Assembly (NCBI GenBank): GCA_965202985.1
Contig: CBDBCF010000001.1
Location: 2,688,001 to 2,752,000 of the forward strand
Length of the DNA: 64,000 nucleotides
Direction of reading: 5' to 3'
From: Longimicrobiales bacterium
GTDB lineage: Bacteria; Gemmatimonadota; Gemmatimonadetes; Longimicrobiales; Gaopeijiaceae
Shown: in pieces, positions 1-64,000 of the stretch
Layout of the letters: each line of letters begins with the position of its first letter
Position numbering within the stretch: position 1 is the stretch's first letter
The notes under the pieces: generated by a model
The model's database searches: none
Told to the model about the DNA's origin: nothing
What the model saw: only the letters and a program-made list of their open reading frames with translations
Translations under genes and position numbers: made by a program

Positions 1-13
1 CGACGGTGCGCGG

Positions 14-2209
14 TCAAGTCTTTCCCTTGAGGAAGCGGTCGAAGAAGCCTTCCGCCGCCCGGAACGCCGCCGTCCAGTTCCGGTGCAGCAGGAAGCCGTG
101 GACTTCGTCGGGGAAGACGAGCTGCTCCACGTGCACGCCCTTCTTCCGCAGGACTTCGGCCAACTCCACGGACTCGCTGAAGGGAACGTTGCGGTCGTCG
201 TCGCCGTGGATCAGCAGCACCGGCGAAGTCCAGCCGTCCACGTACGCCATCGGGGATGAATCGAAGGCCGAGCGAGCCACGTCCGACCGCGCCGCCGGGT
301 CGTAGGACGGCACGAAGTTGCGGATGACGGGGTTCCAGTCGTGAACGCCGTGCACGTCCACGCCGGCGCGAAAGAGGCCGGACGCCTGGGCCAAGCCGTG
401 CGCCGTCAGGTAGCCGCCGTACGATCCGCCCCACAAGCCGATCCTGGCCGCATCCACATCGTCGCGCCCGGCCATGTACGCGCCCGCGCCCAGCACGTCG
501 CGGACCTCCGACGCGCCCCCGGCGCCGTAGCCTTTGGCTTCGCGGAACTCCATCCCGTAGCCGATGCCGCTGCGGTAGTTGACCGACAGCACGGCGTAGC
601 CTTGGTCCGCCAGCCGCTGGTTGAAGGAGTAGGCGTTGTGGTAGTAGCCCCGGTGGTGAAAGCCCAGCAGCATCTGCCGCCGCGAGCCGCCGTGAAGAAA
701 CAGGATGCCCGGCCATCCTTCGGGCGGAGCGGAGCCCTTGGGCAGGAACAGTTGGCCGTGGATGCGCAGGCCGTCCGTGCCGGGGAAGACGACTTGGATC
801 GGTTCGACCAAGCCCCGGGGCAGGGCGGCCCGCTGTCCCGGCGCCAGCCACCGCCGTTCGCCGTCCGACAACACCTCGGCATGGGCCGGCGTCGTGCCCG
901 ACGACGCCAGGAAAGCCACTTCGCCGCTGGCCAGCGGGGCCGGCTGCCACTCGATGCCGGCGCCCGGCGTGAGCGCCTGGGCGCCCGACCCGTCCATCGG
1001 CGCTCGCCACAGGTGCTGCCGGTCCACGTTTGCTTGGTTGGAAGAGAAGACCAGCGCATCGCCGTTCGGAACCATGGACACGTACTGCACCTCGAAGGCG
1101 CCCGTGGCAACGGAAACGGGCGAACCGCCGCCGTCCGCCGCGACCGAGTAAAGGTTTGTGTAGCCGTTCGCCTCCCACGCGAAGGCGATCCGGTCGTCGG
1201 TGCCCCAGAAGAGCTGGCGGCCAGCGGAGACCTGCCGGTGCACGCTGCCGGGCCCGGGTTGGGCCTCGAAGACCTCCCAGGCGAATCCGTCCTCCACGCG
1301 GGCCGCGCGAATGCTCCACGGCAACGACTCGCGCAGGGCGAAGAACGGCAGCTGCCCCTTGCGGCTGGGCACGCGCAGGAACGCGATCGTCGAGCCGTCC
1401 GGAGACCAGACGGGGCTGCCGTCCCGGTCGAGCGACGGGTCCAGGTACCGCAGGTCTCGCGTCTCCAGGTCCAGCACGGCGACGAACGCATGGTCTCCGC
1501 GCCGACTGGTCCACGCCAAGTGCGCTTCGCCGGGAGAAAGCGCCAGCTCGGCGGGCGTGCCGCGCCCCTCGGCGAGCGGTTCGGATTGGGCCTCGGGGTC
1601 CTGGACCGCCCGACGGTGGACGGTGCCGTCGCGGATGAAGTAGACGTGCTCGCCGTTCCGCGACAGAACCGGCGAGTGCCCAGGTCCCAGCTTGCGCGCG
1701 ATGCCGTCCGGAGTCGTCGACCAAAGTTCCCGTTCGGCACCGCGGGGGTCGCTGGTCGGGTTGGGCGTCTCGCCCGCCCGGTTCGGCGCGCCGCCACGAA
1801 CGAAGACCACTACGGCGCCGTCGGCGGAGACGGCCAGCGACGCGATCTCCTGACCGTCGTCGCCCTCGAAGGCGGTGACGGCACGACCTTGCCAGCCGGG
1901 ACCGTGCGCCACCCAGACGTTGCGTGCGCCGCGCTCGTTCCGAACCCACGCGACCGCCGGGCTGTCGGCGGCGGCCACCAATCCCGAGGGGAACGGCCAG
2001 CCCACGAGCGCCTCCAAGTCCACCTCTTGCACGGTTGCCCGCGGAGGCGCGACGGCGTGCAGCGCCCCGGCAAAACTCCCGATGGTCGCCGCCAGCGCGG
2101 TCGCGAAGATCGTGTTGCGGGTGCGAAGAGCCCTCGGCGCGCTCGTCCGCGTCGCTGTTGCCAAACGCCGTCGGCCGCCTGCTCGGTTGCGTCTCACAGG
2201 CCTACGCAA
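14..2209 (-). CDS. S9 family (prolyl oligopeptidase/dipeptidyl-peptidase-like) serine peptidase, secreted, with N-terminal beta-propeller
   Basis: GLWGGSYGG nucleophile elbow, HGDDDRNV (Asp) and DEVHGF (His) triad motifs; PD40/TolB-like repeats (PVWSPDG); hydrophobic signal segment. Start uncertain (TTG 2209, GTG 2197 or TTG 2164). Confidence 0.9.
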   Translation of the reverse strand: MRRPVRRNRAGGRRRLATATRTSAPRALRTRNTIFATALAATIGSFAGALHAVAPPRATVQEVDLEALVGWPFPSGLVAAADSPAVAWVRNERGARNVWVAHGPGWQGRAVTAFEGDDGQEIASLAVSADGAVVVFVRGGAPNRAGETPNPTSDPRGAERELWSTTPDGIARKLGPGHSPVLSRNGEHVYFIRDGTVHRRAVQDPEAQSEPLAEGRGTPAELALSPGEAHLAWTSRRGDHAFVAVLDLETRDLRYLDPSLDRDGSPVWSPDGSTIAFLRVPSRKGQLPFFALRESLPWSIRAARVEDGFAWEVFEAQPGPGSVHRQVSAGRQLFWGTDDRIAFAWEANGYTNLYSVAADGGGSPVSVATGAFEVQYVSMVPNGDALVFSSNQANVDRQHLWRAPMDGSGAQALTPGAGIEWQPAPLASGEVAFLASSGTTPAHAEVLSDGERRWLAPGQRAALPRGLVEPIQVVFPGTDGLRIHGQLFLPKGSAPPEGWPGILFLHGGSRRQMLLGFHHRGYYHNAYSFNQRLADQGYAVLSVNYRSGIGYGMEFREAKGYGAGGASEVRDVLGAGAYMAGRDDVDAARIGLWGGSYGGYLTAHGLAQASGLFRAGVDVHGVHDWNPVIRNFVPSYDPAARSDVARSAFDSSPMAYVDGWTSPVLLIHGDDDRNVPFSESVELAEVLRKKGVHVEQLVFPDEVHGFLLHRNWTAAFRAAEGFFDRFLKGKT

Positions 2210-3683
2210 GGGGCTGGGCCACCAGCCACGACGTTGCTGCCAGCGCCGCCGCCGCCAACGCCAGCTCCACGAACGCGGGAAGGGTCAGCAGGCCCGGACG
2301 GGGGCTCTCGGCCAGCGCCGGCCGCACCACTCGCCAGTTGTAGAAGCCCATGGTCATCACCGCGGCCACCACCGCGAGCTTGATCGAGAGCGCCCGGCCC
2401 CAGGCCGTGGTCCAGAGCTGGGACAACGCCTCCAGTCGAATCCAAGCGTTGGCGCCGCCGCTGGCCGCCAGCAGGACGACCGCCACGACGGCGACGCGCG
2501 AGAACGCCGCCACCATGGGGGCCAAGCCGCCCTCTTCCGCGTCCTCCGCGTGGCGCTTGACGGCCGGCACTCCGGCGAAGAGCACGCAGAACAGCCCGCC
2601 GACCCAGATGCTGGCGGCTGTCACGTGCAGATAGAGGGCGGGGGCGGCCAGCGACCGGGGCTCCGCGCTCCAAGCGTGTCCCGACAGGACGGGAACCAAA
2701 GGCAGACACAAGGCGGAGATGCCCGCGACGCCCCATCCTGCGCCCCGCGGCCCCTGCCTCCGTGCAAGGGCGACCGCGGCGCCGGCCAACACGCCCAGCC
2801 CGGCGTGCAGCATCCATCCGGCGCCCCACGGCGTGCCCGTCAGGAGGCCGCGCAAGTCGGACGCCGGGTCGTCGGGGAAGAACGCCTGAACTTGGAACCA
2901 AAGCCTGAACGGCGCCGACGCCAGAACGGCCCCTGCGCTCAGCGCGGCGATCTTCCAGGCGCGACCAACGGCCGCTTGATAGACTTCGCGGGACCCTTGC
3001 CGAGCCAGGACCCCCGCGACCAACAACCGAAACGCGACCGCGCCCAGCAACCCGACGACGCCCAGGTAGAAGACGAAGCCCGTGGCCGCCGGGGCCAGCG
3101 CGGCGCCGATGGCCGAGTTCCCGGTCGCGGCCGACACGCGGCTGGCGTCCAGCGTGTCGCTTTCGCCCGACGTGTCGCCGGCTTCGTCCGGCGTATCGCT
3201 GGGTTCGCCCGACAGCTCGTTTGCTTCGTCCATTGTGCCGCCGACGTCCAGCGTGTCCAGCAGCGCGCCGCCGCCGGCCCCGGGCGCGTCCGCGGCGCGA
3301 TCGAGCGTGTCGAGGGTCGTGCTCGGCGTGTCCGCAACTTCCTGCGCGACCCGAAAGCCGAAGGCGCCGGATACGGCGTGGCCGTCGGGTCCTCCCGTGG
3401 TCCACGCCACCTGGTAGGCGCCGTCCAGCAGAGGCTGGGCCAAAGGCAGCACGAGCACGTCGCGCCGGTCGTCGGCCAAGTGGGCCACCTCGCCGCCGCC
3501 CATTGGCGTCTGGGCGCCTCCGCCTGCGATCAGCGCCGCCAGCGCCGTCCCCGAAACGAGCATCGCGACAAACGCGAACCCGTGCCGCGTCGTCGGCTCG
3601 CCCGCATGGGATCTGGCGCGATCCATCCCGGCCGCCGGTCCGTCGCGACCCGCGCGCCGCCGTCTCGGGTCCAACGACCTCAC
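2202..3683 (-). CDS. CopC(partial)-CopD copper resistance/uptake membrane protein
   Basis: CopC-like C-terminal motif GAYQVAWTTGGPDGHAVSGAFGFRV, acidic linker, then CopD helices (LSGHAW, LHVTAASIWVGGL, FSRVA, WGRALSIKL). GTG start overlaps the upstream TGA (GTGA). Confidence 0.82.
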   Translation of the reverse strand: MRSLDPRRRRAGRDGPAAGMDRARSHAGEPTTRHGFAFVAMLVSGTALAALIAGGGAQTPMGGGEVAHLADDRRDVLVLPLAQPLLDGAYQVAWTTGGPDGHAVSGAFGFRVAQEVADTPSTTLDTLDRAADAPGAGGGALLDTLDVGGTMDEANELSGEPSDTPDEAGDTSGESDTLDASRVSAATGNSAIGAALAPAATGFVFYLGVVGLLGAVAFRLLVAGVLARQGSREVYQAAVGRAWKIAALSAGAVLASAPFRLWFQVQAFFPDDPASDLRGLLTGTPWGAGWMLHAGLGVLAGAAVALARRQGPRGAGWGVAGISALCLPLVPVLSGHAWSAEPRSLAAPALYLHVTAASIWVGGLFCVLFAGVPAVKRHAEDAEEGGLAPMVAAFSRVAVVAVVLLAASGGANAWIRLEALSQLWTTAWGRALSIKLAVVAAVMTMGFYNWRVVRPALAESPRPGLLTLPAFVELALAAAALAATSWLVAQPLA

Positions 3684-5035
3684 TCGGCGGGCAGCCCGTG
3701 CGCCATGGCCCACTCCACCGCCTCGGCGAAGCGGTCCAGCTCTTCCAACGTCGTGTAGACGCTGGGCGAGATGCGCAGTCCTTCGCACTCCTCGTGCCCG
3801 ATCGCCACGTTGACGATCCGGTGCTCGGTCCAAAGCCAGCGCCCGAGCCGGGCCGTGTCCAGCCCGTCCACGTGCACGTTCGCGATCCCGCAGGCGAAGC
3901 CCGGCTTCAGGCTGGTGTTCAGGCTGACCCGCTCGTTCTCCAGCAGCCGCCGAGCCCAGTAGTTGCGCAGGTACGTCAGCCGAGCGGTCTTCCGGTCGCT
4001 TCCGATCCCCTGGTGGAAGGTCAGCGCCTCGCCGATCGCCAGGTAGTTGGCCGCCGGATGGGTGCCGATCTCTTCGAACTTGCGGATGTCGCCGTCCTTC
4101 GAGTCCGGCGCGGCCATCAGCGGCCAGATCGCGGGGATTTCGTCCTTGCGCACGTAGAGCAGCCCGGTGCCGTGGGGCGCGAAGAGCCACTTGTGCAGGC
4201 TGGTGGAGTAGTTGTCGCACTCCAGGTCGGGAAGCTTGAAGCTGAAGTGGGCCATGGCGTGCGCCCCGTCCACAACGACCGGAACTCCATGCCTGCGCGC
4301 CATGCGCACCACGTCGCGGACGGGCAGGATCTGCCCCGTCAGGTTGATCATGTGGCACATGAGGATCATCCGCGTCCGGGGCGTGATCGCCTCCTCGAAG
4401 CGCCGCACCACCTCCGCCGGGTCCTCGGCGGGAACGGGGACCTTGATCTGCCTCATGACGATCCCCTCGCGACGCTCCCGCTGCCGGAAGGTGGTGAGCA
4501 TCCGGCCGTAGTCCTGCGTCGTGGTCAGGACCTCGTCGCCCTCCGCCAAGTCGTATCCGAACTGGCAGGTTTGAAGGCCTTCGGAGGCGTTGCGCGTGAA
4601 CGCGACCTCTTCGGCGTCGACGCCCCACTCCCGCGCCATGCGCGCCCGGACGCCCTCGCGCTGCGGCTCCAGGACCTGCCACATCGTGTAGGTGGGCGCC
4701 TTGTTGGAGTAGTCCAGGTGCCGCTTCATGGCGTCCTGCACGAACGCCGGCGACGGGCTCACGCCTCCGTTGTTGAGGTTGACCAGGGTCCGGTCCACGG
4801 TGAATGCCCGCGCCACCTCCGCCCAGAAGCTCTCGTCGCGGGCGATCTCCCCCGGCGTTCCCGCGTGTCCCGCCAAGCCGGCGGCGATGTCCGCGGCGCG
4901 ACCGTTTAGGGAGGGCAACCGCGACGCCCCCAAGCCGGACGCTCCCAGCGTGGCGACAGCCGCCCCGAGAAAGTGCCTGCGGCTGGGAGTAGTCGGGTTC
5001 GGGCTCGGAACTGGGCGTCGCTTCGTCGTCGTCAT
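3680..5035 (-). CDS. Tat-exported class V PLP-dependent aminotransferase (isopenicillin-N epimerase-like)
   Basis: SRRHFL twin-arginine signal; LNNGGVSP, VVDGAH and SLHKW (PLP lysine) motifs; [11 protein letters not shown] before ATG 5035. Confidence 0.88.
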   Translation of the reverse strand: MTTTKRRPVPSPNPTTPSRRHFLGAAVATLGASGLGASRLPSLNGRAADIAAGLAGHAGTPGEIARDESFWAEVARAFTVDRTLVNLNNGGVSPSPAFVQDAMKRHLDYSNKAPTYTMWQVLEPQREGVRARMAREWGVDAEEVAFTRNASEGLQTCQFGYDLAEGDEVLTTTQDYGRMLTTFRQRERREGIVMRQIKVPVPAEDPAEVVRRFEEAITPRTRMILMCHMINLTGQILPVRDVVRMARRHGVPVVVDGAHAMAHFSFKLPDLECDNYSTSLHKWLFAPHGTGLLYVRKDEIPAIWPLMAAPDSKDGDIRKFEEIGTHPAANYLAIGEALTFHQGIGSDRKTARLTYLRNYWARRLLENERVSLNTSLKPGFACGIANVHVDGLDTARLGRWLWTEHRIVNVAIGHEECEGLRISPSVYTTLEELDRFAEAVEWAMAHGLPAE

Positions 5036-5087
5036 CTTGGCTCCCTCCGGTGAACTTGCGGCGTGGACGGCCCCACTCTCCAAATAG

Positions 5088-5123
5088 TAGTGCGCCCCGG
5101 CACGATAGTGCGCCCCCGCGCGG
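5088..5123. repeat. Two 18-bp tandem units (shared core TAGTGCGCCCC) in a divergent promoter region
   Basis: TAGTGCGCCCCGGCACGA / TAGTGCGCCCCCGCGCGG read directly between the divergent aminotransferase and rnz starts. Confidence 0.55.
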
Positions 5124-5151
5124 TTTTGCAATTCGGTACCTTCCCTGTCCA

Positions 5152-6093
5152 ATGATTCGAGTGCGCTTTCTGGGCACCGCCGCCGCGCGGCCCACGGTGG
5201 CCCGCAACGTGGCGGGGATCGCCGTTCAGCGGGAGGGCAGGCCGCAAACCGGCCCGATGACGACCACGTCTGTCTTGTGGGACTGCGGCGAGGGCACGCA
5301 GCGCCAGATCATGCGCTACGGAACCGGCTTCTCGTTCGCTCGCATCTTCGTCACGCACGCGCACGCCGACCACTACCTGGGACTGCCCGGCCTGTTGCGC
5401 ACCATGGGCCTGCAGGGCAGGGAAGAGGGGATGACGATCTACGGTCCCGTCGGCGCCGCAGATGCGCTGCGGACCGCCGTGCACCTGGGCGCCGAGCGGC
5501 TGGCGTTTCCGGTGGAGGTGACGAGCCTTCGGCCGGGCGACCGCGTGGGTTTCGACGGCTGGGCGGTGCAGGCGTTCCCGGCGGATCACGGCCTGCCGGC
5601 GCTGGGGTACGCCTTGGTGGAGGAGGCGCGGCCGGGGCGATTCGACGTGGAGGAGGCGCGGCGGCTGGGGGTTGCGGAGGGTCCGCTCTTCGGGCAGCTG
5701 CACCGGGGCGAGGCGGTGGAGGGCGCCGACGGGCGGCGCGTGACGCCGGACCAGGTCGTGGGGCCGGCGCGGCCGGGGCGAAAGGTGGTCTACACGGGAG
5801 ACTCGCGGCCGACCGCCCATGCGGAAGAGATGGCCCGAGGCGCCGACCTGCTGGTGCACGACGCGACCTTCGCCGCCGCCGAAGCCCAGCGCGCCCGGGA
5901 AACCGGCCACTCCACGACGGTCCAAGCAGCCGAGGCGGCCTCGCGGGCGGGCGCTCGGCGGTTGGCGCTCACCCACGTCTCGGCGCGCTATTCCGACGCC
6001 CCCAAGGTCCTCGAACAAGAGGCCCGCGCGGTCTTTCCCGGGGCGCGGGTGGCGTATGACGGGTACGAAGTGGAGATCCCCCACCTTGATTAG
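5152..6093 (+). CDS. rnz: Ribonuclease Z
   Basis: FLGT start, DCGEGTQRQ, THAHADH metallo-beta-lactamase motif, GP-rich exosite (GVAEGPLFGQL), YTGDS, HDATF, HST, LTHVSARY. Confidence 0.95.
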   Translation: MIRVRFLGTAAARPTVARNVAGIAVQREGRPQTGPMTTTSVLWDCGEGTQRQIMRYGTGFSFARIFVTHAHADHYLGLPGLLRTMGLQGREEGMTIYGPVGAADALRTAVHLGAERLAFPVEVTSLRPGDRVGFDGWAVQAFPADHGLPALGYALVEEARPGRFDVEEARRLGVAEGPLFGQLHRGEAVEGADGRRVTPDQVVGPARPGRKVVYTGDSRPTAHAEEMARGADLLVHDATFAAAEAQRARETGHSTTVQAAEAASRAGARRLALTHVSARYSDAPKVLEQEARAVFPGARVAYDGYEVEIPHLD

Positions 6094-7048
6094 CGAAGGG
6101 GTCGGCGCAGGTCCGACAGGCGGCGGCGCCCCGGCCGAAGGTGCCCTCCCGGCAGTGACCGCAGGTCCGCCGCCCGGCTGCCGGTCCGTGGTGATCGTGG
6201 GGCTGGGCGTCATGGGGGGATCGGTGGCCAAGGCCGTGCGCGGCCGCGCCCCCGAGCTTCCCGTCTACGGCGTCGACTCGGACGACGCGGCGCTCCGATT
6301 GGCGGCTCGGGACGGAGTGCGGTCGGCTCCGGGGCTGGCGGGGCACGAGACCGAGAACGCCGTCGTCGTGTTCGCGACGCCGTTGGACGCAACCACGTCG
6401 CTGCTGCGCACGGAGGCCGCGTCGTGGAGAAGCGCGCTCCTGGCCACCGACGTGGCCGGCCTCAAGGCGCCCGTGCTTCAGGCGGCAGCGGCAGCGGCGC
6501 CGACGGCGGAAGGGGCGGAAACCGTCTTCGCGGGTTCGCATCCCATGTACGGCTCGGAGCGGTCCGGCTACGGCGCCTCGCGCGGCGACCTTTTCGAGGG
6601 CGCGCGGGTTTGGCTCTGCCCGCTGCCGGGCGGCAAGGCGGCGCTGGACCGGGCGGCCGCTTTCTGGCGCTGGCTGGGCGGGGTCCCGGAGATCGTGACC
6701 GCCGAACGCCACGACCGCACCATGTCGTGGGCCAGCCACCTGCCTCAGCTGACCGCCTGGGCGCTGGCGCAGGCGCTGGACGACGCAGGCCTTGCCCCCG
6801 AAGACCTGGGACCCGGCGGCGCGGACATGACCCGGCTGGCTGCTTCGAGCCCCGAGGTCTGGGCGCCCCTGCTGACGGCGGCTGCCCAAGAGGACGCGGA
6901 GGCGCTGCGGGCCCTGGAGGTGCGCTTGGCCGACCTTCGCAAGGCCTTGAAGCGCCTGCAGCCCGCAAGCCCAGCTTCGGCGAGCGGCCCGACCGCACTC
7001 GCCCGCGCCGTCGAGACTGCAAGGGAATGGCCGGCAAGACGCCGCTGA
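6086..7048 (+). CDS. tyrA: Prephenate/arogenate dehydrogenase
   Basis: GLGVMGGS Rossmann motif, TDVAGLK, GSHPMYGSE, HD..SHLPQL, DMTRLA; upstream of aroA. Start uncertain. Confidence 0.9.
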   Translation: MISEGVGAGPTGGGAPAEGALPAVTAGPPPGCRSVVIVGLGVMGGSVAKAVRGRAPELPVYGVDSDDAALRLAARDGVRSAPGLAGHETENAVVVFATPLDATTSLLRTEAASWRSALLATDVAGLKAPVLQAAAAAAPTAEGAETVFAGSHPMYGSERSGYGASRGDLFEGARVWLCPLPGGKAALDRAAAFWRWLGGVPEIVTAERHDRTMSWASHLPQLTAWALAQALDDAGLAPEDLGPGGADMTRLAASSPEVWAPLLTAAAQEDAEALRALEVRLADLRKALKRLQPASPASASGPTALARAVETAREWPARRR

Positions 7049-9084
7049 CGGTTCGCGTTCCCGGAGACAAGTCCGTAAGCCAGCGGGCGTTGATCCTGGC
7101 CGCCATGGCCGACGGCGAGAGTCGCATCGGCGGCCTGCTTCGGAGCGCGGACCCCGTCGCCACCGGTCGCGCCTTGGTTGCCCTGGGCGTGCCGATCTCG
7201 GCCCTGGAGGGCGCACCGGAGGAACCGGTCCTGATCCGGGGCGCGGGCCTGCGGATGTGGCGCCGGCCTTGCTGTCCACTGGACTTGGCCAACAGCGGCA
7301 CCGGTGCTCGACTGCTGGCCGGGGCGCTGGCGGCCCAGCCGCTCTCGGTGGTCCTGTCGGGCGACGAGTCCCTGTCGCGCCGCCCCATGGAGCGGATCGC
7401 GGAACCGCTGCGTCGAATGGGCGCGGCGGTGAACTGGCTGGGCCGACCGGGCGTTCTCCCCATGCGGATCGACGGCCGGCGTCTGTCCGCAATCGTCCAC
7501 GAGAGCCCGGTGGCCAGCGCCCAGGTGAAGAGCGCCGTCCTCTTGGCGGCTGTCGGCGCCGGCTGCGCGGTGAAGGTCGTGGAGCCCCGCCGCTCCCGAG
7601 ACCACACCGAGCGGATGCTGTCGGCGATGGGCGCGACGGTGGACGAAGGTCCCGCGGCCGACGGCTGGTCGGTTCGGATCGCCGTCCCGCCGGACCGCCT
7701 GTCCCCCTTGGATATGGCCGTGCCCGGCGACTTCTCCTCGGCTGCGTTCTTCATGGCGTGGGCGGCGCTGCACGAGGACGCGCGCCTCGTCCTCCCGTCC
7801 GTGGGGCTGGCCGAGACCCGCACCGGGTTCGCGACCGTCCTGTCCCGCATGGGTGTCCACGTCCGCGTTTCCCACGAACCGCCGGCCGGGGGCGAACCGG
7901 TGGGCGATGTGCAGGTGAAGAGCGGCGACGGGCTGCGCGCGGTGGAGGTGGACGGGGCCGAGGTGCCCTCCCTGATCGACGAAATTCCCTTGGTGGCCGT
8001 GTTGGCCGCCCGTGCCGAAGGCGTCACCAAGATCACCGGCGCGGAGGAGCTGCGCGTCAAGGAGTCCGACCGCATTGCCGCCCTGGCGGGCAACTTGCGG
8101 GCAGTCGGCGTGGATGCCGACGAGCTGGCCGACGGACTGGAGATCGAGGGCACGCGTCGTCCGCTGTCGGGCCGAGTGCGGTGCTTCGGCGACCACCGCA
8201 TCGCCATGGCCTTCGGCGTCCTGGGAACGGCCCCGGACTGCGATGTCCGCGTGGACGAGCCAGCGGCCGCGAACGTGAGCTTCCCCGACTTCTGGAGGTT
8301 GCTGGCGGACGTCGAGCGCCGGCGACGGGAGGCGACGCCCAGCGCTGGAGCGGCCAAACCAAAGCGGACCGGAGACGGGTCCAAGTCCTCTTCGCGCGGC
8401 TCTCCCCGCTGCATCGTGGTGGCGGTAGACGGCCCCGCGGGCTCGGGCAAGTCCACTACCGCTCAGGATGTGGCGGCCCGTCTGGGCTTTCGCCACCTGG
8501 ACTCGGGCGCTCTCTACCGGGGCGTCGTGCTGGGGCTGCTGGCGTCGGGCCGCGACATGACCCGCCTGGACACGGTGTCCACCGCCGAAGTCGAGCGGCT
8601 GCAGATCGGCGCGGGCTGGGACGGTCCAACGATGCACGTCGTGGTCCACGGCGAGCGCGTCCCGGACCAACGTCTCCGCAGCGACGAGGTCACGGCATGG
8701 GTCTCCCAAGTCTCGGCGCTGCCGGCGGTTCGCGCCTGCCTGCTCGGGTTGCAGCGCTCCGCCGCCCGCGACGCCGGCCTGGTCGCCGACGGCCGCGACA
8801 TCGCGACGGTGGTGTTCCCCGAAGCCGACGTGAAGATCTTCCTGGTCGCGGACACCCGAGAGCGAGCGCGTCGGCGCTTGGCCCAAGGCGGAATCGAACA
8901 CCCCTCCGAGGCGCAGATCGAGGCCGAAGCCGCCCGGCTGGAGGCGCGCGACGCCATGGACTCGTCCCGCAAGCTGGCGCCGCTGAAGCCGGCCCAGGAC
9001 GCCGTCCGCGTGGACACGACCCGGCTCACGCCCGCCCAGCAGGCGGACAGCATCGCGCGGCTGGTCGGGGAAGCCCGACGCTGA
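7027..9084 (+). CDS. aroA: Bifunctional EPSP synthase / cytidylate kinase (AroA-Cmk fusion)
   Basis: PGDKSVSQR, NSGTGAR, SAQVKSA, RDHTE, ELRVKESDR, DHRIAM (AroA), then VAVDGPAGSGKST, DSGALYR, DGRDIATVVFP (Cmk) in one frame. Confidence 0.95.
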   Translation: MAGKTPLTVRVPGDKSVSQRALILAAMADGESRIGGLLRSADPVATGRALVALGVPISALEGAPEEPVLIRGAGLRMWRRPCCPLDLANSGTGARLLAGALAAQPLSVVLSGDESLSRRPMERIAEPLRRMGAAVNWLGRPGVLPMRIDGRRLSAIVHESPVASAQVKSAVLLAAVGAGCAVKVVEPRRSRDHTERMLSAMGATVDEGPAADGWSVRIAVPPDRLSPLDMAVPGDFSSAAFFMAWAALHEDARLVLPSVGLAETRTGFATVLSRMGVHVRVSHEPPAGGEPVGDVQVKSGDGLRAVEVDGAEVPSLIDEIPLVAVLAARAEGVTKITGAEELRVKESDRIAALAGNLRAVGVDADELADGLEIEGTRRPLSGRVRCFGDHRIAMAFGVLGTAPDCDVRVDEPAAANVSFPDFWRLLADVERRRREATPSAGAAKPKRTGDGSKSSSRGSPRCIVVAVDGPAGSGKSTTAQDVAARLGFRHLDSGALYRGVVLGLLASGRDMTRLDTVSTAEVERLQIGAGWDGPTMHVVVHGERVPDQRLRSDEVTAWVSQVSALPAVRACLLGLQRSAARDAGLVADGRDIATVVFPEADVKIFLVADTRERARRRLAQGGIEHPSEAQIEAEAARLEARDAMDSSRKLAPLKPAQDAVRVDTTRLTPAQQADSIARLVGEARR

Positions 9085-9194
9085 CCCGGAGAACGCCGAG
9101 CCGTCCTCTGCCCCCGCTATCGTCCTGTATTGTGCTTCCCGCCGGGCCTCCCCGACGGTCCCCGCCCTGGGTCGCATAAGTCCAGGAGAACAAA

Positions 9195-9839
9195 ATGTTC
9201 GCCAAAACGCTTTGACGGCCGCGGCCGCAGTCATGGTCCTGCTCGGCCCCGAAGTCGAGAGGGACTGCTCGAGAAGCCCGTCGCCAAGCTCGGCCACGGG
9301 AAACGTGGTCCTGGTCGCCGTTCCCGCCGCCCAGGGGGGCCAAGACCGACATCGTCCTGTTCGTCGACGCCGCCGCCGAGGAGTGCCCGCCCGACAGCAA
9401 GGTCGACCACGTCTTCCGGCTTCAGATGGACGAAGTGGTGGAACTTCGGCTGCAGCTGGCCGATGTCCGCGTCGACTGGAACCGCAGCACGGTATCGGTC
9501 CGGGACCGCCTGGGCCGATCGTTGGCGCTGACGATTCAGAAGCCCTTCGGCCCGACTCCTTCGTCCACGTTCGTAGGCTTCGGGTTGAGCCACGCCGGCG
9601 GATGGGACGTCGCCCTTCCGGCGGGCGAACCGACGGCTGCCCAGTACGTCGCGCTGGCCGCCAACGCGGTTTCCGCAGAAGGTGGGTGCGAAGGGCACAC
9701 CGGGGGGGAAGGGGCGGCGGAGTGTTCCATTGCATGTAGCGGCGGGTGCTCGGTATCTTGCCGCAACGGCTACTATGCATGTTGCAGGTGCGTCCTCCCG
9801 ACACCGAAATGCAACTGCGTAAAGGCAGAACCCAACTGA
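9195..9839 (+). pseudogene. Secreted protein with Cys-rich C-terminus, interrupted by two compensating single-base frameshifts
   Basis: AGGAGA RBS + ATG 9195 is in frame with the 9426-9839 ORF but stops at 9213. The signal-peptide-like segment LTAAAAVMVLLG...VVLVAVP lies in another frame (9212) until the G6 run at ~9334. Tail CEGHTGGEGAAECSIACSGGCSVSCRNGYYACCRCVLPTPKCNC. Confidence 0.6.
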
Positions 9840-9893
9840 CTGACGTATCGAGTGGCAAGGCGTCGCACTTCCCCACGAGCATCGGAGGGAGCC

Positions 9894-11099
9894 ATGTTTG
9901 GAACGAAAGCCTCGGGTTCAGCGGCAGCAGGTCTCGCGCTCGTCCACGGTACGGGTCTCGCGCTGGCCGGCGTACTTTCCGCCCCCTCCCTTGCGGGCGC
10001 CCAAGCCTCTCAATGGCGCCTGGATGCTCCGCCGCTGGTCGAGGTCGGCAGGGGCGACGGCGTGTTGCTCCACAACGTTCGCGACGCCGACGTCTTGGCC
10101 GACGGAACGCTCCTCGTCGGAGACAACGGCAGCTCGAGCGTGCTGCGCGTCTCGCCCGCAGGCGAAGTGGTGGAATCACTGGGCCGACCCGGTTCCGGTC
10201 CTGGAGAGTTCGAGTTGATCTGGCGGGTGTTCGGCCTGGGCGACACCGTCGTTGCCTATGACTCGTCCCCGTTGCACCGCATCACGACCTGGATTCCCGG
10301 CGCCCCCAAGCCGGAAGTTCGCTCGTTGCCGGACCTGAACGGCTTCGCCACGGAGCTGGCGACGGTCCTGTCGGCCCGCGTGTGGCTCCTCACGTCGTTC
10401 GGGAACATGCCCCACGATCCCGACCAGAAGAGAGCGGGCTTGCGGGAGGTCTGGTCCGACATCTTCGTATTCGACGCCGCTTCGGGAGCGTCGAGGACCG
10501 CAGGCCGGCGCCTGATGGAGTACGACTACTTCGTCGTCGAGGTCCTTCCCAGTGGACACTTCGGGACCACGGCGTACCGCACGGACTTCCTGGGCAAGGC
10601 CCACCTGGCGTCGGCCGAGGGCCGCTGGCTGTTCGCGCCCATGAGCGACGCGGTGCTTGAAGTATGGGGACAGACCGGGGCGGCCCCCGAGCGCAAGGTG
10701 CAGCTGCCGATTGATCCGCGCCCGCACCCCCGGGACGTGGGGCGGGAGGTCCGGGACCGGTGGTTGTCGCGCGCCGGCGGGCCGAGCGCGGCTCGCATTC
10801 GCGGGATGTTCGACGACCTGTGGGACGGGAACGCGCCTGAGCAGGCGCCGGCGGTCGGCCAGGTCGTCGAGGTCGGTCGCGACGTGTGGCTTCGGCCCTT
10901 TGCCCTCGACGACGAGAGCGAGTCCGAGCCCGTCTCCTGGGTGGTCGTGGACCCGGTCGCGGGGGTTGTCCGCGCCACGGTCGAAGTGGCGCCCGACCTG
11001 GAGCTGCTTGGCGGCTCGGAGGACGCCGTGGCGGTGCTGGGCCGGACCGAGCTGGGCGAGCAGTTCGTCCAGGTGCGCCGGATCGCGCGGGACGATTGA
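9894..11099 (+). CDS. Secreted 6-bladed beta-propeller-like protein
   Basis: GGAGGGA RBS, signal-like N-terminus, GRPGSGPGEF motif, GDTVVAYD, VWLR and C-terminal ELGEQFVQVRR typical of this propeller family. Confidence 0.72.
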   Translation: MFGTKASGSAAAGLALVHGTGLALAGVLSAPSLAGAQASQWRLDAPPLVEVGRGDGVLLHNVRDADVLADGTLLVGDNGSSSVLRVSPAGEVVESLGRPGSGPGEFELIWRVFGLGDTVVAYDSSPLHRITTWIPGAPKPEVRSLPDLNGFATELATVLSARVWLLTSFGNMPHDPDQKRAGLREVWSDIFVFDAASGASRTAGRRLMEYDYFVVEVLPSGHFGTTAYRTDFLGKAHLASAEGRWLFAPMSDAVLEVWGQTGAAPERKVQLPIDPRPHPRDVGREVRDRWLSRAGGPSAARIRGMFDDLWDGNAPEQAPAVGQVVEVGRDVWLRPFALDDESESEPVSWVVVDPVAGVVRATVEVAPDLELLGGSEDAVAVLGRTELGEQFVQVRRIARDD

Positions 11100-11396
11100 C
11101 CCCGCGTACGGCGATGGGATGCGACTGGTGGCCCTCGGCTTGACCATGCCCCTGGGCTTGACCTGGACGCGACCCCCGGCTTGACGCTACATTCAATAGC
11201 TTAATCCGCCGGTGGCTCGACGGGGCGGAGCGGGCGGCCCGAAACCAACCGCGCCGTCCCTTCGTCTTTTCTAGCCCCGGGGAAAGCGCCGGCCAGGGAC
11301 CCCGCAGCGGGGGCGGTTCCGCGGGCCGGTCCAATCCACGTCAACCCGGCCTGCCCCGAGCGGCGGTGAAAGCCGCTTGGCCGGAACAACGAAGTC

Positions 11397-13478
11397 ATGG
11401 AGCGCCGCCCCCTTTCCGGCGGGCAGGCGAAGCACGCGATGAGCGAGAAGATCGAACCCCTAGCCGCGGATGTCGAGTCCGCGGGCGACGAGGAGGCTGC
11501 TCGCAGGACCAACGGGGGCCGCTTTCCACCCGGCGAACTGTCTCCCGAGCTGCTCCACGATCCTTACGGCGAAGAGGTCCTGGACATCAGCCGGGGCGAC
11601 TTCGAGGCCATGCTGGCCCAGCACCAGACCGCCAGCGGCGATTTCCGCGAAGGGGAGATCGTCAAGGCCAAGGTGCTTCGGGTCACCGACTCGGTCGTCA
11701 TCCTGGAGTTCGGCTTCAAGAGCGAGGGCGCGGTTCCCGTCGACGAGTTCAAGGACGCGGTCTCGATCGAGCCCGGCCAGGAGGTCGAGGTTCTCCTGGA
11801 GAGCTTGGAGGACGACGACGGCGTCGTCATTCTGTCCAAGAAGAAGGCGGACTTCCTGCGGGTCTGGGAGCTGATCCGCGACGCCTACGACAACGACCGC
11901 CCCGTCAAGGGCCTCCTGACCCGCAAGATCAAGGGCGGCGTGACGGTGGACATCATGGGCGTGGACGCCTTCCTGCCCGGCTCCCAGATCGCCCTGCGGC
12001 GCGTCGCGAACATCGAGGACCTGGTCGGCCAGACCTACGACCTCAAGATCATCAAGCTCAACAAGCGGCGCCGGAACATCGTCGTCTCCCGACGGGTCCT
12101 GCTGGAGCGGGAGCGGAAGAAGAAGCGCTCGCGCCTGGTCAAGGAGCTGCTGATCGGGCAGGTTCGAGAAGGCGTCGTCAAGAACATCACCGACTTCGGC
12201 GCCTTCATCGACCTGGGCGGCCTGGACGGCCTGCTCCACATCACCGACATGTCCTGGGGCCGAGTCGGGCACCCGTCCGAAGTGCTGGACATCGGCGACG
12301 CGATGGACGTCAAGGTCCTGGACATCGACTGGGACCGGGAACGCATCTCCCTGGGGCTCAAGCAGCTCCTGCCCTATCCGTGGACCGACATCACGGAGCG
12401 ATACCCCGTCGGCGCCCGCGTCAGGGGCAAGGTCGTGTCGATCACCAACTACGGCGCCTTCGTGGAGCTGCAGAAGGGCGTGGAGGGGCTGGTCCACATC
12501 TCGGAGATGTCGTGGACACGCAACGTGCGCCACCCGTCCAAGCTGGTCTCGATCGGCGACGTGATCGAGTCGGTGATCCTCAAGGTGGACTCCAAGGAAG
12601 AGAAGATCTCCCTGGGGATGAAGCAGATCCACGAGGACCCGTGGCTGGCCTTGCCCGTCAAGTACCCGTCCGGGACGCGGTTGGCCGGCACCGTGCGCAA
12701 CCTGACGACGTTCGGCGCGTTCGTGGAGATCGAGCCGGGCATCGACGGCTTGGTTCACGTGTCCGACATGAGCTGGACGAAGCGGGTCGAGCATCCGTCC
12801 GAAGTGGTGCGCAAGGGCGACGAGATCGAAGTCGTGATCTTGGACGTGGACGGCGACAACAAGCGGATCTCCCTGGGCGTCAAGCAGCTGCAGGACGACC
12901 CGTGGCCGGTGCTGGTCGCGCAGTTCGCCAAGGGGCACGAGCAGACCGGGACGGTGGTCCGGTTGCAGGACAACGGCGTGGTGATGGAGCTGGGCGACGA
13001 CGTGGAGGGGTTCGTGCCCGGGTCCCACACGGGCGTGGAGCCCGAGGGCCTGGAGTACCACTACCGACGCGGCGAGACGGTGCCGCTCCGGGTCGTTGCG
13101 TCCGACGCCGGCGATCGGCGCATCGTGCTGGAAGTGTTGGAGGTTCCGCCGCGGATGCAGAAGCCCGAGGAAGAGGAGAAGCCGGAGGACGGCGCGGAGG
13201 ACACGGAGGGTGCCGACGAGGCCCTCGAATCCAGTGCGTCGGAGGGCAAGGCGGACAAGGTCGGGACGGACGAGGCCGAGGCGGACGAGTCCGGCGAAGC
13301 CGGAACGGACGCCGGCGAGTCGGAATCCGAGGCCAGCGAATCGGAGCCCGCCGAGGAGGATTCCAAGGTTGGCGAGTCCGAGATCGAGGCCGGCGAATCC
13401 AACGCCGACCCGTCCGACGCCGAGGAGGGGGCCGACGCCGACTCCTCCGATGCCGGTGCTTCGGAGCCCGCCTCTTAG
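11397..13478 (+). CDS. rpsA: 30S ribosomal protein S1 with long acidic C-terminal tail
   Basis: Six S1 repeats (AFLPGSQI, GVVKNITDFGAFIDLGGLDGLLHITDMSWGRVGHPSE, etc.). Alternative start ATG 11439. Confidence 0.97.
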   Translation: MERRPLSGGQAKHAMSEKIEPLAADVESAGDEEAARRTNGGRFPPGELSPELLHDPYGEEVLDISRGDFEAMLAQHQTASGDFREGEIVKAKVLRVTDSVVILEFGFKSEGAVPVDEFKDAVSIEPGQEVEVLLESLEDDDGVVILSKKKADFLRVWELIRDAYDNDRPVKGLLTRKIKGGVTVDIMGVDAFLPGSQIALRRVANIEDLVGQTYDLKIIKLNKRRRNIVVSRRVLLERERKKKRSRLVKELLIGQVREGVVKNITDFGAFIDLGGLDGLLHITDMSWGRVGHPSEVLDIGDAMDVKVLDIDWDRERISLGLKQLLPYPWTDITERYPVGARVRGKVVSITNYGAFVELQKGVEGLVHISEMSWTRNVRHPSKLVSIGDVIESVILKVDSKEEKISLGMKQIHEDPWLALPVKYPSGTRLAGTVRNLTTFGAFVEIEPGIDGLVHVSDMSWTKRVEHPSEVVRKGDEIEVVILDVDGDNKRISLGVKQLQDDPWPVLVAQFAKGHEQTGTVVRLQDNGVVMELGDDVEGFVPGSHTGVEPEGLEYHYRRGETVPLRVVASDAGDRRIVLEVLEVPPRMQKPEEEEKPEDGAEDTEGADEALESSASEGKADKVGTDEAEADESGEAGTDAGESESEASESEPAEEDSKVGESEIEAGESNADPSDAEEGADADSSDAGASEPAS

Positions 13479-13482
13479 CGTC

Positions 13483-15060
13483 GTGAGCCGGAGGCTGCCG
13501 GTCCTTCTGTTGGCCGGCTCCGCCTTCGGTTGCGGGGCGGGGTCGGCGTTGCCCGGAGCGGGGTCTCCGGCCAGGCCGGCGACCCAACCGGGGGTTGGCG
13601 GCTCGTCTGCGCCGCCAGCCGCTGCGTATCGGCAAGCCGAGTTGTTGCTGCGCGAGGAGCACTTCGACTCGGCGGCGCTTGCGCTGCTGGACCTGCCGGC
13701 GGGACAAGATTTGGAGCGAGTGGTGGGCCAGATGGAAGTCGCGGCCTCGCGCCTAGGTCGGGAGGCGTTGACGGAGCTGGCAGCCCGAGCGAACAGCGCG
13801 GGGGACGATCCGCGCCTCGGTCCCGTCTTCGCGCAGTTGGCCTTGAGCTACGCCCTGGCGGGGCAGAGGGAGCGGGCGCAAGAGTTCGCGGCGCGGATCG
13901 GGCACGCGCACGGTCGGGGACGTTCCGGGCGGCTCGCGGCCGTGCTGCTGACCGGCGGAGTGCCCGCCGCCGCGCCCATTCCGGTGGCGGGAGCGGTCAT
14001 GCCGCTGTCGGGGTCGCCCGCCAACCGGGAGTACGCCCGTCTCTTCATGGAGGGGGTGGAGGTGGCGGCCGCTGCAGCGCGCCGAGGCGGTCTGCCGGTT
14101 GAGCTGATCGTGGAGGACAATCGGGGCACGGCTCACGGCAGCACCCAGGCGGCGGCGGCCCTGGCCGAGCGCGGCGCGGGCGTGGTCCTGGGACCCCTTC
14201 GGGACGCCAACCTGTCCGCGGCCGCCGGCGCCTTGCCGCCGGAAACGGTCCTGTTCTCTCCTACCGCCCGCGAGCCGGCCGTCGGTCGCGACGGCGTCTA
14301 CAGCTTGGCGGGCGGCGACCCGGGCGCGGCCCGGACCTTGGCCGCCGCCGTGTCCGACCTGGGCTTCTTGGACGCCGTTGTCGTGCATCCGCGCAGTCCG
14401 CAGCAGGCCATGGAGGCGGAGGCGTTCGCGCAGGCATTCTCGGAAGCGGGGGGCGCGGTGCGACACCGGCTCGAATACGAACCCGGGACGACCACGTTCG
14501 AGGACCCGCTGGGCGAGGCTGGCCTGCTCGACCCGGAGGTCCTCGTGGTCCTTGCGCCGCCTGCCGACTTGGAGCTCTTGGCCCCGCAGATCGCCTTCTT
14601 CGAACTCGACGAGACGGAGGTTCGGGTTGCGGGCGCCGCCGGTTGGACGACCCCGCGCGTCCTGGAGTCCGTTGCCCGTCGCCACACCGACAGCGTGGTC
14701 ACCGTGAGCCCGTCGCCCCCGTCCGCCACCGACGCCGACCCGGCCCGCGACTTCACGGAGGCCTACGAGCAGCACTTTCGCCGCACGCTCGCCAGTCCCG
14801 TGCCCGCCGTCGGCTACGACCTGTTTCGGATAGCGCTCGCCGCGTGGGCGGAGAGCTGGCGCACCGAGGTCCCGCCCGCCCAAGCCCTGGAAGCGATGGG
14901 ACCGATCGAGGGTGCCACGGGGATCTACTCGGTGGTGGACGGGCGCTTGGTCCGAGAGTTCTTTCCTGTGATGATCCTGGACGGCGCGCTCCAACCACTG
15001 GACTTGGGTGCGACCGCCGTTCCCGAGGACCCCTCCGGGCAGCGTCCCGGCGGCTCCTGA
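13483..15060 (+). CDS. Lipoprotein, penicillin-binding protein activator LpoA-like / periplasmic binding protein type 1 fold
   Basis: Lipobox-like LLLAGSAFGC; GAVMPLSG, VVLGPL, YEPGTTTF, LAPQIAFF, GYD, GATG motifs. Confidence 0.75.
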   Translation: MSRRLPVLLLAGSAFGCGAGSALPGAGSPARPATQPGVGGSSAPPAAAYRQAELLLREEHFDSAALALLDLPAGQDLERVVGQMEVAASRLGREALTELAARANSAGDDPRLGPVFAQLALSYALAGQRERAQEFAARIGHAHGRGRSGRLAAVLLTGGVPAAAPIPVAGAVMPLSGSPANREYARLFMEGVEVAAAAARRGGLPVELIVEDNRGTAHGSTQAAAALAERGAGVVLGPLRDANLSAAAGALPPETVLFSPTAREPAVGRDGVYSLAGGDPGAARTLAAAVSDLGFLDAVVVHPRSPQQAMEAEAFAQAFSEAGGAVRHRLEYEPGTTTFEDPLGEAGLLDPEVLVVLAPPADLELLAPQIAFFELDETEVRVAGAAGWTTPRVLESVARRHTDSVVTVSPSPPSATDADPARDFTEAYEQHFRRTLASPVPAVGYDLFRIALAAWAESWRTEVPPAQALEAMGPIEGATGIYSVVDGRLVREFFPVMILDGALQPLDLGATAVPEDPSGQRPGGS

Positions 15061-15087
15061 CGCTCGAGGGGCTCCGCCGCCCGGACC

Positions 15088-16638
15088 GTGTCCAACCAGG
15101 AAGCGCTGAAGCGGCTGGAGGCTCTTCGCCGGGAATCCGCGTTGGGCGGCGGCGAGGCCCGGCTCCGGGCGCAGCACGAGCGCGGCAAGCTGTCGGCCAG
15201 GGAGCGCCTGGACCTGCTGCTGGACCCCGAGTCCTTCGTGGAGATGGACCGCTTCGTCACGCACAGGTCTACCGAGTTCGGCCTGGAGTCGCAGAAGTAC
15301 CTGGGGGACGGCGTGGTCACGGGCTACGGGACGATCCGCGACCGCTTGGTGTACGTCTTCTCGCAGGACTTCACCGTCTTCGGCGGCTCGCTCAGCGAGG
15401 CTCACGCCGAGAAGATCGTGAAGGTCCAGGAGATGGCGTTGAAGAACGGCGCACCCGTCGTGGGGCTGAACGACTCGGGCGGGGCGCGGATCCAGGAAGG
15501 CGTCGTGTCGCTGGGCGGATACGCCGACATCTTCCTGCGGAACACCTTGGCGTCCGGCGTGGTCCCCCAGATCAGCGTGATCCTGGGGCCGTGCGCCGGC
15601 GGGGCCGTGTACTCCCCGGCGATCACCGACCTGGTCTACATGGTGCGCGGGACTAGCTTCATGTTCGTGACGGGACCCGGCGTCGTGAAGACGGTCACCC
15701 ACGAGGATGTGGACATGGAGGGGCTGGGCGGTGCCGACGTGCACGCGGAGACGTCGGGCGTGGCCCACTTCGCCCACGACACCGAGGCCGAGAGCCTGGC
15801 CGCGGTGCGGGAGCTGTTCCGCTACGTGCCCGGCAACAACGCGGAACGGCCGCCCCGCGGGACCGACGCCGACCCCCACGACCGTCGCGACCCGAAGCTC
15901 GCGACCGTGGTGCCCGACAACCCGAACCGCCCCTACGACATGCTGGACGTGATCCGGCGCGTGGTGGACGACGGGGCCTTCTACGAGGTCCACGCCGGCT
16001 TCGCGCGCAACCTGGTGACGGGCTTCGCGCACCTGGGCGGGCACTCGGTCGGGATCGTGGCCAACCAGCCGGCGGTGCTGGCGGGGGTGCTGGACATCGA
16101 TTCGTCCGACAAGGGGGCCAGGTTCGTGCGGTTCTGCGACGCCTTCAACGTGCCCTTGGTCGTCTTCGAGGACGTGCCCGGCTTCCTTCCGGGCGTGGGG
16201 CAGGAGCACGGCGGGATCATCCGCCACGGCGCCAAGCTGCTCTACGCCTTCTGCGAGGCCACCGTCCCCAAGGTCACCGTGATCACGCGGAAGGCGTACG
16301 GCGGCGCCTACGACGTCATGAACTCCAAGCACGTACGGGGCGACGTGAACCTGGCGTGGCCCTGGGCCGAGATCGCGGTGATGGGACCGAAAGGCGCCGT
16401 GGAGGTCCTGTTCCGCAAGGAGATCGCCGCCGCGGCCGACCCCGAGGCCGCCACCGAGGCCAAGATGGCCGAGTATCGGGAGAAGTTCGCCCACCCGTAC
16501 GTGGCCGCCGCCCGAGGCTACGTGGACGACGTGATCGACCCAAGGGACACGCGTCCGCGCCTGGTGTCGGCCCTGGACATGCTGGCCGCCAAGCGCGACT
16601 CGAACCCTCCTCGGAAGCACGGGAACATCCCCCTCTGA
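15088..16638 (+). CDS. pccB: Acyl-CoA (propionyl-CoA) carboxylase carboxyltransferase beta subunit
   Basis: [61 protein letters not shown]. Confidence 0.95.
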
Positions 16639-16680
16639 CGCGAGCCCCAGCCGCTGGCCGGGGCAACCGGAGTTCGCTGG

Positions 16681-16717
16681 GCGGGCGTCCCATTGACCGA
16701 GCAAGCGGGACGCCCGC
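16681..16717. other. Intergenic 11-bp inverted repeat (hairpin)
   Basis: GCGGGCGTCCC (16681-16691) / GGGACGCCCGC (16707-16717); no U-tract. Confidence 0.5.
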
Positions 16718-16759
16718 AGCGGGGCTTTCCCGTTCCGGAAATCGAGCGAGGGAGGGACG

Positions 16760-17761
16760 ATGACGACGAGAAGCACGACGACGAAGGAATCGAGCGCGGC
16801 GACGCGCGGGGCGGCGACGGGCAGGGCGGTGGTGCTGGCGGTCTTGGCGGCGCTGGCGCCCGGAGCGGTCTGGCCCGGGCCTGCTTGGCACGGCGCGGCG
16901 ACCGCACAAGAAGCGGCCGACGAGGCGGACTGCGACTGCTCGCCGTTCGACTTGGCGTTCGGCGCGTGGCAGGTCCCGCCCCGGCCCATGCTGGGCGTGA
17001 CGCTGGACACGGAGTTGGACCGGCGGCTGGAGACGGTCGGCGCGCGGGTGGCGGACGTCTTGCGGGACGGCCCGGCGGACGAGGCCGGCATCCGGGAGGG
17101 GGACGTGATCGTCTCCGTGGACGGCCACGCCTTGTCGGACGCGCTGGACGACGCCCTGGAGCGGCGCTTCGACGACGACCGCTCGTTCCCTGCCCAGCGC
17201 TTGGTCGCCCTGGCTCGCGAACTGGACGAGGGCGAACCCGTGGAGGTGGTGGTGGAGCGGGACGGCGAGACGCGCGCCTTCACCGTGACGCCCAGAGAGG
17301 TCGCCGAGCGCGACTGGCCCCGCTCCGTCATCTTCCGGGGGCCGGGACCCCAGGCGATGCGCGAGTACCGCCTTCGGATGGGCGACATGGCCGAGCGCAT
17401 GCGGGACGTGAACGAGCACCTGCGCGAGATGGACCTGTCGGGACTGCGCGATCAGGCGCGGCGGCAGGGCCAAGTGTTCCGGCTGCGCGACGGTTCGGTG
17501 CGCGGGCTCGACTTGGTGGAGCTCAACGCGGGCTTGGGCGCCTACTTCGGCACCGAGTCCGGCGTGCTGGTGGCCGACGTGGACGACGATTCCGGGCTGG
17601 GGCTCCGGCCCGGGGACGTCGTGTCCGCAGTGGATGGGCGCGAGATCGAGGATGTGTCCGAGCTCCGGCGCGTCTTGCGGTCGTACCGGGAGGGCGAAGA
17701 GATCAAGTTCCGCATCTGGCGGGATGGCGCCGAGACCACGGTGACGGGTACCATCGAGTAG
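16760..17761 (+). CDS. Secreted protein with two PDZ domains
   Basis: Signal peptide; MLGVTL..GARVADVLRDGPADEAGIREGDVIVSVDG; second PDZ GVLVADV..GLRPGDVVSAVDGR; GGAGG RBS. Confidence 0.85.
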   Translation: MTTRSTTTKESSAATRGAATGRAVVLAVLAALAPGAVWPGPAWHGAATAQEAADEADCDCSPFDLAFGAWQVPPRPMLGVTLDTELDRRLETVGARVADVLRDGPADEAGIREGDVIVSVDGHALSDALDDALERRFDDDRSFPAQRLVALARELDEGEPVEVVVERDGETRAFTVTPREVAERDWPRSVIFRGPGPQAMREYRLRMGDMAERMRDVNEHLREMDLSGLRDQARRQGQVFRLRDGSVRGLDLVELNAGLGAYFGTESGVLVADVDDDSGLGLRPGDVVSAVDGREIEDVSELRRVLRSYREGEEIKFRIWRDGAETTVTGTIE

Positions 17762-17828
17762 ACTTGCGGGGCGCGGGGCGTTCTTCCCCCGTGTCCCCGC
17801 GCGTTCTTCTTGCCCCGGGAGGCGTCCG

Positions 17829-19313
17829 TTGATCGAATCCGTGCTGGTCGCCAACCGGGGCGAGATCGCCTTGCGGATCGTCCGAGGCGCGCGGGAGCTG
17901 GGGATCCGCACCGTGGCCGTGTATTCGGACGCCGACCGGACGGCCCCCCACGTGTTGCACGCCGACGAGGCGTACCGCCTGGGCGCCGCGCCGGCCGCCG
18001 AGAGCTACCTGAACGTGGGCAAGATCCTGCGGGTCGCGCGGCGCGCCCGCGCGGAGGCGGTTCACCCGGGGTACGGGTTTCTGGCCGAGCGGGGCGACTT
18101 TGCCGAGGCGGTGATGGGCGCGGGGCTGGTATTCGTAGGTCCGCCGGCCGCCGCCGTCCGGGCCATGGGCGACAAGACCGAGGCGCGGAGCCGCATGAAG
18201 GAGGCCGGCGTGCCCGTGGTCCCCGGCGCCGATGCGCCTCTGGATTCGTGGAGGGCGGCCGAGGAGGCGGCTGCGGAGGCCGGCTTTCCAGTAGTGCTGA
18301 AGGCCGCGGCCGGCGGGGGTGGGAAGGGGATGCGGGTCGTGGGTGCGCCCCGCGAAGTGCGAAGCGCGTTCGAGGCGGCGGTTCGCGAGGCCGAGTCCGC
18401 TTTCGGCGACGGGCGCGTGTACGTGGAACGCTTCTTGGAGCGGCCACGCCACATCGAGGTCCAGCTCTTCGCCGACCAGAAGGGCGGCGCCGTCCACCTC
18501 TTCGAGCGCGAGTGCTCCATCCAGCGGCGACACCAGAAGCTGCTCGAAGAGGCGCCTTCGCCGTTGCTGACGCCGGCGGAGCGGGCGCGGATGGGCGAAG
18601 CGGCGGTGCGGGCCGCGCGCGCGGTCGACTACGTGGGTGCCGGCACGGTCGAATTCCTCTGGCAGGACGGCGAGTTCTACTTCCTGGAGATGAACACGCG
18701 CCTTCAGGTGGAGCACCCGGTGACGGAGATGGTCGCGGGCGTGGACCTGGTCGAGTGGCAGTTCCGGGTAGCGTCGGGAGAAGCCCTTCCGCTGCGCCAG
18801 GAGGAGCTTGCCCTGCGCGGCCACGCGGTCGAGTGCCGCATCACGGCCGAGTCGCCCTTCGACGGCTTCTTGCCCGGTGCCGGAACCGTGACCGACTTGG
18901 TGCTGCCCGGCGGTCCCGGCGTGCGGTGGGACGGCGGCGTCGCGCAGGGAACGGAAGTCGGCCTGCACTACGATTCCCTGTTGGGCAAGCTGGTGACCCA
19001 CGGCAAGGACCGGGACGAAGCGGTGCGACGCATGAGCGGCGCGCTGCGGGAGCTGCGGATCGGCGGCGTGCCCACCTGCGCACCCCTGATGGCCCGCATC
19101 TTGCGCGAGCTGGACTTCCTGGCCGGGCGCCTCTCGACGGCGTACCTGGACGACCACCCCGAGCTCTTCGACGACGAGCTGCCGGAACGAGAGCGCCGGG
19201 CACTGGCCGCCGCTGCCGCGCTGTTGGAGCAGCGCCGCCGGGGCGAGCCCACGGTGCGGCGCATTCGGCGAGGGGGACGGTCCCTGCCCGAGTGGGTGCA
19301 AGCGGCTTCGTGA
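17829..19313 (+). CDS. accC: Biotin carboxylase subunit of acyl-CoA carboxylase
   Basis: LVANRGEIA, HPGYGFLAE, GGGGKGMR, ERECSIQRRHQK, FLEMNTRLQVEHPVTE, YDSLLGK. Confidence 0.95.
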   Translation: MIESVLVANRGEIALRIVRGARELGIRTVAVYSDADRTAPHVLHADEAYRLGAAPAAESYLNVGKILRVARRARAEAVHPGYGFLAERGDFAEAVMGAGLVFVGPPAAAVRAMGDKTEARSRMKEAGVPVVPGADAPLDSWRAAEEAAAEAGFPVVLKAAAGGGGKGMRVVGAPREVRSAFEAAVREAESAFGDGRVYVERFLERPRHIEVQLFADQKGGAVHLFERECSIQRRHQKLLEEAPSPLLTPAERARMGEAAVRAARAVDYVGAGTVEFLWQDGEFYFLEMNTRLQVEHPVTEMVAGVDLVEWQFRVASGEALPLRQEELALRGHAVECRITAESPFDGFLPGAGTVTDLVLPGGPGVRWDGGVAQGTEVGLHYDSLLGKLVTHGKDRDEAVRRMSGALRELRIGGVPTCAPLMARILRELDFLAGRLSTAYLDDHPELFDDELPERERRALAAAAALLEQRRRGEPTVRRIRRGGRSLPEWVQAAS

Positions 19314-19885
19314 ACGGCGCAGTCCGCTACGTCGTATCCGTGGCCGGCAAGGAGCACGCGGTCGTCGTGGATGCGGGGCGGGTCGCGGTGGACGGTCGGG
19401 AGTTCGAGGCGTCGCTGGCCGCTGTTGGTGCGACCCCCGACGCGGGCGCGACGCCGTCGGGCGGATCGACTTCCGGCAACTCGGCCGTCGGCGTCTCGCT
19501 GCTCTTGGACGGGGCGGCCCGAGGGCTCTTGGCGCGGGCGGTCTCGCCGGGCGTGTGGGAGTTGGAGTCGGAGGGAAGGACGTATAGCGCCGAGGTGCTG
19601 GACGAGCGCGCGGCGCGCGCTCGCGGGTTGTCGGGACCAGCGGGCGGGGCGGCGGCGGTGCCGGTGCTCAGGGCGCCGATGCCGGGGCTGGTGGTTCGCG
19701 TGGTCGTGGAAGAGGGCCAAGCAGTCGAGGCGGGGGCGCCCGTCGTGATCGTGGAGGCAATGAAGATGGAGAACGAACTGCAGGCGCCCGCCGCCGCCAA
19801 GGTGGCAAGGGTCTGCGTGGCCGCGGGGGACGCTGTGGAGAAGGGGCAGGTGCTGGTGGAGTTCGCCCCGCCCGAGGCGTCGTGA
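19310..19885 (+). CDS. Biotin carboxyl carrier protein
   Basis: [16 protein letters not shown] biotinyl motif; GTGA overlap with the upstream stop. Confidence 0.92.
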
Positions 19886-21558
19886 CGGCGGGCCGACAAG
19901 CAGGCTCCCTGGACCGTCCGGCGACGGTTGCAGACGCCGGTACCGGTGCGCTTGGCGCCGGGGGCGACGGCCCGACCCGCGGGGACGCCCCGCCCCGCGC
20001 TCGGGACGCGGACCCGGCCAGCTTCGCGTCTCTGCCCGAGGGCTTCTCTCCCGAACGCGACTTGGGCGAGCCGGGCCGGCATCCCTTCACCCGCGGCGTC
20101 TACCCCGGCATGTACCGGGACAAGCTGTGGACGATGCGTCAGTACGCGGGCTTCGGCACGGCGGACGAGACCAACCGCCGCTACCACTTCCTGCTGGACC
20201 GGGGGACGACGGGCCTGTCCGTGGCGTTCGACCTGCCCACCCAGATGGGCCTGGACTCGGACGCGCCCATGGCGGCCGGCGAGGTGGGTCGGGTGGGCGT
20301 GGCGATCGACTCGCTTGCGGACATGCGCGCCCTGTTCCGCGGCATCGACTTGGCCCAAGTGTCGTGCTCCATGACGATCAACGCCACGGCGCCGATCCTG
20401 CTGGCCTTGTACGCGGCGGCGGCCGACGAGCAGGGGGCGCCCAGAAACCGCCTGCGCGGCACGGTGCAGAACGACGTCCTCAAGGAATACGTGGCCCGGG
20501 GCACGTACATCTACCCCGTGGAGCCGTCCCTTCGCCTAGTGAGCGACCTGATGGCGTTCTGCGCTCGGGAGATGCCGCGCTGGAACGCGGTCTCCGTATC
20601 GGGCTACCACATCCGCGAAGCCGGCTCCACCGCCGCCCATGAAGTGGCGTTCACCTTGGCCAACGGGCTGGAGTACGTGGGGCGGGCGATCGCCGTCGGC
20701 ATCGATCTGGAGGCGTTCGCGCCCCGAGTCTCGTTCTTCTTCGCGGCCCACAACGACCTGTTCGAGGAGGTGGCCAAGTTCCGCGCCGCCCGCCGCCTTT
20801 GGGCTCGGCTCATGCGGGACCGCTTCGGCGCTTCGGACCGGTCGTGCCGCCTGCGCTTCCACACTCAGACCGGCGGCTCCACCCTGACCGCTCAGCAGCC
20901 GCTGAACAACGTGGTGCGGGTTGCCGTCCAGGCGTTGGCCGGCGTGCTGGGCGGCACGCAGTCGCTGCACACGAACGGCTACGACGAGGCGCTGTCGCTG
21001 CCGTCGGCGGAGGCGGCGTCGCTGGCCCTGCGCACGCAGCAGATCCTGGCCGAGGAGTCGGGCGTGGCGCAGTGGGCCGATCCCCTGGGCGGCAGCTACC
21101 TGATCGAGCGCCTGACCAACCGACTGGAAGCCGACGCCACCGCGCTCGTCGAGCGGATCGAGGAGGCGGGCGGAGCGTCTAAGGCCATCGACTTCATGCA
21201 GGACGAGATTCACCGCGCGGCCTACCGGTTCCAGCTGGAAGTGGAATCGGGGAAAAGGGCTGTGGTGGGCGTCAACCGGCATTGGACCGACGAGGGCGAA
21301 ACGGGGGAGGACGACGAACTCCCGCCAAGCCCCGACTATCGGAAACTCGAAGCGCGGCAGGTCGCCGCACTGGCCGCGTTCAAGGCGGAGCGCGACCGGG
21401 TAGCCGTAGCGGATCGGCTGTCGAGCGTGCGCGCGGTCGCGACGGGCGACGAGAACCTGCTGCCGCCCATGATCGCCGCCGTCAAGGCGGGCGCCACCTT
21501 GGGAGAGATCAGCGACGCCCTGCGCAGCGCCTGGGGAACCTACGCGGAGGCGGGCTGA
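19882..21558 (+). CDS. Methylmalonyl-CoA mutase large (substrate-binding) subunit, split type lacking the B12-binding domain
   Basis: [17 protein letters not shown] (Tyr, as in methylmalonyl-CoA mutases), [41 protein letters not shown]; ends without DxHxxG. Confidence 0.93.
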
Positions 21559-21579
21559 TGGGCGGGCTTCGCGACGGTC

Positions 21580-21667
21580 CGCGACCAGGGTTCGTCGAGT
21601 TCGCTGAACGGCCACTGGACGAGAACCCTCGCGGCCCTCGTGGCGTTACGGCTAACGCTAGGTCGCG
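21580..21667. other. Predicted three-way-junction secondary structure (possible ncRNA or mobile-element end)
   Basis: P1 CGCGACC/GGTCGCG, P2 AGGGTTC/GAACCCT (extended by GTC/GAC and AGT/ACT), P3 TGGCGTT/AACGCTA; found by eye. Confidence 0.35.
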
Positions 21668-22109
21668 TTCTGTCTCCAAGTGACTGATAGCGGTAGCATC
21701 GTACTTGGACAATTGCTGCAGGTAGGGTTCCAAGTTTCCTTTGGCTCTAGTAGCACCGCGAAACAACTTGTGGTAGGTATCGATTACATGATGAAGGAAA
21801 CGCGACTGTTCTCAAAAAACCACGAGTTGGGTGGCTTGCGTGCGTTCGTTGAGGATTTTGAGATGATGGGATCTTGAGTCGTGGACAGTCTCTTCCCTCC
21901 GTGGTCCGGCAAGGTTTCCGTGGCCTGTTGCGGCCTCCCGAGGGTGTTCGGACGAGTGTCCCGCACTCCAGCGTGCCCGGTCCACTCATAGTCGGTCGTA
22001 GTCTGTTGATGACGACAAGAAAATTAGCTAGCGATCATCTCCAGGGCGTCAAGAGCAATGCGAGGCGTCCAAGGACGACCACGAGGCGTATTCCGTCCAT
22101 TGCAGGTGA

Positions 22110-22622
22110 TCACGACGGGCCGCCTCTGCCCAGGTCGCTGGGATGTCCACGCCCAGCCGAGCGCGATCCGTCTTCCGCGGCCTTGACCTGGTCCCACAGG
22201 TGGTCCAGCTGTTGCAAGCTGGTTCCGGGCATTGCGTAGCCGCGTTCGGTCGCAAGACGCACCACGCTCTCGTACCGTCGCTGGAACTTCCGGGTGGCGC
22301 CGGCGAGCGCCGAGGCCGGGTCCACGCCCGCCAGCCGCGCGACGTTCACTGCGGCAAAGAACAGGTCGCCGACTTCTTCGGTCAGCGCGGCGTCAGGGTC
22401 GCTGCCCAGCAGGGAACCGACCTCGGCCGCTTCCTCCTGCACCTTCTCGAGTGCGCCAAGCGGGTCGGGCCAGTCGAACCCCGCCTCGCTCGCCCGACGC
22501 TGCGCCTCGCAGGCCGCCGCCAAGGCCCCGGACCGGTTCGTCACGATCCCGCAACCTCCCGTCACGGTCCCGTGCCGCCCGACGGCAGGACGCGCTTTCC
22601 CGAAACGCCGCCCGGCGTCCAC
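22110..22622 (-). CDS. mazG: MazG-like nucleotide pyrophosphohydrolase (single domain)
   Basis: QRRASEAGFDW, KVQEEAAEV, EEVGDLFFAAVNVAR, ATRKFQRR, LDHLWDQVK. Start uncertain. Confidence 0.88.
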   Translation of the reverse strand: MDAGRRFGKARPAVGRHGTVTGGCGIVTNRSGALAAACEAQRRASEAGFDWPDPLGALEKVQEEAAEVGSLLGSDPDAALTEEVGDLFFAAVNVARLAGVDPASALAGATRKFQRRYESVVRLATERGYAMPGTSLQQLDHLWDQVKAAEDGSRSAGRGHPSDLGRGGPS

Positions 22623-22673
22623 ATTGTCTCCGGCAATCCAATCATGGCTGTACCTTGGCTACGGACCGACCCC

Positions 22674-23849
22674 ATGGCAAGCAACGCCACGCCCTGCGAG
22701 CACGCCCGCGCGCGTCCGGTCCGCGAGCGCGCCTGGGTCGAGGTGGACACGGGCGCGTTGCTTCGCAACTACCGCCAACTCCGCGCCGCCGCCGGTCCGG
22801 GAGTCAAGCTGGTCCCGATGGTCAAGGCCGACGGCTACGGCCTGGGCGCCCGGCGCGTCGTCGAGGCCCTCGCCCCTGCGGACCCCTACGGCTTCGGCGT
22901 CGCCACGGTGGACGAAGGGCTCGCTCTGCGGCGGGCCGGCGTGCACGCCCCCGTCATGATCTGCGGCCCAGCGCCGCCCGACGCCCTGGGCAGGGCAGTG
23001 CAGGGCGGCCTGATCCCCACCGTGTCGGACCTCGGAACCCTGGACGCGCTCGAAGCCCTGGCGGCCGGGCGCAGCGACCGCGACGACGACCCTCCCGTCC
23101 TCTTCCAAGTCGAAGTCGACACCGGCATGGGCCGGGCGGGTTTTCCCCTGGCGGGGGCGGTCCGGGACTGGTGGCCCCGAGTGCTCGCCGCGGCAACCGA
23201 CGGCCTTCGCTTGGTCGGCGTCTACACGCACCTGCATTCGGCGGACGAGGCGGACTTGGCCAGCGCCCGCCGGCAGGTCGAGCGTTTCCGCGACTTCGTT
23301 CACGCCGTCGAAGGGATCGGGCCGGACACGCTGGTCCACTTCGCCAACAGCGCCGCGGTTCTCCGGCTGCCGCAGGGATTCGCCAACGCCGCACGCCCCG
23401 GCATCTACCTCTATGGAGGCCGACCGGGACCCGTTCCCGTCCCTCCGGAACCGGTGGCGGCCGTGCGCGCCAGAATCGTACTTGCGCGCCAAGTGCCCGC
23501 AGGCGCGACCGCCAGCTACGGCGCCACGTACAAGGCCCGGGGTCCCGAGCGATGGGCCACGGTTGCGATCGGCTACGGCGACGGGCTGCCGCGCGCCCTC
23601 GGCAACCGGGGCCGGGCGCTGGCGGCGGGCAGGAACCATCCCATCGTGGGGCGGGTCACGATGGACATGACCGTGTTGCGCTTGGACGACGCAGCAAACC
23701 CGTCGCCCGGCGATGCGGTTACCTTCATAGGTCGCGACGGGGACGCCGCTATCGGCCTGCACGAGGTCGCGGCGCTCGCGAACACCATCGACTACGAAAT
23801 CCTGACGGGGCTCTCGCCCCGGTTGCCGAGGACGACGAAGGAACCGTGA
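22674..23849 (+). CDS. alr: Alanine racemase
   Basis: RAWVEVD, VKADGYGLG, VDTGMGRAG, THLHSAD, ANSAA, RPGIYLYG, SYGATY, GYGDG, GRVTMD, TIDYE. Confidence 0.96.
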   Translation: MASNATPCEHARARPVRERAWVEVDTGALLRNYRQLRAAAGPGVKLVPMVKADGYGLGARRVVEALAPADPYGFGVATVDEGLALRRAGVHAPVMICGPAPPDALGRAVQGGLIPTVSDLGTLDALEALAAGRSDRDDDPPVLFQVEVDTGMGRAGFPLAGAVRDWWPRVLAAATDGLRLVGVYTHLHSADEADLASARRQVERFRDFVHAVEGIGPDTLVHFANSAAVLRLPQGFANAARPGIYLYGGRPGPVPVPPEPVAAVRARIVLARQVPAGATASYGATYKARGPERWATVAIGYGDGLPRALGNRGRALAAGRNHPIVGRVTMDMTVLRLDDAANPSPGDAVTFIGRDGDAAIGLHEVAALANTIDYEILTGLSPRLPRTTKEP

Positions 23850-24319
23850 CGGCGAACCGAAAGGCGGCGGTGAACGAGGTGGCCGCGGCGAACGACGAAT
23901 CGACTGCGACGGAAGGAGACTCCATGGCGCGCATCGCGGAGTTGGCCAAAGAGGCGATGCGGTCCGCCTATGCGCCCTATTCGCGGTTCCGGGTTGGGGC
24001 CGCGCTTGAGGCCGATTCGGGCGACGTGTTCGTCGGCTGCAACGTCGAGAACGCGTCTTACGGGCTCACGATCTGCGCCGAACGGGCCGCCGTGGCAGCT
24101 GCCGTCGCGCAGGGCCACCGCCGATTTCGCCGCGTCGTCGTGGCCACCGAAGGAGACCGGGCCGTCTCCCCGTGCGGCGCCTGCCGCCAGGTGCTGGCCG
24201 AGTTCGGAAGCGCGCTGGAGGTGTACGGCGTCGCCAAGGACGAGACCAAGCGCTGGCTGCTTCGCGACCTGTTGCCCGCCGCGTTCGGCCCCGCCGCGAT
24301 CTCCGACGGAGGCTCATGA
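23846..24319 (+). CDS. cdd: Cytidine deaminase
   Basis: AYAPYSRFRVGAA, GCNVENASYGLTICAER, PCGACRQ. Confidence 0.96.
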   Translation: MTANRKAAVNEVAAANDESTATEGDSMARIAELAKEAMRSAYAPYSRFRVGAALEADSGDVFVGCNVENASYGLTICAERAAVAAAVAQGHRRFRRVVVATEGDRAVSPCGACRQVLAEFGSALEVYGVAKDETKRWLLRDLLPAAFGPAAISDGGS

Positions 24320-25758
24320 CCGCCCCCGGCGCAACATCCTGGACCAGCTCCCGTCGCCCGCCCGCGACCGCACGCCCCCGCACGCGTGCGGCCGCCGGAC
24401 CCGTCGTCCTTGCGCTGACCGCCGTCCCGCTCGTCGTCTGGGCCTGCCGGGAGCAGCTCCCCACCGCCACGGAAGAGGGTTTGGTCCCGGTCGGCACCAC
24501 CGTCGAAGCCACCCTGTCGTTCGACGAGTTCGCAACCGCCGTCCGCATCTACGGCGGATACGGCCGCCCGTCCGACTTGGGCGGCGGCTTCGTGGCGCGC
24601 GATTTCGCGGGCGCGGACGCCAACTTGTCGGACGCTCCCGCCGACGGCTTGAACGCGGCCACGCTGGTCAACTTCGGCGATCTCCCGCAGGTCGCCTCCG
24701 TGCGCGACACCACCGGCACCACGCGCCCCGATTCCTCCCTGACGTTCCTCTCGGGCCGCATCGTCGCGAACTTCGACGCCGACGGCAGCGTCGCCCAAGG
24801 CCCGGTTCCCGTCCTGGCCCACGAGGTGACCGAACCCTGGGACCGGATCACCGCCACGTGGAGCTTCGCCGTCGATTCCCTGGACCGGCAGGTGCCCTGG
24901 TCGACGCCAGGAGGCGCCGCCGGCCCCGAGCTCGGAAGCGCCGTCTGGGACATGGCTTCGGACGACAGCTTGGAGATCATGGTGGACTCGGCCGTCGTGG
25001 CGGCGTGGGGCGAGAAGCGCGACTCGGCGGGCGATCTGCGCAGCGTGCGCCTGACCTCGGGCGCGGAAGGCTCCCGCCTCAAGCTCCGCTCGGTGCGGCT
25101 TTGGCTCGCCGCCCAGCCCAGCTTGGCCCCCGACACCATCGTGCAGGTCCTGGCGCCCTCCCGGGGCACCACCTTCCTCTACGATCCCGCCCCTCCGCCC
25201 GCGACCGGAGCGACCCTCCGCGTCGGCGGCGCACCGGCGTGGCGCAGCGTCTTGGACCTGAACGTTCCCCGCCGACTGACCGGCCCGCCCGAGCTTTGCA
25301 ACGCCGTCGGATGTCCGGTCGAGATCGACGAAGACCACGTGTCCTACGCGGGCTTGGTCCTGTCGCCGCGCCGCCCCGATCCCGCCTTCGCGCCCTCCGA
25401 CACCTTGGCCATGGACGTGCGCATGGTGCTGGCCCCGTCGTTCCTGCCCAAGTCGCCGCTGGGTCCCTCCAACGGGGGCGTCGGAGGCACGACCGGGTTC
25501 GCCGGCACCTTGCTGGCGCCCAACTTGTTCGACGACCCGGGAACCGGCGAGACCGTGGAGATCCCCGTGACCCGCCTGATCCGCGACCTGTTGCGCGGCG
25601 AAACCGCTTCCGGCGACCCCGTGCCCAGCAGCACGGTGGCCCTCCTCTCCACCTTCGAGCCGGTCTCCATCGAATACGCCTCGTTCGAAGGCCCCGGCTC
25701 TCCCGCTGCCCCGCGCCTCCGCCTCATCCTGAGCTTCTCCCCGCCCGACGAAGGATGA
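24316..25758 (+). CDS. Hypothetical lipoprotein
   Basis: Lipobox-like LVVWAC; ATGA-coupled on both sides; beta-rich; C-terminal PRLRLIL. Confidence 0.72.
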   Translation: MTAPGATSWTSSRRPPATARPRTRAAAGPVVLALTAVPLVVWACREQLPTATEEGLVPVGTTVEATLSFDEFATAVRIYGGYGRPSDLGGGFVARDFAGADANLSDAPADGLNAATLVNFGDLPQVASVRDTTGTTRPDSSLTFLSGRIVANFDADGSVAQGPVPVLAHEVTEPWDRITATWSFAVDSLDRQVPWSTPGGAAGPELGSAVWDMASDDSLEIMVDSAVVAAWGEKRDSAGDLRSVRLTSGAEGSRLKLRSVRLWLAAQPSLAPDTIVQVLAPSRGTTFLYDPAPPPATGATLRVGGAPAWRSVLDLNVPRRLTGPPELCNAVGCPVEIDEDHVSYAGLVLSPRRPDPAFAPSDTLAMDVRMVLAPSFLPKSPLGPSNGGVGGTTGFAGTLLAPNLFDDPGTGETVEIPVTRLIRDLLRGETASGDPVPSSTVALLSTFEPVSIEYASFEGPGSPAAPRLRLILSFSPPDEG

Positions 25759-26972
25759 CGACGAAGCAGCCCCCCGCGCGGCCCCCGCGTCCCGCCCGCG
25801 TCCCGCCCCTCGCCCTCGCCTTCGTCCTGGCCCTGGCCGCCCTCCTCCCCGGCTCGGCGTCCGCCCAATCCCTGCTGGGCTTCCGCGCGCTGGGCGTGCC
25901 CGTCGGCACGATGAGCGCCCGAGCCGCCGCCGCCGGCAACCTGGGCGTGGGGCTGGCAGGCGCGGAGGTGTCAGCCACCGATCCCACCGCCGCCGCCAGC
26001 CTCCTGTTCCCCACGATCAGCGCCTCCATGCAGCCGGCCTGGGGCGAGTTCACGCTGGGCGACGAGACCGGCGCCACCACCACGACCCGCTTCCCGGTGA
26101 TGGGCGTCGGCTATCCGGTTCCGGCGGCCCGCGGCGCCCTGTCGGTCACCCTGTCCGGCCACATGGAGCAGCGGTGGGTGGGCGAAGTGCCCCGCAGCAC
26201 CCCCGTGGGCGACGCCGACGTGGAGGTGAACGACCGCTTCGAGAGCGACGGGGGCACCTCCGTCGCCCGCATCGGCTGGTCCCAGCGCATCGGCGACCGA
26301 CTGGCCGCGGGCGTCTCGGCGGGCACCTACCTGGGACGCTTGGACCGCACCTTCGACCGCACCTTGGACTCCACCACGGTCGGTTCCGGCGTCGAGTCCT
26401 TCGGACGAACCGGCTCCTGGACCTACAGCGGCCTCGCCTTCGCCGCCGGCGTGTCCGCGGACCCCCACGATCTGGTGCACGTGGCCACGGTCGTGGAGTG
26501 GTCGGGCGACTTGAAGGCCGACCCCCGCGACGAGACGTCCAGCGAAGGCGCCGCCTACTCCATTCCCATGCGCTTCTCCGCAGGGGCCACGGGCCGCTTG
26601 ACGCCGCGCCTCCACCTCAACGCTTCGGTGGCCTATCAGGATTGGTCGGGCGCCGCCGGGTTCGACCCCGAAACGACGGCCGCGGGTCGCTTCAGCTACG
26701 GCGCCGGCCTGGAGTGGCAGGTCGTGCAGGGCATGCAGCGCGCCCTTCCCGTCCGCTTCGGCTACCGCAACGTCGTGCAGCCGTTCCGCTTCGGCGCCGC
26801 CGACGCCGTGGAGTCGATCTGGTCCGGGGGCGTCGGCTTCGACTTGGTCCAAGCCGAAGGGCTGCGCTTCGGATGGATCGACGCGGGCGTCGAACGGAGC
26901 AGCCGGTCCAGCGGCAGGTTGAGCGAGCAGTTCTGGCGCGCCACGGTGTCCGTGGGCATCTCCCGCTACTAG
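25755..26972 (+). CDS. Outer-membrane beta-barrel protein (FadL/OmpP1-like)
   Basis: Signal peptide ending ASA-QS, alternating beta-strand pattern, aromatic C-terminus (ATVSVGISRY). Confidence 0.72.
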   Translation: MTTKQPPARPPRPARVPPLALAFVLALAALLPGSASAQSLLGFRALGVPVGTMSARAAAAGNLGVGLAGAEVSATDPTAAASLLFPTISASMQPAWGEFTLGDETGATTTTRFPVMGVGYPVPAARGALSVTLSGHMEQRWVGEVPRSTPVGDADVEVNDRFESDGGTSVARIGWSQRIGDRLAAGVSAGTYLGRLDRTFDRTLDSTTVGSGVESFGRTGSWTYSGLAFAAGVSADPHDLVHVATVVEWSGDLKADPRDETSSEGAAYSIPMRFSAGATGRLTPRLHLNASVAYQDWSGAAGFDPETTAAGRFSYGAGLEWQVVQGMQRALPVRFGYRNVVQPFRFGAADAVESIWSGGVGFDLVQAEGLRFGWIDAGVERSSRSSGRLSEQFWRATVSVGISRY

Positions 26973-26995
26973 CGCCGGCGGCGGGGACCGACCCC

Positions 26996-28282
26996 ATGCG
27001 GGTTCACTACAAGACGTTCGGTTGCAAGACCAACCAGTACGACACCGAGCGCGTCCGCCAACTCCTGGAAACTCGGGGCGGCGCCGTCGTCAGCGCGGAT
27101 CTGGAGTCGGCCGCCGTTTGCGTCGTCAACACGTGCACGGTCACCAACCGGGCCGACGCCGACGCCCGCCGCTTCGTTCGCCGGGCGAGCCGCCTCAACC
27201 CCGACGTTCGCATCGTGGTGGCGGGTTGCTCGGCGGCGCTCCAAGGGGACCGCTACCGGAGCATGGACGAAGTGGCCGCTGTGGTGGAGGGCTACGACCC
27301 GGCGGAGGTGCTGAGCGCGGTCGTCGGTGCTCCGCTGGTCCAGCTGGGCGCGCGCCTTCCACTGGACCGGACCCACGCCGAGCCGGTCGGCGCCACCGTG
27401 CTTCGACGGCGCGCCGGGGCCACCCGGGGCTGGCTCAAGGTGCAGGACGGGTGCGACCGAAAGTGCGCCTTCTGCGCCACGCGCTTGGCTCGCGGACGAA
27501 GCCGAAGCCGCGACCCCGACCGCGTCGTCGAAGAAGCCCGGGTCCTGGCCGCCACGCACCCCGAGCTCGTCGTGACGGGCGTCCACATCGGCCATTACGG
27601 ACGCGACCTGGTGCCCCCCAGCTCGCTGGGCGCCCTGGTGCGGCGCTTGCTGGAAGAGGTCCCGGGCCCCCGCTTCCGCCTGGGGAGCATCGAGGCCACC
27701 GAGATCGACGACGCCCTGGTGGAGCTGACGGCCGGCTCGGACGGGCGGCTGGCGCCCCACTTCCACATGCCGCTCCAGAGCGGTTCCGACCCGGTGTTGC
27801 GCAAGATGCGGCGCTGGCACACCCGCGACGACTACCGCCGCCGCGTGCTGGAGATCGCCGAAGCCGTCGCGCCCCTCGGCCTGGGCGCCGATGTGATCAC
27901 CGGCTTTCCGGGCGAGACCGCCGCCGACCACGCCGACACCCGCGCGCTGGTGGAGGAGCTGCCGTTCACCTACCTGCACGTCTTTCCGTGGTCGCCCCGA
28001 GACGGCACCGTCGCCGCCGACCTGCCCGACCGCGTGCCCCAGCGCGTCAGCGCCGAGCGGAGCCGCGAACTCCGGGTCCTGGCGGAAGAAAAGAGCGCCC
28101 GCCACGCCCGCCGTCGGGGCGGGGAAGAGGCCCAGGTCGTGTTGGAGGGCGACGCCGGCAAGGCCCTGACCGGCGACTACCTGCGAGTCCGGGTGCTGGC
28201 GACCGAGCCGCCCCAGCCATCGGTTCTCCACCGCGGCCGGCTGTCCGCCGACGGGGCGCAGGTGCGCGTCGCGTGTTGCTAG
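26996..28282 (+). CDS. mtaB: tRNA t6A37 methylthiotransferase MtaB-like radical SAM enzyme
   Basis: TFGCKTNQYD, VNTCTVT, KVQDGCDRKCAFC, LGSIE, HMPLQSGSD, LHVFPWSPRDGT. Confidence 0.88.
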   Translation: MRVHYKTFGCKTNQYDTERVRQLLETRGGAVVSADLESAAVCVVNTCTVTNRADADARRFVRRASRLNPDVRIVVAGCSAALQGDRYRSMDEVAAVVEGYDPAEVLSAVVGAPLVQLGARLPLDRTHAEPVGATVLRRRAGATRGWLKVQDGCDRKCAFCATRLARGRSRSRDPDRVVEEARVLAATHPELVVTGVHIGHYGRDLVPPSSLGALVRRLLEEVPGPRFRLGSIEATEIDDALVELTAGSDGRLAPHFHMPLQSGSDPVLRKMRRWHTRDDYRRRVLEIAEAVAPLGLGADVITGFPGETAADHADTRALVEELPFTYLHVFPWSPRDGTVAADLPDRVPQRVSAERSRELRVLAEEKSARHARRRGGEEAQVVLEGDAGKALTGDYLRVRVLATEPPQPSVLHRGRLSADGAQVRVACC

Positions 28283-28292
28283 ATTGGTCCCC

Positions 28293-29690
28293 ATGAGCAC
28301 CATGGAACGCCCTCGCCCGTCCGCCGACGCCTGCGCCCGCGCCGAAGCGTCCCCGCCCCGCGCCTACGTCGAGACCTACGGTTGCCAGATGAACGTCTCC
28401 GACGGCGAGCTCATGGAGGGGGTGCTGGAAGCCGAGGGCTACGAGATCACGCAGTCGCCCGAGGCGGCGGACGTGATCCTGGTCAACACGTGCGCCATTC
28501 GCGAGCATGCCGAGACGCGCGTGCTGGGGCGGGTCGGTCAGCTCAACGCGCTGAAGCGCCGTCGTTCGGGGGTGGTCCTGGGCGTGACCGGCTGCATGGC
28601 GCAGCGCATGGGCGACGAGCTGCTCGCGTCGGTGCCGCACGTGGACCTGGTGGTGGGACCCGACGGCTACCGCGGCCTGGGAGACGCTCTTCGCCAAGTC
28701 CGTTCCCGCGAGCCGAACGGTGCTCCGAAGCGCCTGTCGGTGCTGGACTTGTCCCTGGACGAGAACTACCAGGGCTTGGAGCAGCGCCGACGCTCCACCG
28801 TGTCCGCCTGGGTCCCCGTGCAGCGCGGCTGCAACCATCGCTGCACCTTCTGCATCGTCCCCTACGTGCGAGGCTCCGAGAAGAACCGCGCCCCCGACGA
28901 CGTGCTGGCGGAGGTCCGCGCCGTGGCGGCCCGCGGCGTCACCGAAGTCACCCTCTTGGGCCAGACGGTGAACTCGTACCGTCACGGCGGCTGGTGCTTC
29001 GCCCGCCTTCTCCGGGCGGTGGCCCGCGTTCCCGGCATCCGCCGCGTGCGCTTCACGTCGCCCCATCCCAACGACGTCACGGAAGCCCTGGCCAAGACCA
29101 TGGCCGAGGAAGAAGCCGTCTGCGAGCAGTTTCACCTGCCCGTCCAGTCCGGGTGCGACCGCACGTTGAAGCGCATGCTCCGCCGCTATACCGCGAAGTC
29201 CTTTCTGGAGAAGGTGGACTTGATCCGGTCGGCGGTTCCCGACGTGGCCCTGTCCACGGACGTCATCGCGGCCTTCCCGGGCGAAACCGAGGACGAGTTC
29301 GAAGAGACCCTGGACCTGCTCCGCAGGGTCCGCTTCGACGAGGCCTTCACATACAAGTACAGCCCGCGCTCCGGCACCCCGGCCACGCGCCTCCCGACGG
29401 ACCAGTTCGTGGACGCCGAGACGGCCCAGGATCGACTGGAGCGCTTGATCGCCGCGACCCGCAGCATCCAAGCCGAAATCAACCGAACCGAGGTCGGGCG
29501 AATCGAAGAGCTGCTGGTCGAGCGCCGGGGCCGCGGCGCCGGGACCGTCCTGGGCCGCACTCGCCGCAACAAGGCCGTCGTGATCTCCGGCGCCGGCGAC
29601 GACATCGGCCGCTACCGAACGGCGCGCTTGGCACGGACCACCGGCGCCACGTTCGTGGGCGAGCGGCTCGCAGTCTCCGTCGGTCGGTGA
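28293..29690 (+). CDS. miaB: tRNA i6A37 methylthiotransferase MiaB
   Basis: ETYGCQMNVSD, NTCAIRE, QRGCNHRCTFCIVPYVRG, LLGQTVNSY, RFTSPHP, C-terminal TRAM domain. Confidence 0.95.
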   Translation: MSTMERPRPSADACARAEASPPRAYVETYGCQMNVSDGELMEGVLEAEGYEITQSPEAADVILVNTCAIREHAETRVLGRVGQLNALKRRRSGVVLGVTGCMAQRMGDELLASVPHVDLVVGPDGYRGLGDALRQVRSREPNGAPKRLSVLDLSLDENYQGLEQRRRSTVSAWVPVQRGCNHRCTFCIVPYVRGSEKNRAPDDVLAEVRAVAARGVTEVTLLGQTVNSYRHGGWCFARLLRAVARVPGIRRVRFTSPHPNDVTEALAKTMAEEEAVCEQFHLPVQSGCDRTLKRMLRRYTAKSFLEKVDLIRSAVPDVALSTDVIAAFPGETEDEFEETLDLLRRVRFDEAFTYKYSPRSGTPATRLPTDQFVDAETAQDRLERLIAATRSIQAEINRTEVGRIEELLVERRGRGAGTVLGRTRRNKAVVISGAGDDIGRYRTARLARTTGATFVGERLAVSVGR

Positions 29691-31072
29691 GCGTCCGGCG
29701 CGACTTTCGCGCGCCCGCGGCCCGATGGTCCCTGTCCGAAGCGATTCCCGCGCTGCTGTTCAGGGCCTTCTTATTGCTGGTGTTGCTGAATTTGAACGGC
29801 CTCTGGTACTTGCTGTTCTTCGAAGAGGGCCAGACCTACCAGCGCCGAATCCCGTGGATGCTGACCGGCCTGTGCGCGCTCGCGCTCGCCCTGACGGTAC
29901 GGGCACCGATTCACAAGAGCCTCGGGTTGCCCGGCTTCTTGTTTCTCGGCACCCTTATTTCCTACTTGGGCATCAGCACCCCGCCGTACATCTGGAACAT
30001 GGCGGCGGATCAGGTACCCATCACCCTGCTCCTGCAATACGTCATATACTTCGTCGTTGTGGTGGTCACGGCCGCTGCTACGACGGCCATTATACCGCGT
30101 GTTGGAGTCGTAAGGTTTCTGCGGTGGATTCTCGTCGTCCTGACGCTAGGCTGCGTAAGCATCCTTGCGACGCCATGGCTGACCGGCGAAAACGTGCTCG
30201 TGGCATTCGGCACACGCATGTACGGGGTATACATGCAGCCCAACGAAGCCGGCCTCTTTGCCAACATGACCATGTGGCTGGCCATCGCCTTGATCTTGTG
30301 CAAACGAAACAGAATTCTGGCCATCACCGCCATGGTGGTCGCCGGGGCGGCCATACTCCTCTCCGCATCGAGGTCGGCGGTCCTCACTGCACTCATCTTC
30401 ATGATCCTGTTCTTGGCATATTCGATCGTACTGCGCATCAAGATCATGACAACTGCGATTACATTGTCGGCCGTCGCGGCGTTGATCGCCGGACTCATGT
30501 GGCTGGTCCTTCGGTCCGAGCCGATCCTCGCCATGGCCCTGCCGATGCCGGAGAAGCTGACGTCTCTTTTCACGCTGATGTCCGGCGATGTCAGCCTCGT
30601 CACAACGGACGCTCGCTGGACCCTATTGTTGCAGGCACTGAACGAAATCGAAGCGGCTCCGTTGGTGGGCAACGGCTTCCGCCACCCCTTGCCGGATATT
30701 CTCTATTGCTTCGGAGACGGTTCCCGTTGCAGTGCCCACAATCTCTACCTTACGTTGTGGGTAGAGGCCGGCTTCGTGCCGGTCGTGCTTTACCTGGGGT
30801 ACGTGCTTTCGATGCTGGGAACGTCCCTGGGACTTCCTCAGCGCGTCGCCACCGTGACAGCCGTGGGCTGGACCGTCGCACGGGCCGTCCAGGATCTGTT
30901 CAGCGACAACGGCTACGAAATACTGTGGCTGGGCTGCTTTTCGGGGCTGGCGTTCGGATTGCTCATGCACGAGGTCCACAGGTATCGAGATCGCAACGGC
31001 TCCGAACATCCGGGTGATTCTTATGGCGGCGACCCATCCGCGTCTCCCGGCAGCGCGCGATCCGTCCCGTGA
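29687..31072 (+). CDS. O-antigen ligase / Wzy_C family membrane protein
   Basis: About 12 hydrophobic segments; RMYGVYMQPN, LLSASRS, APLVGNG, SAHNLYL; visibly lower GC than its neighbours. Confidence 0.82.
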   Translation: MSVRRDFRAPAARWSLSEAIPALLFRAFLLLVLLNLNGLWYLLFFEEGQTYQRRIPWMLTGLCALALALTVRAPIHKSLGLPGFLFLGTLISYLGISTPPYIWNMAADQVPITLLLQYVIYFVVVVVTAAATTAIIPRVGVVRFLRWILVVLTLGCVSILATPWLTGENVLVAFGTRMYGVYMQPNEAGLFANMTMWLAIALILCKRNRILAITAMVVAGAAILLSASRSAVLTALIFMILFLAYSIVLRIKIMTTAITLSAVAALIAGLMWLVLRSEPILAMALPMPEKLTSLFTLMSGDVSLVTTDARWTLLLQALNEIEAAPLVGNGFRHPLPDILYCFGDGSRCSAHNLYLTLWVEAGFVPVVLYLGYVLSMLGTSLGLPQRVATVTAVGWTVARAVQDLFSDNGYEILWLGCFSGLAFGLLMHEVHRYRDRNGSEHPGDSYGGDPSASPGSARSVP

Positions 31073-31317
31073 TGCGGCGTTTGCTGGTGTGGTTGGGGCT
31101 CGGAGCGGTCGTTGCGCTGGCGGCGGTCTTTGCCGCCAACAACGCGGGGAGCCGCGTGGTCGTGGACTTGGGCATCGTGACGTTCGACCGAGTTCCGGTG
31201 GCCTTCGTGGCCTTCGGAGGGATGGTGGTCGGCATGGCCGTGGTCTTGGCGGCCGGACTCAACGCCGACCTGAAAGTGCGTCGTCTGCTCCGCCAACGCG
31301 GCGAAGACCGGCGCTGA
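31069..31317 (+). CDS. LapA (DUF1049)-like small membrane protein
   Basis: Two hydrophobic segments, FAANN..V.VDLG, basic C-terminus. Confidence 0.7.
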   Translation: MMRRLLVWLGLGAVVALAAVFAANNAGSRVVVDLGIVTFDRVPVAFVAFGGMVVGMAVVLAAGLNADLKVRRLLRQRGEDRR

Positions 31318-31361
31318 AGGAGGAACTGCCTTAACTTAACTGGAAGGAGGAACTGTCTTAA
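31316..31361 (+). repeat. 19-bp direct repeat upstream of comEC
   Basis: GAAGGAGGAACTGCCTTAA (31316-31334) and GAAGGAGGAACTGTCTTAA (31343-31361), one mismatch, 27-bp period. Confidence 0.8.
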
Positions 31362-31364
31362 GGA

Positions 31365-33692
31365 GTGAGGGACGCGCCCCCGGTCCTCTGGGTCGCCGTG
31401 GGGTTCGCCGCCGGTGCGGCCGCCGCCACGGCCACGGGGTTTGGCCCGTCCGTCCTTCCTATTCTGGCCGTCACGAGTCTCTTCCTGCTATTGCGCCGCC
31501 GTCGATCTCGTGTACTGGCCCTGACGGCATGCTTTGCGGCAGGCCTGGCCTGGGCCGACGCCGATCGTCGGTCGCGGGAACGTTGCTTGGCACAAGTCCA
31601 AGACGGCGACCGGAGCGCGGTCCATGGCTACTTCGTTCGCTCCAGCGCGACGGGGGCGTGCCAGTTTCGCGTGCATTCCGGTCCCGGCGCCCGGTGCCGC
31701 GATCCGGTTCGGGTCTACTTGCGCGCGAATCTGTATTCCCGGGCAGGTCGCGCTCCCATGGTGTCGCCACCCGCCGAAGCCCGGTTCGCGATCGTGGAGG
31801 GGCGCTGGTACGTCACCCGTCGCCCCGACGGTTCGCGCGCGGTGTACTTGAGCGCCGCCAGCGTGCGCTTCGCCGGGGCGTTGGCGGCGACCGATTCCGT
31901 GCCCGCAACCCCGCCCGAGTCGACCGCCGTCGTGCCTTGGCATCACCGGTTGCGAAGCGCGGTGCGGTTGCGCGTTGCGCGAGCCCTGGACCGCACCCTG
32001 GGCACGCAAGCCGGCACGGCAAAGGCGCTGGTGCTGGCCGAGCGAGACGCCATTCCCCGCGAACTGTGGGACGACTTCGCCCGATCCGGGTGCGCTCACC
32101 TCCTGTCCATATCGGGGTTCCACGTCGGGGTCGTCGCGGCGCTGCTCAACGGCCTCTTGTCCCTGACGGGCCGATCTCCGCGAACCCGGGCGACCGTCAC
32201 GGCGGCGGGCGTCTGGGCCTACGTGCTGCTGATCGGCGCTCCCACTTCCGCCATGCGCGCCGCCTGGATGACCACGGCCTTCGTGGCCGGACGCCTCCGC
32301 TACGTGCCGGCCCGCACCCTGGGCGCACTGGGCCTTTCCATGTTCGTGAACTCCGTGCTCCGCCCACAGGTGGTGTCCGAGGCCGGCTTCCAGCTGACCG
32401 TGGCCGGAACCGCCGGCATCGTGATCCTGGCCAAGTGGCTCCTGGCCCACTGGCCTCGCCACCGGGGCCACAGATGGATCGCACCGCCGCTGGCGGCCGG
32501 CATCGGCGCGTCCGTCTTCACCGCGCCCGTGCTGGCGTGGCACTTCGGGCAGGTCCCGCTCCTGTCGCTGCCGTCGTCGATCCTCCTCACGCCGCTGGTG
32601 GCGGCGGCCGTGCCCGGCGTGCTCGCCTCCGTTGCCATGGATGTGCTGGGCGTTCCCGGCGCCCGCGTGCCGGGATCCGGGGCCGAGGCCCTCTTGTGCG
32701 CCGTCACCACCGCCGCGTCGGCGCTGGGAAACGTCGCGGGTGCCACGTGGAACGCATCTCCCCGCGAAGCCGGCCTGCTGGTTGCCGGCGCCCTGGCCGC
32801 CCTGGCCTTCGGGGGCGTGCAATGGCGAAATCGGCCCGCCGTGCGCGCAGCGGCGCCGGTGGCGGGTGCCTGCGCCGCCCTTTGGCTGGGACAGTCCGCC
32901 TTCGCGCTGGCCGGCAGGGGCCGGATCGAGATCGTGGCGATCGACGTGGGGCAGGGCGACGCCATCGGAGTACGCACGCCGAGCGGTCGCTGGCTGCTGG
33001 TGGACGCCGGCCCTCGCTCCGGCGGCGCCGACGCCGGCCTGACCCGCGTGATCCCCTACCTTCGCACCCGAGGCGTCCGCCGCCTGGAGGCCGTCGTCCT
33101 GACGCATCCCGACGAGGACCACGCCGGCGGCCTGTCTTCGGTCCTGGCCCACGTGCCCACCCGCGTCGTGCTGGGGCCGGGCTTCGCCGGCGGACAGCGC
33201 GGCCACATGGACGGCCTGGACGAAGCTCGCCGCGCCCAAGTCCCCTGGCGTCGCGTCCGGAAGGGCGACTCCTGGACTACCGACGGCGCAGTCTTCCAAG
33301 TGCTGAGTCCCGCGCCGCCGACCGCCGACGAACGGTCTCCCAACGACTGGTCGGTCGTCCTGCGGATCACCTACGGCGAGTTCGACGCCCTCCTCATGGG
33401 AGATGCCGACGACCGGATCGAGGCCGGGCTGCTGGACCAGGGCAAGGTCGAAGTCCTGAAGGTGGGGCACCACGGCAGCCGCACCTCCACGTCCGCGGAG
33501 TTCGTCGAGGCCGTTTCCCCCGACTACGCCCTGATCTCGGCCGGCGCTCGCAACCGCTACGGACACCCCCACCCCCAAGTGCTCGCCCGACTGGAGGACG
33601 CCGGCGCCCGAGTTCTTCGCACCGACCGCCAAGGCACCGTCTGGGTGACGGGCAAGAAGGACGGCACGGTCTCGGCGTCAGATACTCGCTGA
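31365..33692 (+). CDS. comEC: DNA internalization competence protein ComEC/Rec2
   Basis: AHLLSISGFHVG, SAMRA, GFQL, DVGQGDA, LTHPDEDHAGG, LKVGHHGSRTS, NRYGHPH, RTD..G. Confidence 0.95.
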   Translation: MRDAPPVLWVAVGFAAGAAAATATGFGPSVLPILAVTSLFLLLRRRRSRVLALTACFAAGLAWADADRRSRERCLAQVQDGDRSAVHGYFVRSSATGACQFRVHSGPGARCRDPVRVYLRANLYSRAGRAPMVSPPAEARFAIVEGRWYVTRRPDGSRAVYLSAASVRFAGALAATDSVPATPPESTAVVPWHHRLRSAVRLRVARALDRTLGTQAGTAKALVLAERDAIPRELWDDFARSGCAHLLSISGFHVGVVAALLNGLLSLTGRSPRTRATVTAAGVWAYVLLIGAPTSAMRAAWMTTAFVAGRLRYVPARTLGALGLSMFVNSVLRPQVVSEAGFQLTVAGTAGIVILAKWLLAHWPRHRGHRWIAPPLAAGIGASVFTAPVLAWHFGQVPLLSLPSSILLTPLVAAAVPGVLASVAMDVLGVPGARVPGSGAEALLCAVTTAASALGNVAGATWNASPREAGLLVAGALAALAFGGVQWRNRPAVRAAAPVAGACAALWLGQSAFALAGRGRIEIVAIDVGQGDAIGVRTPSGRWLLVDAGPRSGGADAGLTRVIPYLRTRGVRRLEAVVLTHPDEDHAGGLSSVLAHVPTRVVLGPGFAGGQRGHMDGLDEARRAQVPWRRVRKGDSWTTDGAVFQVLSPAPPTADERSPNDWSVVLRITYGEFDALLMGDADDRIEAGLLDQGKVEVLKVGHHGSRTSTSAEFVEAVSPDYALISAGARNRYGHPHPQVLARLEDAGARVLRTDRQGTVWVTGKKDGTVSASDTR

Positions 33693-33857
33693 CGGTGCTG
33701 GAGGGTCGCTTGAATTCGTTGCGCAACAAGGGCTTGGCGCGGCTCGGAAAAGTCGGTCCCAACCAGCTATCCAAACGCCCCGTTTTCGGCCCCATCGTTC
33801 GGGTATCCGCCCCGAGAGGCGGCACGAGCCCACGCGCCACGAAAGGCCGCTCGCCCA

Positions 33858-35027
33858 ATGGACCGATCCCCCAACGAACGCCGACCGCCCGACGCCCCCG
33901 ACTCGTCCCAGCCGCCCGACCACGCGGCCGATGTCCCGCACCCCCAGGACGACGCGCCCGACGAGCGCGAGCGCCGTCGCCACGACCAGACGTACAAGGC
34001 CCTCTTCGCCCACGGCGCGGCGATCGAATCCTTGATCCGCGACTTCCTTGCCGTCGAGTGGCACGAGCACCTCGACCTCGAGACTGCCACGCTCGTCGCC
34101 ACCGAGACGATCTCGAAAGGCCTCAAGCGCAGGCTGGCCGACTTCGCCCTCCGCGTCTGGTTCAAGGACAGCAAGGCCTCGGTCGTCTTCCTAGTCGAAT
34201 TCCAGGCGTCCCACGATCCCGACATGGCGCTTCGCACCTTGGACTACGCCGTCGGCATGGTCGAAGCGCTGCGGGCCAACCCGACGATGCTGGACCCCGG
34301 CGACGCCGTGCCCCTGCTCCTCTCCTGCGTCCTTCACACCGGCCCGAAGCGCTGGCCGGCGGAGACGAGCTTGGCCGCCTTGACGCGCACTCCGGCGCCG
34401 CCGCCGGCCGTGGCGCGCGCCGTAGGCGGCTTCGGCACCGCGCACCGCTGCGTCGTGCTGGACTTGCAACTGGCGTCGGCGGAGGGCTTGTTGCCGGCGG
34501 ACTCGTTGCTGGGGTGGCTGGGCGCTTTGGAGCGGACGCCGCTGGGGGCGGCCTTTCCGCGCGTGCACCCTTCGTTGGCGGCGCAGCGGGGCGGGGAGGA
34601 GCATCGTACGTTCCGGGAGGCGTTCGCGAGGTGGACGGACGAGCGGATGCGGTCGGCGGGCGTGCCGGCGGAGCGGAGGGAGGTTATCGTGGAAGGGATC
34701 ATTCAACCGGGGGAGGCGTTGGAGATGGGACAGACGTACTACGAGGAGTGGGTGGAAGGCCACGAGCGCAGGGGCATGGCGAAGGGCGTGAAGAAGGGCG
34801 TGAAGCGGGGCAAGGTCCGGGGTCGCCAGGAAGGCCGGGAGGAGATGGTGCTTCGTCTGGCGTCGCGGAAGTTCGGGGCGGAGACGGCGGAGCGTCTGGA
34901 GGGTCTGGTGGGGGCGATGGGTCCCGAGCAGCTGGTGCAGGTGTTCGACGCCGTGGTGGACTGCGAGACAGGAGACGAACTGCTGGCCGAGGCGGCCAAC
35001 GGCGCCTCCGCCGCCTGCCGCCACTAG
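33858..35027 (+). CDS. Rpn family recombination-promoting nuclease / putative transposase (PD-(D/E)XK-like)
   Basis: HDQTYKALF, LDLETA, LADF..VEFQAS.DPDMALR..DY, VLHTG..RW; C-terminal GxxxG repeats and LASRKFG. Confidence 0.88.
   Translation: MDRSPNERRPPDAPDSSQPPDHAADVPHPQDDAPDERERRRHDQTYKALFAHGAAIESLIRDFLAVEWHEHLDLETATLVATETISKGLKRRLADFALRVWFKDSKASVVFLVEFQASHDPDMALRTLDYAVGMVEALRANPTMLDPGDAVPLLLSCVLHTGPKRWPAETSLAALTRTPAPPPAVARAVGGFGTAHRCVVLDLQLASAEGLLPADSLLGWLGALERTPLGAAFPRVHPSLAAQRGGEEHRTFREAFARWTDERMRSAGVPAERREVIVEGIIQPGEALEMGQTYYEEWVEGHERRGMAKGVKKGVKRGKVRGRQEGREEMVLRLASRKFGAETAERLEGLVGAMGPEQLVQVFDAVVDCETGDELLAEAANGASAACRH
34725..35027 (+). CDS. Putative internally translated small Rpn C-terminal protein (Rpn-S-like)
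   Basis: In-frame ATG 34725 with GGAGG at 34712-34716 (8-nt spacer); MGQTYYEEWVEGHERRGMAKG... Confidence 0.6.
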   Translation: MGQTYYEEWVEGHERRGMAKGVKKGVKRGKVRGRQEGREEMVLRLASRKFGAETAERLEGLVGAMGPEQLVQVFDAVVDCETGDELLAEAANGASAACRH

Positions 35028-35053
35028 CTGGCCCCCTTCCCGCCGTGGCCCCA

Positions 35054-36121
35054 ATGCGCAGCAAGGTCGTCACCATCGACCGCCACATCATCGACCAGGA
35101 GCGGCGGCACCCCGGCGCGTCGGGCCGCTTCTCGGCGCTCCTGTACGACATTGCGCTGGCCGCCAAGATCATCTCGCGAGAGGTCAACCAGGCCGGCCTG
35201 GTCGACGTCCTGGGCAAGGCGGGCGGCACCAACGTCCAGGGCGAGGAGATCCGCAAGCTGGACGCCTTCGCCCAAGAGGTGATCGTCAAGGCCATGGACC
35301 ACGCCGGCCACCTGTGCTGCATGGTCTCCGAAGAGTGCGAAGAGATCATCCCCATCCCGAGCAAGTTCGAGCAGGGCAACTACGTGCTCCTCTTCGACCC
35401 GCTGGACGGCTCGTCCAACATCGACGTGAACGTCTCCATCGGCACCATCTTCTCCGTCCACCACAAGGTCTCGCCGGGGCGCGGCGGAGGCGTCCTGGAG
35501 GACTGCCTGCAGCCGGGCGCCCGACAGCTGGCCGCCGGCTATGTCGTCTACGGCTCGTCCACGATGCTGGTCTACACCACGGGCCGGGAAGGCGGTGTCC
35601 ACGGCTTCACCCTCGATCCGTCGATCGGCGAGTTCCTGCTGAGCCACCCGGACGTGCGCATCCCCGACCCCCCGACCCGCATCTACTCGGTCAACGAGGC
35701 CTACTACCCCCGCTGGTCCCGCCCGCAGCAGCGCCTCGTGGACCACTTCCGCGACGCGGAAGGGGGCGGCCGGCGCGGGTACCGCTCCCGCTATATTGGT
35801 TCCCTGGTCTCGGACTTCCACCGCACCCTCCTGCAAGGCGGCCTCTTCATGTACCCCAGAGACACCCAGTCTCCCGGCGGCAAGCTCCGAATCCTCTACG
35901 AGGCGGCTCCCCTGGCGCTCGTGTGCGAGTCGGCCGGCGGCCGGGCCACCGACGGCCTCCGCGACATCCTGGAGATCGTTCCCACCGGACTTCACGACCG
36001 CACGCCCCTCTACCTGGGCTCCAAGAGCCTGGTGGACTTGGCCGAAACCTACCTGGACGACGCCGGCGCTCCGCCCAGCAGCCCGCCCGCGTCCACCAGC
36101 CCGCCGGGGTCCAAAAGCTGA
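35054..36121 (+). CDS. fbp: Class 1 fructose-1,6-bisphosphatase
   Basis: NVQGEEIRKLD, VSEE, FDPLDGSSNIDVNVSIGTIFS, SRYIGSLVSDFHR, GKLRILYE. Confidence 0.97.
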   Translation: MRSKVVTIDRHIIDQERRHPGASGRFSALLYDIALAAKIISREVNQAGLVDVLGKAGGTNVQGEEIRKLDAFAQEVIVKAMDHAGHLCCMVSEECEEIIPIPSKFEQGNYVLLFDPLDGSSNIDVNVSIGTIFSVHHKVSPGRGGGVLEDCLQPGARQLAAGYVVYGSSTMLVYTTGREGGVHGFTLDPSIGEFLLSHPDVRIPDPPTRIYSVNEAYYPRWSRPQQRLVDHFRDAEGGGRRGYRSRYIGSLVSDFHRTLLQGGLFMYPRDTQSPGGKLRILYEAAPLALVCESAGGRATDGLRDILEIVPTGLHDRTPLYLGSKSLVDLAETYLDDAGAPPSSPPASTSPPGSKS

Positions 36122-36208
36122 ACGCCGTGTGGTTTCCTAAACCTCCGACGCTCCCGGCCAGAGCCCTCAACTCCTTGCTGACAAAGAACTTGCGGCATCC
36201 GAAAATCG

Positions 36209-36224
36209 TGGCACCACTCTTGCT
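36209..36224 (+). promoter_or_regulatory. Sigma-54 (-24/-12) promoter
   Basis: TGGCAC-CACTC-TTGCT matches TGGCAC-N5-TTGCW exactly, ~170 bp upstream of the large lipoprotein start. Confidence 0.75.
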
Positions 36225-36394
36225 GTAAAGGAAACCGCTCGGGCAGCCGAGTCCACAACCAACCCTCGACAATCGTCCCGCAACGGAACAGCCGGCGCTG
36301 TCGCCGACCGCTCCCGGGGACGACCACATAGATTTTTCGGCCCGGCCCACTTCGGGGCAGGCGAAAAGCAACCCCATCAATCCCACACAAAGGA

Positions 36395-39300
36395 ATGATG
36401 AGAATGAGCAGACTCAAGCTGACAGCGATGGCGGCCTTGCTCGCCATCCCCCTCGCAGCGTGTAACGAGGGGACTCCTCCTCCGCCGGAGGGCACGATCG
36501 ACGGGCAGGTGTCGATCGAAGGCCAGGGCCTGGCGGGGGTCTCGGTGTCGTTGAGCGACGGCACCACGCAGACCACCGGAACGGACGGTCGGTTCGCGTT
36601 CACCGGGGTCGAAGGCGGCACGTACACCGTCTCGATCAGCGGATTCGCGGCCGACGCCACCTTCGCATCCACGAGCCAGACGGCGACGATCGCCAGTCAA
36701 GGCCAAACGGTGACCGTGAACTTCACGGGCACGTACGTCCGCACGGCGAGCATCCTCGGCTCCGTGACGGTTGAAGGCGACGGCCAGAGCGGCATCGCCG
36801 TGCGTCTGTCGGGCGTCTCGGACGCGTCGACGACCACCGACGCCAGCGGCCGATATGCGTTCACCGGACTTCGGGCCGGCGCGTACGAAGTTGCGATCTC
36901 CGGGTTCGACGCAGACGCCGTCGGATTCTCCAGCACGTCCAAGGGCGCGACCGTCGGCGTCGGCGAGTCGCAAGTCCTCAGCTTCGACGGCACCTACCTC
37001 CGCACGGCAGGGATCGTGGGTCGCGTGTCGGTCGAGGGCGACGGCCTTGCGGGCGTGACGGTCAGCCTGAGCGGCAGCGAGAGCCGGACGGCGACCACCG
37101 ACCAGGCCGGTCAGTACGCGTTCAACGAGCTGCGCGCCGGGACCTACCAGGTGGGCATCTCCGGGTTCGACGCGGACGACTACGAGTTCTCCAGCACGTC
37201 GCAGAGCGTGACGGTGACCCTGGGCCAGACGGCGAACGTCCCGTTCGACGGGACGCTGCTCCGGACCGCCGGAATCAGCGGTCGCGTGAGCGTAGAAGGA
37301 ATGGCGCTCGCCGACGTTACGGTGATGCTCACCGGCGCGGCCACCGACACGGCGACGACGAACGCGGACGGACAGTACGCGTTCACCGGCTTGGCTGCCG
37401 GCGCCTACATGGTCGCGATCTCCGGCTACGACATGGACGCCTACGCCTTCGCGGCGGCGTCGATGTCCGTAACGCTGGCCGACGACGAGTCCAACATCAC
37501 GAACTTCATGGGCACGCACACCCGTTCGGCGAACGTGTGGGGGTACCTGTACCTCGACGCCAACGAAGACGACGAATACGCCGGCTCGGACCTTGAAGAC
37601 CTACTGGCCTTGGCGGGCGTAAAGGTGACGCTGAACGGCCCCGGGGTCGGCGACGTTGACTCGACGACGACGGACGCGCGGGGCATGTACAAGTTCGACT
37701 CGCTGGCGACGGGGAGCTATCGAGTCGCCCTCTCGGCGCCCACCGATACGATGTTCACCAACATGGGCATCGCCTTCGGCGGCCTGCAGTCGGGGGTGGT
37801 GGTGAACGTGACGCCCGGTTCGGCGAACGCGGTGCACCTGCCGTTCGACATCACGCGTCAGACGATCAAGGTCCATGCGATGATGGGAGACGGCAAGGGC
37901 AAGACCGGCAAAGCCGTAAAGGATGTCGAAATCACTCTTTACCCCACGTACCAGACCGCGACCGCCCGTACAAACGCGCTGGGAACGGCGAAGACGGACT
38001 CGACTGGCGTAGCGACGTTCACTTTCCTTCGCGCCGCAGACGTGGGTCCGGCCGGCACGAAGGACTACTTGGTGTTCGCCAGCGCCGGCAAACTGCCGCA
38101 CAACAACCTTTCGGTGTCGGGCAACAGCATCCAGGAAGTGTCGTATGCGCGTAGGGATCGCGAGAAGACGGCGGCTAACCCCGTGACGCTGCTCAACCGA
38201 GAAGTAAGGTTCCAGTTTGCGGTGAGGAGTATCGGGACGGCAGTCGGGGGCAACGCACCAATCGAGGGATGGCAGCCGGAGGTCATGGTGCGCGGTGCGA
38301 GCATCACCGTGCCGAAAACGCTGAAGACGGGCGTCACGACCTTCCGTGACCTGGACAATCCGGCTAACCTTCCGGCCACGTACTACATCGGCGCGGGAGA
38401 CGCAACGCCGGCTGCGATTACGTCGGGCGAGCGTTACACGGCGGTGCCAGAGCCAACGGATGGGGTGATGCTGGACAGCACGAAGACGAAGTTCATGTAC
38501 GTCCACGACGGGCTGCAGCTTCCGGGCACCACACTCAACCTCGGCACGCTTCGGATCAAGTACACGACCCAGACCCTGCGGGTCGCGTTCCATATGGAAA
38601 GAGACCAGCAACGGGGCTACACGCAGAGCGCCATCGGCGGCGGCGACGTCAGGCCTAACGCGTCGGTAGCAGACCTGAGCGTCACACTGGAATACACCAA
38701 CAGTGAAGGCAACACCGTCCCGTATGAGTACCCCACAACTACGCCGCGCGGCATTAGCAGGGCCAATCCGCGAAGTCCTACTGTTGCGAGTAGGGGCTTC
38801 GTGACCTTCCAAAGGCTGCCTGCGAACGTGGAGTTCGAGTTGGACTTCAGTGTTAGCGGCGCCCTCGAGGGCTACGGTGACGACCAGATCGAGACGTACA
38901 TCTTGACGGAAGGCAGAAGCGCCGAGGCCCGGAATCGCAACAACAGGGGCTCGTATTCCTTTGGTGCCTTCGGTGACGAGAGCGGTAGTTCTTCCCAGGT
39001 CTGGCTTTGCCCCTTGGCTACTGAGGGCCTGAACAACAATATCGATGCTTGCTCGACCTATGCGTTCGGTCGCACCGACGGTTCGATCACGGGCCTCGTG
39101 CATACCCTGGCTGGCGATGAGCAGGATAGCATCACAGTCACGCTGACTCCTTCTAGTCGAAACATGGGGAGCAAGACCGTGAGGACGCGTGTCACGTCGC
39201 GGGGCACTGCTGCCGATGGCGCGTACACGTTCAGCGGTCTCGGAGGTGGTACGTACGATGTTACTGTGGCTAGCACCTCCAACTGGGCGTCCCGAACGCC

Positions 39301-40243
39301 GAAGCAGACGTTCGTCCTGTGGACGGACGACTCTGCTACACCCTCGCCCACCTTTACCCGAACCGCCAACGCCTTCCAGATGCGCTTCCTGAAGACGATG
39401 ATCTCGGGTACGGTGGTCAACGACACTGAGAGAGTGCCGGGCGGCGCCAAAGACAACCAAGTGCAGTTCGTGGAAACCGTGCAGGGCGCGAAACTGACCC
39501 TCTTGGAGGTGACGCGGTTGGTGCGGGCAGTGGGTTCCAGGACTCACGACACGACGGCTACCGCTCGTACGGCGACGACAAATGCCGATGGCGAATTTAC
39601 CTTTGAGAACGTGCCAGAGGGTGTGTACGTCATCGAAGGCACGAACACGGATGCTTACGAGCTTCGTGCAAAGGACACGTCTCCGTACAACCAGTCCCGA
39701 CAGGTCACCACGACGGCTGAAAATCGTATGGCCACGGGCGGGACTGATTTGCCGGCTTGGGCCTACGGCGATCACGCCACGAACAGGTCCAACGTCTGGA
39801 ACAACGAGGTCGCCAACGATAGTGCAGGTGCAGACTTTGTCGTGCTGCACAAAGACGGCACGGTGACGGGTACAGTCAAGACCGACATCTTGGGTGCGTC
39901 CGATCCGGACGTCTTGTATGACGACCCGGTTTCTGGCATCAGGATTGTCGCTCTACTCTGCAGTCACTTTGGGACTGCCGACATTACCACGGTCCGGCAA
40001 TGCTTGGCGCCTGACAACGACAGAGGCGTTGTTGGTCGTTACGAGACGACGACCGATGCGAAGGGCGAGTATACTTTCAGAAACCTGAGAGAAGGCTTCT
40101 GGATCATCGACGTGGACTCCGAGAGCCACGGGGACTATGACGAGAGCGACGTGAGCAACGGGAAGGCTTATAACCAAGCGGCCTTTTTGGCAGGACGGCG
40201 AGCAGGGGCGATCGTCGACTTCATACTCGTAGCAAACCCGTAG
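36395..40243 (+). CDS. Large surface lipoprotein with carboxypeptidase-regulatory-like / SdrD-B (Cna-B-like) repeats
   Basis: Lipobox PLAAC; four ~87-aa repeats (G.VSVEG..LAGV.V.LSG...TTT...G.YAF..L.AG.Y.V.ISG); SdrD-B-like GYLYLDANED; further TT.ADG.Y/FTF..L..G.Y units to the C-terminus. Confidence 0.85.
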   Translation: MMRMSRLKLTAMAALLAIPLAACNEGTPPPPEGTIDGQVSIEGQGLAGVSVSLSDGTTQTTGTDGRFAFTGVEGGTYTVSISGFAADATFASTSQTATIASQGQTVTVNFTGTYVRTASILGSVTVEGDGQSGIAVRLSGVSDASTTTDASGRYAFTGLRAGAYEVAISGFDADAVGFSSTSKGATVGVGESQVLSFDGTYLRTAGIVGRVSVEGDGLAGVTVSLSGSESRTATTDQAGQYAFNELRAGTYQVGISGFDADDYEFSSTSQSVTVTLGQTANVPFDGTLLRTAGISGRVSVEGMALADVTVMLTGAATDTATTNADGQYAFTGLAAGAYMVAISGYDMDAYAFAAASMSVTLADDESNITNFMGTHTRSANVWGYLYLDANEDDEYAGSDLEDLLALAGVKVTLNGPGVGDVDSTTTDARGMYKFDSLATGSYRVALSAPTDTMFTNMGIAFGGLQSGVVVNVTPGSANAVHLPFDITRQTIKVHAMMGDGKGKTGKAVKDVEITLYPTYQTATARTNALGTAKTDSTGVATFTFLRAADVGPAGTKDYLVFASAGKLPHNNLSVSGNSIQEVSYARRDREKTAANPVTLLNREVRFQFAVRSIGTAVGGNAPIEGWQPEVMVRGASITVPKTLKTGVTTFRDLDNPANLPATYYIGAGDATPAAITSGERYTAVPEPTDGVMLDSTKTKFMYVHDGLQLPGTTLNLGTLRIKYTTQTLRVAFHMERDQQRGYTQSAIGGGDVRPNASVADLSVTLEYTNSEGNTVPYEYPTTTPRGISRANPRSPTVASRGFVTFQRLPANVEFELDFSVSGALEGYGDDQIETYILTEGRSAEARNRNNRGSYSFGAFGDESGSSSQVWLCPLATEGLNNNIDACSTYAFGRTDGSITGLVHTLAGDEQDSITVTLTPSSRNMGSKTVRTRVTSRGTAADGAYTFSGLGGGTYDVTVASTSNWASRTPKQTFVLWTDDSATPSPTFTRTANAFQMRFLKTMISGTVVNDTERVPGGAKDNQVQFVETVQGAKLTLLEVTRLVRAVGSRTHDTTATARTATTNADGEFTFENVPEGVYVIEGTNTDAYELRAKDTSPYNQSRQVTTTAENRMATGGTDLPAWAYGDHATNRSNVWNNEVANDSAGADFVVLHKDGTVTGTVKTDILGASDPDVLYDDPVSGIRIVALLCSHFGTADITTVRQCLAPDNDRGVVGRYETTTDAKGEYTFRNLREGFWIIDVDSESHGDYDESDVSNGKAYNQAAFLAGRRAGAIVDFILVANP

Positions 40244-40289
40244 TATACGGAGGCCAATCTGTCGCAGTCTCTGGTAGACTGTGACGATG

Positions 40290-40331
40290 CTCGCCCCCGT
40301 CCGGCTTGCCGGGCGGGGGCGAGTTGCGTTT
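40290..40331 (+). terminator. Rho-independent terminator-like hairpin between convergent genes
   Basis: CTCGCCCCCGTCCGGC-TT-GCCGGGCGGGGGCGAG followed by TTGCGTTT. Confidence 0.7.
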
Positions 40332-40372
40332 GCGAACACTTTTCGTCCAGCCCAGCCTGGCCGTGCTTTGAC

Positions 40373-41809
40373 TCACTCGTCCGGCAGCGCCTCCAGGACT
40401 GCGGCCGCGACGCGTCTTCCCGCGTTCCCGTCGATTCGGAGCGTCTGTTCCTCCACCAACCGGCGGCGCGCGTCCGAGTCCAGCGACGGGTCCCCGACAT
40501 AGCGCTCGACGGCGTCCATCAACGCGCTCATCTCCGAGGCAAGCCGAAGGCCGCCGGAGCGGACCAAGTTGGCTTGGTGGGAGAAGTCGAAGAAACGGCG
40601 CACCGAGCGCTCATAGGGCAGCACGGAGTCGGCCGCGTCGAAGCAGACGCCGACGACGGGCGTGCCCAAGGCGGCGGCGTCGATGGAGATCGACGAAGCC
40701 GTGCTCGCGACCACTGCCGCATGATGCAACGTGTCGGCCAATCGCTCGCTTGCGGCTCGATCGAAGGCGCGGTCGCGATATTCTCCCAGGTGTGCGGCGC
40801 CCGCGACGTCCACGGCAACATCGGGCAGGTCCCGAAGCCGGTCGTATCGCTCCGGCCGGTCAAGCTGATGCACGCGAACCAAAAGAGACAGGGAATCGCC
40901 GAAGTTGGCCCGCACCGCTTTGGCGATGTCCAGCGCCAGCCGGGGCTCTTCGGGCACCGTGCCCTCGGTCTGCGTGGCGTAGACCAAGTACGGCTTGGCG
41001 GGATCGAGTCGCAACGCGGCGCAAAGGTCGCGTCGCGTCTGGTAGGGCGCATCGGCGTAGACATCGTGCTGGGGCGCGCCGGTGACGCACACCGTCTCCC
41101 GCGCCAGCTCGTGAACTTGGACCGCCTCGCGGCGCATCGTCTCGTTCCATACCGTGATCCGATTCGGGAGCACTGGGAAGAAGCCTTTGCAAGTAAGGTT
41201 GTCCCAGCTGGGCACCAGAATCATGTTCGGCACTCCGTGCTTTGCGGCGGAAATCACCAAGTACCGGTCCGCATAAGGCTTGGAAGCGGCTCCATGGTTC
41301 GGCGTCAGCGTCAGAACGCGCGTGCCGACGACCAGGTCGGGGCAAAGGCGGCGAATCTGCTCCCCGTACAGGTCGGGTCCCCAGCGTCGCGCTCCCCATC
41401 GCGCCAGAGCCAGCACCGGACCGTTGGCCCAGGACGCCGCGCGGGCCGCCGTCCCGACCAACGCCAAGGCCATCGGCCGGTTCGAGAACCTGATGCGGGC
41501 GAAGATCCGGCCTGTCGCCGTTCGCCGAGCCAGCACGAGGAGAAAGAATCGATGGACGAGTCGGTCGAACAAGCGGAAGCCGGCGGCACGCAGCCCCCCG
41601 GTGGGAGCGGCGGCCAGCGCGTGGAGGCGGACGTTGTCGTTGCCGTCTTCGAACTCGCGACGAAAGCTTTCGACGTGGCCGGCTCGCGTGAACAGATGCA
41701 GCTGAACGCCGGCGTCGCGCAGCACCTTGAAGACATCGGAGCGCAGGACGTCGCGCACGCCGGCCGCCATGGGGACGCCGATGAAGACGACCGGCGGGCG
41801 CGCGGTCAC
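40373..41809 (-). CDS. GT-B fold glycosyl/glycerophosphotransferase-like protein
   Basis: SWDNLTCKG, ITVWN, VTGAPQHD, LVRVHQ, SSISIDAA, DGNAGRRV; GTGA overlap with asnB. Confidence 0.65.
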   Translation of the reverse strand: MTARPPVVFIGVPMAAGVRDVLRSDVFKVLRDAGVQLHLFTRAGHVESFRREFEDGNDNVRLHALAAAPTGGLRAAGFRLFDRLVHRFFLLVLARRTATGRIFARIRFSNRPMALALVGTAARAASWANGPVLALARWGARRWGPDLYGEQIRRLCPDLVVGTRVLTLTPNHGAASKPYADRYLVISAAKHGVPNMILVPSWDNLTCKGFFPVLPNRITVWNETMRREAVQVHELARETVCVTGAPQHDVYADAPYQTRRDLCAALRLDPAKPYLVYATQTEGTVPEEPRLALDIAKAVRANFGDSLSLLVRVHQLDRPERYDRLRDLPDVAVDVAGAAHLGEYRDRAFDRAASERLADTLHHAAVVASTASSISIDAAALGTPVVGVCFDAADSVLPYERSVRRFFDFSHQANLVRSGGLRLASEMSALMDAVERYVGDPSLDSDARRRLVEEQTLRIDGNAGRRVAAAVLEALPDE

Positions 41810-43644
41810 GTCGCAAAGCGCCGGAACCACAATTCGGCGACTACCCATTGCCACACGTGAAAGGAGTTGGCGCTTCCCTCCATTCGGAACCGCGCGAACT
41901 CCTTGACGACTTCGGCTTGGCGGAAGAGGCCGCGCCGTCCGAACGCCTCGGAGTTGACGATCTCCTCCACGAAGGGTGCAAGGGGACCTGCCAGCCATTC
42001 CCGTTGCGGCGTGACGACCGCGCGCTTCGGCGTCTTGCGGACGGCGTCGGGCAGCCGGTCGGCCATGGCTTCGCGAAGAAGGTACTTCGTTGCGCCGTCG
42101 CGAACCTTGAATGAGCCGGGAAGCGAAAAGGCGAACTCGACCACGCGGTGGTCCAGGAACGGTACCCGAAGCTCGCGCGCGGAGGCCATCGACAGGCGAT
42201 CGTTCATGCGCAGCACGCGCGGCAGCTTGGTGTGCGCCAAGTCCCTGTGGAGCACGTTGCGCAGGCGGTCCGGGAACGGTTGGTCGAATACCGGGGGAGC
42301 GCCGGCAAGCTCCAGCGCGGCCCGACTTGCGCAACGGGGCCGCAGATGCGTGGTCCCGTCCTGGGAAACGGTTGCCGCCGGACCTCCGTTGGCCAGTCTG
42401 CGAAGTTCGCGTGCAAGTCGTAGCCGCTCGTCGGCCGCGCAGGCGATCTCTCGGCGCAGGCGCCGAAGCCGGCCCGTCTCCAGCAGGTCCCAGAGCCGGT
42501 AGGGCAGGAAGTAGCGGTAGCCCGCCAACAGTTCGTCCACGCCTTGGCCTTCGAGCAGCACGACGACGCCCGCTTCGTTGGCCGCCTCGTGCAGGCGGTG
42601 GTAGGCCAGCGTCGCCACGCCGCCGAACGGGGCTTCCTGGTGCCAGATGGCCGTGTCGGCCAACGCGACGACGTCTTCCGGTTCCAGACGCGCGAAGTGC
42701 CTCTGCCAGTTCGCCTGGACCGGCACTTCTGCGGCAAACTCCGACTCGTCGTACTCCGGATCGCCGAACGTCGTCGTGAACGTGCTTACGCTGCCTCCCG
42801 TCCACTGTCGGTCCGCCGACGCCAGCAGCGATGCCGAGTCCAGCCCGCCGCTCAGATTCAGGCCAACGGGAACGTCGGCGTGGAGGCGGAGCCGCACGGC
42901 GTCGTCGATCAGCTCCACAAGCGTTCTCTGTGCCTCTTGCAGCGAAATGCAGGCCATGTCGCGGGCCAGCGACGGCAGGTTCCAGTACCGCTCGATCTGT
43001 GGATCGGCGGGCCGCGACAGGTCGAGGACCAGAGTATGGCCGGGGGGCAAGCTCCGCACGCCCTCGAAGAACGTTCTCGAACCATGGTCCGAGCATCCGT
43101 GCACCACGTACTCCGACCATGTCTTCATGTCGGGACCCAGCGGCAAGCCCAACGCCGCCATGCCCTTGATCTCCGAGGAGAAATAGAAGGCGCCCCGATG
43201 GACTGCGTAGTGAAAGGGCTTGATGCCCAAGCGATCCCGGCCGCAAACGAGAACACGCCGCCGACGATCCCAAATGGCAAAGGAGAACATGCCGTTGAAG
43301 TGGGCAACCGACTGCGCCCCGTACTCCATGTAGGCCGCTAGCAGAACCTCCGAGTCCGTTGCACTTTGCCAGTTGCGTGCCGGAATCTGCTTCTTGATCT
43401 CGTTGTAGTTGTACAGTTCGCCGTTGAAGACCAGCACGGCGTCCGCGCCGGGAAGCGTCATGGGCTGGCGGCCCGCCTGCGACGTGTCGACGACGCTCAG
43501 CCGATTGTGGCACAGCGTCACGGGATGGAGCGGATCCTTGTAGCTGCTTCGGTCGTCGGGTCCACCGTGAGCCTGCGCGTGCAGGGCGGCTTCGACCTGG
43601 CCGGGGGCGGCGTGTGCGCCGACCAGCCCAGCGAACCTACACAC
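41806..43644 (-). CDS. asnB: Asparagine synthase-like glutamine amidotransferase (polysaccharide-locus type)
   Basis: N-terminal Cys (MCRFAG), RLSVVD, FNGELYN, RDRLGIKP, LSGGLDS, GQGVDE, ELRVPFLD. Confidence 0.92.
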   Translation of the reverse strand: MCRFAGLVGAHAAPGQVEAALHAQAHGGPDDRSSYKDPLHPVTLCHNRLSVVDTSQAGRQPMTLPGADAVLVFNGELYNYNEIKKQIPARNWQSATDSEVLLAAYMEYGAQSVAHFNGMFSFAIWDRRRRVLVCGRDRLGIKPFHYAVHRGAFYFSSEIKGMAALGLPLGPDMKTWSEYVVHGCSDHGSRTFFEGVRSLPPGHTLVLDLSRPADPQIERYWNLPSLARDMACISLQEAQRTLVELIDDAVRLRLHADVPVGLNLSGGLDSASLLASADRQWTGGSVSTFTTTFGDPEYDESEFAAEVPVQANWQRHFARLEPEDVVALADTAIWHQEAPFGGVATLAYHRLHEAANEAGVVVLLEGQGVDELLAGYRYFLPYRLWDLLETGRLRRLRREIACAADERLRLARELRRLANGGPAATVSQDGTTHLRPRCASRAALELAGAPPVFDQPFPDRLRNVLHRDLAHTKLPRVLRMNDRLSMASARELRVPFLDHRVVEFAFSLPGSFKVRDGATKYLLREAMADRLPDAVRKTPKRAVVTPQREWLAGPLAPFVEEIVNSEAFGRRGLFRQAEVVKEFARFRMEGSANSFHVWQWVVAELWFRRFAT

Positions 43645-43753
43645 CCGATAGAGAGAGCGGGAGAACGGGCATGGGCGGTGGAGCTTGTTGGGTTTGCCGA
43701 GAGGAAGGAATCAAGCTACCATTTGGTCCGGCCCGAAGCAAGGGAGGTGGAAA

Positions 43754-45034
43754 ATGACGACGGCAGGCACCCTCGCTGGTCCAGCGTATGGGCCGGGCTC
43801 ACCTGTCCGTTCGCGCAAGCTGGTTTGTTTCTTGCCTTCGCTGGGCGGCGGCGGAGCCGAGAGGGTCGTGCTGAACGTCGCGACTGCGCTGGCACGCCGG
43901 GGCTATTCCGTCGACTTGGTGCTCGGGAGCCCCAAGGGAGCTTATATGGACCAACTTTCCTGCGAACTGGATGTGGTCTCGTTGAAGTGCCGAAAGATGG
44001 TCTTCGGCGTCTTGCCCCTGGTCCGGTATCTGATGCGCCGGCGTCCCGATGTCCTGATGTCCACTTCGGAAGTTGCGAACATCGTGGCCGTCGTTGCGAC
44101 GCGGTGGGCACCGGGCCGACCTGTCCGCACGGTGCTGCGCCAGGCAAACACGTTCTCGGCGACGCGTTCCGCAGCCACTGGAGCGCGCCGACTGGTGTTC
44201 CCGTTGCTCAAACGGGCGCTGCGACGAGCAGACGCGGTGGTGACGGTGTCGTCGGGCGTGGCAGCGGACCTGACGCGCCACGTGCTGCGAGCGGATCAAG
44301 ACGCGTGGTCCATTCCGAATCCGGCGTTCAGAGAGCAGATCGTCAAGGATGCCGCGTTGCCCGCGACGCACGCTTGGCTCCAAGACGACGTTTCGCCCGT
44401 AGTGCTGGCGGTTGGCCGACTCGTGCCCGAGAAAGACTATCCGACCCTGCTTGCCGCATTCGCTCGGGTCGTGCAGGCTCGGCGGGCCCGGTTGCTGATT
44501 CTCGGGGACGGTCGGGAGCGGGACGGGCTGACGGCCTTGGCCCGACGGTTGCGCATCGCGGAGGTCGTGGACATGCCCGGCTTCCAGCGCAACCCGTACG
44601 CGTACATGGCTCGTGCACACGTGTTCGTTCTCTCGTCGCGCTCCGAGGGCATGCCCAACGTTCTTGTCGAAGCGATGGCGTGCGGGACGCCGGTGGTGAG
44701 CACGGATTGTCCACACGGTCCGCGCGAAGTTCTGGCCGACGGAAAATGGGGCAAACTGGTGCCGGTCGGCGATTCCGAGGCCATGGCCGCTGCCATTTTG
44801 CAGACCTTGGACGAAGTCCCGGATCGCGAGTCGCTTGGTGCTCGCGCTCGTTGCTTTTCCTTGGAGCGAGCCGTGGACGCCTACGAACGCGTACTGTTTC
44901 CCGACGCGGCGGAGTTGGCAAAGGTGAACTCGTTGCAACCTCCGCCCGACGACTCCACCAGCCGCTCCACGCGGAAGCCCCGCTCGCGGAAGAAAGACGC
45001 GACTTCGTCGGCGCCGGCGACCTCGAACGGATAG
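43754..45034 (+). CDS. Glycosyltransferase family 4
   Basis: GGGGAERV, VGRLVPEKDY, GFQRNPY, SSRSEGMPNVLVEAMACG; GGAGG RBS. Confidence 0.93.
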   Translation: MTTAGTLAGPAYGPGSPVRSRKLVCFLPSLGGGGAERVVLNVATALARRGYSVDLVLGSPKGAYMDQLSCELDVVSLKCRKMVFGVLPLVRYLMRRRPDVLMSTSEVANIVAVVATRWAPGRPVRTVLRQANTFSATRSAATGARRLVFPLLKRALRRADAVVTVSSGVAADLTRHVLRADQDAWSIPNPAFREQIVKDAALPATHAWLQDDVSPVVLAVGRLVPEKDYPTLLAAFARVVQARRARLLILGDGRERDGLTALARRLRIAEVVDMPGFQRNPYAYMARAHVFVLSSRSEGMPNVLVEAMACGTPVVSTDCPHGPREVLADGKWGKLVPVGDSEAMAAAILQTLDEVPDRESLGARARCFSLERAVDAYERVLFPDAAELAKVNSLQPPPDDSTSRSTRKPRSRKKDATSSAPATSNG

Positions 45035-45735
45035 CCGCCGAGCCAGTCGCGCCAGTCCGTGATCACCGACATGCCGCGGCCCTTGTGCCTGTTGCTCTTG
45101 TACTTGGCAACGACGTTCTCGCCCTTCGCGGCCGCCTTCAGCAGGCTAATGCAGAACCTGGCGGCCAAGTACGGGTAGAAGAGGCCGCCCACGGCCGCGC
45201 CGCCGAGGCGCCCGGTGTTGTAGAGCCTCTTGACCTGGGTCCAGAACGCCGACTTGAGCCCCTGATCGTTGTAGATGGAGACGTAGAGGAGCCCGTTGGG
45301 CTTGACCAGGCGTCCGGCGTGGCCCAGCGCCGTCCAGAGATCGCCCGTATGGTGCAGGACGCCAAACGAGTACACCACGTCGAACGTTCCCAGCGAATCC
45401 AGGAAGGCAGGATCGAGAACCGAGCCCTGGGCGACGGTCCAGATGGGGGAATCCGGCCAGTGGCGTTGTCGGAGCGTGTCGGTGCAGAGAACCGCGTCGG
45501 CGTCGTAGTCGAAGGAATGGACGGCAGCGCCCAGGTTTCGGGCGGCCAACGAGAACAGGCCGCTGCCCGATCCCAAGTCCAGGAAGCTCTTGTCCTTCAG
45601 CTCGACGGCGGGGAATGCTTCCAGGAGGTGGCGTTCGGCCATGGCGATCTGTTCGACCGTCAGGCCCTTCAGAAACCGCGCCCAGTTCTTGCCGAACGGA
45701 AAGCGCGTCTCGGCGTCGGCGTCGCGCGACGGCAC
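44881..45735 (-). CDS. Class I SAM-dependent methyltransferase
   Basis: RFPFGKNW, FLDLGSGSGLFS, DVVYSFGVLHHTG, DWLGGYPFE. Confidence 0.9.
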   Translation of the reverse strand: MPSRDADAETRFPFGKNWARFLKGLTVEQIAMAERHLLEAFPAVELKDKSFLDLGSGSGLFSLAARNLGAAVHSFDYDADAVLCTDTLRQRHWPDSPIWTVAQGSVLDPAFLDSLGTFDVVYSFGVLHHTGDLWTALGHAGRLVKPNGLLYVSIYNDQGLKSAFWTQVKRLYNTGRLGGAAVGGLFYPYLAARFCISLLKAAAKGENVVAKYKSNRHKGRGMSVITDWRDWLGGYPFEVAGADEVASFFRERGFRVERLVESSGGGCNEFTFANSAASGNSTRS

Positions 45736-45740
45736 TCGGA

Positions 45741-47119
45741 TCAGCCCCTCTTGGCTGCTTCCAGGTCCACCAGCGGGGCGGAGTACTTTCCCGAGAAGCA
45801 CGCGTTGCAGAAGGGGCCGCCCTGAGACACGGCCTGGACCATGCCCTCCAGGGAGAGGTAGCCCATGGAGTCCACCCCCAGTTCGACGGCGATCTCGTCG
45901 ACCGACAGGCGGGCGCCGACGAGCTCGTCGCGAGAAGGCATGTCGATTCCGTAGAAGCACGGAAAGCGGACCGGCGGACTGCCGATGCGCAAGTGCACTT
46001 CACGGGCGCCGGCGGCTCGGACGAACTTGACCAAGCTGCGGGATGTTGTGCCGCGCACGAGCGAGTCGTCCACCACGACGATCCGCTGGCCGGCCAGGAC
46101 CTCGCGCACCGGGTTGTACTTGATGCGCGCGCCGAAGTCGCGGTCCGCCTGGGACGGGCGGATGAAGGTGCGTCCGACGTAGTGGTTTCGGAGCAGGCCC
46201 AGCTCGTAGGGGATGCCGCTCTGCTCGCTGTAGCCCAGGGCGGCGGAGTTGGCGCTGTCGGGCACAGCGACCACGCAGTCCGCGTCCGCCGGGTGCTCCA
46301 GGGCAAGGGCGCGCCCGAACGCCCGCCGGGCTCGGTCCACGCTGATGCCCCACAGGTTGGAGTCGGGGCGCGCGAAGTACACGAGCTCGAAGATGCACGG
46401 CGCCGGTTCTTCTCGGTGCAGGCCCGGCAGGCTGTCCACCTTGCCGTCGCGCACGCGCACCAGCTCGCCGGCCTCCAGGTCGCGCACGAACTCCGCGTCC
46501 ATGATGTCCAGCGCGCAGGTCTCGCTTGCCACCACGTGCCCGCCCTCCGGCAGGGCGCCCAGCACCAAGGGCCGAAAGCCCCGGGGGTCGCGCACGGCGT
46601 ACAGGGTGTCGCCCACGGTGACCACCAGGGAGTATGCGCCTTCCAGGAAGCTCAGGGCGTCGCGGAGCTGGGATTCCACCGACGAGTGACGGGAGCGCGC
46701 GATCAGGTGGACCACCACCTCCGAGTCCGACGAACTCTGGAAGATGGCGCCCTCGTCGACCAGCCGGCGCTTGAGGAAGTGCGCGTTGGTCAAGTTGCCG
46801 TTGTGCACGATCGCCAGGTCGCCCTCCGCGTACCGGACGACGATCGGCTGGGCGTTGACGCGCTGTCCGCCGCCGGCCGTGGAGTAGCGCACGTGGCCCA
46901 AGGCGGTGCGGCCCGCCAGCGATTCGATTCGCGCGGCGTCGAATGCGTCCGACACCAGCCCCAGCTCCTTGTGCAGGCGAGCCCTTCCGCCGTCCACCGC
47001 GCAGATGCCGGCCGCCTCCTGGCCTCGGTGCTGCAGGGCGTACAACCCCAGGAAGGCGAGTTCGGAGGCGTTGTCGGCGCCGCTCACGCCCACGATTCCG
47101 CACTCCTCGCGGGGGCCGC

Positions 47120-47123
<4 letters not shown>
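45741..47123 (-). CDS. purF: Amidophosphoribosyltransferase
   Basis: [53 protein letters not shown]. Confidence 0.97.
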
Positions 47124-49599
<2,476 letters not shown>

Positions 49600-49603
<4 letters not shown>

Positions 49604-50319
49604 GACGCGGCCGGGGCGGCAGGCTGGCCGGTGCTTCGCGCGGCGTCGAGCAGCGCTTGGAACAGGGGCAGGCCGTCGCTCGATCCCAGCAGGGGTTCGG
49701 TGGCGCGGTCCGGGTGGGGCATCATGCCCAGGACGTTGCCGCGGGCGTTGCATATGCCGGCGACATGACTTTGCGAGCCGTTGGGGTTGGCCGCCTCGGT
49801 GGCTTGCCCGTGGGCGTCGCAATAGCGGAACAGGACGCGCCCCGCCGCTTCCAGGGCGGCCAGCGTGTCGGGGTCGGCGTAGTAGTTGCCGTCGGCGTGC
49901 GAGAGCGGCATGCGGAGCACCTGTCCCGCTTGGTAGCGGCCCGTGAAGGGGGTGTCGGAGCGCTCCACGCGCACGCGGCACTCGTGGGACTGGAAGCGAA
50001 GGGACTCGTTCCGCAGCAGGGCGCCGGGGAGCAGGCCGGCTTCGCACAGGACCTGAAAGCCGTTGCAGATGCCCACCACGAGGCCTCCCGCTTCGGCGAA
50101 CGCCGTCACCGCCTCCATGACGGGGCTGAAGCGGGCGATCGCTCCGGGGCGCAGGTAGTCGCCGTGCGCGAACCCGCCCGGCAGCACCACGGCGTCCGCG
50201 CCTTCCAGCGAGCTGTCTCGGTGCCAGACGGCGCCGGCCTTGCCGCCCGCCGTCTCCACCGCTTGCACGCAATCCTGATCGCAGTTGGACCCCGGAAAGG
50301 TCACGACCGCAACCGTCAC
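49600..50319 (-). CDS. purQ: FGAM synthase glutaminase subunit PurQ
   Basis: [38 protein letters not shown]. Confidence 0.97.
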
Positions 50320-50648
50320 GGGTCTGGTTTCCCAATGTCGCGGTCCAGTTCCGTGGCGTCGCTGTCGGGTTTCCCGACTCCGCGGTCGCGCTCCTTGACC
50401 GGCGTGGCCCGGACCCTAAAGTGCTCGGTCACCGGGTTGGCCAGCAGCTTGCGGCACATGCCGTCCGCCTGGGACTCCGCCTCTTCGGCCGACTCGGCTT
50501 CCACCTCCAGATGGATCGCCTTGCCCACCCGCACATGAGCCACGGAACCGTAGCCCAGCGAGGACAGGGCGTGGTGAACGGCCTTGCCTTGGGGGTCCAG
50601 CAGGCCGGGCCGGGGCACGACCAGCACCTGCACGTCGAATCGGCTCAA
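50316..50648 (-). CDS. purS: FGAM synthase subunit PurS
   Basis: [25 protein letters not shown] start coupled to the pssA stop. Confidence 0.95.
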
Positions 50649-51661
50649 GGAACGGGCTCCTCTCGGTCTTCGCGGGAGGCCGACCAGTCGCTGCCGGCGC
50701 CGCCGCCGGGGGTCAACTCCGGCGTCAAGTCGTCGTAGTCCACTTCGCGGGGCTCCAAGGCGTCGGGGTCCTCGTCCTCGTCCAAGAGCGGGTCGCGCTC
50801 CGGCAGTCGGTCCAGCAGGCCCATGAACGCGGACCGCATCAGTCCCCAAGCCGTGTACGCCGTCAAAGTGGGGAAGAACCAGTAGCGCGGGAACGCCACG
50901 GCCGTCACGGCGCCGACGGCCATGAGGCCCGTGACCACCCGGCCCCCGGGAGTGCGGAGCGCGATGCGCGGAACCTTGGCGTAGGGCACGTGGCTCAGCA
51001 TCAGAACCGACACGAGCACCGTCGCGATAACCATGATCCGGGGCCAGGGCAGGGTTGCTAGGTGCTGCTGGAAGAAGGCCGTCTGGGAGAACGGGTACTG
51101 TGTGGCCAGAATCATGCCTGCGGTGGGCGAAGGCAAGCCGTGGAAGTGCCGCTTGGCCTCGCCGCCCTGTTCCATGTTGAAGCGCGCCAGCCGGACGACG
51201 ACGGCGGTCACGTAGACGAAGCCGATCAGCCAGCCCCAGTCCGAGTCGCGGAAGTGCAGGGTGATCATGATCACCGCGGGCGCCACGCCGAAGGAGATCG
51301 CGTCGGTCAGCGAGTCCAGTTCGGCGCCGAACGCCGAGCCCGTGCGCGTGAAGCGGGCGACCCGGCCGTCCAGCAGGTCCAGCACCGCCGCGAAGACCAC
51401 GAACCATCCGGCCCAGGCGAAGTCGCCCCGGACCGCGGCCACGACGGCGTACAGGCCGAAGAAGAGCGCGCCCAGCGTGAACGCCGACGGCAGAATGATG
51501 ACGCCCCGTTGCAGGGTGCGTCGGGACTCCCGGTGCGTGCGTCGGGACTCGCGATGGGGGCGGCGCAATGGCTGGAGGGGGCGCGACCGGGACGCCCGGG
51601 GTCCGTTCTCCCGAAGTCGTTGCCCGCGGAGCCGCTGTACGCGGAGTCGGTGCGGCGTCAC
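50645..51661 (-). CDS. pssA: CDP-diacylglycerol--serine O-phosphatidyltransferase
   Basis: LPSAFTLG, DLLDGRVAR, GAELDSLTDAISFGVAP, RLARFN, FHGLPSP. Confidence 0.94.
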   Translation of the reverse strand: MTPHRLRVQRLRGQRLRENGPRASRSRPLQPLRRPHRESRRTHRESRRTLQRGVIILPSAFTLGALFFGLYAVVAAVRGDFAWAGWFVVFAAVLDLLDGRVARFTRTGSAFGAELDSLTDAISFGVAPAVIMITLHFRDSDWGWLIGFVYVTAVVVRLARFNMEQGGEAKRHFHGLPSPTAGMILATQYPFSQTAFFQQHLATLPWPRIMVIATVLVSVLMLSHVPYAKVPRIALRTPGGRVVTGLMAVGAVTAVAFPRYWFFPTLTAYTAWGLMRSAFMGLLDRLPERDPLLDEDEDPDALEPREVDYDDLTPELTPGGGAGSDWSASREDREEPVP

Positions 51662-52407
51662 GGGGCGCTTCCTGGAGCGGATTCGCGCGACGGGGGGACC
51701 TGGGCCACCTCGGTGACGCCGCCTCGCACGCGGTCGCCGGGCCGCACGGTCGTGGGCCAGTCGGGCGGCAGGAACAGCTCCACGCGCGATCCGAAGCGGA
51801 TCAGGCCGATGCGGTCTCCCTTGGCCAGCTGGTCGCCTTCGCGGGGGTAGGTCGCGATTCGGCGGGCCACGAGCCCGGCGATCTGGCGCACCAGGACGGG
51901 GCCCGCCGGCGTCGAGACGCCCAGCGACGCGCGCTCGTTCTCTTGGCCCGCGCTCTCCTTCCAGGCTGCCGCGTAGCCGCCGGGGTGGTAGGCGTAGAGG
52001 GCGACCTTGCCGTCCAGGGGGGCGCGCTGCACGTGCACGTCGAAGATGCTGAGGAAGATCGCGATGCGGGTGGCCGGGCCACCCATGAAGTCTTCGTCGT
52101 TCGCGGGCCCCACGCTCACGACCTTGCCGTCCGCCGGCGACACGACCATGTGGGCGGCTTCGGGGACCGCTCGCTCCGGGTCGCGGAAGAACCAGGCCAC
52201 GAAGACCGCAAGGGCGGCCGCGCAAGCCGTCAAGGCCCAGCGCGCGATCGCGGCGCCGTCCGCGGCCGTGCTGCCCGCGTTCCCCGCGCCTGCGCCGCCT
52301 TTGCCGCCCCCGCCGGTTCCCGCTGCCGCCCATGCGATTGCAGCGACGAGCACGACCAACCCGGCGACCGCGAACGGGACGCCCTCCTTGGCCAGGGGGA
52401 AGCTCAC
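51658..52407 (-). CDS. psd: Phosphatidylserine decarboxylase proenzyme
   Basis: WFFRDPER, VSPADG, IFLSIFDVHVQRAP, QIAGLVARRI, IRFGSRV. Confidence 0.95.
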   Translation of the reverse strand: MSFPLAKEGVPFAVAGLVVLVAAIAWAAAGTGGGGKGGAGAGNAGSTAADGAAIARWALTACAAALAVFVAWFFRDPERAVPEAAHMVVSPADGKVVSVGPANDEDFMGGPATRIAIFLSIFDVHVQRAPLDGKVALYAYHPGGYAAAWKESAGQENERASLGVSTPAGPVLVRQIAGLVARRIATYPREGDQLAKGDRIGLIRFGSRVELFLPPDWPTTVRPGDRVRGGVTEVAQVPPSRESAPGSAP

Positions 52408-53336
52408 GCCGACGCCGGGACCTTGGGTTGCCCGGTGGCGGCGCCCGCCAGCCGCCGGAACACGTCCCGGTAGCGCTCGGCGGCGGCGTCGGTGGCGGCG
52501 GTGGGCAAGGGCGGGGGCGGGGCTTGGCGGTCCCAGTTGGGCAGGGCGGCCAAGTAGTCGCGGATCGGCTGCTTGTCCATGGACGGTTGGGACCGCCCGG
52601 GCGCGTAGCGGTCCGCCGGCCAGAAGCGGGACGAGTCGGGCGTCAGCACCTCGTCGATGAGGAGCAGCTCGCCCTCCGCCGTGGCGCCGAACTCGAACTT
52701 GGTGTCGGCCACGATGATGCCGGCGGCGGCGGCGGCATCCCGCCCGCGCTCGAACAGGGACAAGGAGCGCTCCCGGAGCTGGTTCGCCAGGGTCGTCCCC
52801 AGCAGCTGGGCCACGCGGCCGAAGGCGATGTTCTCGTCGTGACCCTCGCGTGCCTTGGTTGCCGGCGAGAAGAGGGGGCGGGGCAGGGGGCCGCTCTCCT
52901 CGAGCCCCGGCGGCAGCGGTTCGCCGGCCAAGGTCCCCGATTCGCTGTATTCGCGCCAAGCCGAGCCCGACAGGTGGCCCCGCACCACGCATTCCACCGG
53001 GACGGGGCGCGTGCGGCGGGCAAGGGTGGCTCGGCCTTCCCATTGGTTGCGGCAGTCGGCCAGGGCGGGGGCGGCCCGCAAGATGTCGTCTGCCTCCACC
53101 GACAGCAGGTGGTGGGGTTCGTCCCGAAAGTGGGTCGCCAGCCACCAAGCCGTCATCCCGGTCAGCACGCGGCCCTTGCCCGGCACCGGTTCGTCCATGA
53201 CCACGTCGAAGGCGCTGACGCGGTCGGTGGCCACCAGCAGCAGCCGGTCTCCCGGCGCCTCGTACACGTCCCGCACCTTGCCCCGGTGGAGCAGGGGCAG
53301 GGGCAGGCGGGTCTTGACCACCGCGTCCGTCGTCAC
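52404..53336 (-). CDS. purC: SAICAR synthetase
   Basis: GKVRDVY, TDRVSAFD, ECVVRG, ADTKFEFG, DEVLTPDSSRFW, DKQ. Confidence 0.97.
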   Translation of the reverse strand: MTTDAVVKTRLPLPLLHRGKVRDVYEAPGDRLLLVATDRVSAFDVVMDEPVPGKGRVLTGMTAWWLATHFRDEPHHLLSVEADDILRAAPALADCRNQWEGRATLARRTRPVPVECVVRGHLSGSAWREYSESGTLAGEPLPPGLEESGPLPRPLFSPATKAREGHDENIAFGRVAQLLGTTLANQLRERSLSLFERGRDAAAAAGIIVADTKFEFGATAEGELLLIDEVLTPDSSRFWPADRYAPGRSQPSMDKQPIRDYLAALPNWDRQAPPPPLPTAATDAAAERYRDVFRRLAGAATGQPKVPASA

Positions 53337-54793
53337 ACCCTTGGCCCGTCGTCGTCGCCGCCGGCCTCGTGCTTGGCCAGGATCGGCGCCACGTGCTCCT
53401 CCAGGAAGGCGTCCACCTGCTCCGGCGCGCGGCCCACGAGCTTCTCGGGACGGGCGTGCTCCCGGAGCGCCTCCGCGGTCGCGTCAATAGCCGGATCGGC
53501 CGCCACCTGGGCGAAGAGCCCGTCGTCCTCTCCCTCGGCGGCGCGGCGCGCGGCGTCCAGGGCGTGTCGCCGAATCCGCTCGTGAAGGTCCTGACGGTCG
53601 CCCCCGGCGGCGGACGCCTCCATCAGCACTGACTCCATCGCCATGAACGGCAGGTGGGCGGCCAAGTTGGCGGCCACGACCCGGCGATTGACCCGAAGCC
53701 CCCCGGCCACGTTGGCCGCCAGCACGAGGATCGCGTCCACGGCCATGTACGCGTCGGGAACGGCCAAGCGCTTGGCCGCCGAGTCGTCCAGCGTCCGTTC
53801 CAGCCATTGCGTGGCCGCCGTGTGTAGCGGGCTGGCGGCCAGGGCGGACACGTGACGCGCCAGCGCGCAGATCCGCTCCGAGCGCATGGGGTTCCGCTTG
53901 TACGGCATCGCCGACGAACCGATCTGCTCCTCCTCGAAGGGCTCCTCCACCTCCCGAAGGTGGGACAGCAGGCGCACGTCGTGGGCCATCTTCGACGCCG
54001 AAGCCGCCACCCCCGCCAAGCACGACAGGAAGGCGTGGTCGATCTTGCGGGGGTAGGTCTGGCCGGTGACCGGGTAGGCGGCGTCGAAGCCCATGCGCCG
54101 GCAGACGTGCCGCTCCAGCCGGTCCACCTTGGCGGGATCGCCTCCCAGCAGCTGAAGGAACGACGCCTGCGTGCCCGTCGTTCCCCGCACGCCACGCAGC
54201 TTGAGCGCGCGCAACCGGTGGTCGATCTCCTCCAGGTCCAGCAGGAAGTCCTGCGCCCACAGGCAGGCGCGCTTGCCGACGGTCGTGGGCTGGGCGGGCT
54301 GGAAGTGCGTGTAAGCCAAAGCGGGCACGTCCCGGTGCTCCCGGGCCAAGCGGGCCAGGGCGGCCAAGGCGGCCACCACGCGCTCCCGGACCAAGGTCAT
54401 CGCCTCGCGGTGCTGGATCAGGTCCGTGTTGTCGCCCACGAACGCGCTTGTGGCGCCCAAGTGCAGCACGCCTCGGGCCGCCGGCGCCGCGTCGCCGAAC
54501 AGGTGGACGTGGGCCATGACATCGTGGCGGAATCGGCGCTCGTACCGCGCTGCCGCATCCAGGTCGATGTCGTGCAGCCGCTCGCGCATCTGGTCGAGGG
54601 CGGCTTGCGGAACCGGAAGCCCCGCCTCGCGCTGGGCCTCGGCCAGAGCCAGCCACAGCCGCCGCCACGTCCCGAACCGAAACGCCGGCGCGAAGACGCG
54701 CTCCATCTCCGGCGACGCGTACCGAAGCGACAGCGGGTGCTGGTACTCGACCCCCGCCTGGGCGGCCGCCCCCGAACCGCTCCCTGCGCTCAC
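53333..54793 (-). CDS. purB: Adenylosuccinate lyase
   Basis: RHDVMAH, HLGATS, THFQPAQ, QTYPRK, GSSAMPYKRNP. Confidence 0.97.
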   Translation of the reverse strand: MSAGSGSGAAAQAGVEYQHPLSLRYASPEMERVFAPAFRFGTWRRLWLALAEAQREAGLPVPQAALDQMRERLHDIDLDAAARYERRFRHDVMAHVHLFGDAAPAARGVLHLGATSAFVGDNTDLIQHREAMTLVRERVVAALAALARLAREHRDVPALAYTHFQPAQPTTVGKRACLWAQDFLLDLEEIDHRLRALKLRGVRGTTGTQASFLQLLGGDPAKVDRLERHVCRRMGFDAAYPVTGQTYPRKIDHAFLSCLAGVAASASKMAHDVRLLSHLREVEEPFEEEQIGSSAMPYKRNPMRSERICALARHVSALAASPLHTAATQWLERTLDDSAAKRLAVPDAYMAVDAILVLAANVAGGLRVNRRVVAANLAAHLPFMAMESVLMEASAAGGDRQDLHERIRRHALDAARRAAEGEDDGLFAQVAADPAIDATAEALREHARPEKLVGRAPEQVDAFLEEHVAPILAKHEAGGDDDGPRV

Positions 54794-54797
54794 GGCA

Positions 54798-55655
54798 TCA
54801 AGGCTCCTCTGTCTCCGTGTCGTAGCGGACGTCCGTCAGGAACAGCCCCTGGGGCGGCGCCGGCCGGGAAGTCCGAAGCGACGAAGGTTTGTCGCCAAGA
54901 AGGATGCCCAGCTCCTCCGCGTCCCGCCGCCCCCTGGCCACGTCCACCATCGTGCCCACCAAGTATCGCACCATTCGGTGGAGGAAGCGGTTCGCCGAGA
55001 TGCGGAAGACGACGCCCAGCGCACCCTCGTCGGTTGCGTCCGGCTGTTCCGGCCCCTCGCGCGGTTCCCAACGCGCCCACCCGGCCGCAAGCACGCGGCA
55101 CGCCGTGCCCCGCTGGGGCTGGCCCGACTTGGCGAAGGCCCGAAAATCGCGGGTTCCGGTCAGGTGTCGGGCAGCGCTGGCGGCGGCCTCCAAGTCGAAG
55201 GGACGACAAAGGGGCCAGCACCAGCGCCGCCGAAACGGCGACGCCGCCCGGGGCGCGAGGCCGACGCGGTACTCGTAGCTGCGCGCCGTGGCTTGGCGGC
55301 GCGGGTCGAAGCCGGGCGCGACGGCCTCGGCTGCGCGCACCCAGATCGTCGGCGGCAAGGTGGCGTTCAGCGAGCGGGCGAGTTCGGCGGCCGTCCAGCG
55401 CTCGGGCATCGTCACCGCGGCCACCTGTCCCGTGGCGTGCACGCCCGAGTCCGTGCGCCCGGCGCCCGCCACCACCCGCCGCTCGCCCGTCAGCCGGCGC
55501 ACGATCCGCTCCAGCTCGCCCTGTACAGTGGGACCGCCGGGCTGCACCTGCCAGCCGCGAAACGCCGAGCCGTCGTACTCCAAGGTCAGCTTGAAGCGCG
55601 TCTCGCCCGCTGTCGTCCGCCGGCTCTCTTCCGGCCCGCCGTCTCCGCCGCCCAT
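54798..55655 (-). CDS. truA: tRNA pseudouridine(38-40) synthase
   Basis: YDGSAFRGWQ, AGRTDSGVHA, RSYEY, NRFLHRMVR, APPQGLFL. Confidence 0.96.
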   Translation of the reverse strand: MGGGDGGPEESRRTTAGETRFKLTLEYDGSAFRGWQVQPGGPTVQGELERIVRRLTGERRVVAGAGRTDSGVHATGQVAAVTMPERWTAAELARSLNATLPPTIWVRAAEAVAPGFDPRRQATARSYEYRVGLAPRAASPFRRRWCWPLCRPFDLEAAASAARHLTGTRDFRAFAKSGQPQRGTACRVLAAGWARWEPREGPEQPDATDEGALGVVFRISANRFLHRMVRYLVGTMVDVARGRRDAEELGILLGDKPSSLRTSRPAPPQGLFLTDVRYDTETEEP

Positions 55656-55663
55656 GCAAGCGT

Positions 55664-57046
55664 CTACGCCAGCCGCGCCAGCACACCCAAGAGCCGGTCC
55701 ACGTCGGCGCGGTTGTTGAACATGGCGACGGCTGCCCGCAACAGCCGGCCGTCTTCCTGAAAGGTGACCGCCACGCCGTCGTCCGCCAGCGCCTGGGCCA
55801 GCGTCTCGGGGTCCAGACCGTGGTAGAAGCTGACGATCGGCGACGGGTTGTCGGGCGGCGTGAACGGCTGCATTCCCAGCTCCGCGACGCCCTGCCGGAG
55901 CCGACCCGACAGCGTCTGCGTATGCGCGGCCACGCGCTCAATCCCGACCTGGTCCAGGAACCTCAAGGCGGCGTCCATCGCCGTGGCCGGCCCGAACGCC
56001 GCGTTGGCGTACTCGAACTTCTCGGCGTTCGACTTCAAGCGGTACCGATGCCCGGGCAGCGTCGCCTCAACCTGCCGGTGGCCATGTCGGTCGGGCGTCA
56101 TCCACTCCAAGTGCTCGCGTCGAACGTAGAACGGCGCGCAGCCGAAGTCCGCGAAGAGCCACTTGTAGCCGTTTCCGCAGGCGAAGTCGACCGCCTCGTT
56201 GTGCAAGTCCACGGGAAACGTGCCCCACGCCTGGATCGCGTCCGCGTACAGGTAGCCGCCGTGGCCGTGCACAAGCTCCGCCAAGGCGGGCAGATCGTGG
56301 CGAAACCCGTTGCGGTTCGACACCCACGCCACGCTCAGCAAGCGCGTCCGGCGGTCGGTGCGCGCGGCGAAGTCGTCCACCGTCACTACGCCGTCCGTAG
56401 CCGGCACGATGCGCAGCTCCACGCCCCGCCGCCGTTCCAGCTCGCGGTAGAGCACGAAGGTGGTCACGAAGTGCAGCTCGTCCACGACCACGTTGTCGCC
56501 CGGCTTCCAGTCCAGCGCGCCCGCGATCACGTTCTCCGCTTCGCTAGTGGCGTACAGGAACGCCGTTTCGTCCTCTTCCGCGCCGAAGATGCGCGCAAAC
56601 GACGCGCGGGCGTTCTCTTGCGCCGCCCGCCAGCTGCCCGTGTCGCGGCAGAGCGACTTCTGCTCGGCGTAGTCGCGCAGGGCGTCGCGCACGGCAACGG
56701 GGAGCGGTCCGACGGAGGCCGTGTTGAGGTACGCCAGCTCGTCGGTGACCGGAAACTGGGCCCGGACGCGCAAGGGATCGTCGTCGAGGTCCGGCGGGGC
56801 AGCGCCTGTCGCCGAAGCGCCGATCGCCGAAGCGCCGGCCGCGCCCGGAAGCCCAACCGCAGCGGGAAGCCTGACCGCAGCCGGCAGCCCCACCGCGCCC
56901 GGCAAGCTTGCCAACCCCGCTGCCGCAGTCGTCTTGAGAAAGGTGCGCCGATCGCGACGCCCGTCGTTGCGCGGGTTCGCGCGCTCGCGACGGTGCGGGT
57001 CGCGGCGCGGGGGCTTGCGTGCGTCGCTCTTGTCGTGACGGCTCAT
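55664..57046 (-). CDS. Tat-exported class V PLP-dependent aminotransferase
   Basis: DRRTFL twin-arginine signal; YLNTASVGP, ADAIQ, GYKW (PLP lysine), MFNN..DVDRL. Confidence 0.87.
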   Translation of the reverse strand: MSRHDKSDARKPPRRDPHRRERANPRNDGRRDRRTFLKTTAAAGLASLPGAVGLPAAVRLPAAVGLPGAAGASAIGASATGAAPPDLDDDPLRVRAQFPVTDELAYLNTASVGPLPVAVRDALRDYAEQKSLCRDTGSWRAAQENARASFARIFGAEEDETAFLYATSEAENVIAGALDWKPGDNVVVDELHFVTTFVLYRELERRRGVELRIVPATDGVVTVDDFAARTDRRTRLLSVAWVSNRNGFRHDLPALAELVHGHGGYLYADAIQAWGTFPVDLHNEAVDFACGNGYKWLFADFGCAPFYVRREHLEWMTPDRHGHRQVEATLPGHRYRLKSNAEKFEYANAAFGPATAMDAALRFLDQVGIERVAAHTQTLSGRLRQGVAELGMQPFTPPDNPSPIVSFYHGLDPETLAQALADDGVAVTFQEDGRLLRAAVAMFNNRADVDRLLGVLARLA

Positions 57047-58029
57047 TCGCTCCTCGTTTCTCGTTGGTTCCTCTGCAGGTCGCTCACCAGCTTCCGAAGC
57101 CGGCGACGAAGCTCGGTGGCGTCGTAGGCGGAGATCGCGCCGACCGCTCCAGCCGACGCCGGGCCTTCGACTTGCGCTTCCAGCTTACCGCCTGCCGCGT
57201 TCACCGCAACGTGCGCCGTGTGCCCTCGGTAGCGCATGGTGCCGGCGCCCTTCGCTCGGACCTTGGATTCCCAGCGGGCGAGCTTGGGGTCCGGCTTCGT
57301 CCAGGACTCGAATTCGGGTGGCAGAATGCGCATCAGCGCCTCCGGCGACATGTGGTGCACGTCATAGGTACGCTCCAGCTGATCCAAGACCCGCAACAGG
57401 TGTCTCATGCCGCCGGGGCGACCCATGAATCCCCTCTTCTGCCGCGTGCCGACCGTGTACATGCGCAAGATCAAAGGCACAAGTCCCTCCGAGTTGAAGA
57501 TCCGCTGCGATCCCATCACGCGGTCGGCGATCGCGCCCTCCCTCTCCGGCGCTTGGTCAAGCAGGAACGCCGCGTCTTCGCCGTGCGTCTCGTACAGCTG
57601 CCAGGCGGATCGCAGATAGTGGCGATGCCGGTTTCGGCGGGACTGCGGATCGCGAGGGTCGATCACGAACGTCTCGTCTCGGCGCGCCAGCCTTGGCGAC
57701 CCGTTCGCCGCGCGCACCATGTCTTCGAAATAGAAGATGCCCAGCCACGACCAGAACGACGCCCGGTCGGCGACTTGTCGCTTGATCGGCGCCAGTCTGG
57801 GCGAAAAGTACTCGCCCACTTCCCGCCGGGTCGCAAAGGACCTGCGCGCAACCTTCGGGGCGTCCCTGAACGGCCGACTGAACTCGTTGCTTGCCAGCAG
57901 CTCCTGCGGCGGCGTCAAGTTCTGCGAAGGCTTGGTCCGGACTGCGTCTAGGAATCTGCGGGCGCGGGCGATTCCCCGGGCCGTGAGTTCGCGCGCGTCG
58001 ACCGCCGTCGGCTCTCCCGACGCCGTCAC
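57043..58029 (-). CDS. Hypothetical protein, gene 4 of candidate defence cassette, with HicB-like C-terminal segment
   Basis: Coupled GTGA/ATGA overlaps; aromatic-rich core (FWSWLGIFYFEDM, RHRHYL, QLERTYDV); tail MRYRGHTAHV...TELRRRLRKLVSDL. Confidence 0.72.
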   Translation of the reverse strand: MTASGEPTAVDARELTARGIARARRFLDAVRTKPSQNLTPPQELLASNEFSRPFRDAPKVARRSFATRREVGEYFSPRLAPIKRQVADRASFWSWLGIFYFEDMVRAANGSPRLARRDETFVIDPRDPQSRRNRHRHYLRSAWQLYETHGEDAAFLLDQAPEREGAIADRVMGSQRIFNSEGLVPLILRMYTVGTRQKRGFMGRPGGMRHLLRVLDQLERTYDVHHMSPEALMRILPPEFESWTKPDPKLARWESKVRAKGAGTMRYRGHTAHVAVNAAGGKLEAQVEGPASAGAVGAISAYDATELRRRLRKLVSDLQRNQRETRSE

Positions 58030-58805
58030 CGCTTGGTCCTGCGGTACGATTCCAGCGCCCGCGCCTTCTTGCGCGCGAACGCCGCCACCACGTCCTCGAT
58101 CCATCGGTCGGCCCGCGCGATCTGATCCTCCTGCGCGTTATAGTCGACGACCGGCGGCTCCTGCTCGGGCATCAGGTCGCGCGCCAAGTCGAACCACGCC
58201 TTCCACCTGCCCTCGGCGTCGTCGGGGCGCTCGCGCTCCACCAGCAACGCCCGCTCGAGCACGGAGCGCAGCACCTGCGGCGCGACCAGCGCCCGAAAGG
58301 CGGGGTCGTTGCGCGCGGTCTCGCTCAGGCCCGGCATCCGGCTGTTGACGCGCAGCACCGCCATGTCGTCGCCCATGCCGAAGTCCAGGCGCCAGACCTC
58401 GCTCCCCAAGTCCGAGGCCACCAACGGCAAGATCGACTCCGCCGGCAGCCGGGGCGACAGCCTGTCCGCCAAGCCCAGCAGCCGGCCCGAGGCGCCCGCT
58501 TCCACGACCGCGACCCGGAACCTGCACGTCTCGGGCACGTCTCGAAGCACGCGGGCGGATTCGGGCAGGCCTCCGGGGCGGCCCACCGTGCCCCAGCTCC
58601 ACCTTTGGAAGGCGCTGCCGCGCCAAGCCTCGACCCGAAGGCGCGCGTCCGGCGGAAACCCGTAGCCGCCCAGGTCGAGCCGCAGGTCGAAGCAGTGGTC
58701 GCCGTCCGGCTCCGCGACCCTGTCGCGCTTCAGGCGCCGCAGCGTGACCACGGCGTGCGAACGCTGAATCCGCTTGCGCCCGGTGCTGTTGAAGTGACGG
58801 ATCAT
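58026..58805 (-). CDS. Hypothetical protein, gene 3 of candidate defence cassette
   Basis: ATG overlaps the upstream TGA; MIRHFNSTGRKRI, VEAW, FRVAVV, DLGSEVWRLDF, LRVNS; protein-like composition. Confidence 0.75.
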   Translation of the reverse strand: MIRHFNSTGRKRIQRSHAVVTLRRLKRDRVAEPDGDHCFDLRLDLGGYGFPPDARLRVEAWRGSAFQRWSWGTVGRPGGLPESARVLRDVPETCRFRVAVVEAGASGRLLGLADRLSPRLPAESILPLVASDLGSEVWRLDFGMGDDMAVLRVNSRMPGLSETARNDPAFRALVAPQVLRSVLERALLVERERPDDAEGRWKAWFDLARDLMPEQEPPVVDYNAQEDQIARADRWIEDVVAAFARKKARALESYRRTKR

Positions 58806-60790
58806 CGTTCGTCCTGCCCGGTCTCCGACGACCCGACCTCCGCGATCTCCACCAGCAGGTCGCGTTCGTCGAAGCCTGTGACCTTGAAGGCGAAGGCGGG
58901 GCCGTTCACGCGCACGCGAAGCTCGTTGTCCGACAGCACTTCGTAGGTGCAGTTCGCGTGCTCCACCGCCAGCCGGCCGTCGTGCAGCGAAAAGTCGGGG
59001 CAGCCCGCCCGCAGTCCGCTGGCGAAGCGAGAAAAGGCGCTGCGGGCCGTGCCCCGGGCAACGTCGTACGCCATCCGAACCGTCCACGTGCCGCCAGCTG
59101 CGTTCCCATTCGGCCCAGGGTCGAGCGTGAAGCCGCCCGACACCGGCCTTGCTCGCAGGCTCGACCGGCCGCCGGGCCCCTCTCCGTTCGATTCGCCCGA
59201 GCTGGCGTCGGGAGCTGGCGCGGGGCGCGTGGTCGTGGCCGAACTGCCCTTCTTCTTGGAGGGGAACAGGTCCGCGAAGACGTCCCGCTGCTTCTCTTCG
59301 GGCCGCACCGCCAGCTCCTGCAAGATCCGCTGCGCCGCCCGCTGCGCCTCGCGCACCCGCACGGCGGCGGCCGGCCAGCCCTTCTTCCTGAGCCGAGGCG
59401 CGGTGGGACTCCACCGCTCGTGAGCGGGACCCTCGGCGTCGCGCAGCAAGTGCCCCAGCGGGTTGCGGCTGGGCACGAACGTCAGCGCCCGCGCCCGAAA
59501 GCCCTCGATGTAGTCCATGCCCGGGATGTGCAGGTGGCCGCGCACGAAGAAGTCCTGGCCTCTGGACAGGTTGTCGTCCTTCTCCAAGTACACGCGAAAG
59601 CGCGCAAGCACGCCGCCGACCTTGGTCGTCACGCGGAACGCCAAGCGGTGGCCCCTTTCGTAGCGCGCCCGAAGCTGCTGCGCCTCCAAGGGAGAGAGCG
59701 CCGACTTGTTGCGGTTGCCGTCGGCGTCCACATGCTCCCGCTCCGTCGCAAGCCCCCACCTGGCCAGCTCGATCGCGCGCGCCAGCGCAGCAGGCTCCTC
59801 TTCGCCCTTGCTCGGCGCGCTGCCGCACTGGTGCACCTCGGCCGATATCGTCCGGGCATCCACGACCCGCGTCCGTGCGCCCGCCACCGCAATCTCCACC
59901 ACGAGGTTGCCGGCCACGATCGGCCAGAAGTACTGCGTGACCACCGCCCATGCCAGCTTGCCCGGGTCGGTCAGCTCATTCTCGGGGTGGAGCACCACTA
60001 CCGACGTGCCGCTCTCGCTGTCGCGAAGCCCGAAGTCGTCCACCGCCTGCCCCACGAACGCCCCTGCGCCGTGCCGGGAGTCCAAGGGCATCGGCAGCCA
60101 CCTCTCGTCGGGTTCTTCCGAAGCCGCCGCGAAGTAGCCGTAGTGCGAGTACTTGTTGTCCCCCATCTTGTGCAACTTGAGCATCGCCTGGCCCATGAGA
60201 AGGAGCCGCTCCTCGCCCTGGCGGCGGGTCACGCCAACGAAGGCGTTCAGCCGGGACGCGTCGGGGAAGACCCACTTGCCCAGTCCCCACGAGCCGCCGG
60301 CGTCTTGTCCCTTGGGCGAAATGCCGACGCTTCGGAACAGGCCCCAGAAGTCGTTGCCCTTGGCTTCGGGCTCGTTCGCTTCGACGTCTCCGCGCAGACC
60401 CGTCGTGCCGAAGTCCTGCACGACCAGAAACGGCATGGGCCTGTCGAAGAGCTCCTTGCGGGCCTCGAGTTCCTTCTTGCGTGGGCCGCGGGCGTTCTCT
60501 GCGTCCACGACCGCTTGAAAGTGCGGGCGAAGGCCGTCCAGGTACGCCGCCGCGCGCGGGGCGTCCAGTGCGCATTCCTTGCCGCTGACAGAGAAGCGCA
60601 CGCGCACCGGTCCGGCGTCGCGCCGTCCGTCCTTGATCCGCGCGTCCAGCGAGTTCTGCACCGACTCGCGCACGAAGCGCTTGGGCAGGTCCGTGCTGAA
60701 GAACTCGCCTTGGACCGGGTTCTCGTTGATCTCCGATGGCGACATGGCCCGGAAGCGCCAGCGGGGTGTGCGCCAGTCCCGAGCGTTCAA
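58802..60790 (-). CDS. GHKL (HATPase_c; MORC/MutL/Hsp90-like) ATPase, gene 2 of candidate defence cassette
   Basis: N-box RESVQNSLDA, G1 QDFGTTGL, G2 GGSWGLGK, G3 SGTSV; later AEGPAHERW. Confidence 0.82.
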   Translation of the reverse strand: MNARDWRTPRWRFRAMSPSEINENPVQGEFFSTDLPKRFVRESVQNSLDARIKDGRRDAGPVRVRFSVSGKECALDAPRAAAYLDGLRPHFQAVVDAENARGPRKKELEARKELFDRPMPFLVVQDFGTTGLRGDVEANEPEAKGNDFWGLFRSVGISPKGQDAGGSWGLGKWVFPDASRLNAFVGVTRRQGEERLLLMGQAMLKLHKMGDNKYSHYGYFAAASEEPDERWLPMPLDSRHGAGAFVGQAVDDFGLRDSESGTSVVVLHPENELTDPGKLAWAVVTQYFWPIVAGNLVVEIAVAGARTRVVDARTISAEVHQCGSAPSKGEEEPAALARAIELARWGLATEREHVDADGNRNKSALSPLEAQQLRARYERGHRLAFRVTTKVGGVLARFRVYLEKDDNLSRGQDFFVRGHLHIPGMDYIEGFRARALTFVPSRNPLGHLLRDAEGPAHERWSPTAPRLRKKGWPAAAVRVREAQRAAQRILQELAVRPEEKQRDVFADLFPSKKKGSSATTTRPAPAPDASSGESNGEGPGGRSSLRARPVSGGFTLDPGPNGNAAGGTWTVRMAYDVARGTARSAFSRFASGLRAGCPDFSLHDGRLAVEHANCTYEVLSDNELRVRVNGPAFAFKVTGFDERDLLVEIAEVGSSETGQDER

Positions 60791-62162
60791 GCGTCTTCGT
60801 CCTGGGCGGGAGTGCCGCCGGCGCCGTCGCCGCTCAACTCCAGGTGCGCGGTGTGGGCCGGCAGCACCGTCGTGAAGTAGGTGCGCGTCTGGTCGAACTC
60901 GAAGCGGGGCGGGGGCGACCCGTTCTCGGCCATGGCGCCGCGGATCTTGCCGAGACCCATGAACCGGCCTTCCGCCAGTCCCAGCTCCTTCAGGAACTCG
61001 CCGATGCGCCGGTTCCGCGCCGGCACGTCCGGCATCGACGCGCCCTCTTCCATATGCGCCGCCTCAACGCCGGGCACCGGTCCCGGATAGCTGCTGATCG
61101 TCATCCGGTCGTGGTAGACGTGGACCTTGATCGGGTCGGGCGCGTCCGGTTCGTAGCTCCGATGATACGCGGCGTTGGCCAGAGCCTCGCGCACGGCGAC
61201 GGCGGGCCAGCGCCTCGTGCGCCGGGCTCGGGGCGTCCCGGACCGCTTCTCGACGCGAACCTCCGACAATGCGTCCAGCAAGTCCAGGCACCGGCGAAGC
61301 TGGTCGGCCAAGCCTCCGCGAAACGTATGTTCCACCAGCAGGTCGCCCCCAGGGCCGTTCGGGAACTGGGCCACTTCGACGAGCGCGCCCCGAAACCACT
61401 CGGACGGATCGCGCGAGAAGAAGAGCAGCCCCACGTTGCGCGGCGTCTCGTGGTCGTTGGCCCGAGCCGTGATGCGCATCCGGCGATAGACCTCCCTGGC
61501 GTCCGGCTCCGTCCGCAGCTCGCTGTCCACGTCGCGCAGGAACTCCCGGACCAAGCCCTCGCGCAGGTCGTCCAGCTTTGCGCCCAGGGCGCGCCGGTCG
61601 TCCCACGGAACCCGAGCCGTCTGGCGGACCAGCGCCGGGAGCAGCCCGGCGGCCTCGGCGTCCACGGTTTCGGCCCCAGTCGGATCCAGTACCGGCGCCG
61701 GTCGCCGCGACCGCTCGGGCCGCCTGCCGCCTGCCGCCCGCCGGCGGCTTGCGACTCGCCTGTCGCCTGCCGCCCGCCCGGCGCGCGATGGGGCCTGGCC
61801 TCGCTGGCCGGCGCCCAGATCACGAGCACGTTTCGCCCGTCCACGACCTCGGGCGACACCACAGGCTGGTACACGGGATCGATGCGGTTGCACTGGCCCC
61901 GGATCCACTTCGCCGCCGCTTGCATCTCGCCGTCGGACAGCCCCACGGGCGGGAAGACGGCGCGCCCGTCCTCTTCGGCCACGCCCACCACCACGTAGCC
62001 GCCGTTCAGGTGCAGGTGGTCGTTGGCGAAGGCGCAGATCGTCCGAAGCACCTGGAACCCGGTCGTCTCGGGGCACCAGCGCGCCTTGAACTCCAGTCGC
62101 GCGGATTCGGCTCGGCGGCCGCGCAGCAGGGCTTCCACGTTGACGGGGAGGAGCGGGCTCAT
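60787..62162 (-). pseudogene. Schlafen/AlbA_2 + RecG-C-terminal-like (HATPase_c_4) protein with one frameshift at ~61675
   Basis: N-half ESARLEFK, TICAFAN, GGYVVVGVAE in one frame; C-half REALANAAYHRSY, ISSYPGP, RNRRIGEFLKELGLAE..MG in another. Junction CTG GGG CCG AAA lacks one base (YWIRLG|AETVDAE). Confidence 0.8.
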
Positions 62163-62417
62163 GAGGCCGAATTCTGCCCCTTCGGGCGGGCGGCGGCAAC
62201 AGCCTGGCATCGGTGCCCGGCAACGGCCGGCAGCCGCGTTCCAGCAACCGGCGATGCAAGCGCCCAGCCACGGTCGATGCCCGAGCACAGCAAAAACCGT
62301 TTGGCGGCCCCAGCGGTGCTTCCGTATCTTCTTGGCCCTCGGCGCCGAAGCGCAGCCCTCTCCGCATCAAGCGGCCAGCTCTCTCGCGCCGAGCACACGC
62401 CCTAGGAGGCGCAGCCC

Positions 62418-63734
62418 TTGCAAGCTCCCGAAACAGTGCAATCTGCCGAGCCCCTGCAGTCTGCCGAAACCTTGCAGTCTCCCGAAGCCGGCATCGGCCT
62501 GGTGGCGGACCTTCAGGGCTGGTGGAACGCCGTCGTCGATTACAGCGTGCCCAAGCTGCTGCCGACGGCGGCGATCCTGGTCGTCGCCTTTGTGGTTCGG
62601 TTCGTGGTGCTGAGGGCGCTGAACCGGATCGAGAAGCGCTGGGTGGCCCGCACCGAGACCGAGGTGGACGACAAGGTCCTCCAGTCGGTGCGCAAGGTGC
62701 TGCGTCTGTCGGTCGCGGCGTGGGTTCTGTGGTCGCTGGCCTACCAATGGTTCCCATCGGCGGTGGCCGGCGTGGCGCCTCGGCCTGCGCAGTGGATCGC
62801 CGCCGTCTGGATCGCCCTGGTCTTCGTGCCCGTCGGCAAGCTGGTGGGCGACGTGCTGGCCGTGATCAGCTCCCGCGTGGTCGAGCGCACCGACACGAGC
62901 CTGGACGAGACGGCGCTGCCCCTGCTGACCCGCTTCGTGCGGTTCATCTTGGTGGCCTTGGGCGTGGTGCTGGCGCTGGACCGGCTGGGCGTGAACATCG
63001 CGCCGTTGCTGGCCGGCGCCGGGGTCGGGGGACTGGCCGTGGGCTTGGCGGCCAAGGACTCCCTGTCGAACCTGATCGCCGGCGTGCTGCTCATCTTGGA
63101 CCGCCCGTTCAAGGTCGGCGACCGGATCGAGCTGTGGAGCGCCCCCCGGGAAACCGGCACATGGGGCGACGTGATCGAGATCGGCTTGCGCGCCACCCAC
63201 ATCCGCAACCCCGACAACCTGGTCGTGATCGTCCCCAACAACGAGATCATGCAGCGCGACATCGTGAACTACACGGCCCTGGGGACCGACATCCGGCTTC
63301 GCATTCCCTTCTCGGTGGCCTACGAGTCCGAGCTGGTGAAGGCCAAGAACATCCTTGTTGGGGTCACGGGCGAAGTGGAGGGCGTGAAGCCCGTGCCGGC
63401 GCCCGTCGTCATCGTGCGCGGCGGCGGTCCGTCCGAGGTGAACCTCGAGCTTCGCGTCTGGATTCTGGACGCCCGCCAGCGCCGCCGCATCGCCGACGAG
63501 ATCACCGAGAAGGCGTTTCTGGCGTTCGGCGACGCGGGCGTGCACATTCCCTATCCCAGGCGCGAGTTGTTCATCCGTCGCGAGGAGGAAGCGGCGCGCG
63601 ACGAAGAAGCCGCGGTGCGCGACAAGGCTGGAGCCCGCGGGAGGGCCGCTCCACGCGAAGAGGCCGCTGCACGCGAGAAAACGGCGGCGCGCGAGGAAGC
63701 AGCGGCACGCTCGGAACCGGCGGCTTCGGGCTGA
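62418..63734 (+). CDS. mscS: Small-conductance mechanosensitive channel
   Basis: AGGAGG RBS; LLAGAGVGGLAVGLAAKDSLSNLIAG, DRPFKVGDRI, GLRAT, IVPNN, IPYP. Confidence 0.93.
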   Translation: MQAPETVQSAEPLQSAETLQSPEAGIGLVADLQGWWNAVVDYSVPKLLPTAAILVVAFVVRFVVLRALNRIEKRWVARTETEVDDKVLQSVRKVLRLSVAAWVLWSLAYQWFPSAVAGVAPRPAQWIAAVWIALVFVPVGKLVGDVLAVISSRVVERTDTSLDETALPLLTRFVRFILVALGVVLALDRLGVNIAPLLAGAGVGGLAVGLAAKDSLSNLIAGVLLILDRPFKVGDRIELWSAPRETGTWGDVIEIGLRATHIRNPDNLVVIVPNNEIMQRDIVNYTALGTDIRLRIPFSVAYESELVKAKNILVGVTGEVEGVKPVPAPVVIVRGGGPSEVNLELRVWILDARQRRRIADEITEKAFLAFGDAGVHIPYPRRELFIRREEEAARDEEAAVRDKAGARGRAAPREEAAAREKTAAREEAAARSEPAASG

Positions 63735-63813
63735 CGCCGGGCGGACCGGGGCATTTCGTGCTAATCTTGAATCTGATGTCGAACCGCCCACGGACCCCGC
63801 AACCAGGCTTCAC

Positions 63814-64000
63814 ATGAACGAGAAGAACGATCCCGAGCCGTTGACCTCCCGCAGCGTTGCCCCTGCTCCCGAGCCGGTGGCCCGTCGGAACTTCCTGGGC
63901 AAGGCCGCCGTCGGCTTGGCCGGGGCGGGGTTGGCCGGAGCCTGCGGCGGCGGCGACGGCGGCGACGGCGAAGGCGCTCCGGCAGTTCAGACCCGCCCGA
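63814..64000 (+). CDS. Tat-exported lipoprotein, probable TRAP solute-binding protein (partial, runs off window)
   Basis: ARRNFL twin-arginine motif, LAGAC lipobox, then APAVQT typical of TRAP DctP/TakP N-termini. Confidence 0.6.
   Translation, partial: MNEKNDPEPLTSRSVAPAPEPVARRNFLGKAAVGLAGAGLAGACGGGDGGDGEGAPAVQTRP

Follow-up and report, generated by a model that had tools for sequence, protein, structure and literature searches.

Introduction

A role in restriction-modification (RM) was put forward for prokaryotic MORC and paraMORC ATPases in 2008 (PMC2292703), and a 2026 preprint still gives this role as a proposal. As laid out in the 2008 paper, paraMORC2 combines a GHKL domain with an S5 domain whose C-terminal part carries a highly conserved ExxxH motif, lacks the GhXhhpXXRhl motif specific to MORC, is sporadically distributed, and is linked to cytosine methylases and Vsr; uncharacterized domains X1-X3 are also described there. 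For the PDC set among the candidate systems of PADLOC, a description is given in bioRxiv 10.1101/2024.01.29.577857, whose main text does not name M33. By the preprint's own account, the PDC systems are untested candidates, defined as cassettes embedded in other systems. The PDC-M33 models cover 627 positions for A (GHKL), 289 for B, and 247-346 for C (DUF6339). Mza-type systems contain Z1, DUF4420, and AIPR components. For prokaryotic Schlafen proteins, Ex4(E/D)xK is the catalytic motif of the AlbA_2 domain, and Schlafen-HisKinase fusions are the commonest architecture, accounting for 34% (PMC13056530).

Herein, we analyzed a 64,000-nucleotide stretch of a Longimicrobiales genome (contig CBDBCF010000001.1, referred to as the window), in which a first-pass annotation had proposed an uncharacterized four-gene defense system.

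Results

Organization of the locus

As the first-pass annotation had described, four minus-strand genes are chained by 4-bp stop/start overlaps, TTGA at 60787-60790, ATGA at 58802-58805, and GTGA at 58026-58029, and the cassette lies between mscS (plus strand, Pfam MS_channel) on one side and an Aminotran_5 gene on the other. An additional, fourth 4-bp overlap, ATGA at 57043-57046, joins gene 4 to the aminotransferase gene, so overlaps alone cannot delimit a system at this locus. The features are as follows.

60787..62162, minus strand: gene 1, Schlafen/AlbA_2 plus HATPase_c_4, frameshifted (PF04326 and PF13749 in two frames)
61672..61674, minus strand: site of the 1-bp deletion in gene 1 (X1 contig, 0 gaps; X3 and X6 contigs, +1 base)
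58802..60790, minus strand: gene 2, paraMORC2-type ATPase, 662 aa from TTG (fold matches, motifs, PDC-M33A match)
59846..60745, minus strand: gene 2, GHKL ATP-binding domain, roughly residues 1-300 (conserved residues and fold matches)
59297..59728, minus strand: gene 2, S5/transducer domain, roughly residues 340-483 (VIA structural matches)
59420..59434, minus strand: ExxxH motif of gene 2, E438-G-P-A-H442 (invariant columns; definition in PMC2292703)
58826..59170, minus strand: C-terminal beta-sandwich of gene 2, residues 526-640 (model; predicted docking site of gene 3)
58026..58805, minus strand: gene 3, 259-aa putative adaptor, remote PDC-M33B homologue (hhalign, hmmsearch, complex model)
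57280..58008, minus strand: gene 4 core, about residues 8-250, start GTG at 58029 (hhalign, hmmsearch, model pLDDT 90)
57043..57279, minus strand: gene 4 C-terminal tail, small alpha/beta domain, lineage-specific (homologue comparison)
55664..57046, minus strand: class-V aminotransferase gene with a TAT signal, flanking, outside the module (ATGA overlap with the gene 4 stop)
62436..63734, plus strand: mscS, divergent flank, outside the module (Pfam MS_channel)

The cassette has the GC and GC3 of the flanking housekeeping genes and gives no compositional signal of an island. In the empty-site comparison, a wide distance separated mscS from truA in two genomes (G001 and G003); in a third (G002), the query used did not retrieve truA.

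A broken Schlafen gene upstream of a three-gene module

In two different frames, gene 1 matches PF04326 (E 1.4e-11) and PF13749 (E 4.2e-12), and its AlbA_2 domain carries the Ex4ExK catalytic motif (E19/E24/K26). In the host strain, a 1-bp deletion near 61673 disrupts the fusion to the partner domain. The contig from sample X1 (the run holding all sampled words) is identical to the window across the break, without a gap. In samples X3 and X6, the contigs covering this stretch have one extra base, which leaves gene 1 intact in two other samples, so the break is a strain-level allele. A sequencing error was rejected as the cause of the frameshift, although X1 may itself be the source sample. A close, in-frame paralogue of gene 1 lies on contig C2, where no gene of the trio formed by genes 2-4 was found. 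Gene 1 occupied the same-operon position with the trio in one of 80 GTDB loci and in one of three same-genus genomes (overlapping counts).

Like the prokaryotic Schlafen-HisKinase proteins of PMC13056530, gene 1 has an AlbA_2 domain with Ex4ExK fused to HATPase_c_4, which we infer to be the HisKinase class of that study; unlike them, it is broken in the host strain and has no conserved partnership with the trio. We conclude that gene 1 is an independent passenger of the Schlafen-HisKinase type that landed upstream and is currently broken. Thus, the Schlafen protein proposed at first as the cognate effector was not borne out, and the conserved module contains three genes (2-3-4) rather than four.

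Gene 2 is a paraMORC2-type ATPase

The GHKL motifs first noticed in gene 2 are present and nearly invariant among homologues. With residues counted from the ATG at 60745 rather than from the TTG start, R26, Q30, N31, D34, G116, G151, G154, and G156 are found in all 128 alignment rows, and E27, D111, and K157 in 127 of them. A W-x-F motif upstream of this ATG is conserved, which supports the TTG start. No gyrase- or MutL-type domain had been seen beside the GHKL motifs at first, whereas structural comparison revealed an S5/transducer domain, common to MutL, gyrase, and MORC. Matching structures included SMCHD1 (Z 15.6) and MutL (Z 13.6), and the VIA matches to SMCHD1, MutL, MORC3, and TopoVI-B reach residues 477-491, with those to SMCHD1, MutL, and MORC3 ending at 477-481. 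E438 and H442 of the ExxxH motif are invariant (128/128 rows). The C-terminal beta-sandwich ends in a conserved GFD-RD motif and gives weak matches to generic beta-sandwich folds (Z up to 6.2).

With N-terminal GHKL motifs, a C-terminal S5 domain, and ExxxH, gene 2 fits, in these features, the paraMORC2 definition of PMC2292703. A paraMORC2-like RM neighborhood (Dcm, Vsr, and nucleases) is enriched across the clade. The window lacks it, as do 63 of 77 scanned loci, where no methylase lies within two genes. Mza-type and other MORC RM-associated operons share with gene 2 a GHKL ATPase in RM-like settings. Unlike the Mza type, the window cassette and its flanks contain no Z1, DUF4420, or AIPR, the cassette contains no methylase gene, and gene 2 has no HATPase_c_3 match. 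Trios of another subclade (L013 and L169) are preceded by Z1 and DUF4420; in L080 and L083, an ATPase with HATPase_c_3 precedes the trio. The family comprises 1,236 clusters at E<=1e-30.

The trio is related to PDC-M33

Genes 2-4 had no match in Pfam, NCBIfam, or PHROGs, and PDB sequence searches with five alignments gave a best hit of only E 0.016. In the ESM Atlas, gene 3 retrieved unnamed clusters only and the gene 4 core no usable match; Foldseek of gene 4 against PDB and BFVD gave none at E<=0.001. The VIA list for gene 4 was filled by matches to the tail, so the core was barely probed.

The PADLOC models detected the ATPase in part. Gene 2 matched PDC-M33A at E 1e-18, and all 19 tested clade ATPases matched it at E 1e-11 to 7e-25, in each case over the N-terminal half only; a closer member scores 3e-61 with the same model. 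PDC-M33B matched none of 21 clade gene 3 proteins, PDC-M33C models none of 32 clade gene 4 proteins, and Pfam DUF6339 none of 120 gene 4 homologues. A precomputed PF19866 match was carried by a single gene 4 homologue. Since the B and C models miss the clade, defense inventories probably undercount it.

Profile comparisons, for which cross-controls were null, connected all three genes with PDC-M33. Gene 2 was linked to PDC-M33A with P 99.95. For gene 3 and PDC-M33B, a first comparison with 10 sequences was weak (P 3.8, E 0.011), and it took 36 sequences for the signal to rise (hhalign P 84.7, E 6.6e-6); for P0003, hmmsearch gave E 0.0014. Gene 4 was linked to PDC-M33C/DUF6339 by hhalign (P 92.2, E 5.9e-7) and by hmmsearch of P0246 (E 1.6e-7). 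In a quick tree, which was flagged for long branches, the window clade formed one side of a long branch with support of 99. The trio and PDC-M33 share the A-B-C order, three adjacent genes of similar sizes, and similar Dcm/Vsr/RM neighborhoods; unlike PDC-M33, gene 4 of the trio has an extra tail, and its B and C proteins escape the models. Among annotated M33-type plasmid trios, dcm lies within the shown stretch in six of nine records, and the remaining three adjoin AbiGII, MmeI/type I genes, or AIPR. Homology at the profile level, with a correspondence in order to A/B/C, makes the trio a divergent sister to PDC-M33. The locus, at first taken for a system without named kin, therefore has relatives in PDC-M33, with an ATPase that fits paraMORC2, and genes 3 and 4, for which no family could be named, are remote homologues of PDC-M33B and DUF6339, respectively.

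The core of gene 4 is modeled as mostly helical (pLDDT 90) and contains an invariant acidic residue, D223. The tail gives only weak fold matches (HicB-N, AcrIF, and dsRBD-like, Z up to 8.1); a related tail occurs in 62 of 120 among the homologues listed, the rest having other tails or none. In sponge-associated lineages, gene 4 acquires both variable tails and tandem copies. The conserved columns of genes 3 and 4 show neither a nuclease nor a toxin motif.

A literature search, with most subscription papers outside its reach, found no paper naming PDC-M33 or DUF6339, and a search on GHKL/MORC anti-phage systems, as judged from titles or the starts of abstracts, found nothing on the trio.

Distribution and genomic neighborhood

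Genes 2-3-4 are adjacent and in fixed order in 65 of 80 GTDB loci (64 by scripted count, plus L018), and the 80 loci span ten phyla by record titles, in line with the adjacency across phyla that the first-pass annotation had thought worth checking. The ATPase stands alone in seven loci, from planctomycetes, and gene 4 was not found in two more. The trio is mobile and is not universal housekeeping in relatives, as its distribution is patchy: gene 3 occurs in 6 of 301 genomes of the host phylum. Three same-genus genomes carry the trio among differing neighbors, and up to three divergent trios occur within one genome. In viral contigs, gene 2 alone retrieved no loci and its alignment three, which gives no sign of a phage gene; with an M33-type ATPase as query, the metagenomes yielded nothing. 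No RNA sample with the sequence was listed.

DNA methylases are enriched beside the trio, in agreement with the suspected defense neighborhood. The genes encoding a 5mC methylase numbered 9 of 274 at a distance of 1-2, 1 of 232 at distances of 3-4, and 0 of 435 from a distance of 5 onward, and any DNA methylase lay within two genes in 14 of the 77 scanned loci (hand count). Several Dcm-linked loci come from related, non-independent Bacteroidota. Of 10 Dcm-linked loci, 2 already contain a complete EcoRII system, which co-location in hotspots would explain as well as partnership; in the other eight, Pfam recognized no cognate restriction enzyme across the scanned genes. Vsr adjoins both Dcm and the trio in six loci (L068, L074, L080, L083, L085, and L168). 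Other neighbors include type I and III RM, McrBC, GmrSD, TIR, and PIN, and adenine/N4 methylases and sulfur-modification-like genes are found with the trio as well. The host genome carries at least five Dcm-like genes elsewhere.

A sister clade linked to sulfur-modification-like genes

A sister clade of the trio is present twice in the host genome. In this clade, a PAPS-reductase-like gene precedes the trio in 19/19 loci, and a DndA/SspA-type cysteine desulfurase occurs in 10/19; neither gene lies beside the ATPase in any of the 80 window-clade loci. Like Dnd/Ssp (PMC10853773), the sister clade has a core of PAPS-reductase-like protein, DndA/SspA desulfurase, and ATPase, with a DUF262 protein or PbeA helicase downstream; unlike Dnd/Ssp, the ATPase beside the sulfur genes belongs to a GHKL trio, not to DndD/E or SspB/C. 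GHKL does not occur in the main text of PMC10853773, nor in the papers listed by a literature search on phosphorothioation, most subscription papers being outside reach. The strict link to the PAPS-reductase-like gene suggests a new phosphorothioation-like system.

A predicted complex of the three proteins

In the complex model, gene 3 bridges genes 2 and 4 with a score of 0.65, compared with 0.18 for the best control, which supports the ATPase-adaptor arrangement first suggested. The runs agree in at least 73% of contacts, and the partner pLDDT is 82. The mark applied was reached by 116 of 157 solved pairs and 2 of 215 mismatched pairs, counts that apply only roughly here. The modeled interface falls on the most conserved residues: R3/N6/T8 of gene 3, G624/D626/R628/D629 of gene 2 (whose contact with gene 3 spans residues 625-635), and D223 of gene 4.

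Discussion

With moderate confidence, we propose that genes 2-3-4 form one complex, a divergent offshoot of the paraMORC2/PDC-M33 trio, that works as an ATP-driven DNA-handling accessory of DNA-modification-based (restriction-modification-type) defense. In the modeled assembly, the conserved N-terminal strand of gene 3 would dock on the C-terminal beta-sandwich of gene 2, and gene 3 would hold the helical gene 4 subunit. ATP binding closes an N-terminal dimer clamp in GHKL proteins, and by analogy such a clamp may loop or scan DNA here. Gene 4 may contact DNA or read a mark, and the complex would deliver a modifying or cutting enzyme encoded elsewhere, which is proposed because the trio showed no nuclease motif; in the host genome, this partner would act in trans. 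The model in the paraMORC2 paper likewise has an ATP-driven clamp looping or scanning DNA (PMC2292703).

The trio might instead be a self-sufficient anti-phage system, with a sensor ATPase, an adaptor, and a cryptic effector, toxic or nucleolytic, in gene 4 or at the ExxxH site, and with methylases nearby through shared hotspots. Most loci have no adjacent methylase, the neighbors are varied (both RM types, McrBC, GmrSD, TIR, and PIN), PDC candidates are defined by their embedding in other systems, variable tails and tandem copies like those of gene 4 are often seen in sensors, and the invariant ExxxH could be catalytic. We nevertheless regard this as unlikely, as a nuclease or toxin motif is missing from the conserved columns of both genes 3 and 4, the invariant D223 falls on the interface with gene 3, and the 19/19 coupling in the sister clade is too strict for a hotspot effect. 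A role in maintenance or repair rather than as a defense effector, for example one in which the trio, carried by mobile methylase islands, assists Vsr in MutL fashion in repairing deaminated 5mC, would suit the MutL-like GHKL plus S5 fold, the six loci with Vsr, and the eight Dcm-linked loci without a recognized restriction enzyme. But Vsr normally travels with Dcm in any case, Vsr repair does not apply to the adenine/N4 methylase and sulfur-modification-like genes that are also found with the trio, and up to three divergent trios occur per genome, and we consider such a role improbable.

We give very little credence to a system of four genes, with the GHKL module activating the Schlafen/AlbA_2 RNase as its effector. 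The 4-bp overlap of genes 1 and 2 is also present in G003, AlbA_2 genes recur near certain trios (L016, L032, L159, and L163), the catalytic motif and intact alleles exist, and the trio itself has no obvious effector. However, the same-operon arrangement is rare, gene 1 is broken while genes 2-4 are intact, its architecture is the commonest among prokaryotic Schlafens, and its paralogue lies on a contig where trio genes were not found.

A broader idea, which we hold only tentatively, is that the trio may be a general ATP-driven DNA-targeting core that swaps partners: 5mC methylases, enzymes in trans as at the window, and in the sister clade the PAPS-reductase-like protein and desulfurase with DUF262/PbeA. 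If true, the sister clade would be a system of DNA phosphorothioation or other sulfur modification in which a GHKL clamp takes the place of DndDE or SspBC, its strict sulfur-gene link pointing to another possible way of modifying the DNA backbone, and a first biochemical handle on a prokaryotic MORC-like complex would be gained. The clade that the PADLOC B and C models miss is large, and the complex model offers specific residues for mutation. The module of the window, with no adjacent methylase, can separate a self-sufficient system from an accessory.

Gene order points to a mobile trio with a passenger gene

Re-reading of the sequence bore out the four minus-strand genes and the three 4-bp overlaps described in the first-pass annotation. 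However, a fourth 4-bp overlap ties gene 4 to the aminotransferase gene, and therefore translational coupling does not mark the edge of the system. The closest named homologues were from Gemmatimonadota. The genome scan was based on the best 80 of 330 confirmed matches, a sample that leans to close relatives and, by record titles, covers ten phyla. Among these 80 loci, genes 2, 3, and 4 (the trio) stood together in 65 (64 found by script plus L018, in which gene 4 is extended), in keeping with the earlier expectation that they would stay adjacent across phyla. Genes 2 and 3 alone were found at two of the 80, the ATPase alone at seven, all planctomycete, and six were cut by contig ends. An AlbA_2 relative was present at three of the 80 and in the same-operon position at one. 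The trio was carried by all three same-genus genomes, with different neighbours in each, and gene 1 stood ahead of it in one of them (a count that overlaps the single locus of the scan). Gene 3 was detected in 6 of the 301 genomes of the phylum searched, a patchiness that speaks against universally conserved housekeeping. The adjacency of the trio, its varied neighbours, the patchy gene 3, and the rarity of AlbA_2 indicate that the unit is a mobile trio and gene 1 a passenger.

The lone planctomycete ATPases (L069, L070, L071, L075, L076, L079, and L090) lie amid housekeeping genes and are possibly domesticated. At L022, two trios of the window clade, that is, relatives of the window trio, are in tandem with three gene 4 copies.

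62162-60787, minus strand: gene 1, with AlbA_2 and HATPase_c_4 read in different frames

Contigs from four sequencing runs were compared at the break in gene 1. The X1 contig bridged it gap-free, those of X3 and X6 had one extra base after 61673, and the coverage of X7 excluded the site; near-identical contigs from another study carried intact alleles. The extra base in X3 and X6 and the gap-free X1 indicate that the break is a real allele, with the caveat that X1 may itself be the source sample of the window sequence. Gene 1 retains Ex4ExK, the catalytic motif according to PMC13056530, in which the Schlafen-HisKinase fusion is the commonest architecture (34%). It shares this motif with such fusions but is broken in the window strain, and we regard it as probably a defence-type gene in its own right.

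The same genome has an in-frame paralogue on a second contig (G000:C2:171431-172693; 64% and 55% identity over the two parts), and AlbA_2 sequences related to it are numerous in the same metagenomes. Several runs containing the stretch are labelled sponge metagenome. X3 and X6 also have a 15-bp deletion at 56809, where low-complexity repeats encode the N-terminus of the aminotransferase.

Gene 2 fits the paraMORC2 definition

No match to gene 2 was found in Pfam, NCBIfam, or PHROG. Its AlphaFold2 model (pLDDT 81) resembled TopoVI-B, Hsp90, and ParE in Foldseek, and VIA-align matched it to SMCHD1 (Z 15.6, 311 aligned, rmsd 3.8), GRP94, TopoVI-B, MutL (Z 13.6), and MORC3 (Z 13.3). These matches span residues about 5-490, indicating a GHKL plus S5/transducer domain, after which the model has a linker and a beta-sandwich (526-640). 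Thus, the claim that gene 2 lacks a partner domain of the MutL or gyrase kind does not hold, whereas its GHKL motifs do, with near-invariant ATP-binding residues in the homologues. E438 and H442 were present in all 128 alignment rows. Gene 2 fits paraMORC2 as defined in PMC2292703 (GHKL and S5, with a strongly conserved ExxxH in the C-terminal part of S5), judged from the written definition. In the Tiamat preprint (10.64898/2026.09.30.754977), the role of paraMORC is still termed a proposal.

The trio is a divergent relative of PDC-M33

PADLOC matched gene 2 weakly with its model for PDC-M33A, the GHKL protein of a candidate three-gene system. A distant trio in another genome (G003) matched M33A, M33B, and M33C/DUF6339 in that order, and 9 of 10 plasmid regions, which were annotated, had the same three-gene pattern, the third gene being named DUF6339 in seven. 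Profiles built from plasmid, G003, and related loci paired gene 2 with A (P 99.95), gene 3 with B (P 84.7, E 6.6e-6; weak with a first, smaller profile), and gene 4 with C (P 92.2, E 5.9e-7), while mismatched pairings yielded E 0.2-0.35 or no match at all. Genes 3 and 4, for which no family could be named, are thus remote homologues of M33B and M33C, and the suggested new system is kin to PDC-M33. Even so, the PADLOC B model missed all 21 window-clade proteins and the C model all 32. A quick tree built from 68 ATPases, in which long branches were flagged, set the 32 window-clade rows apart from the rest by a long branch (support 99). We class the window clade as a probable sister lineage that has diverged from PDC-M33 rather than as part of it. 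The four-gene claim falls, yet the trio is a large family that the B and C models overlook. In the PADLOC preprint (10.1101/2024.01.29.577857), the 145 PDC systems are untested candidates, and M33 does not appear by name in the main text.

At four loci (L033:9272-9889, L072:9188-9880, L082:9265-9918, and L088:1967-2284, called shorter in the last), a conserved gene of ~210-230 aa without a Pfam match lies directly 5' of the ATPase. M33-type plasmid trios often have a ~76-aa gene in this place.

A predicted ATPase-adaptor-helical subunit chain

Gene 2 (330-640), the gene 4 core, and gene 3 were modelled together. Gene 3 scored 0.65, whereas the highest of three controls stood at 0.18; at least 73% of contacts were shared between runs, and the partner pLDDT was 82. 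Of solved pairs, 116 of 157 attain the mark, as do 2 of 215 mismatched ones, a benchmark only roughly valid for a three-chain job with custom alignments. Because sequence search found no solved relative, a memorised solution is a less likely source of the model. Residues 1-8 of gene 3 are predicted to contact 625-635 of gene 2, and residues 220-231 of gene 4 to contact 99-109 of gene 3, coinciding with the most conserved residues of all three; the invariant D223 of gene 4 may be explained as an interface residue. The model supports the predicted chain, and with it the adaptor in the proposed ATPase-adaptor-effector module. No PD-(D/E)xK, HNH, or HEPN pattern was found at the conserved alignment positions of gene 3 or gene 4. 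The tails of gene 4 are lineage-specific: 62 of 120 listed homologues have the window type and the others different N- or C-terminal additions, one being DUF4268. Several Chloroflexota loci carry gene 4 in tandem copies.

Neighbouring genes and the role of the trio

Neighbours were called with a simple purpose-built codon-model caller, so that boundaries are approximate. With a profile built from the same loci and matches confirmed by Pfam, 5mC methylases made up 9 of the 274 genes one or two places from the trio, 1 of the 232 three or four places away, and none of the 435 beyond. By hand count, 14 of the 77 loci with scanned neighbours (all but L014, L031, and L036) had any DNA methylase within two genes; three exceptionally long genes did not enter the scan. 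McrBC, GmrSD, PLD/SNF2 helicase, BsaWI, PIN, and Fic genes were other neighbours. Against a strict partnership, 63 of the 77 loci had no adjacent methylase, EcoRII was already present at 2 of 10 Dcm-linked loci, and several of these ten are kin and not independent. In the window, no methylase adjoins the trio, and the genome has at least five Dcm-like genes elsewhere.

From fold, motifs, synteny, homology, and the predicted complex, we somewhat favour a trio in which gene 2 would act as an ATP-driven DNA clamp, with gene 3 as adaptor and gene 4 as helical subunit, and would recruit, probably in defence, DNA-modifying or cutting enzymes encoded elsewhere. That the trio is a self-sufficient defence is rather unlikely: the many loci with no adjacent methylase would suit it, and the missing nuclease and HEPN patterns would not. 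A repair accessory, with the resemblance to MutL on its side and the sulfur-modification-like neighbours of related trios against it, is less likely again. Least likely is a four-gene Schlafen system, for which the overlaps speak and against which stands the single same-operon AlbA_2 among the best 80 of 330 matches.

At L080:2364-9900, L083:6054-13434, and L085:4560-13425, Vsr-HTH-Dcm, a second GHKL protein (HATPase_c_3, with an extra HATPase_c domain in L085), and the trio form one apparent operon.

A sister clade with sulfur-modification-like genes

The genome of the window encodes two further M33A-like ATPases, each heading a B-C pair. Both fell in a 20-row clade (support 100 in the quick tree), whose members come from this genome, related ones, and four metagenome contigs.

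G000:C1 ~1,953,600-1,959,900 (L105:6666-12876), minus strand: sister locus with PAPS-reductase-like gene, desulfurase (E 2e-137), GHKL ATPase, B, and C
G000:C1 ~1,751,600-1,756,500 (L104:6630-11508), minus strand: second sister trio with PAPS-reductase-like gene and no desulfurase

A PAPS-reductase-like gene lay upstream of the trio at all 19 sister loci, a narrow set of lineages; it matched SspD, BrxP, and DndC weakly, and of three such genes tested, one matched PAPS_reduct (E 0.0045). A DndA/SspA-type desulfurase stood between it and the trio at 10 of the 19, which form one 10-row subclade. Downstream were a DUF262 protein (5/19) or PbeA (4/19). The 80 window-clade loci (best 80 of 330) yielded none of these four genes. 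At L105, a DUF262 gene follows a few kb downstream, beyond IS remnants; we put this locus forward as a candidate phosphorothioation-like system with a paraMORC2 trio as its base, and the window trio points to a testable sulfur-modification candidate in its own genome. Fic-like and methylase-like genes lie downstream at L104. At L108:1573-12961, L127, L128, and L129, the PbeA helicase follows the PAPS-like gene, desulfurase, and trio. Since L108 additionally carries a PbeC/DndD-like ATPase, scanning in Pbe-linked loci may fall to a protein other than the trio. In PMC10853773, whose main text has no occurrence of GHKL, the DndDE/CxC core swaps between phosphorothioate and cytosine-methylase partners, a pattern also seen for the trio.

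At L011:5758-7404 (G003), a DUF6339/M33C subunit and an SspD-like domain (E 5e-17) form one fusion protein, which ties the trio to the PAPS-reductase fold in a different branch. L109:1328-13261 (G295) has two tandem trios, each with its own PAPS-like gene.

Other features of the window

GC is lower (0.59-0.68) at 38000-46000, where the genes, by eye of asparagine-synthetase-like and methyltransferase types, possibly form a surface-polysaccharide island. The gene at 33858-35027 looks by eye like a YhgA-like transposase, a family with a member beside another trio.
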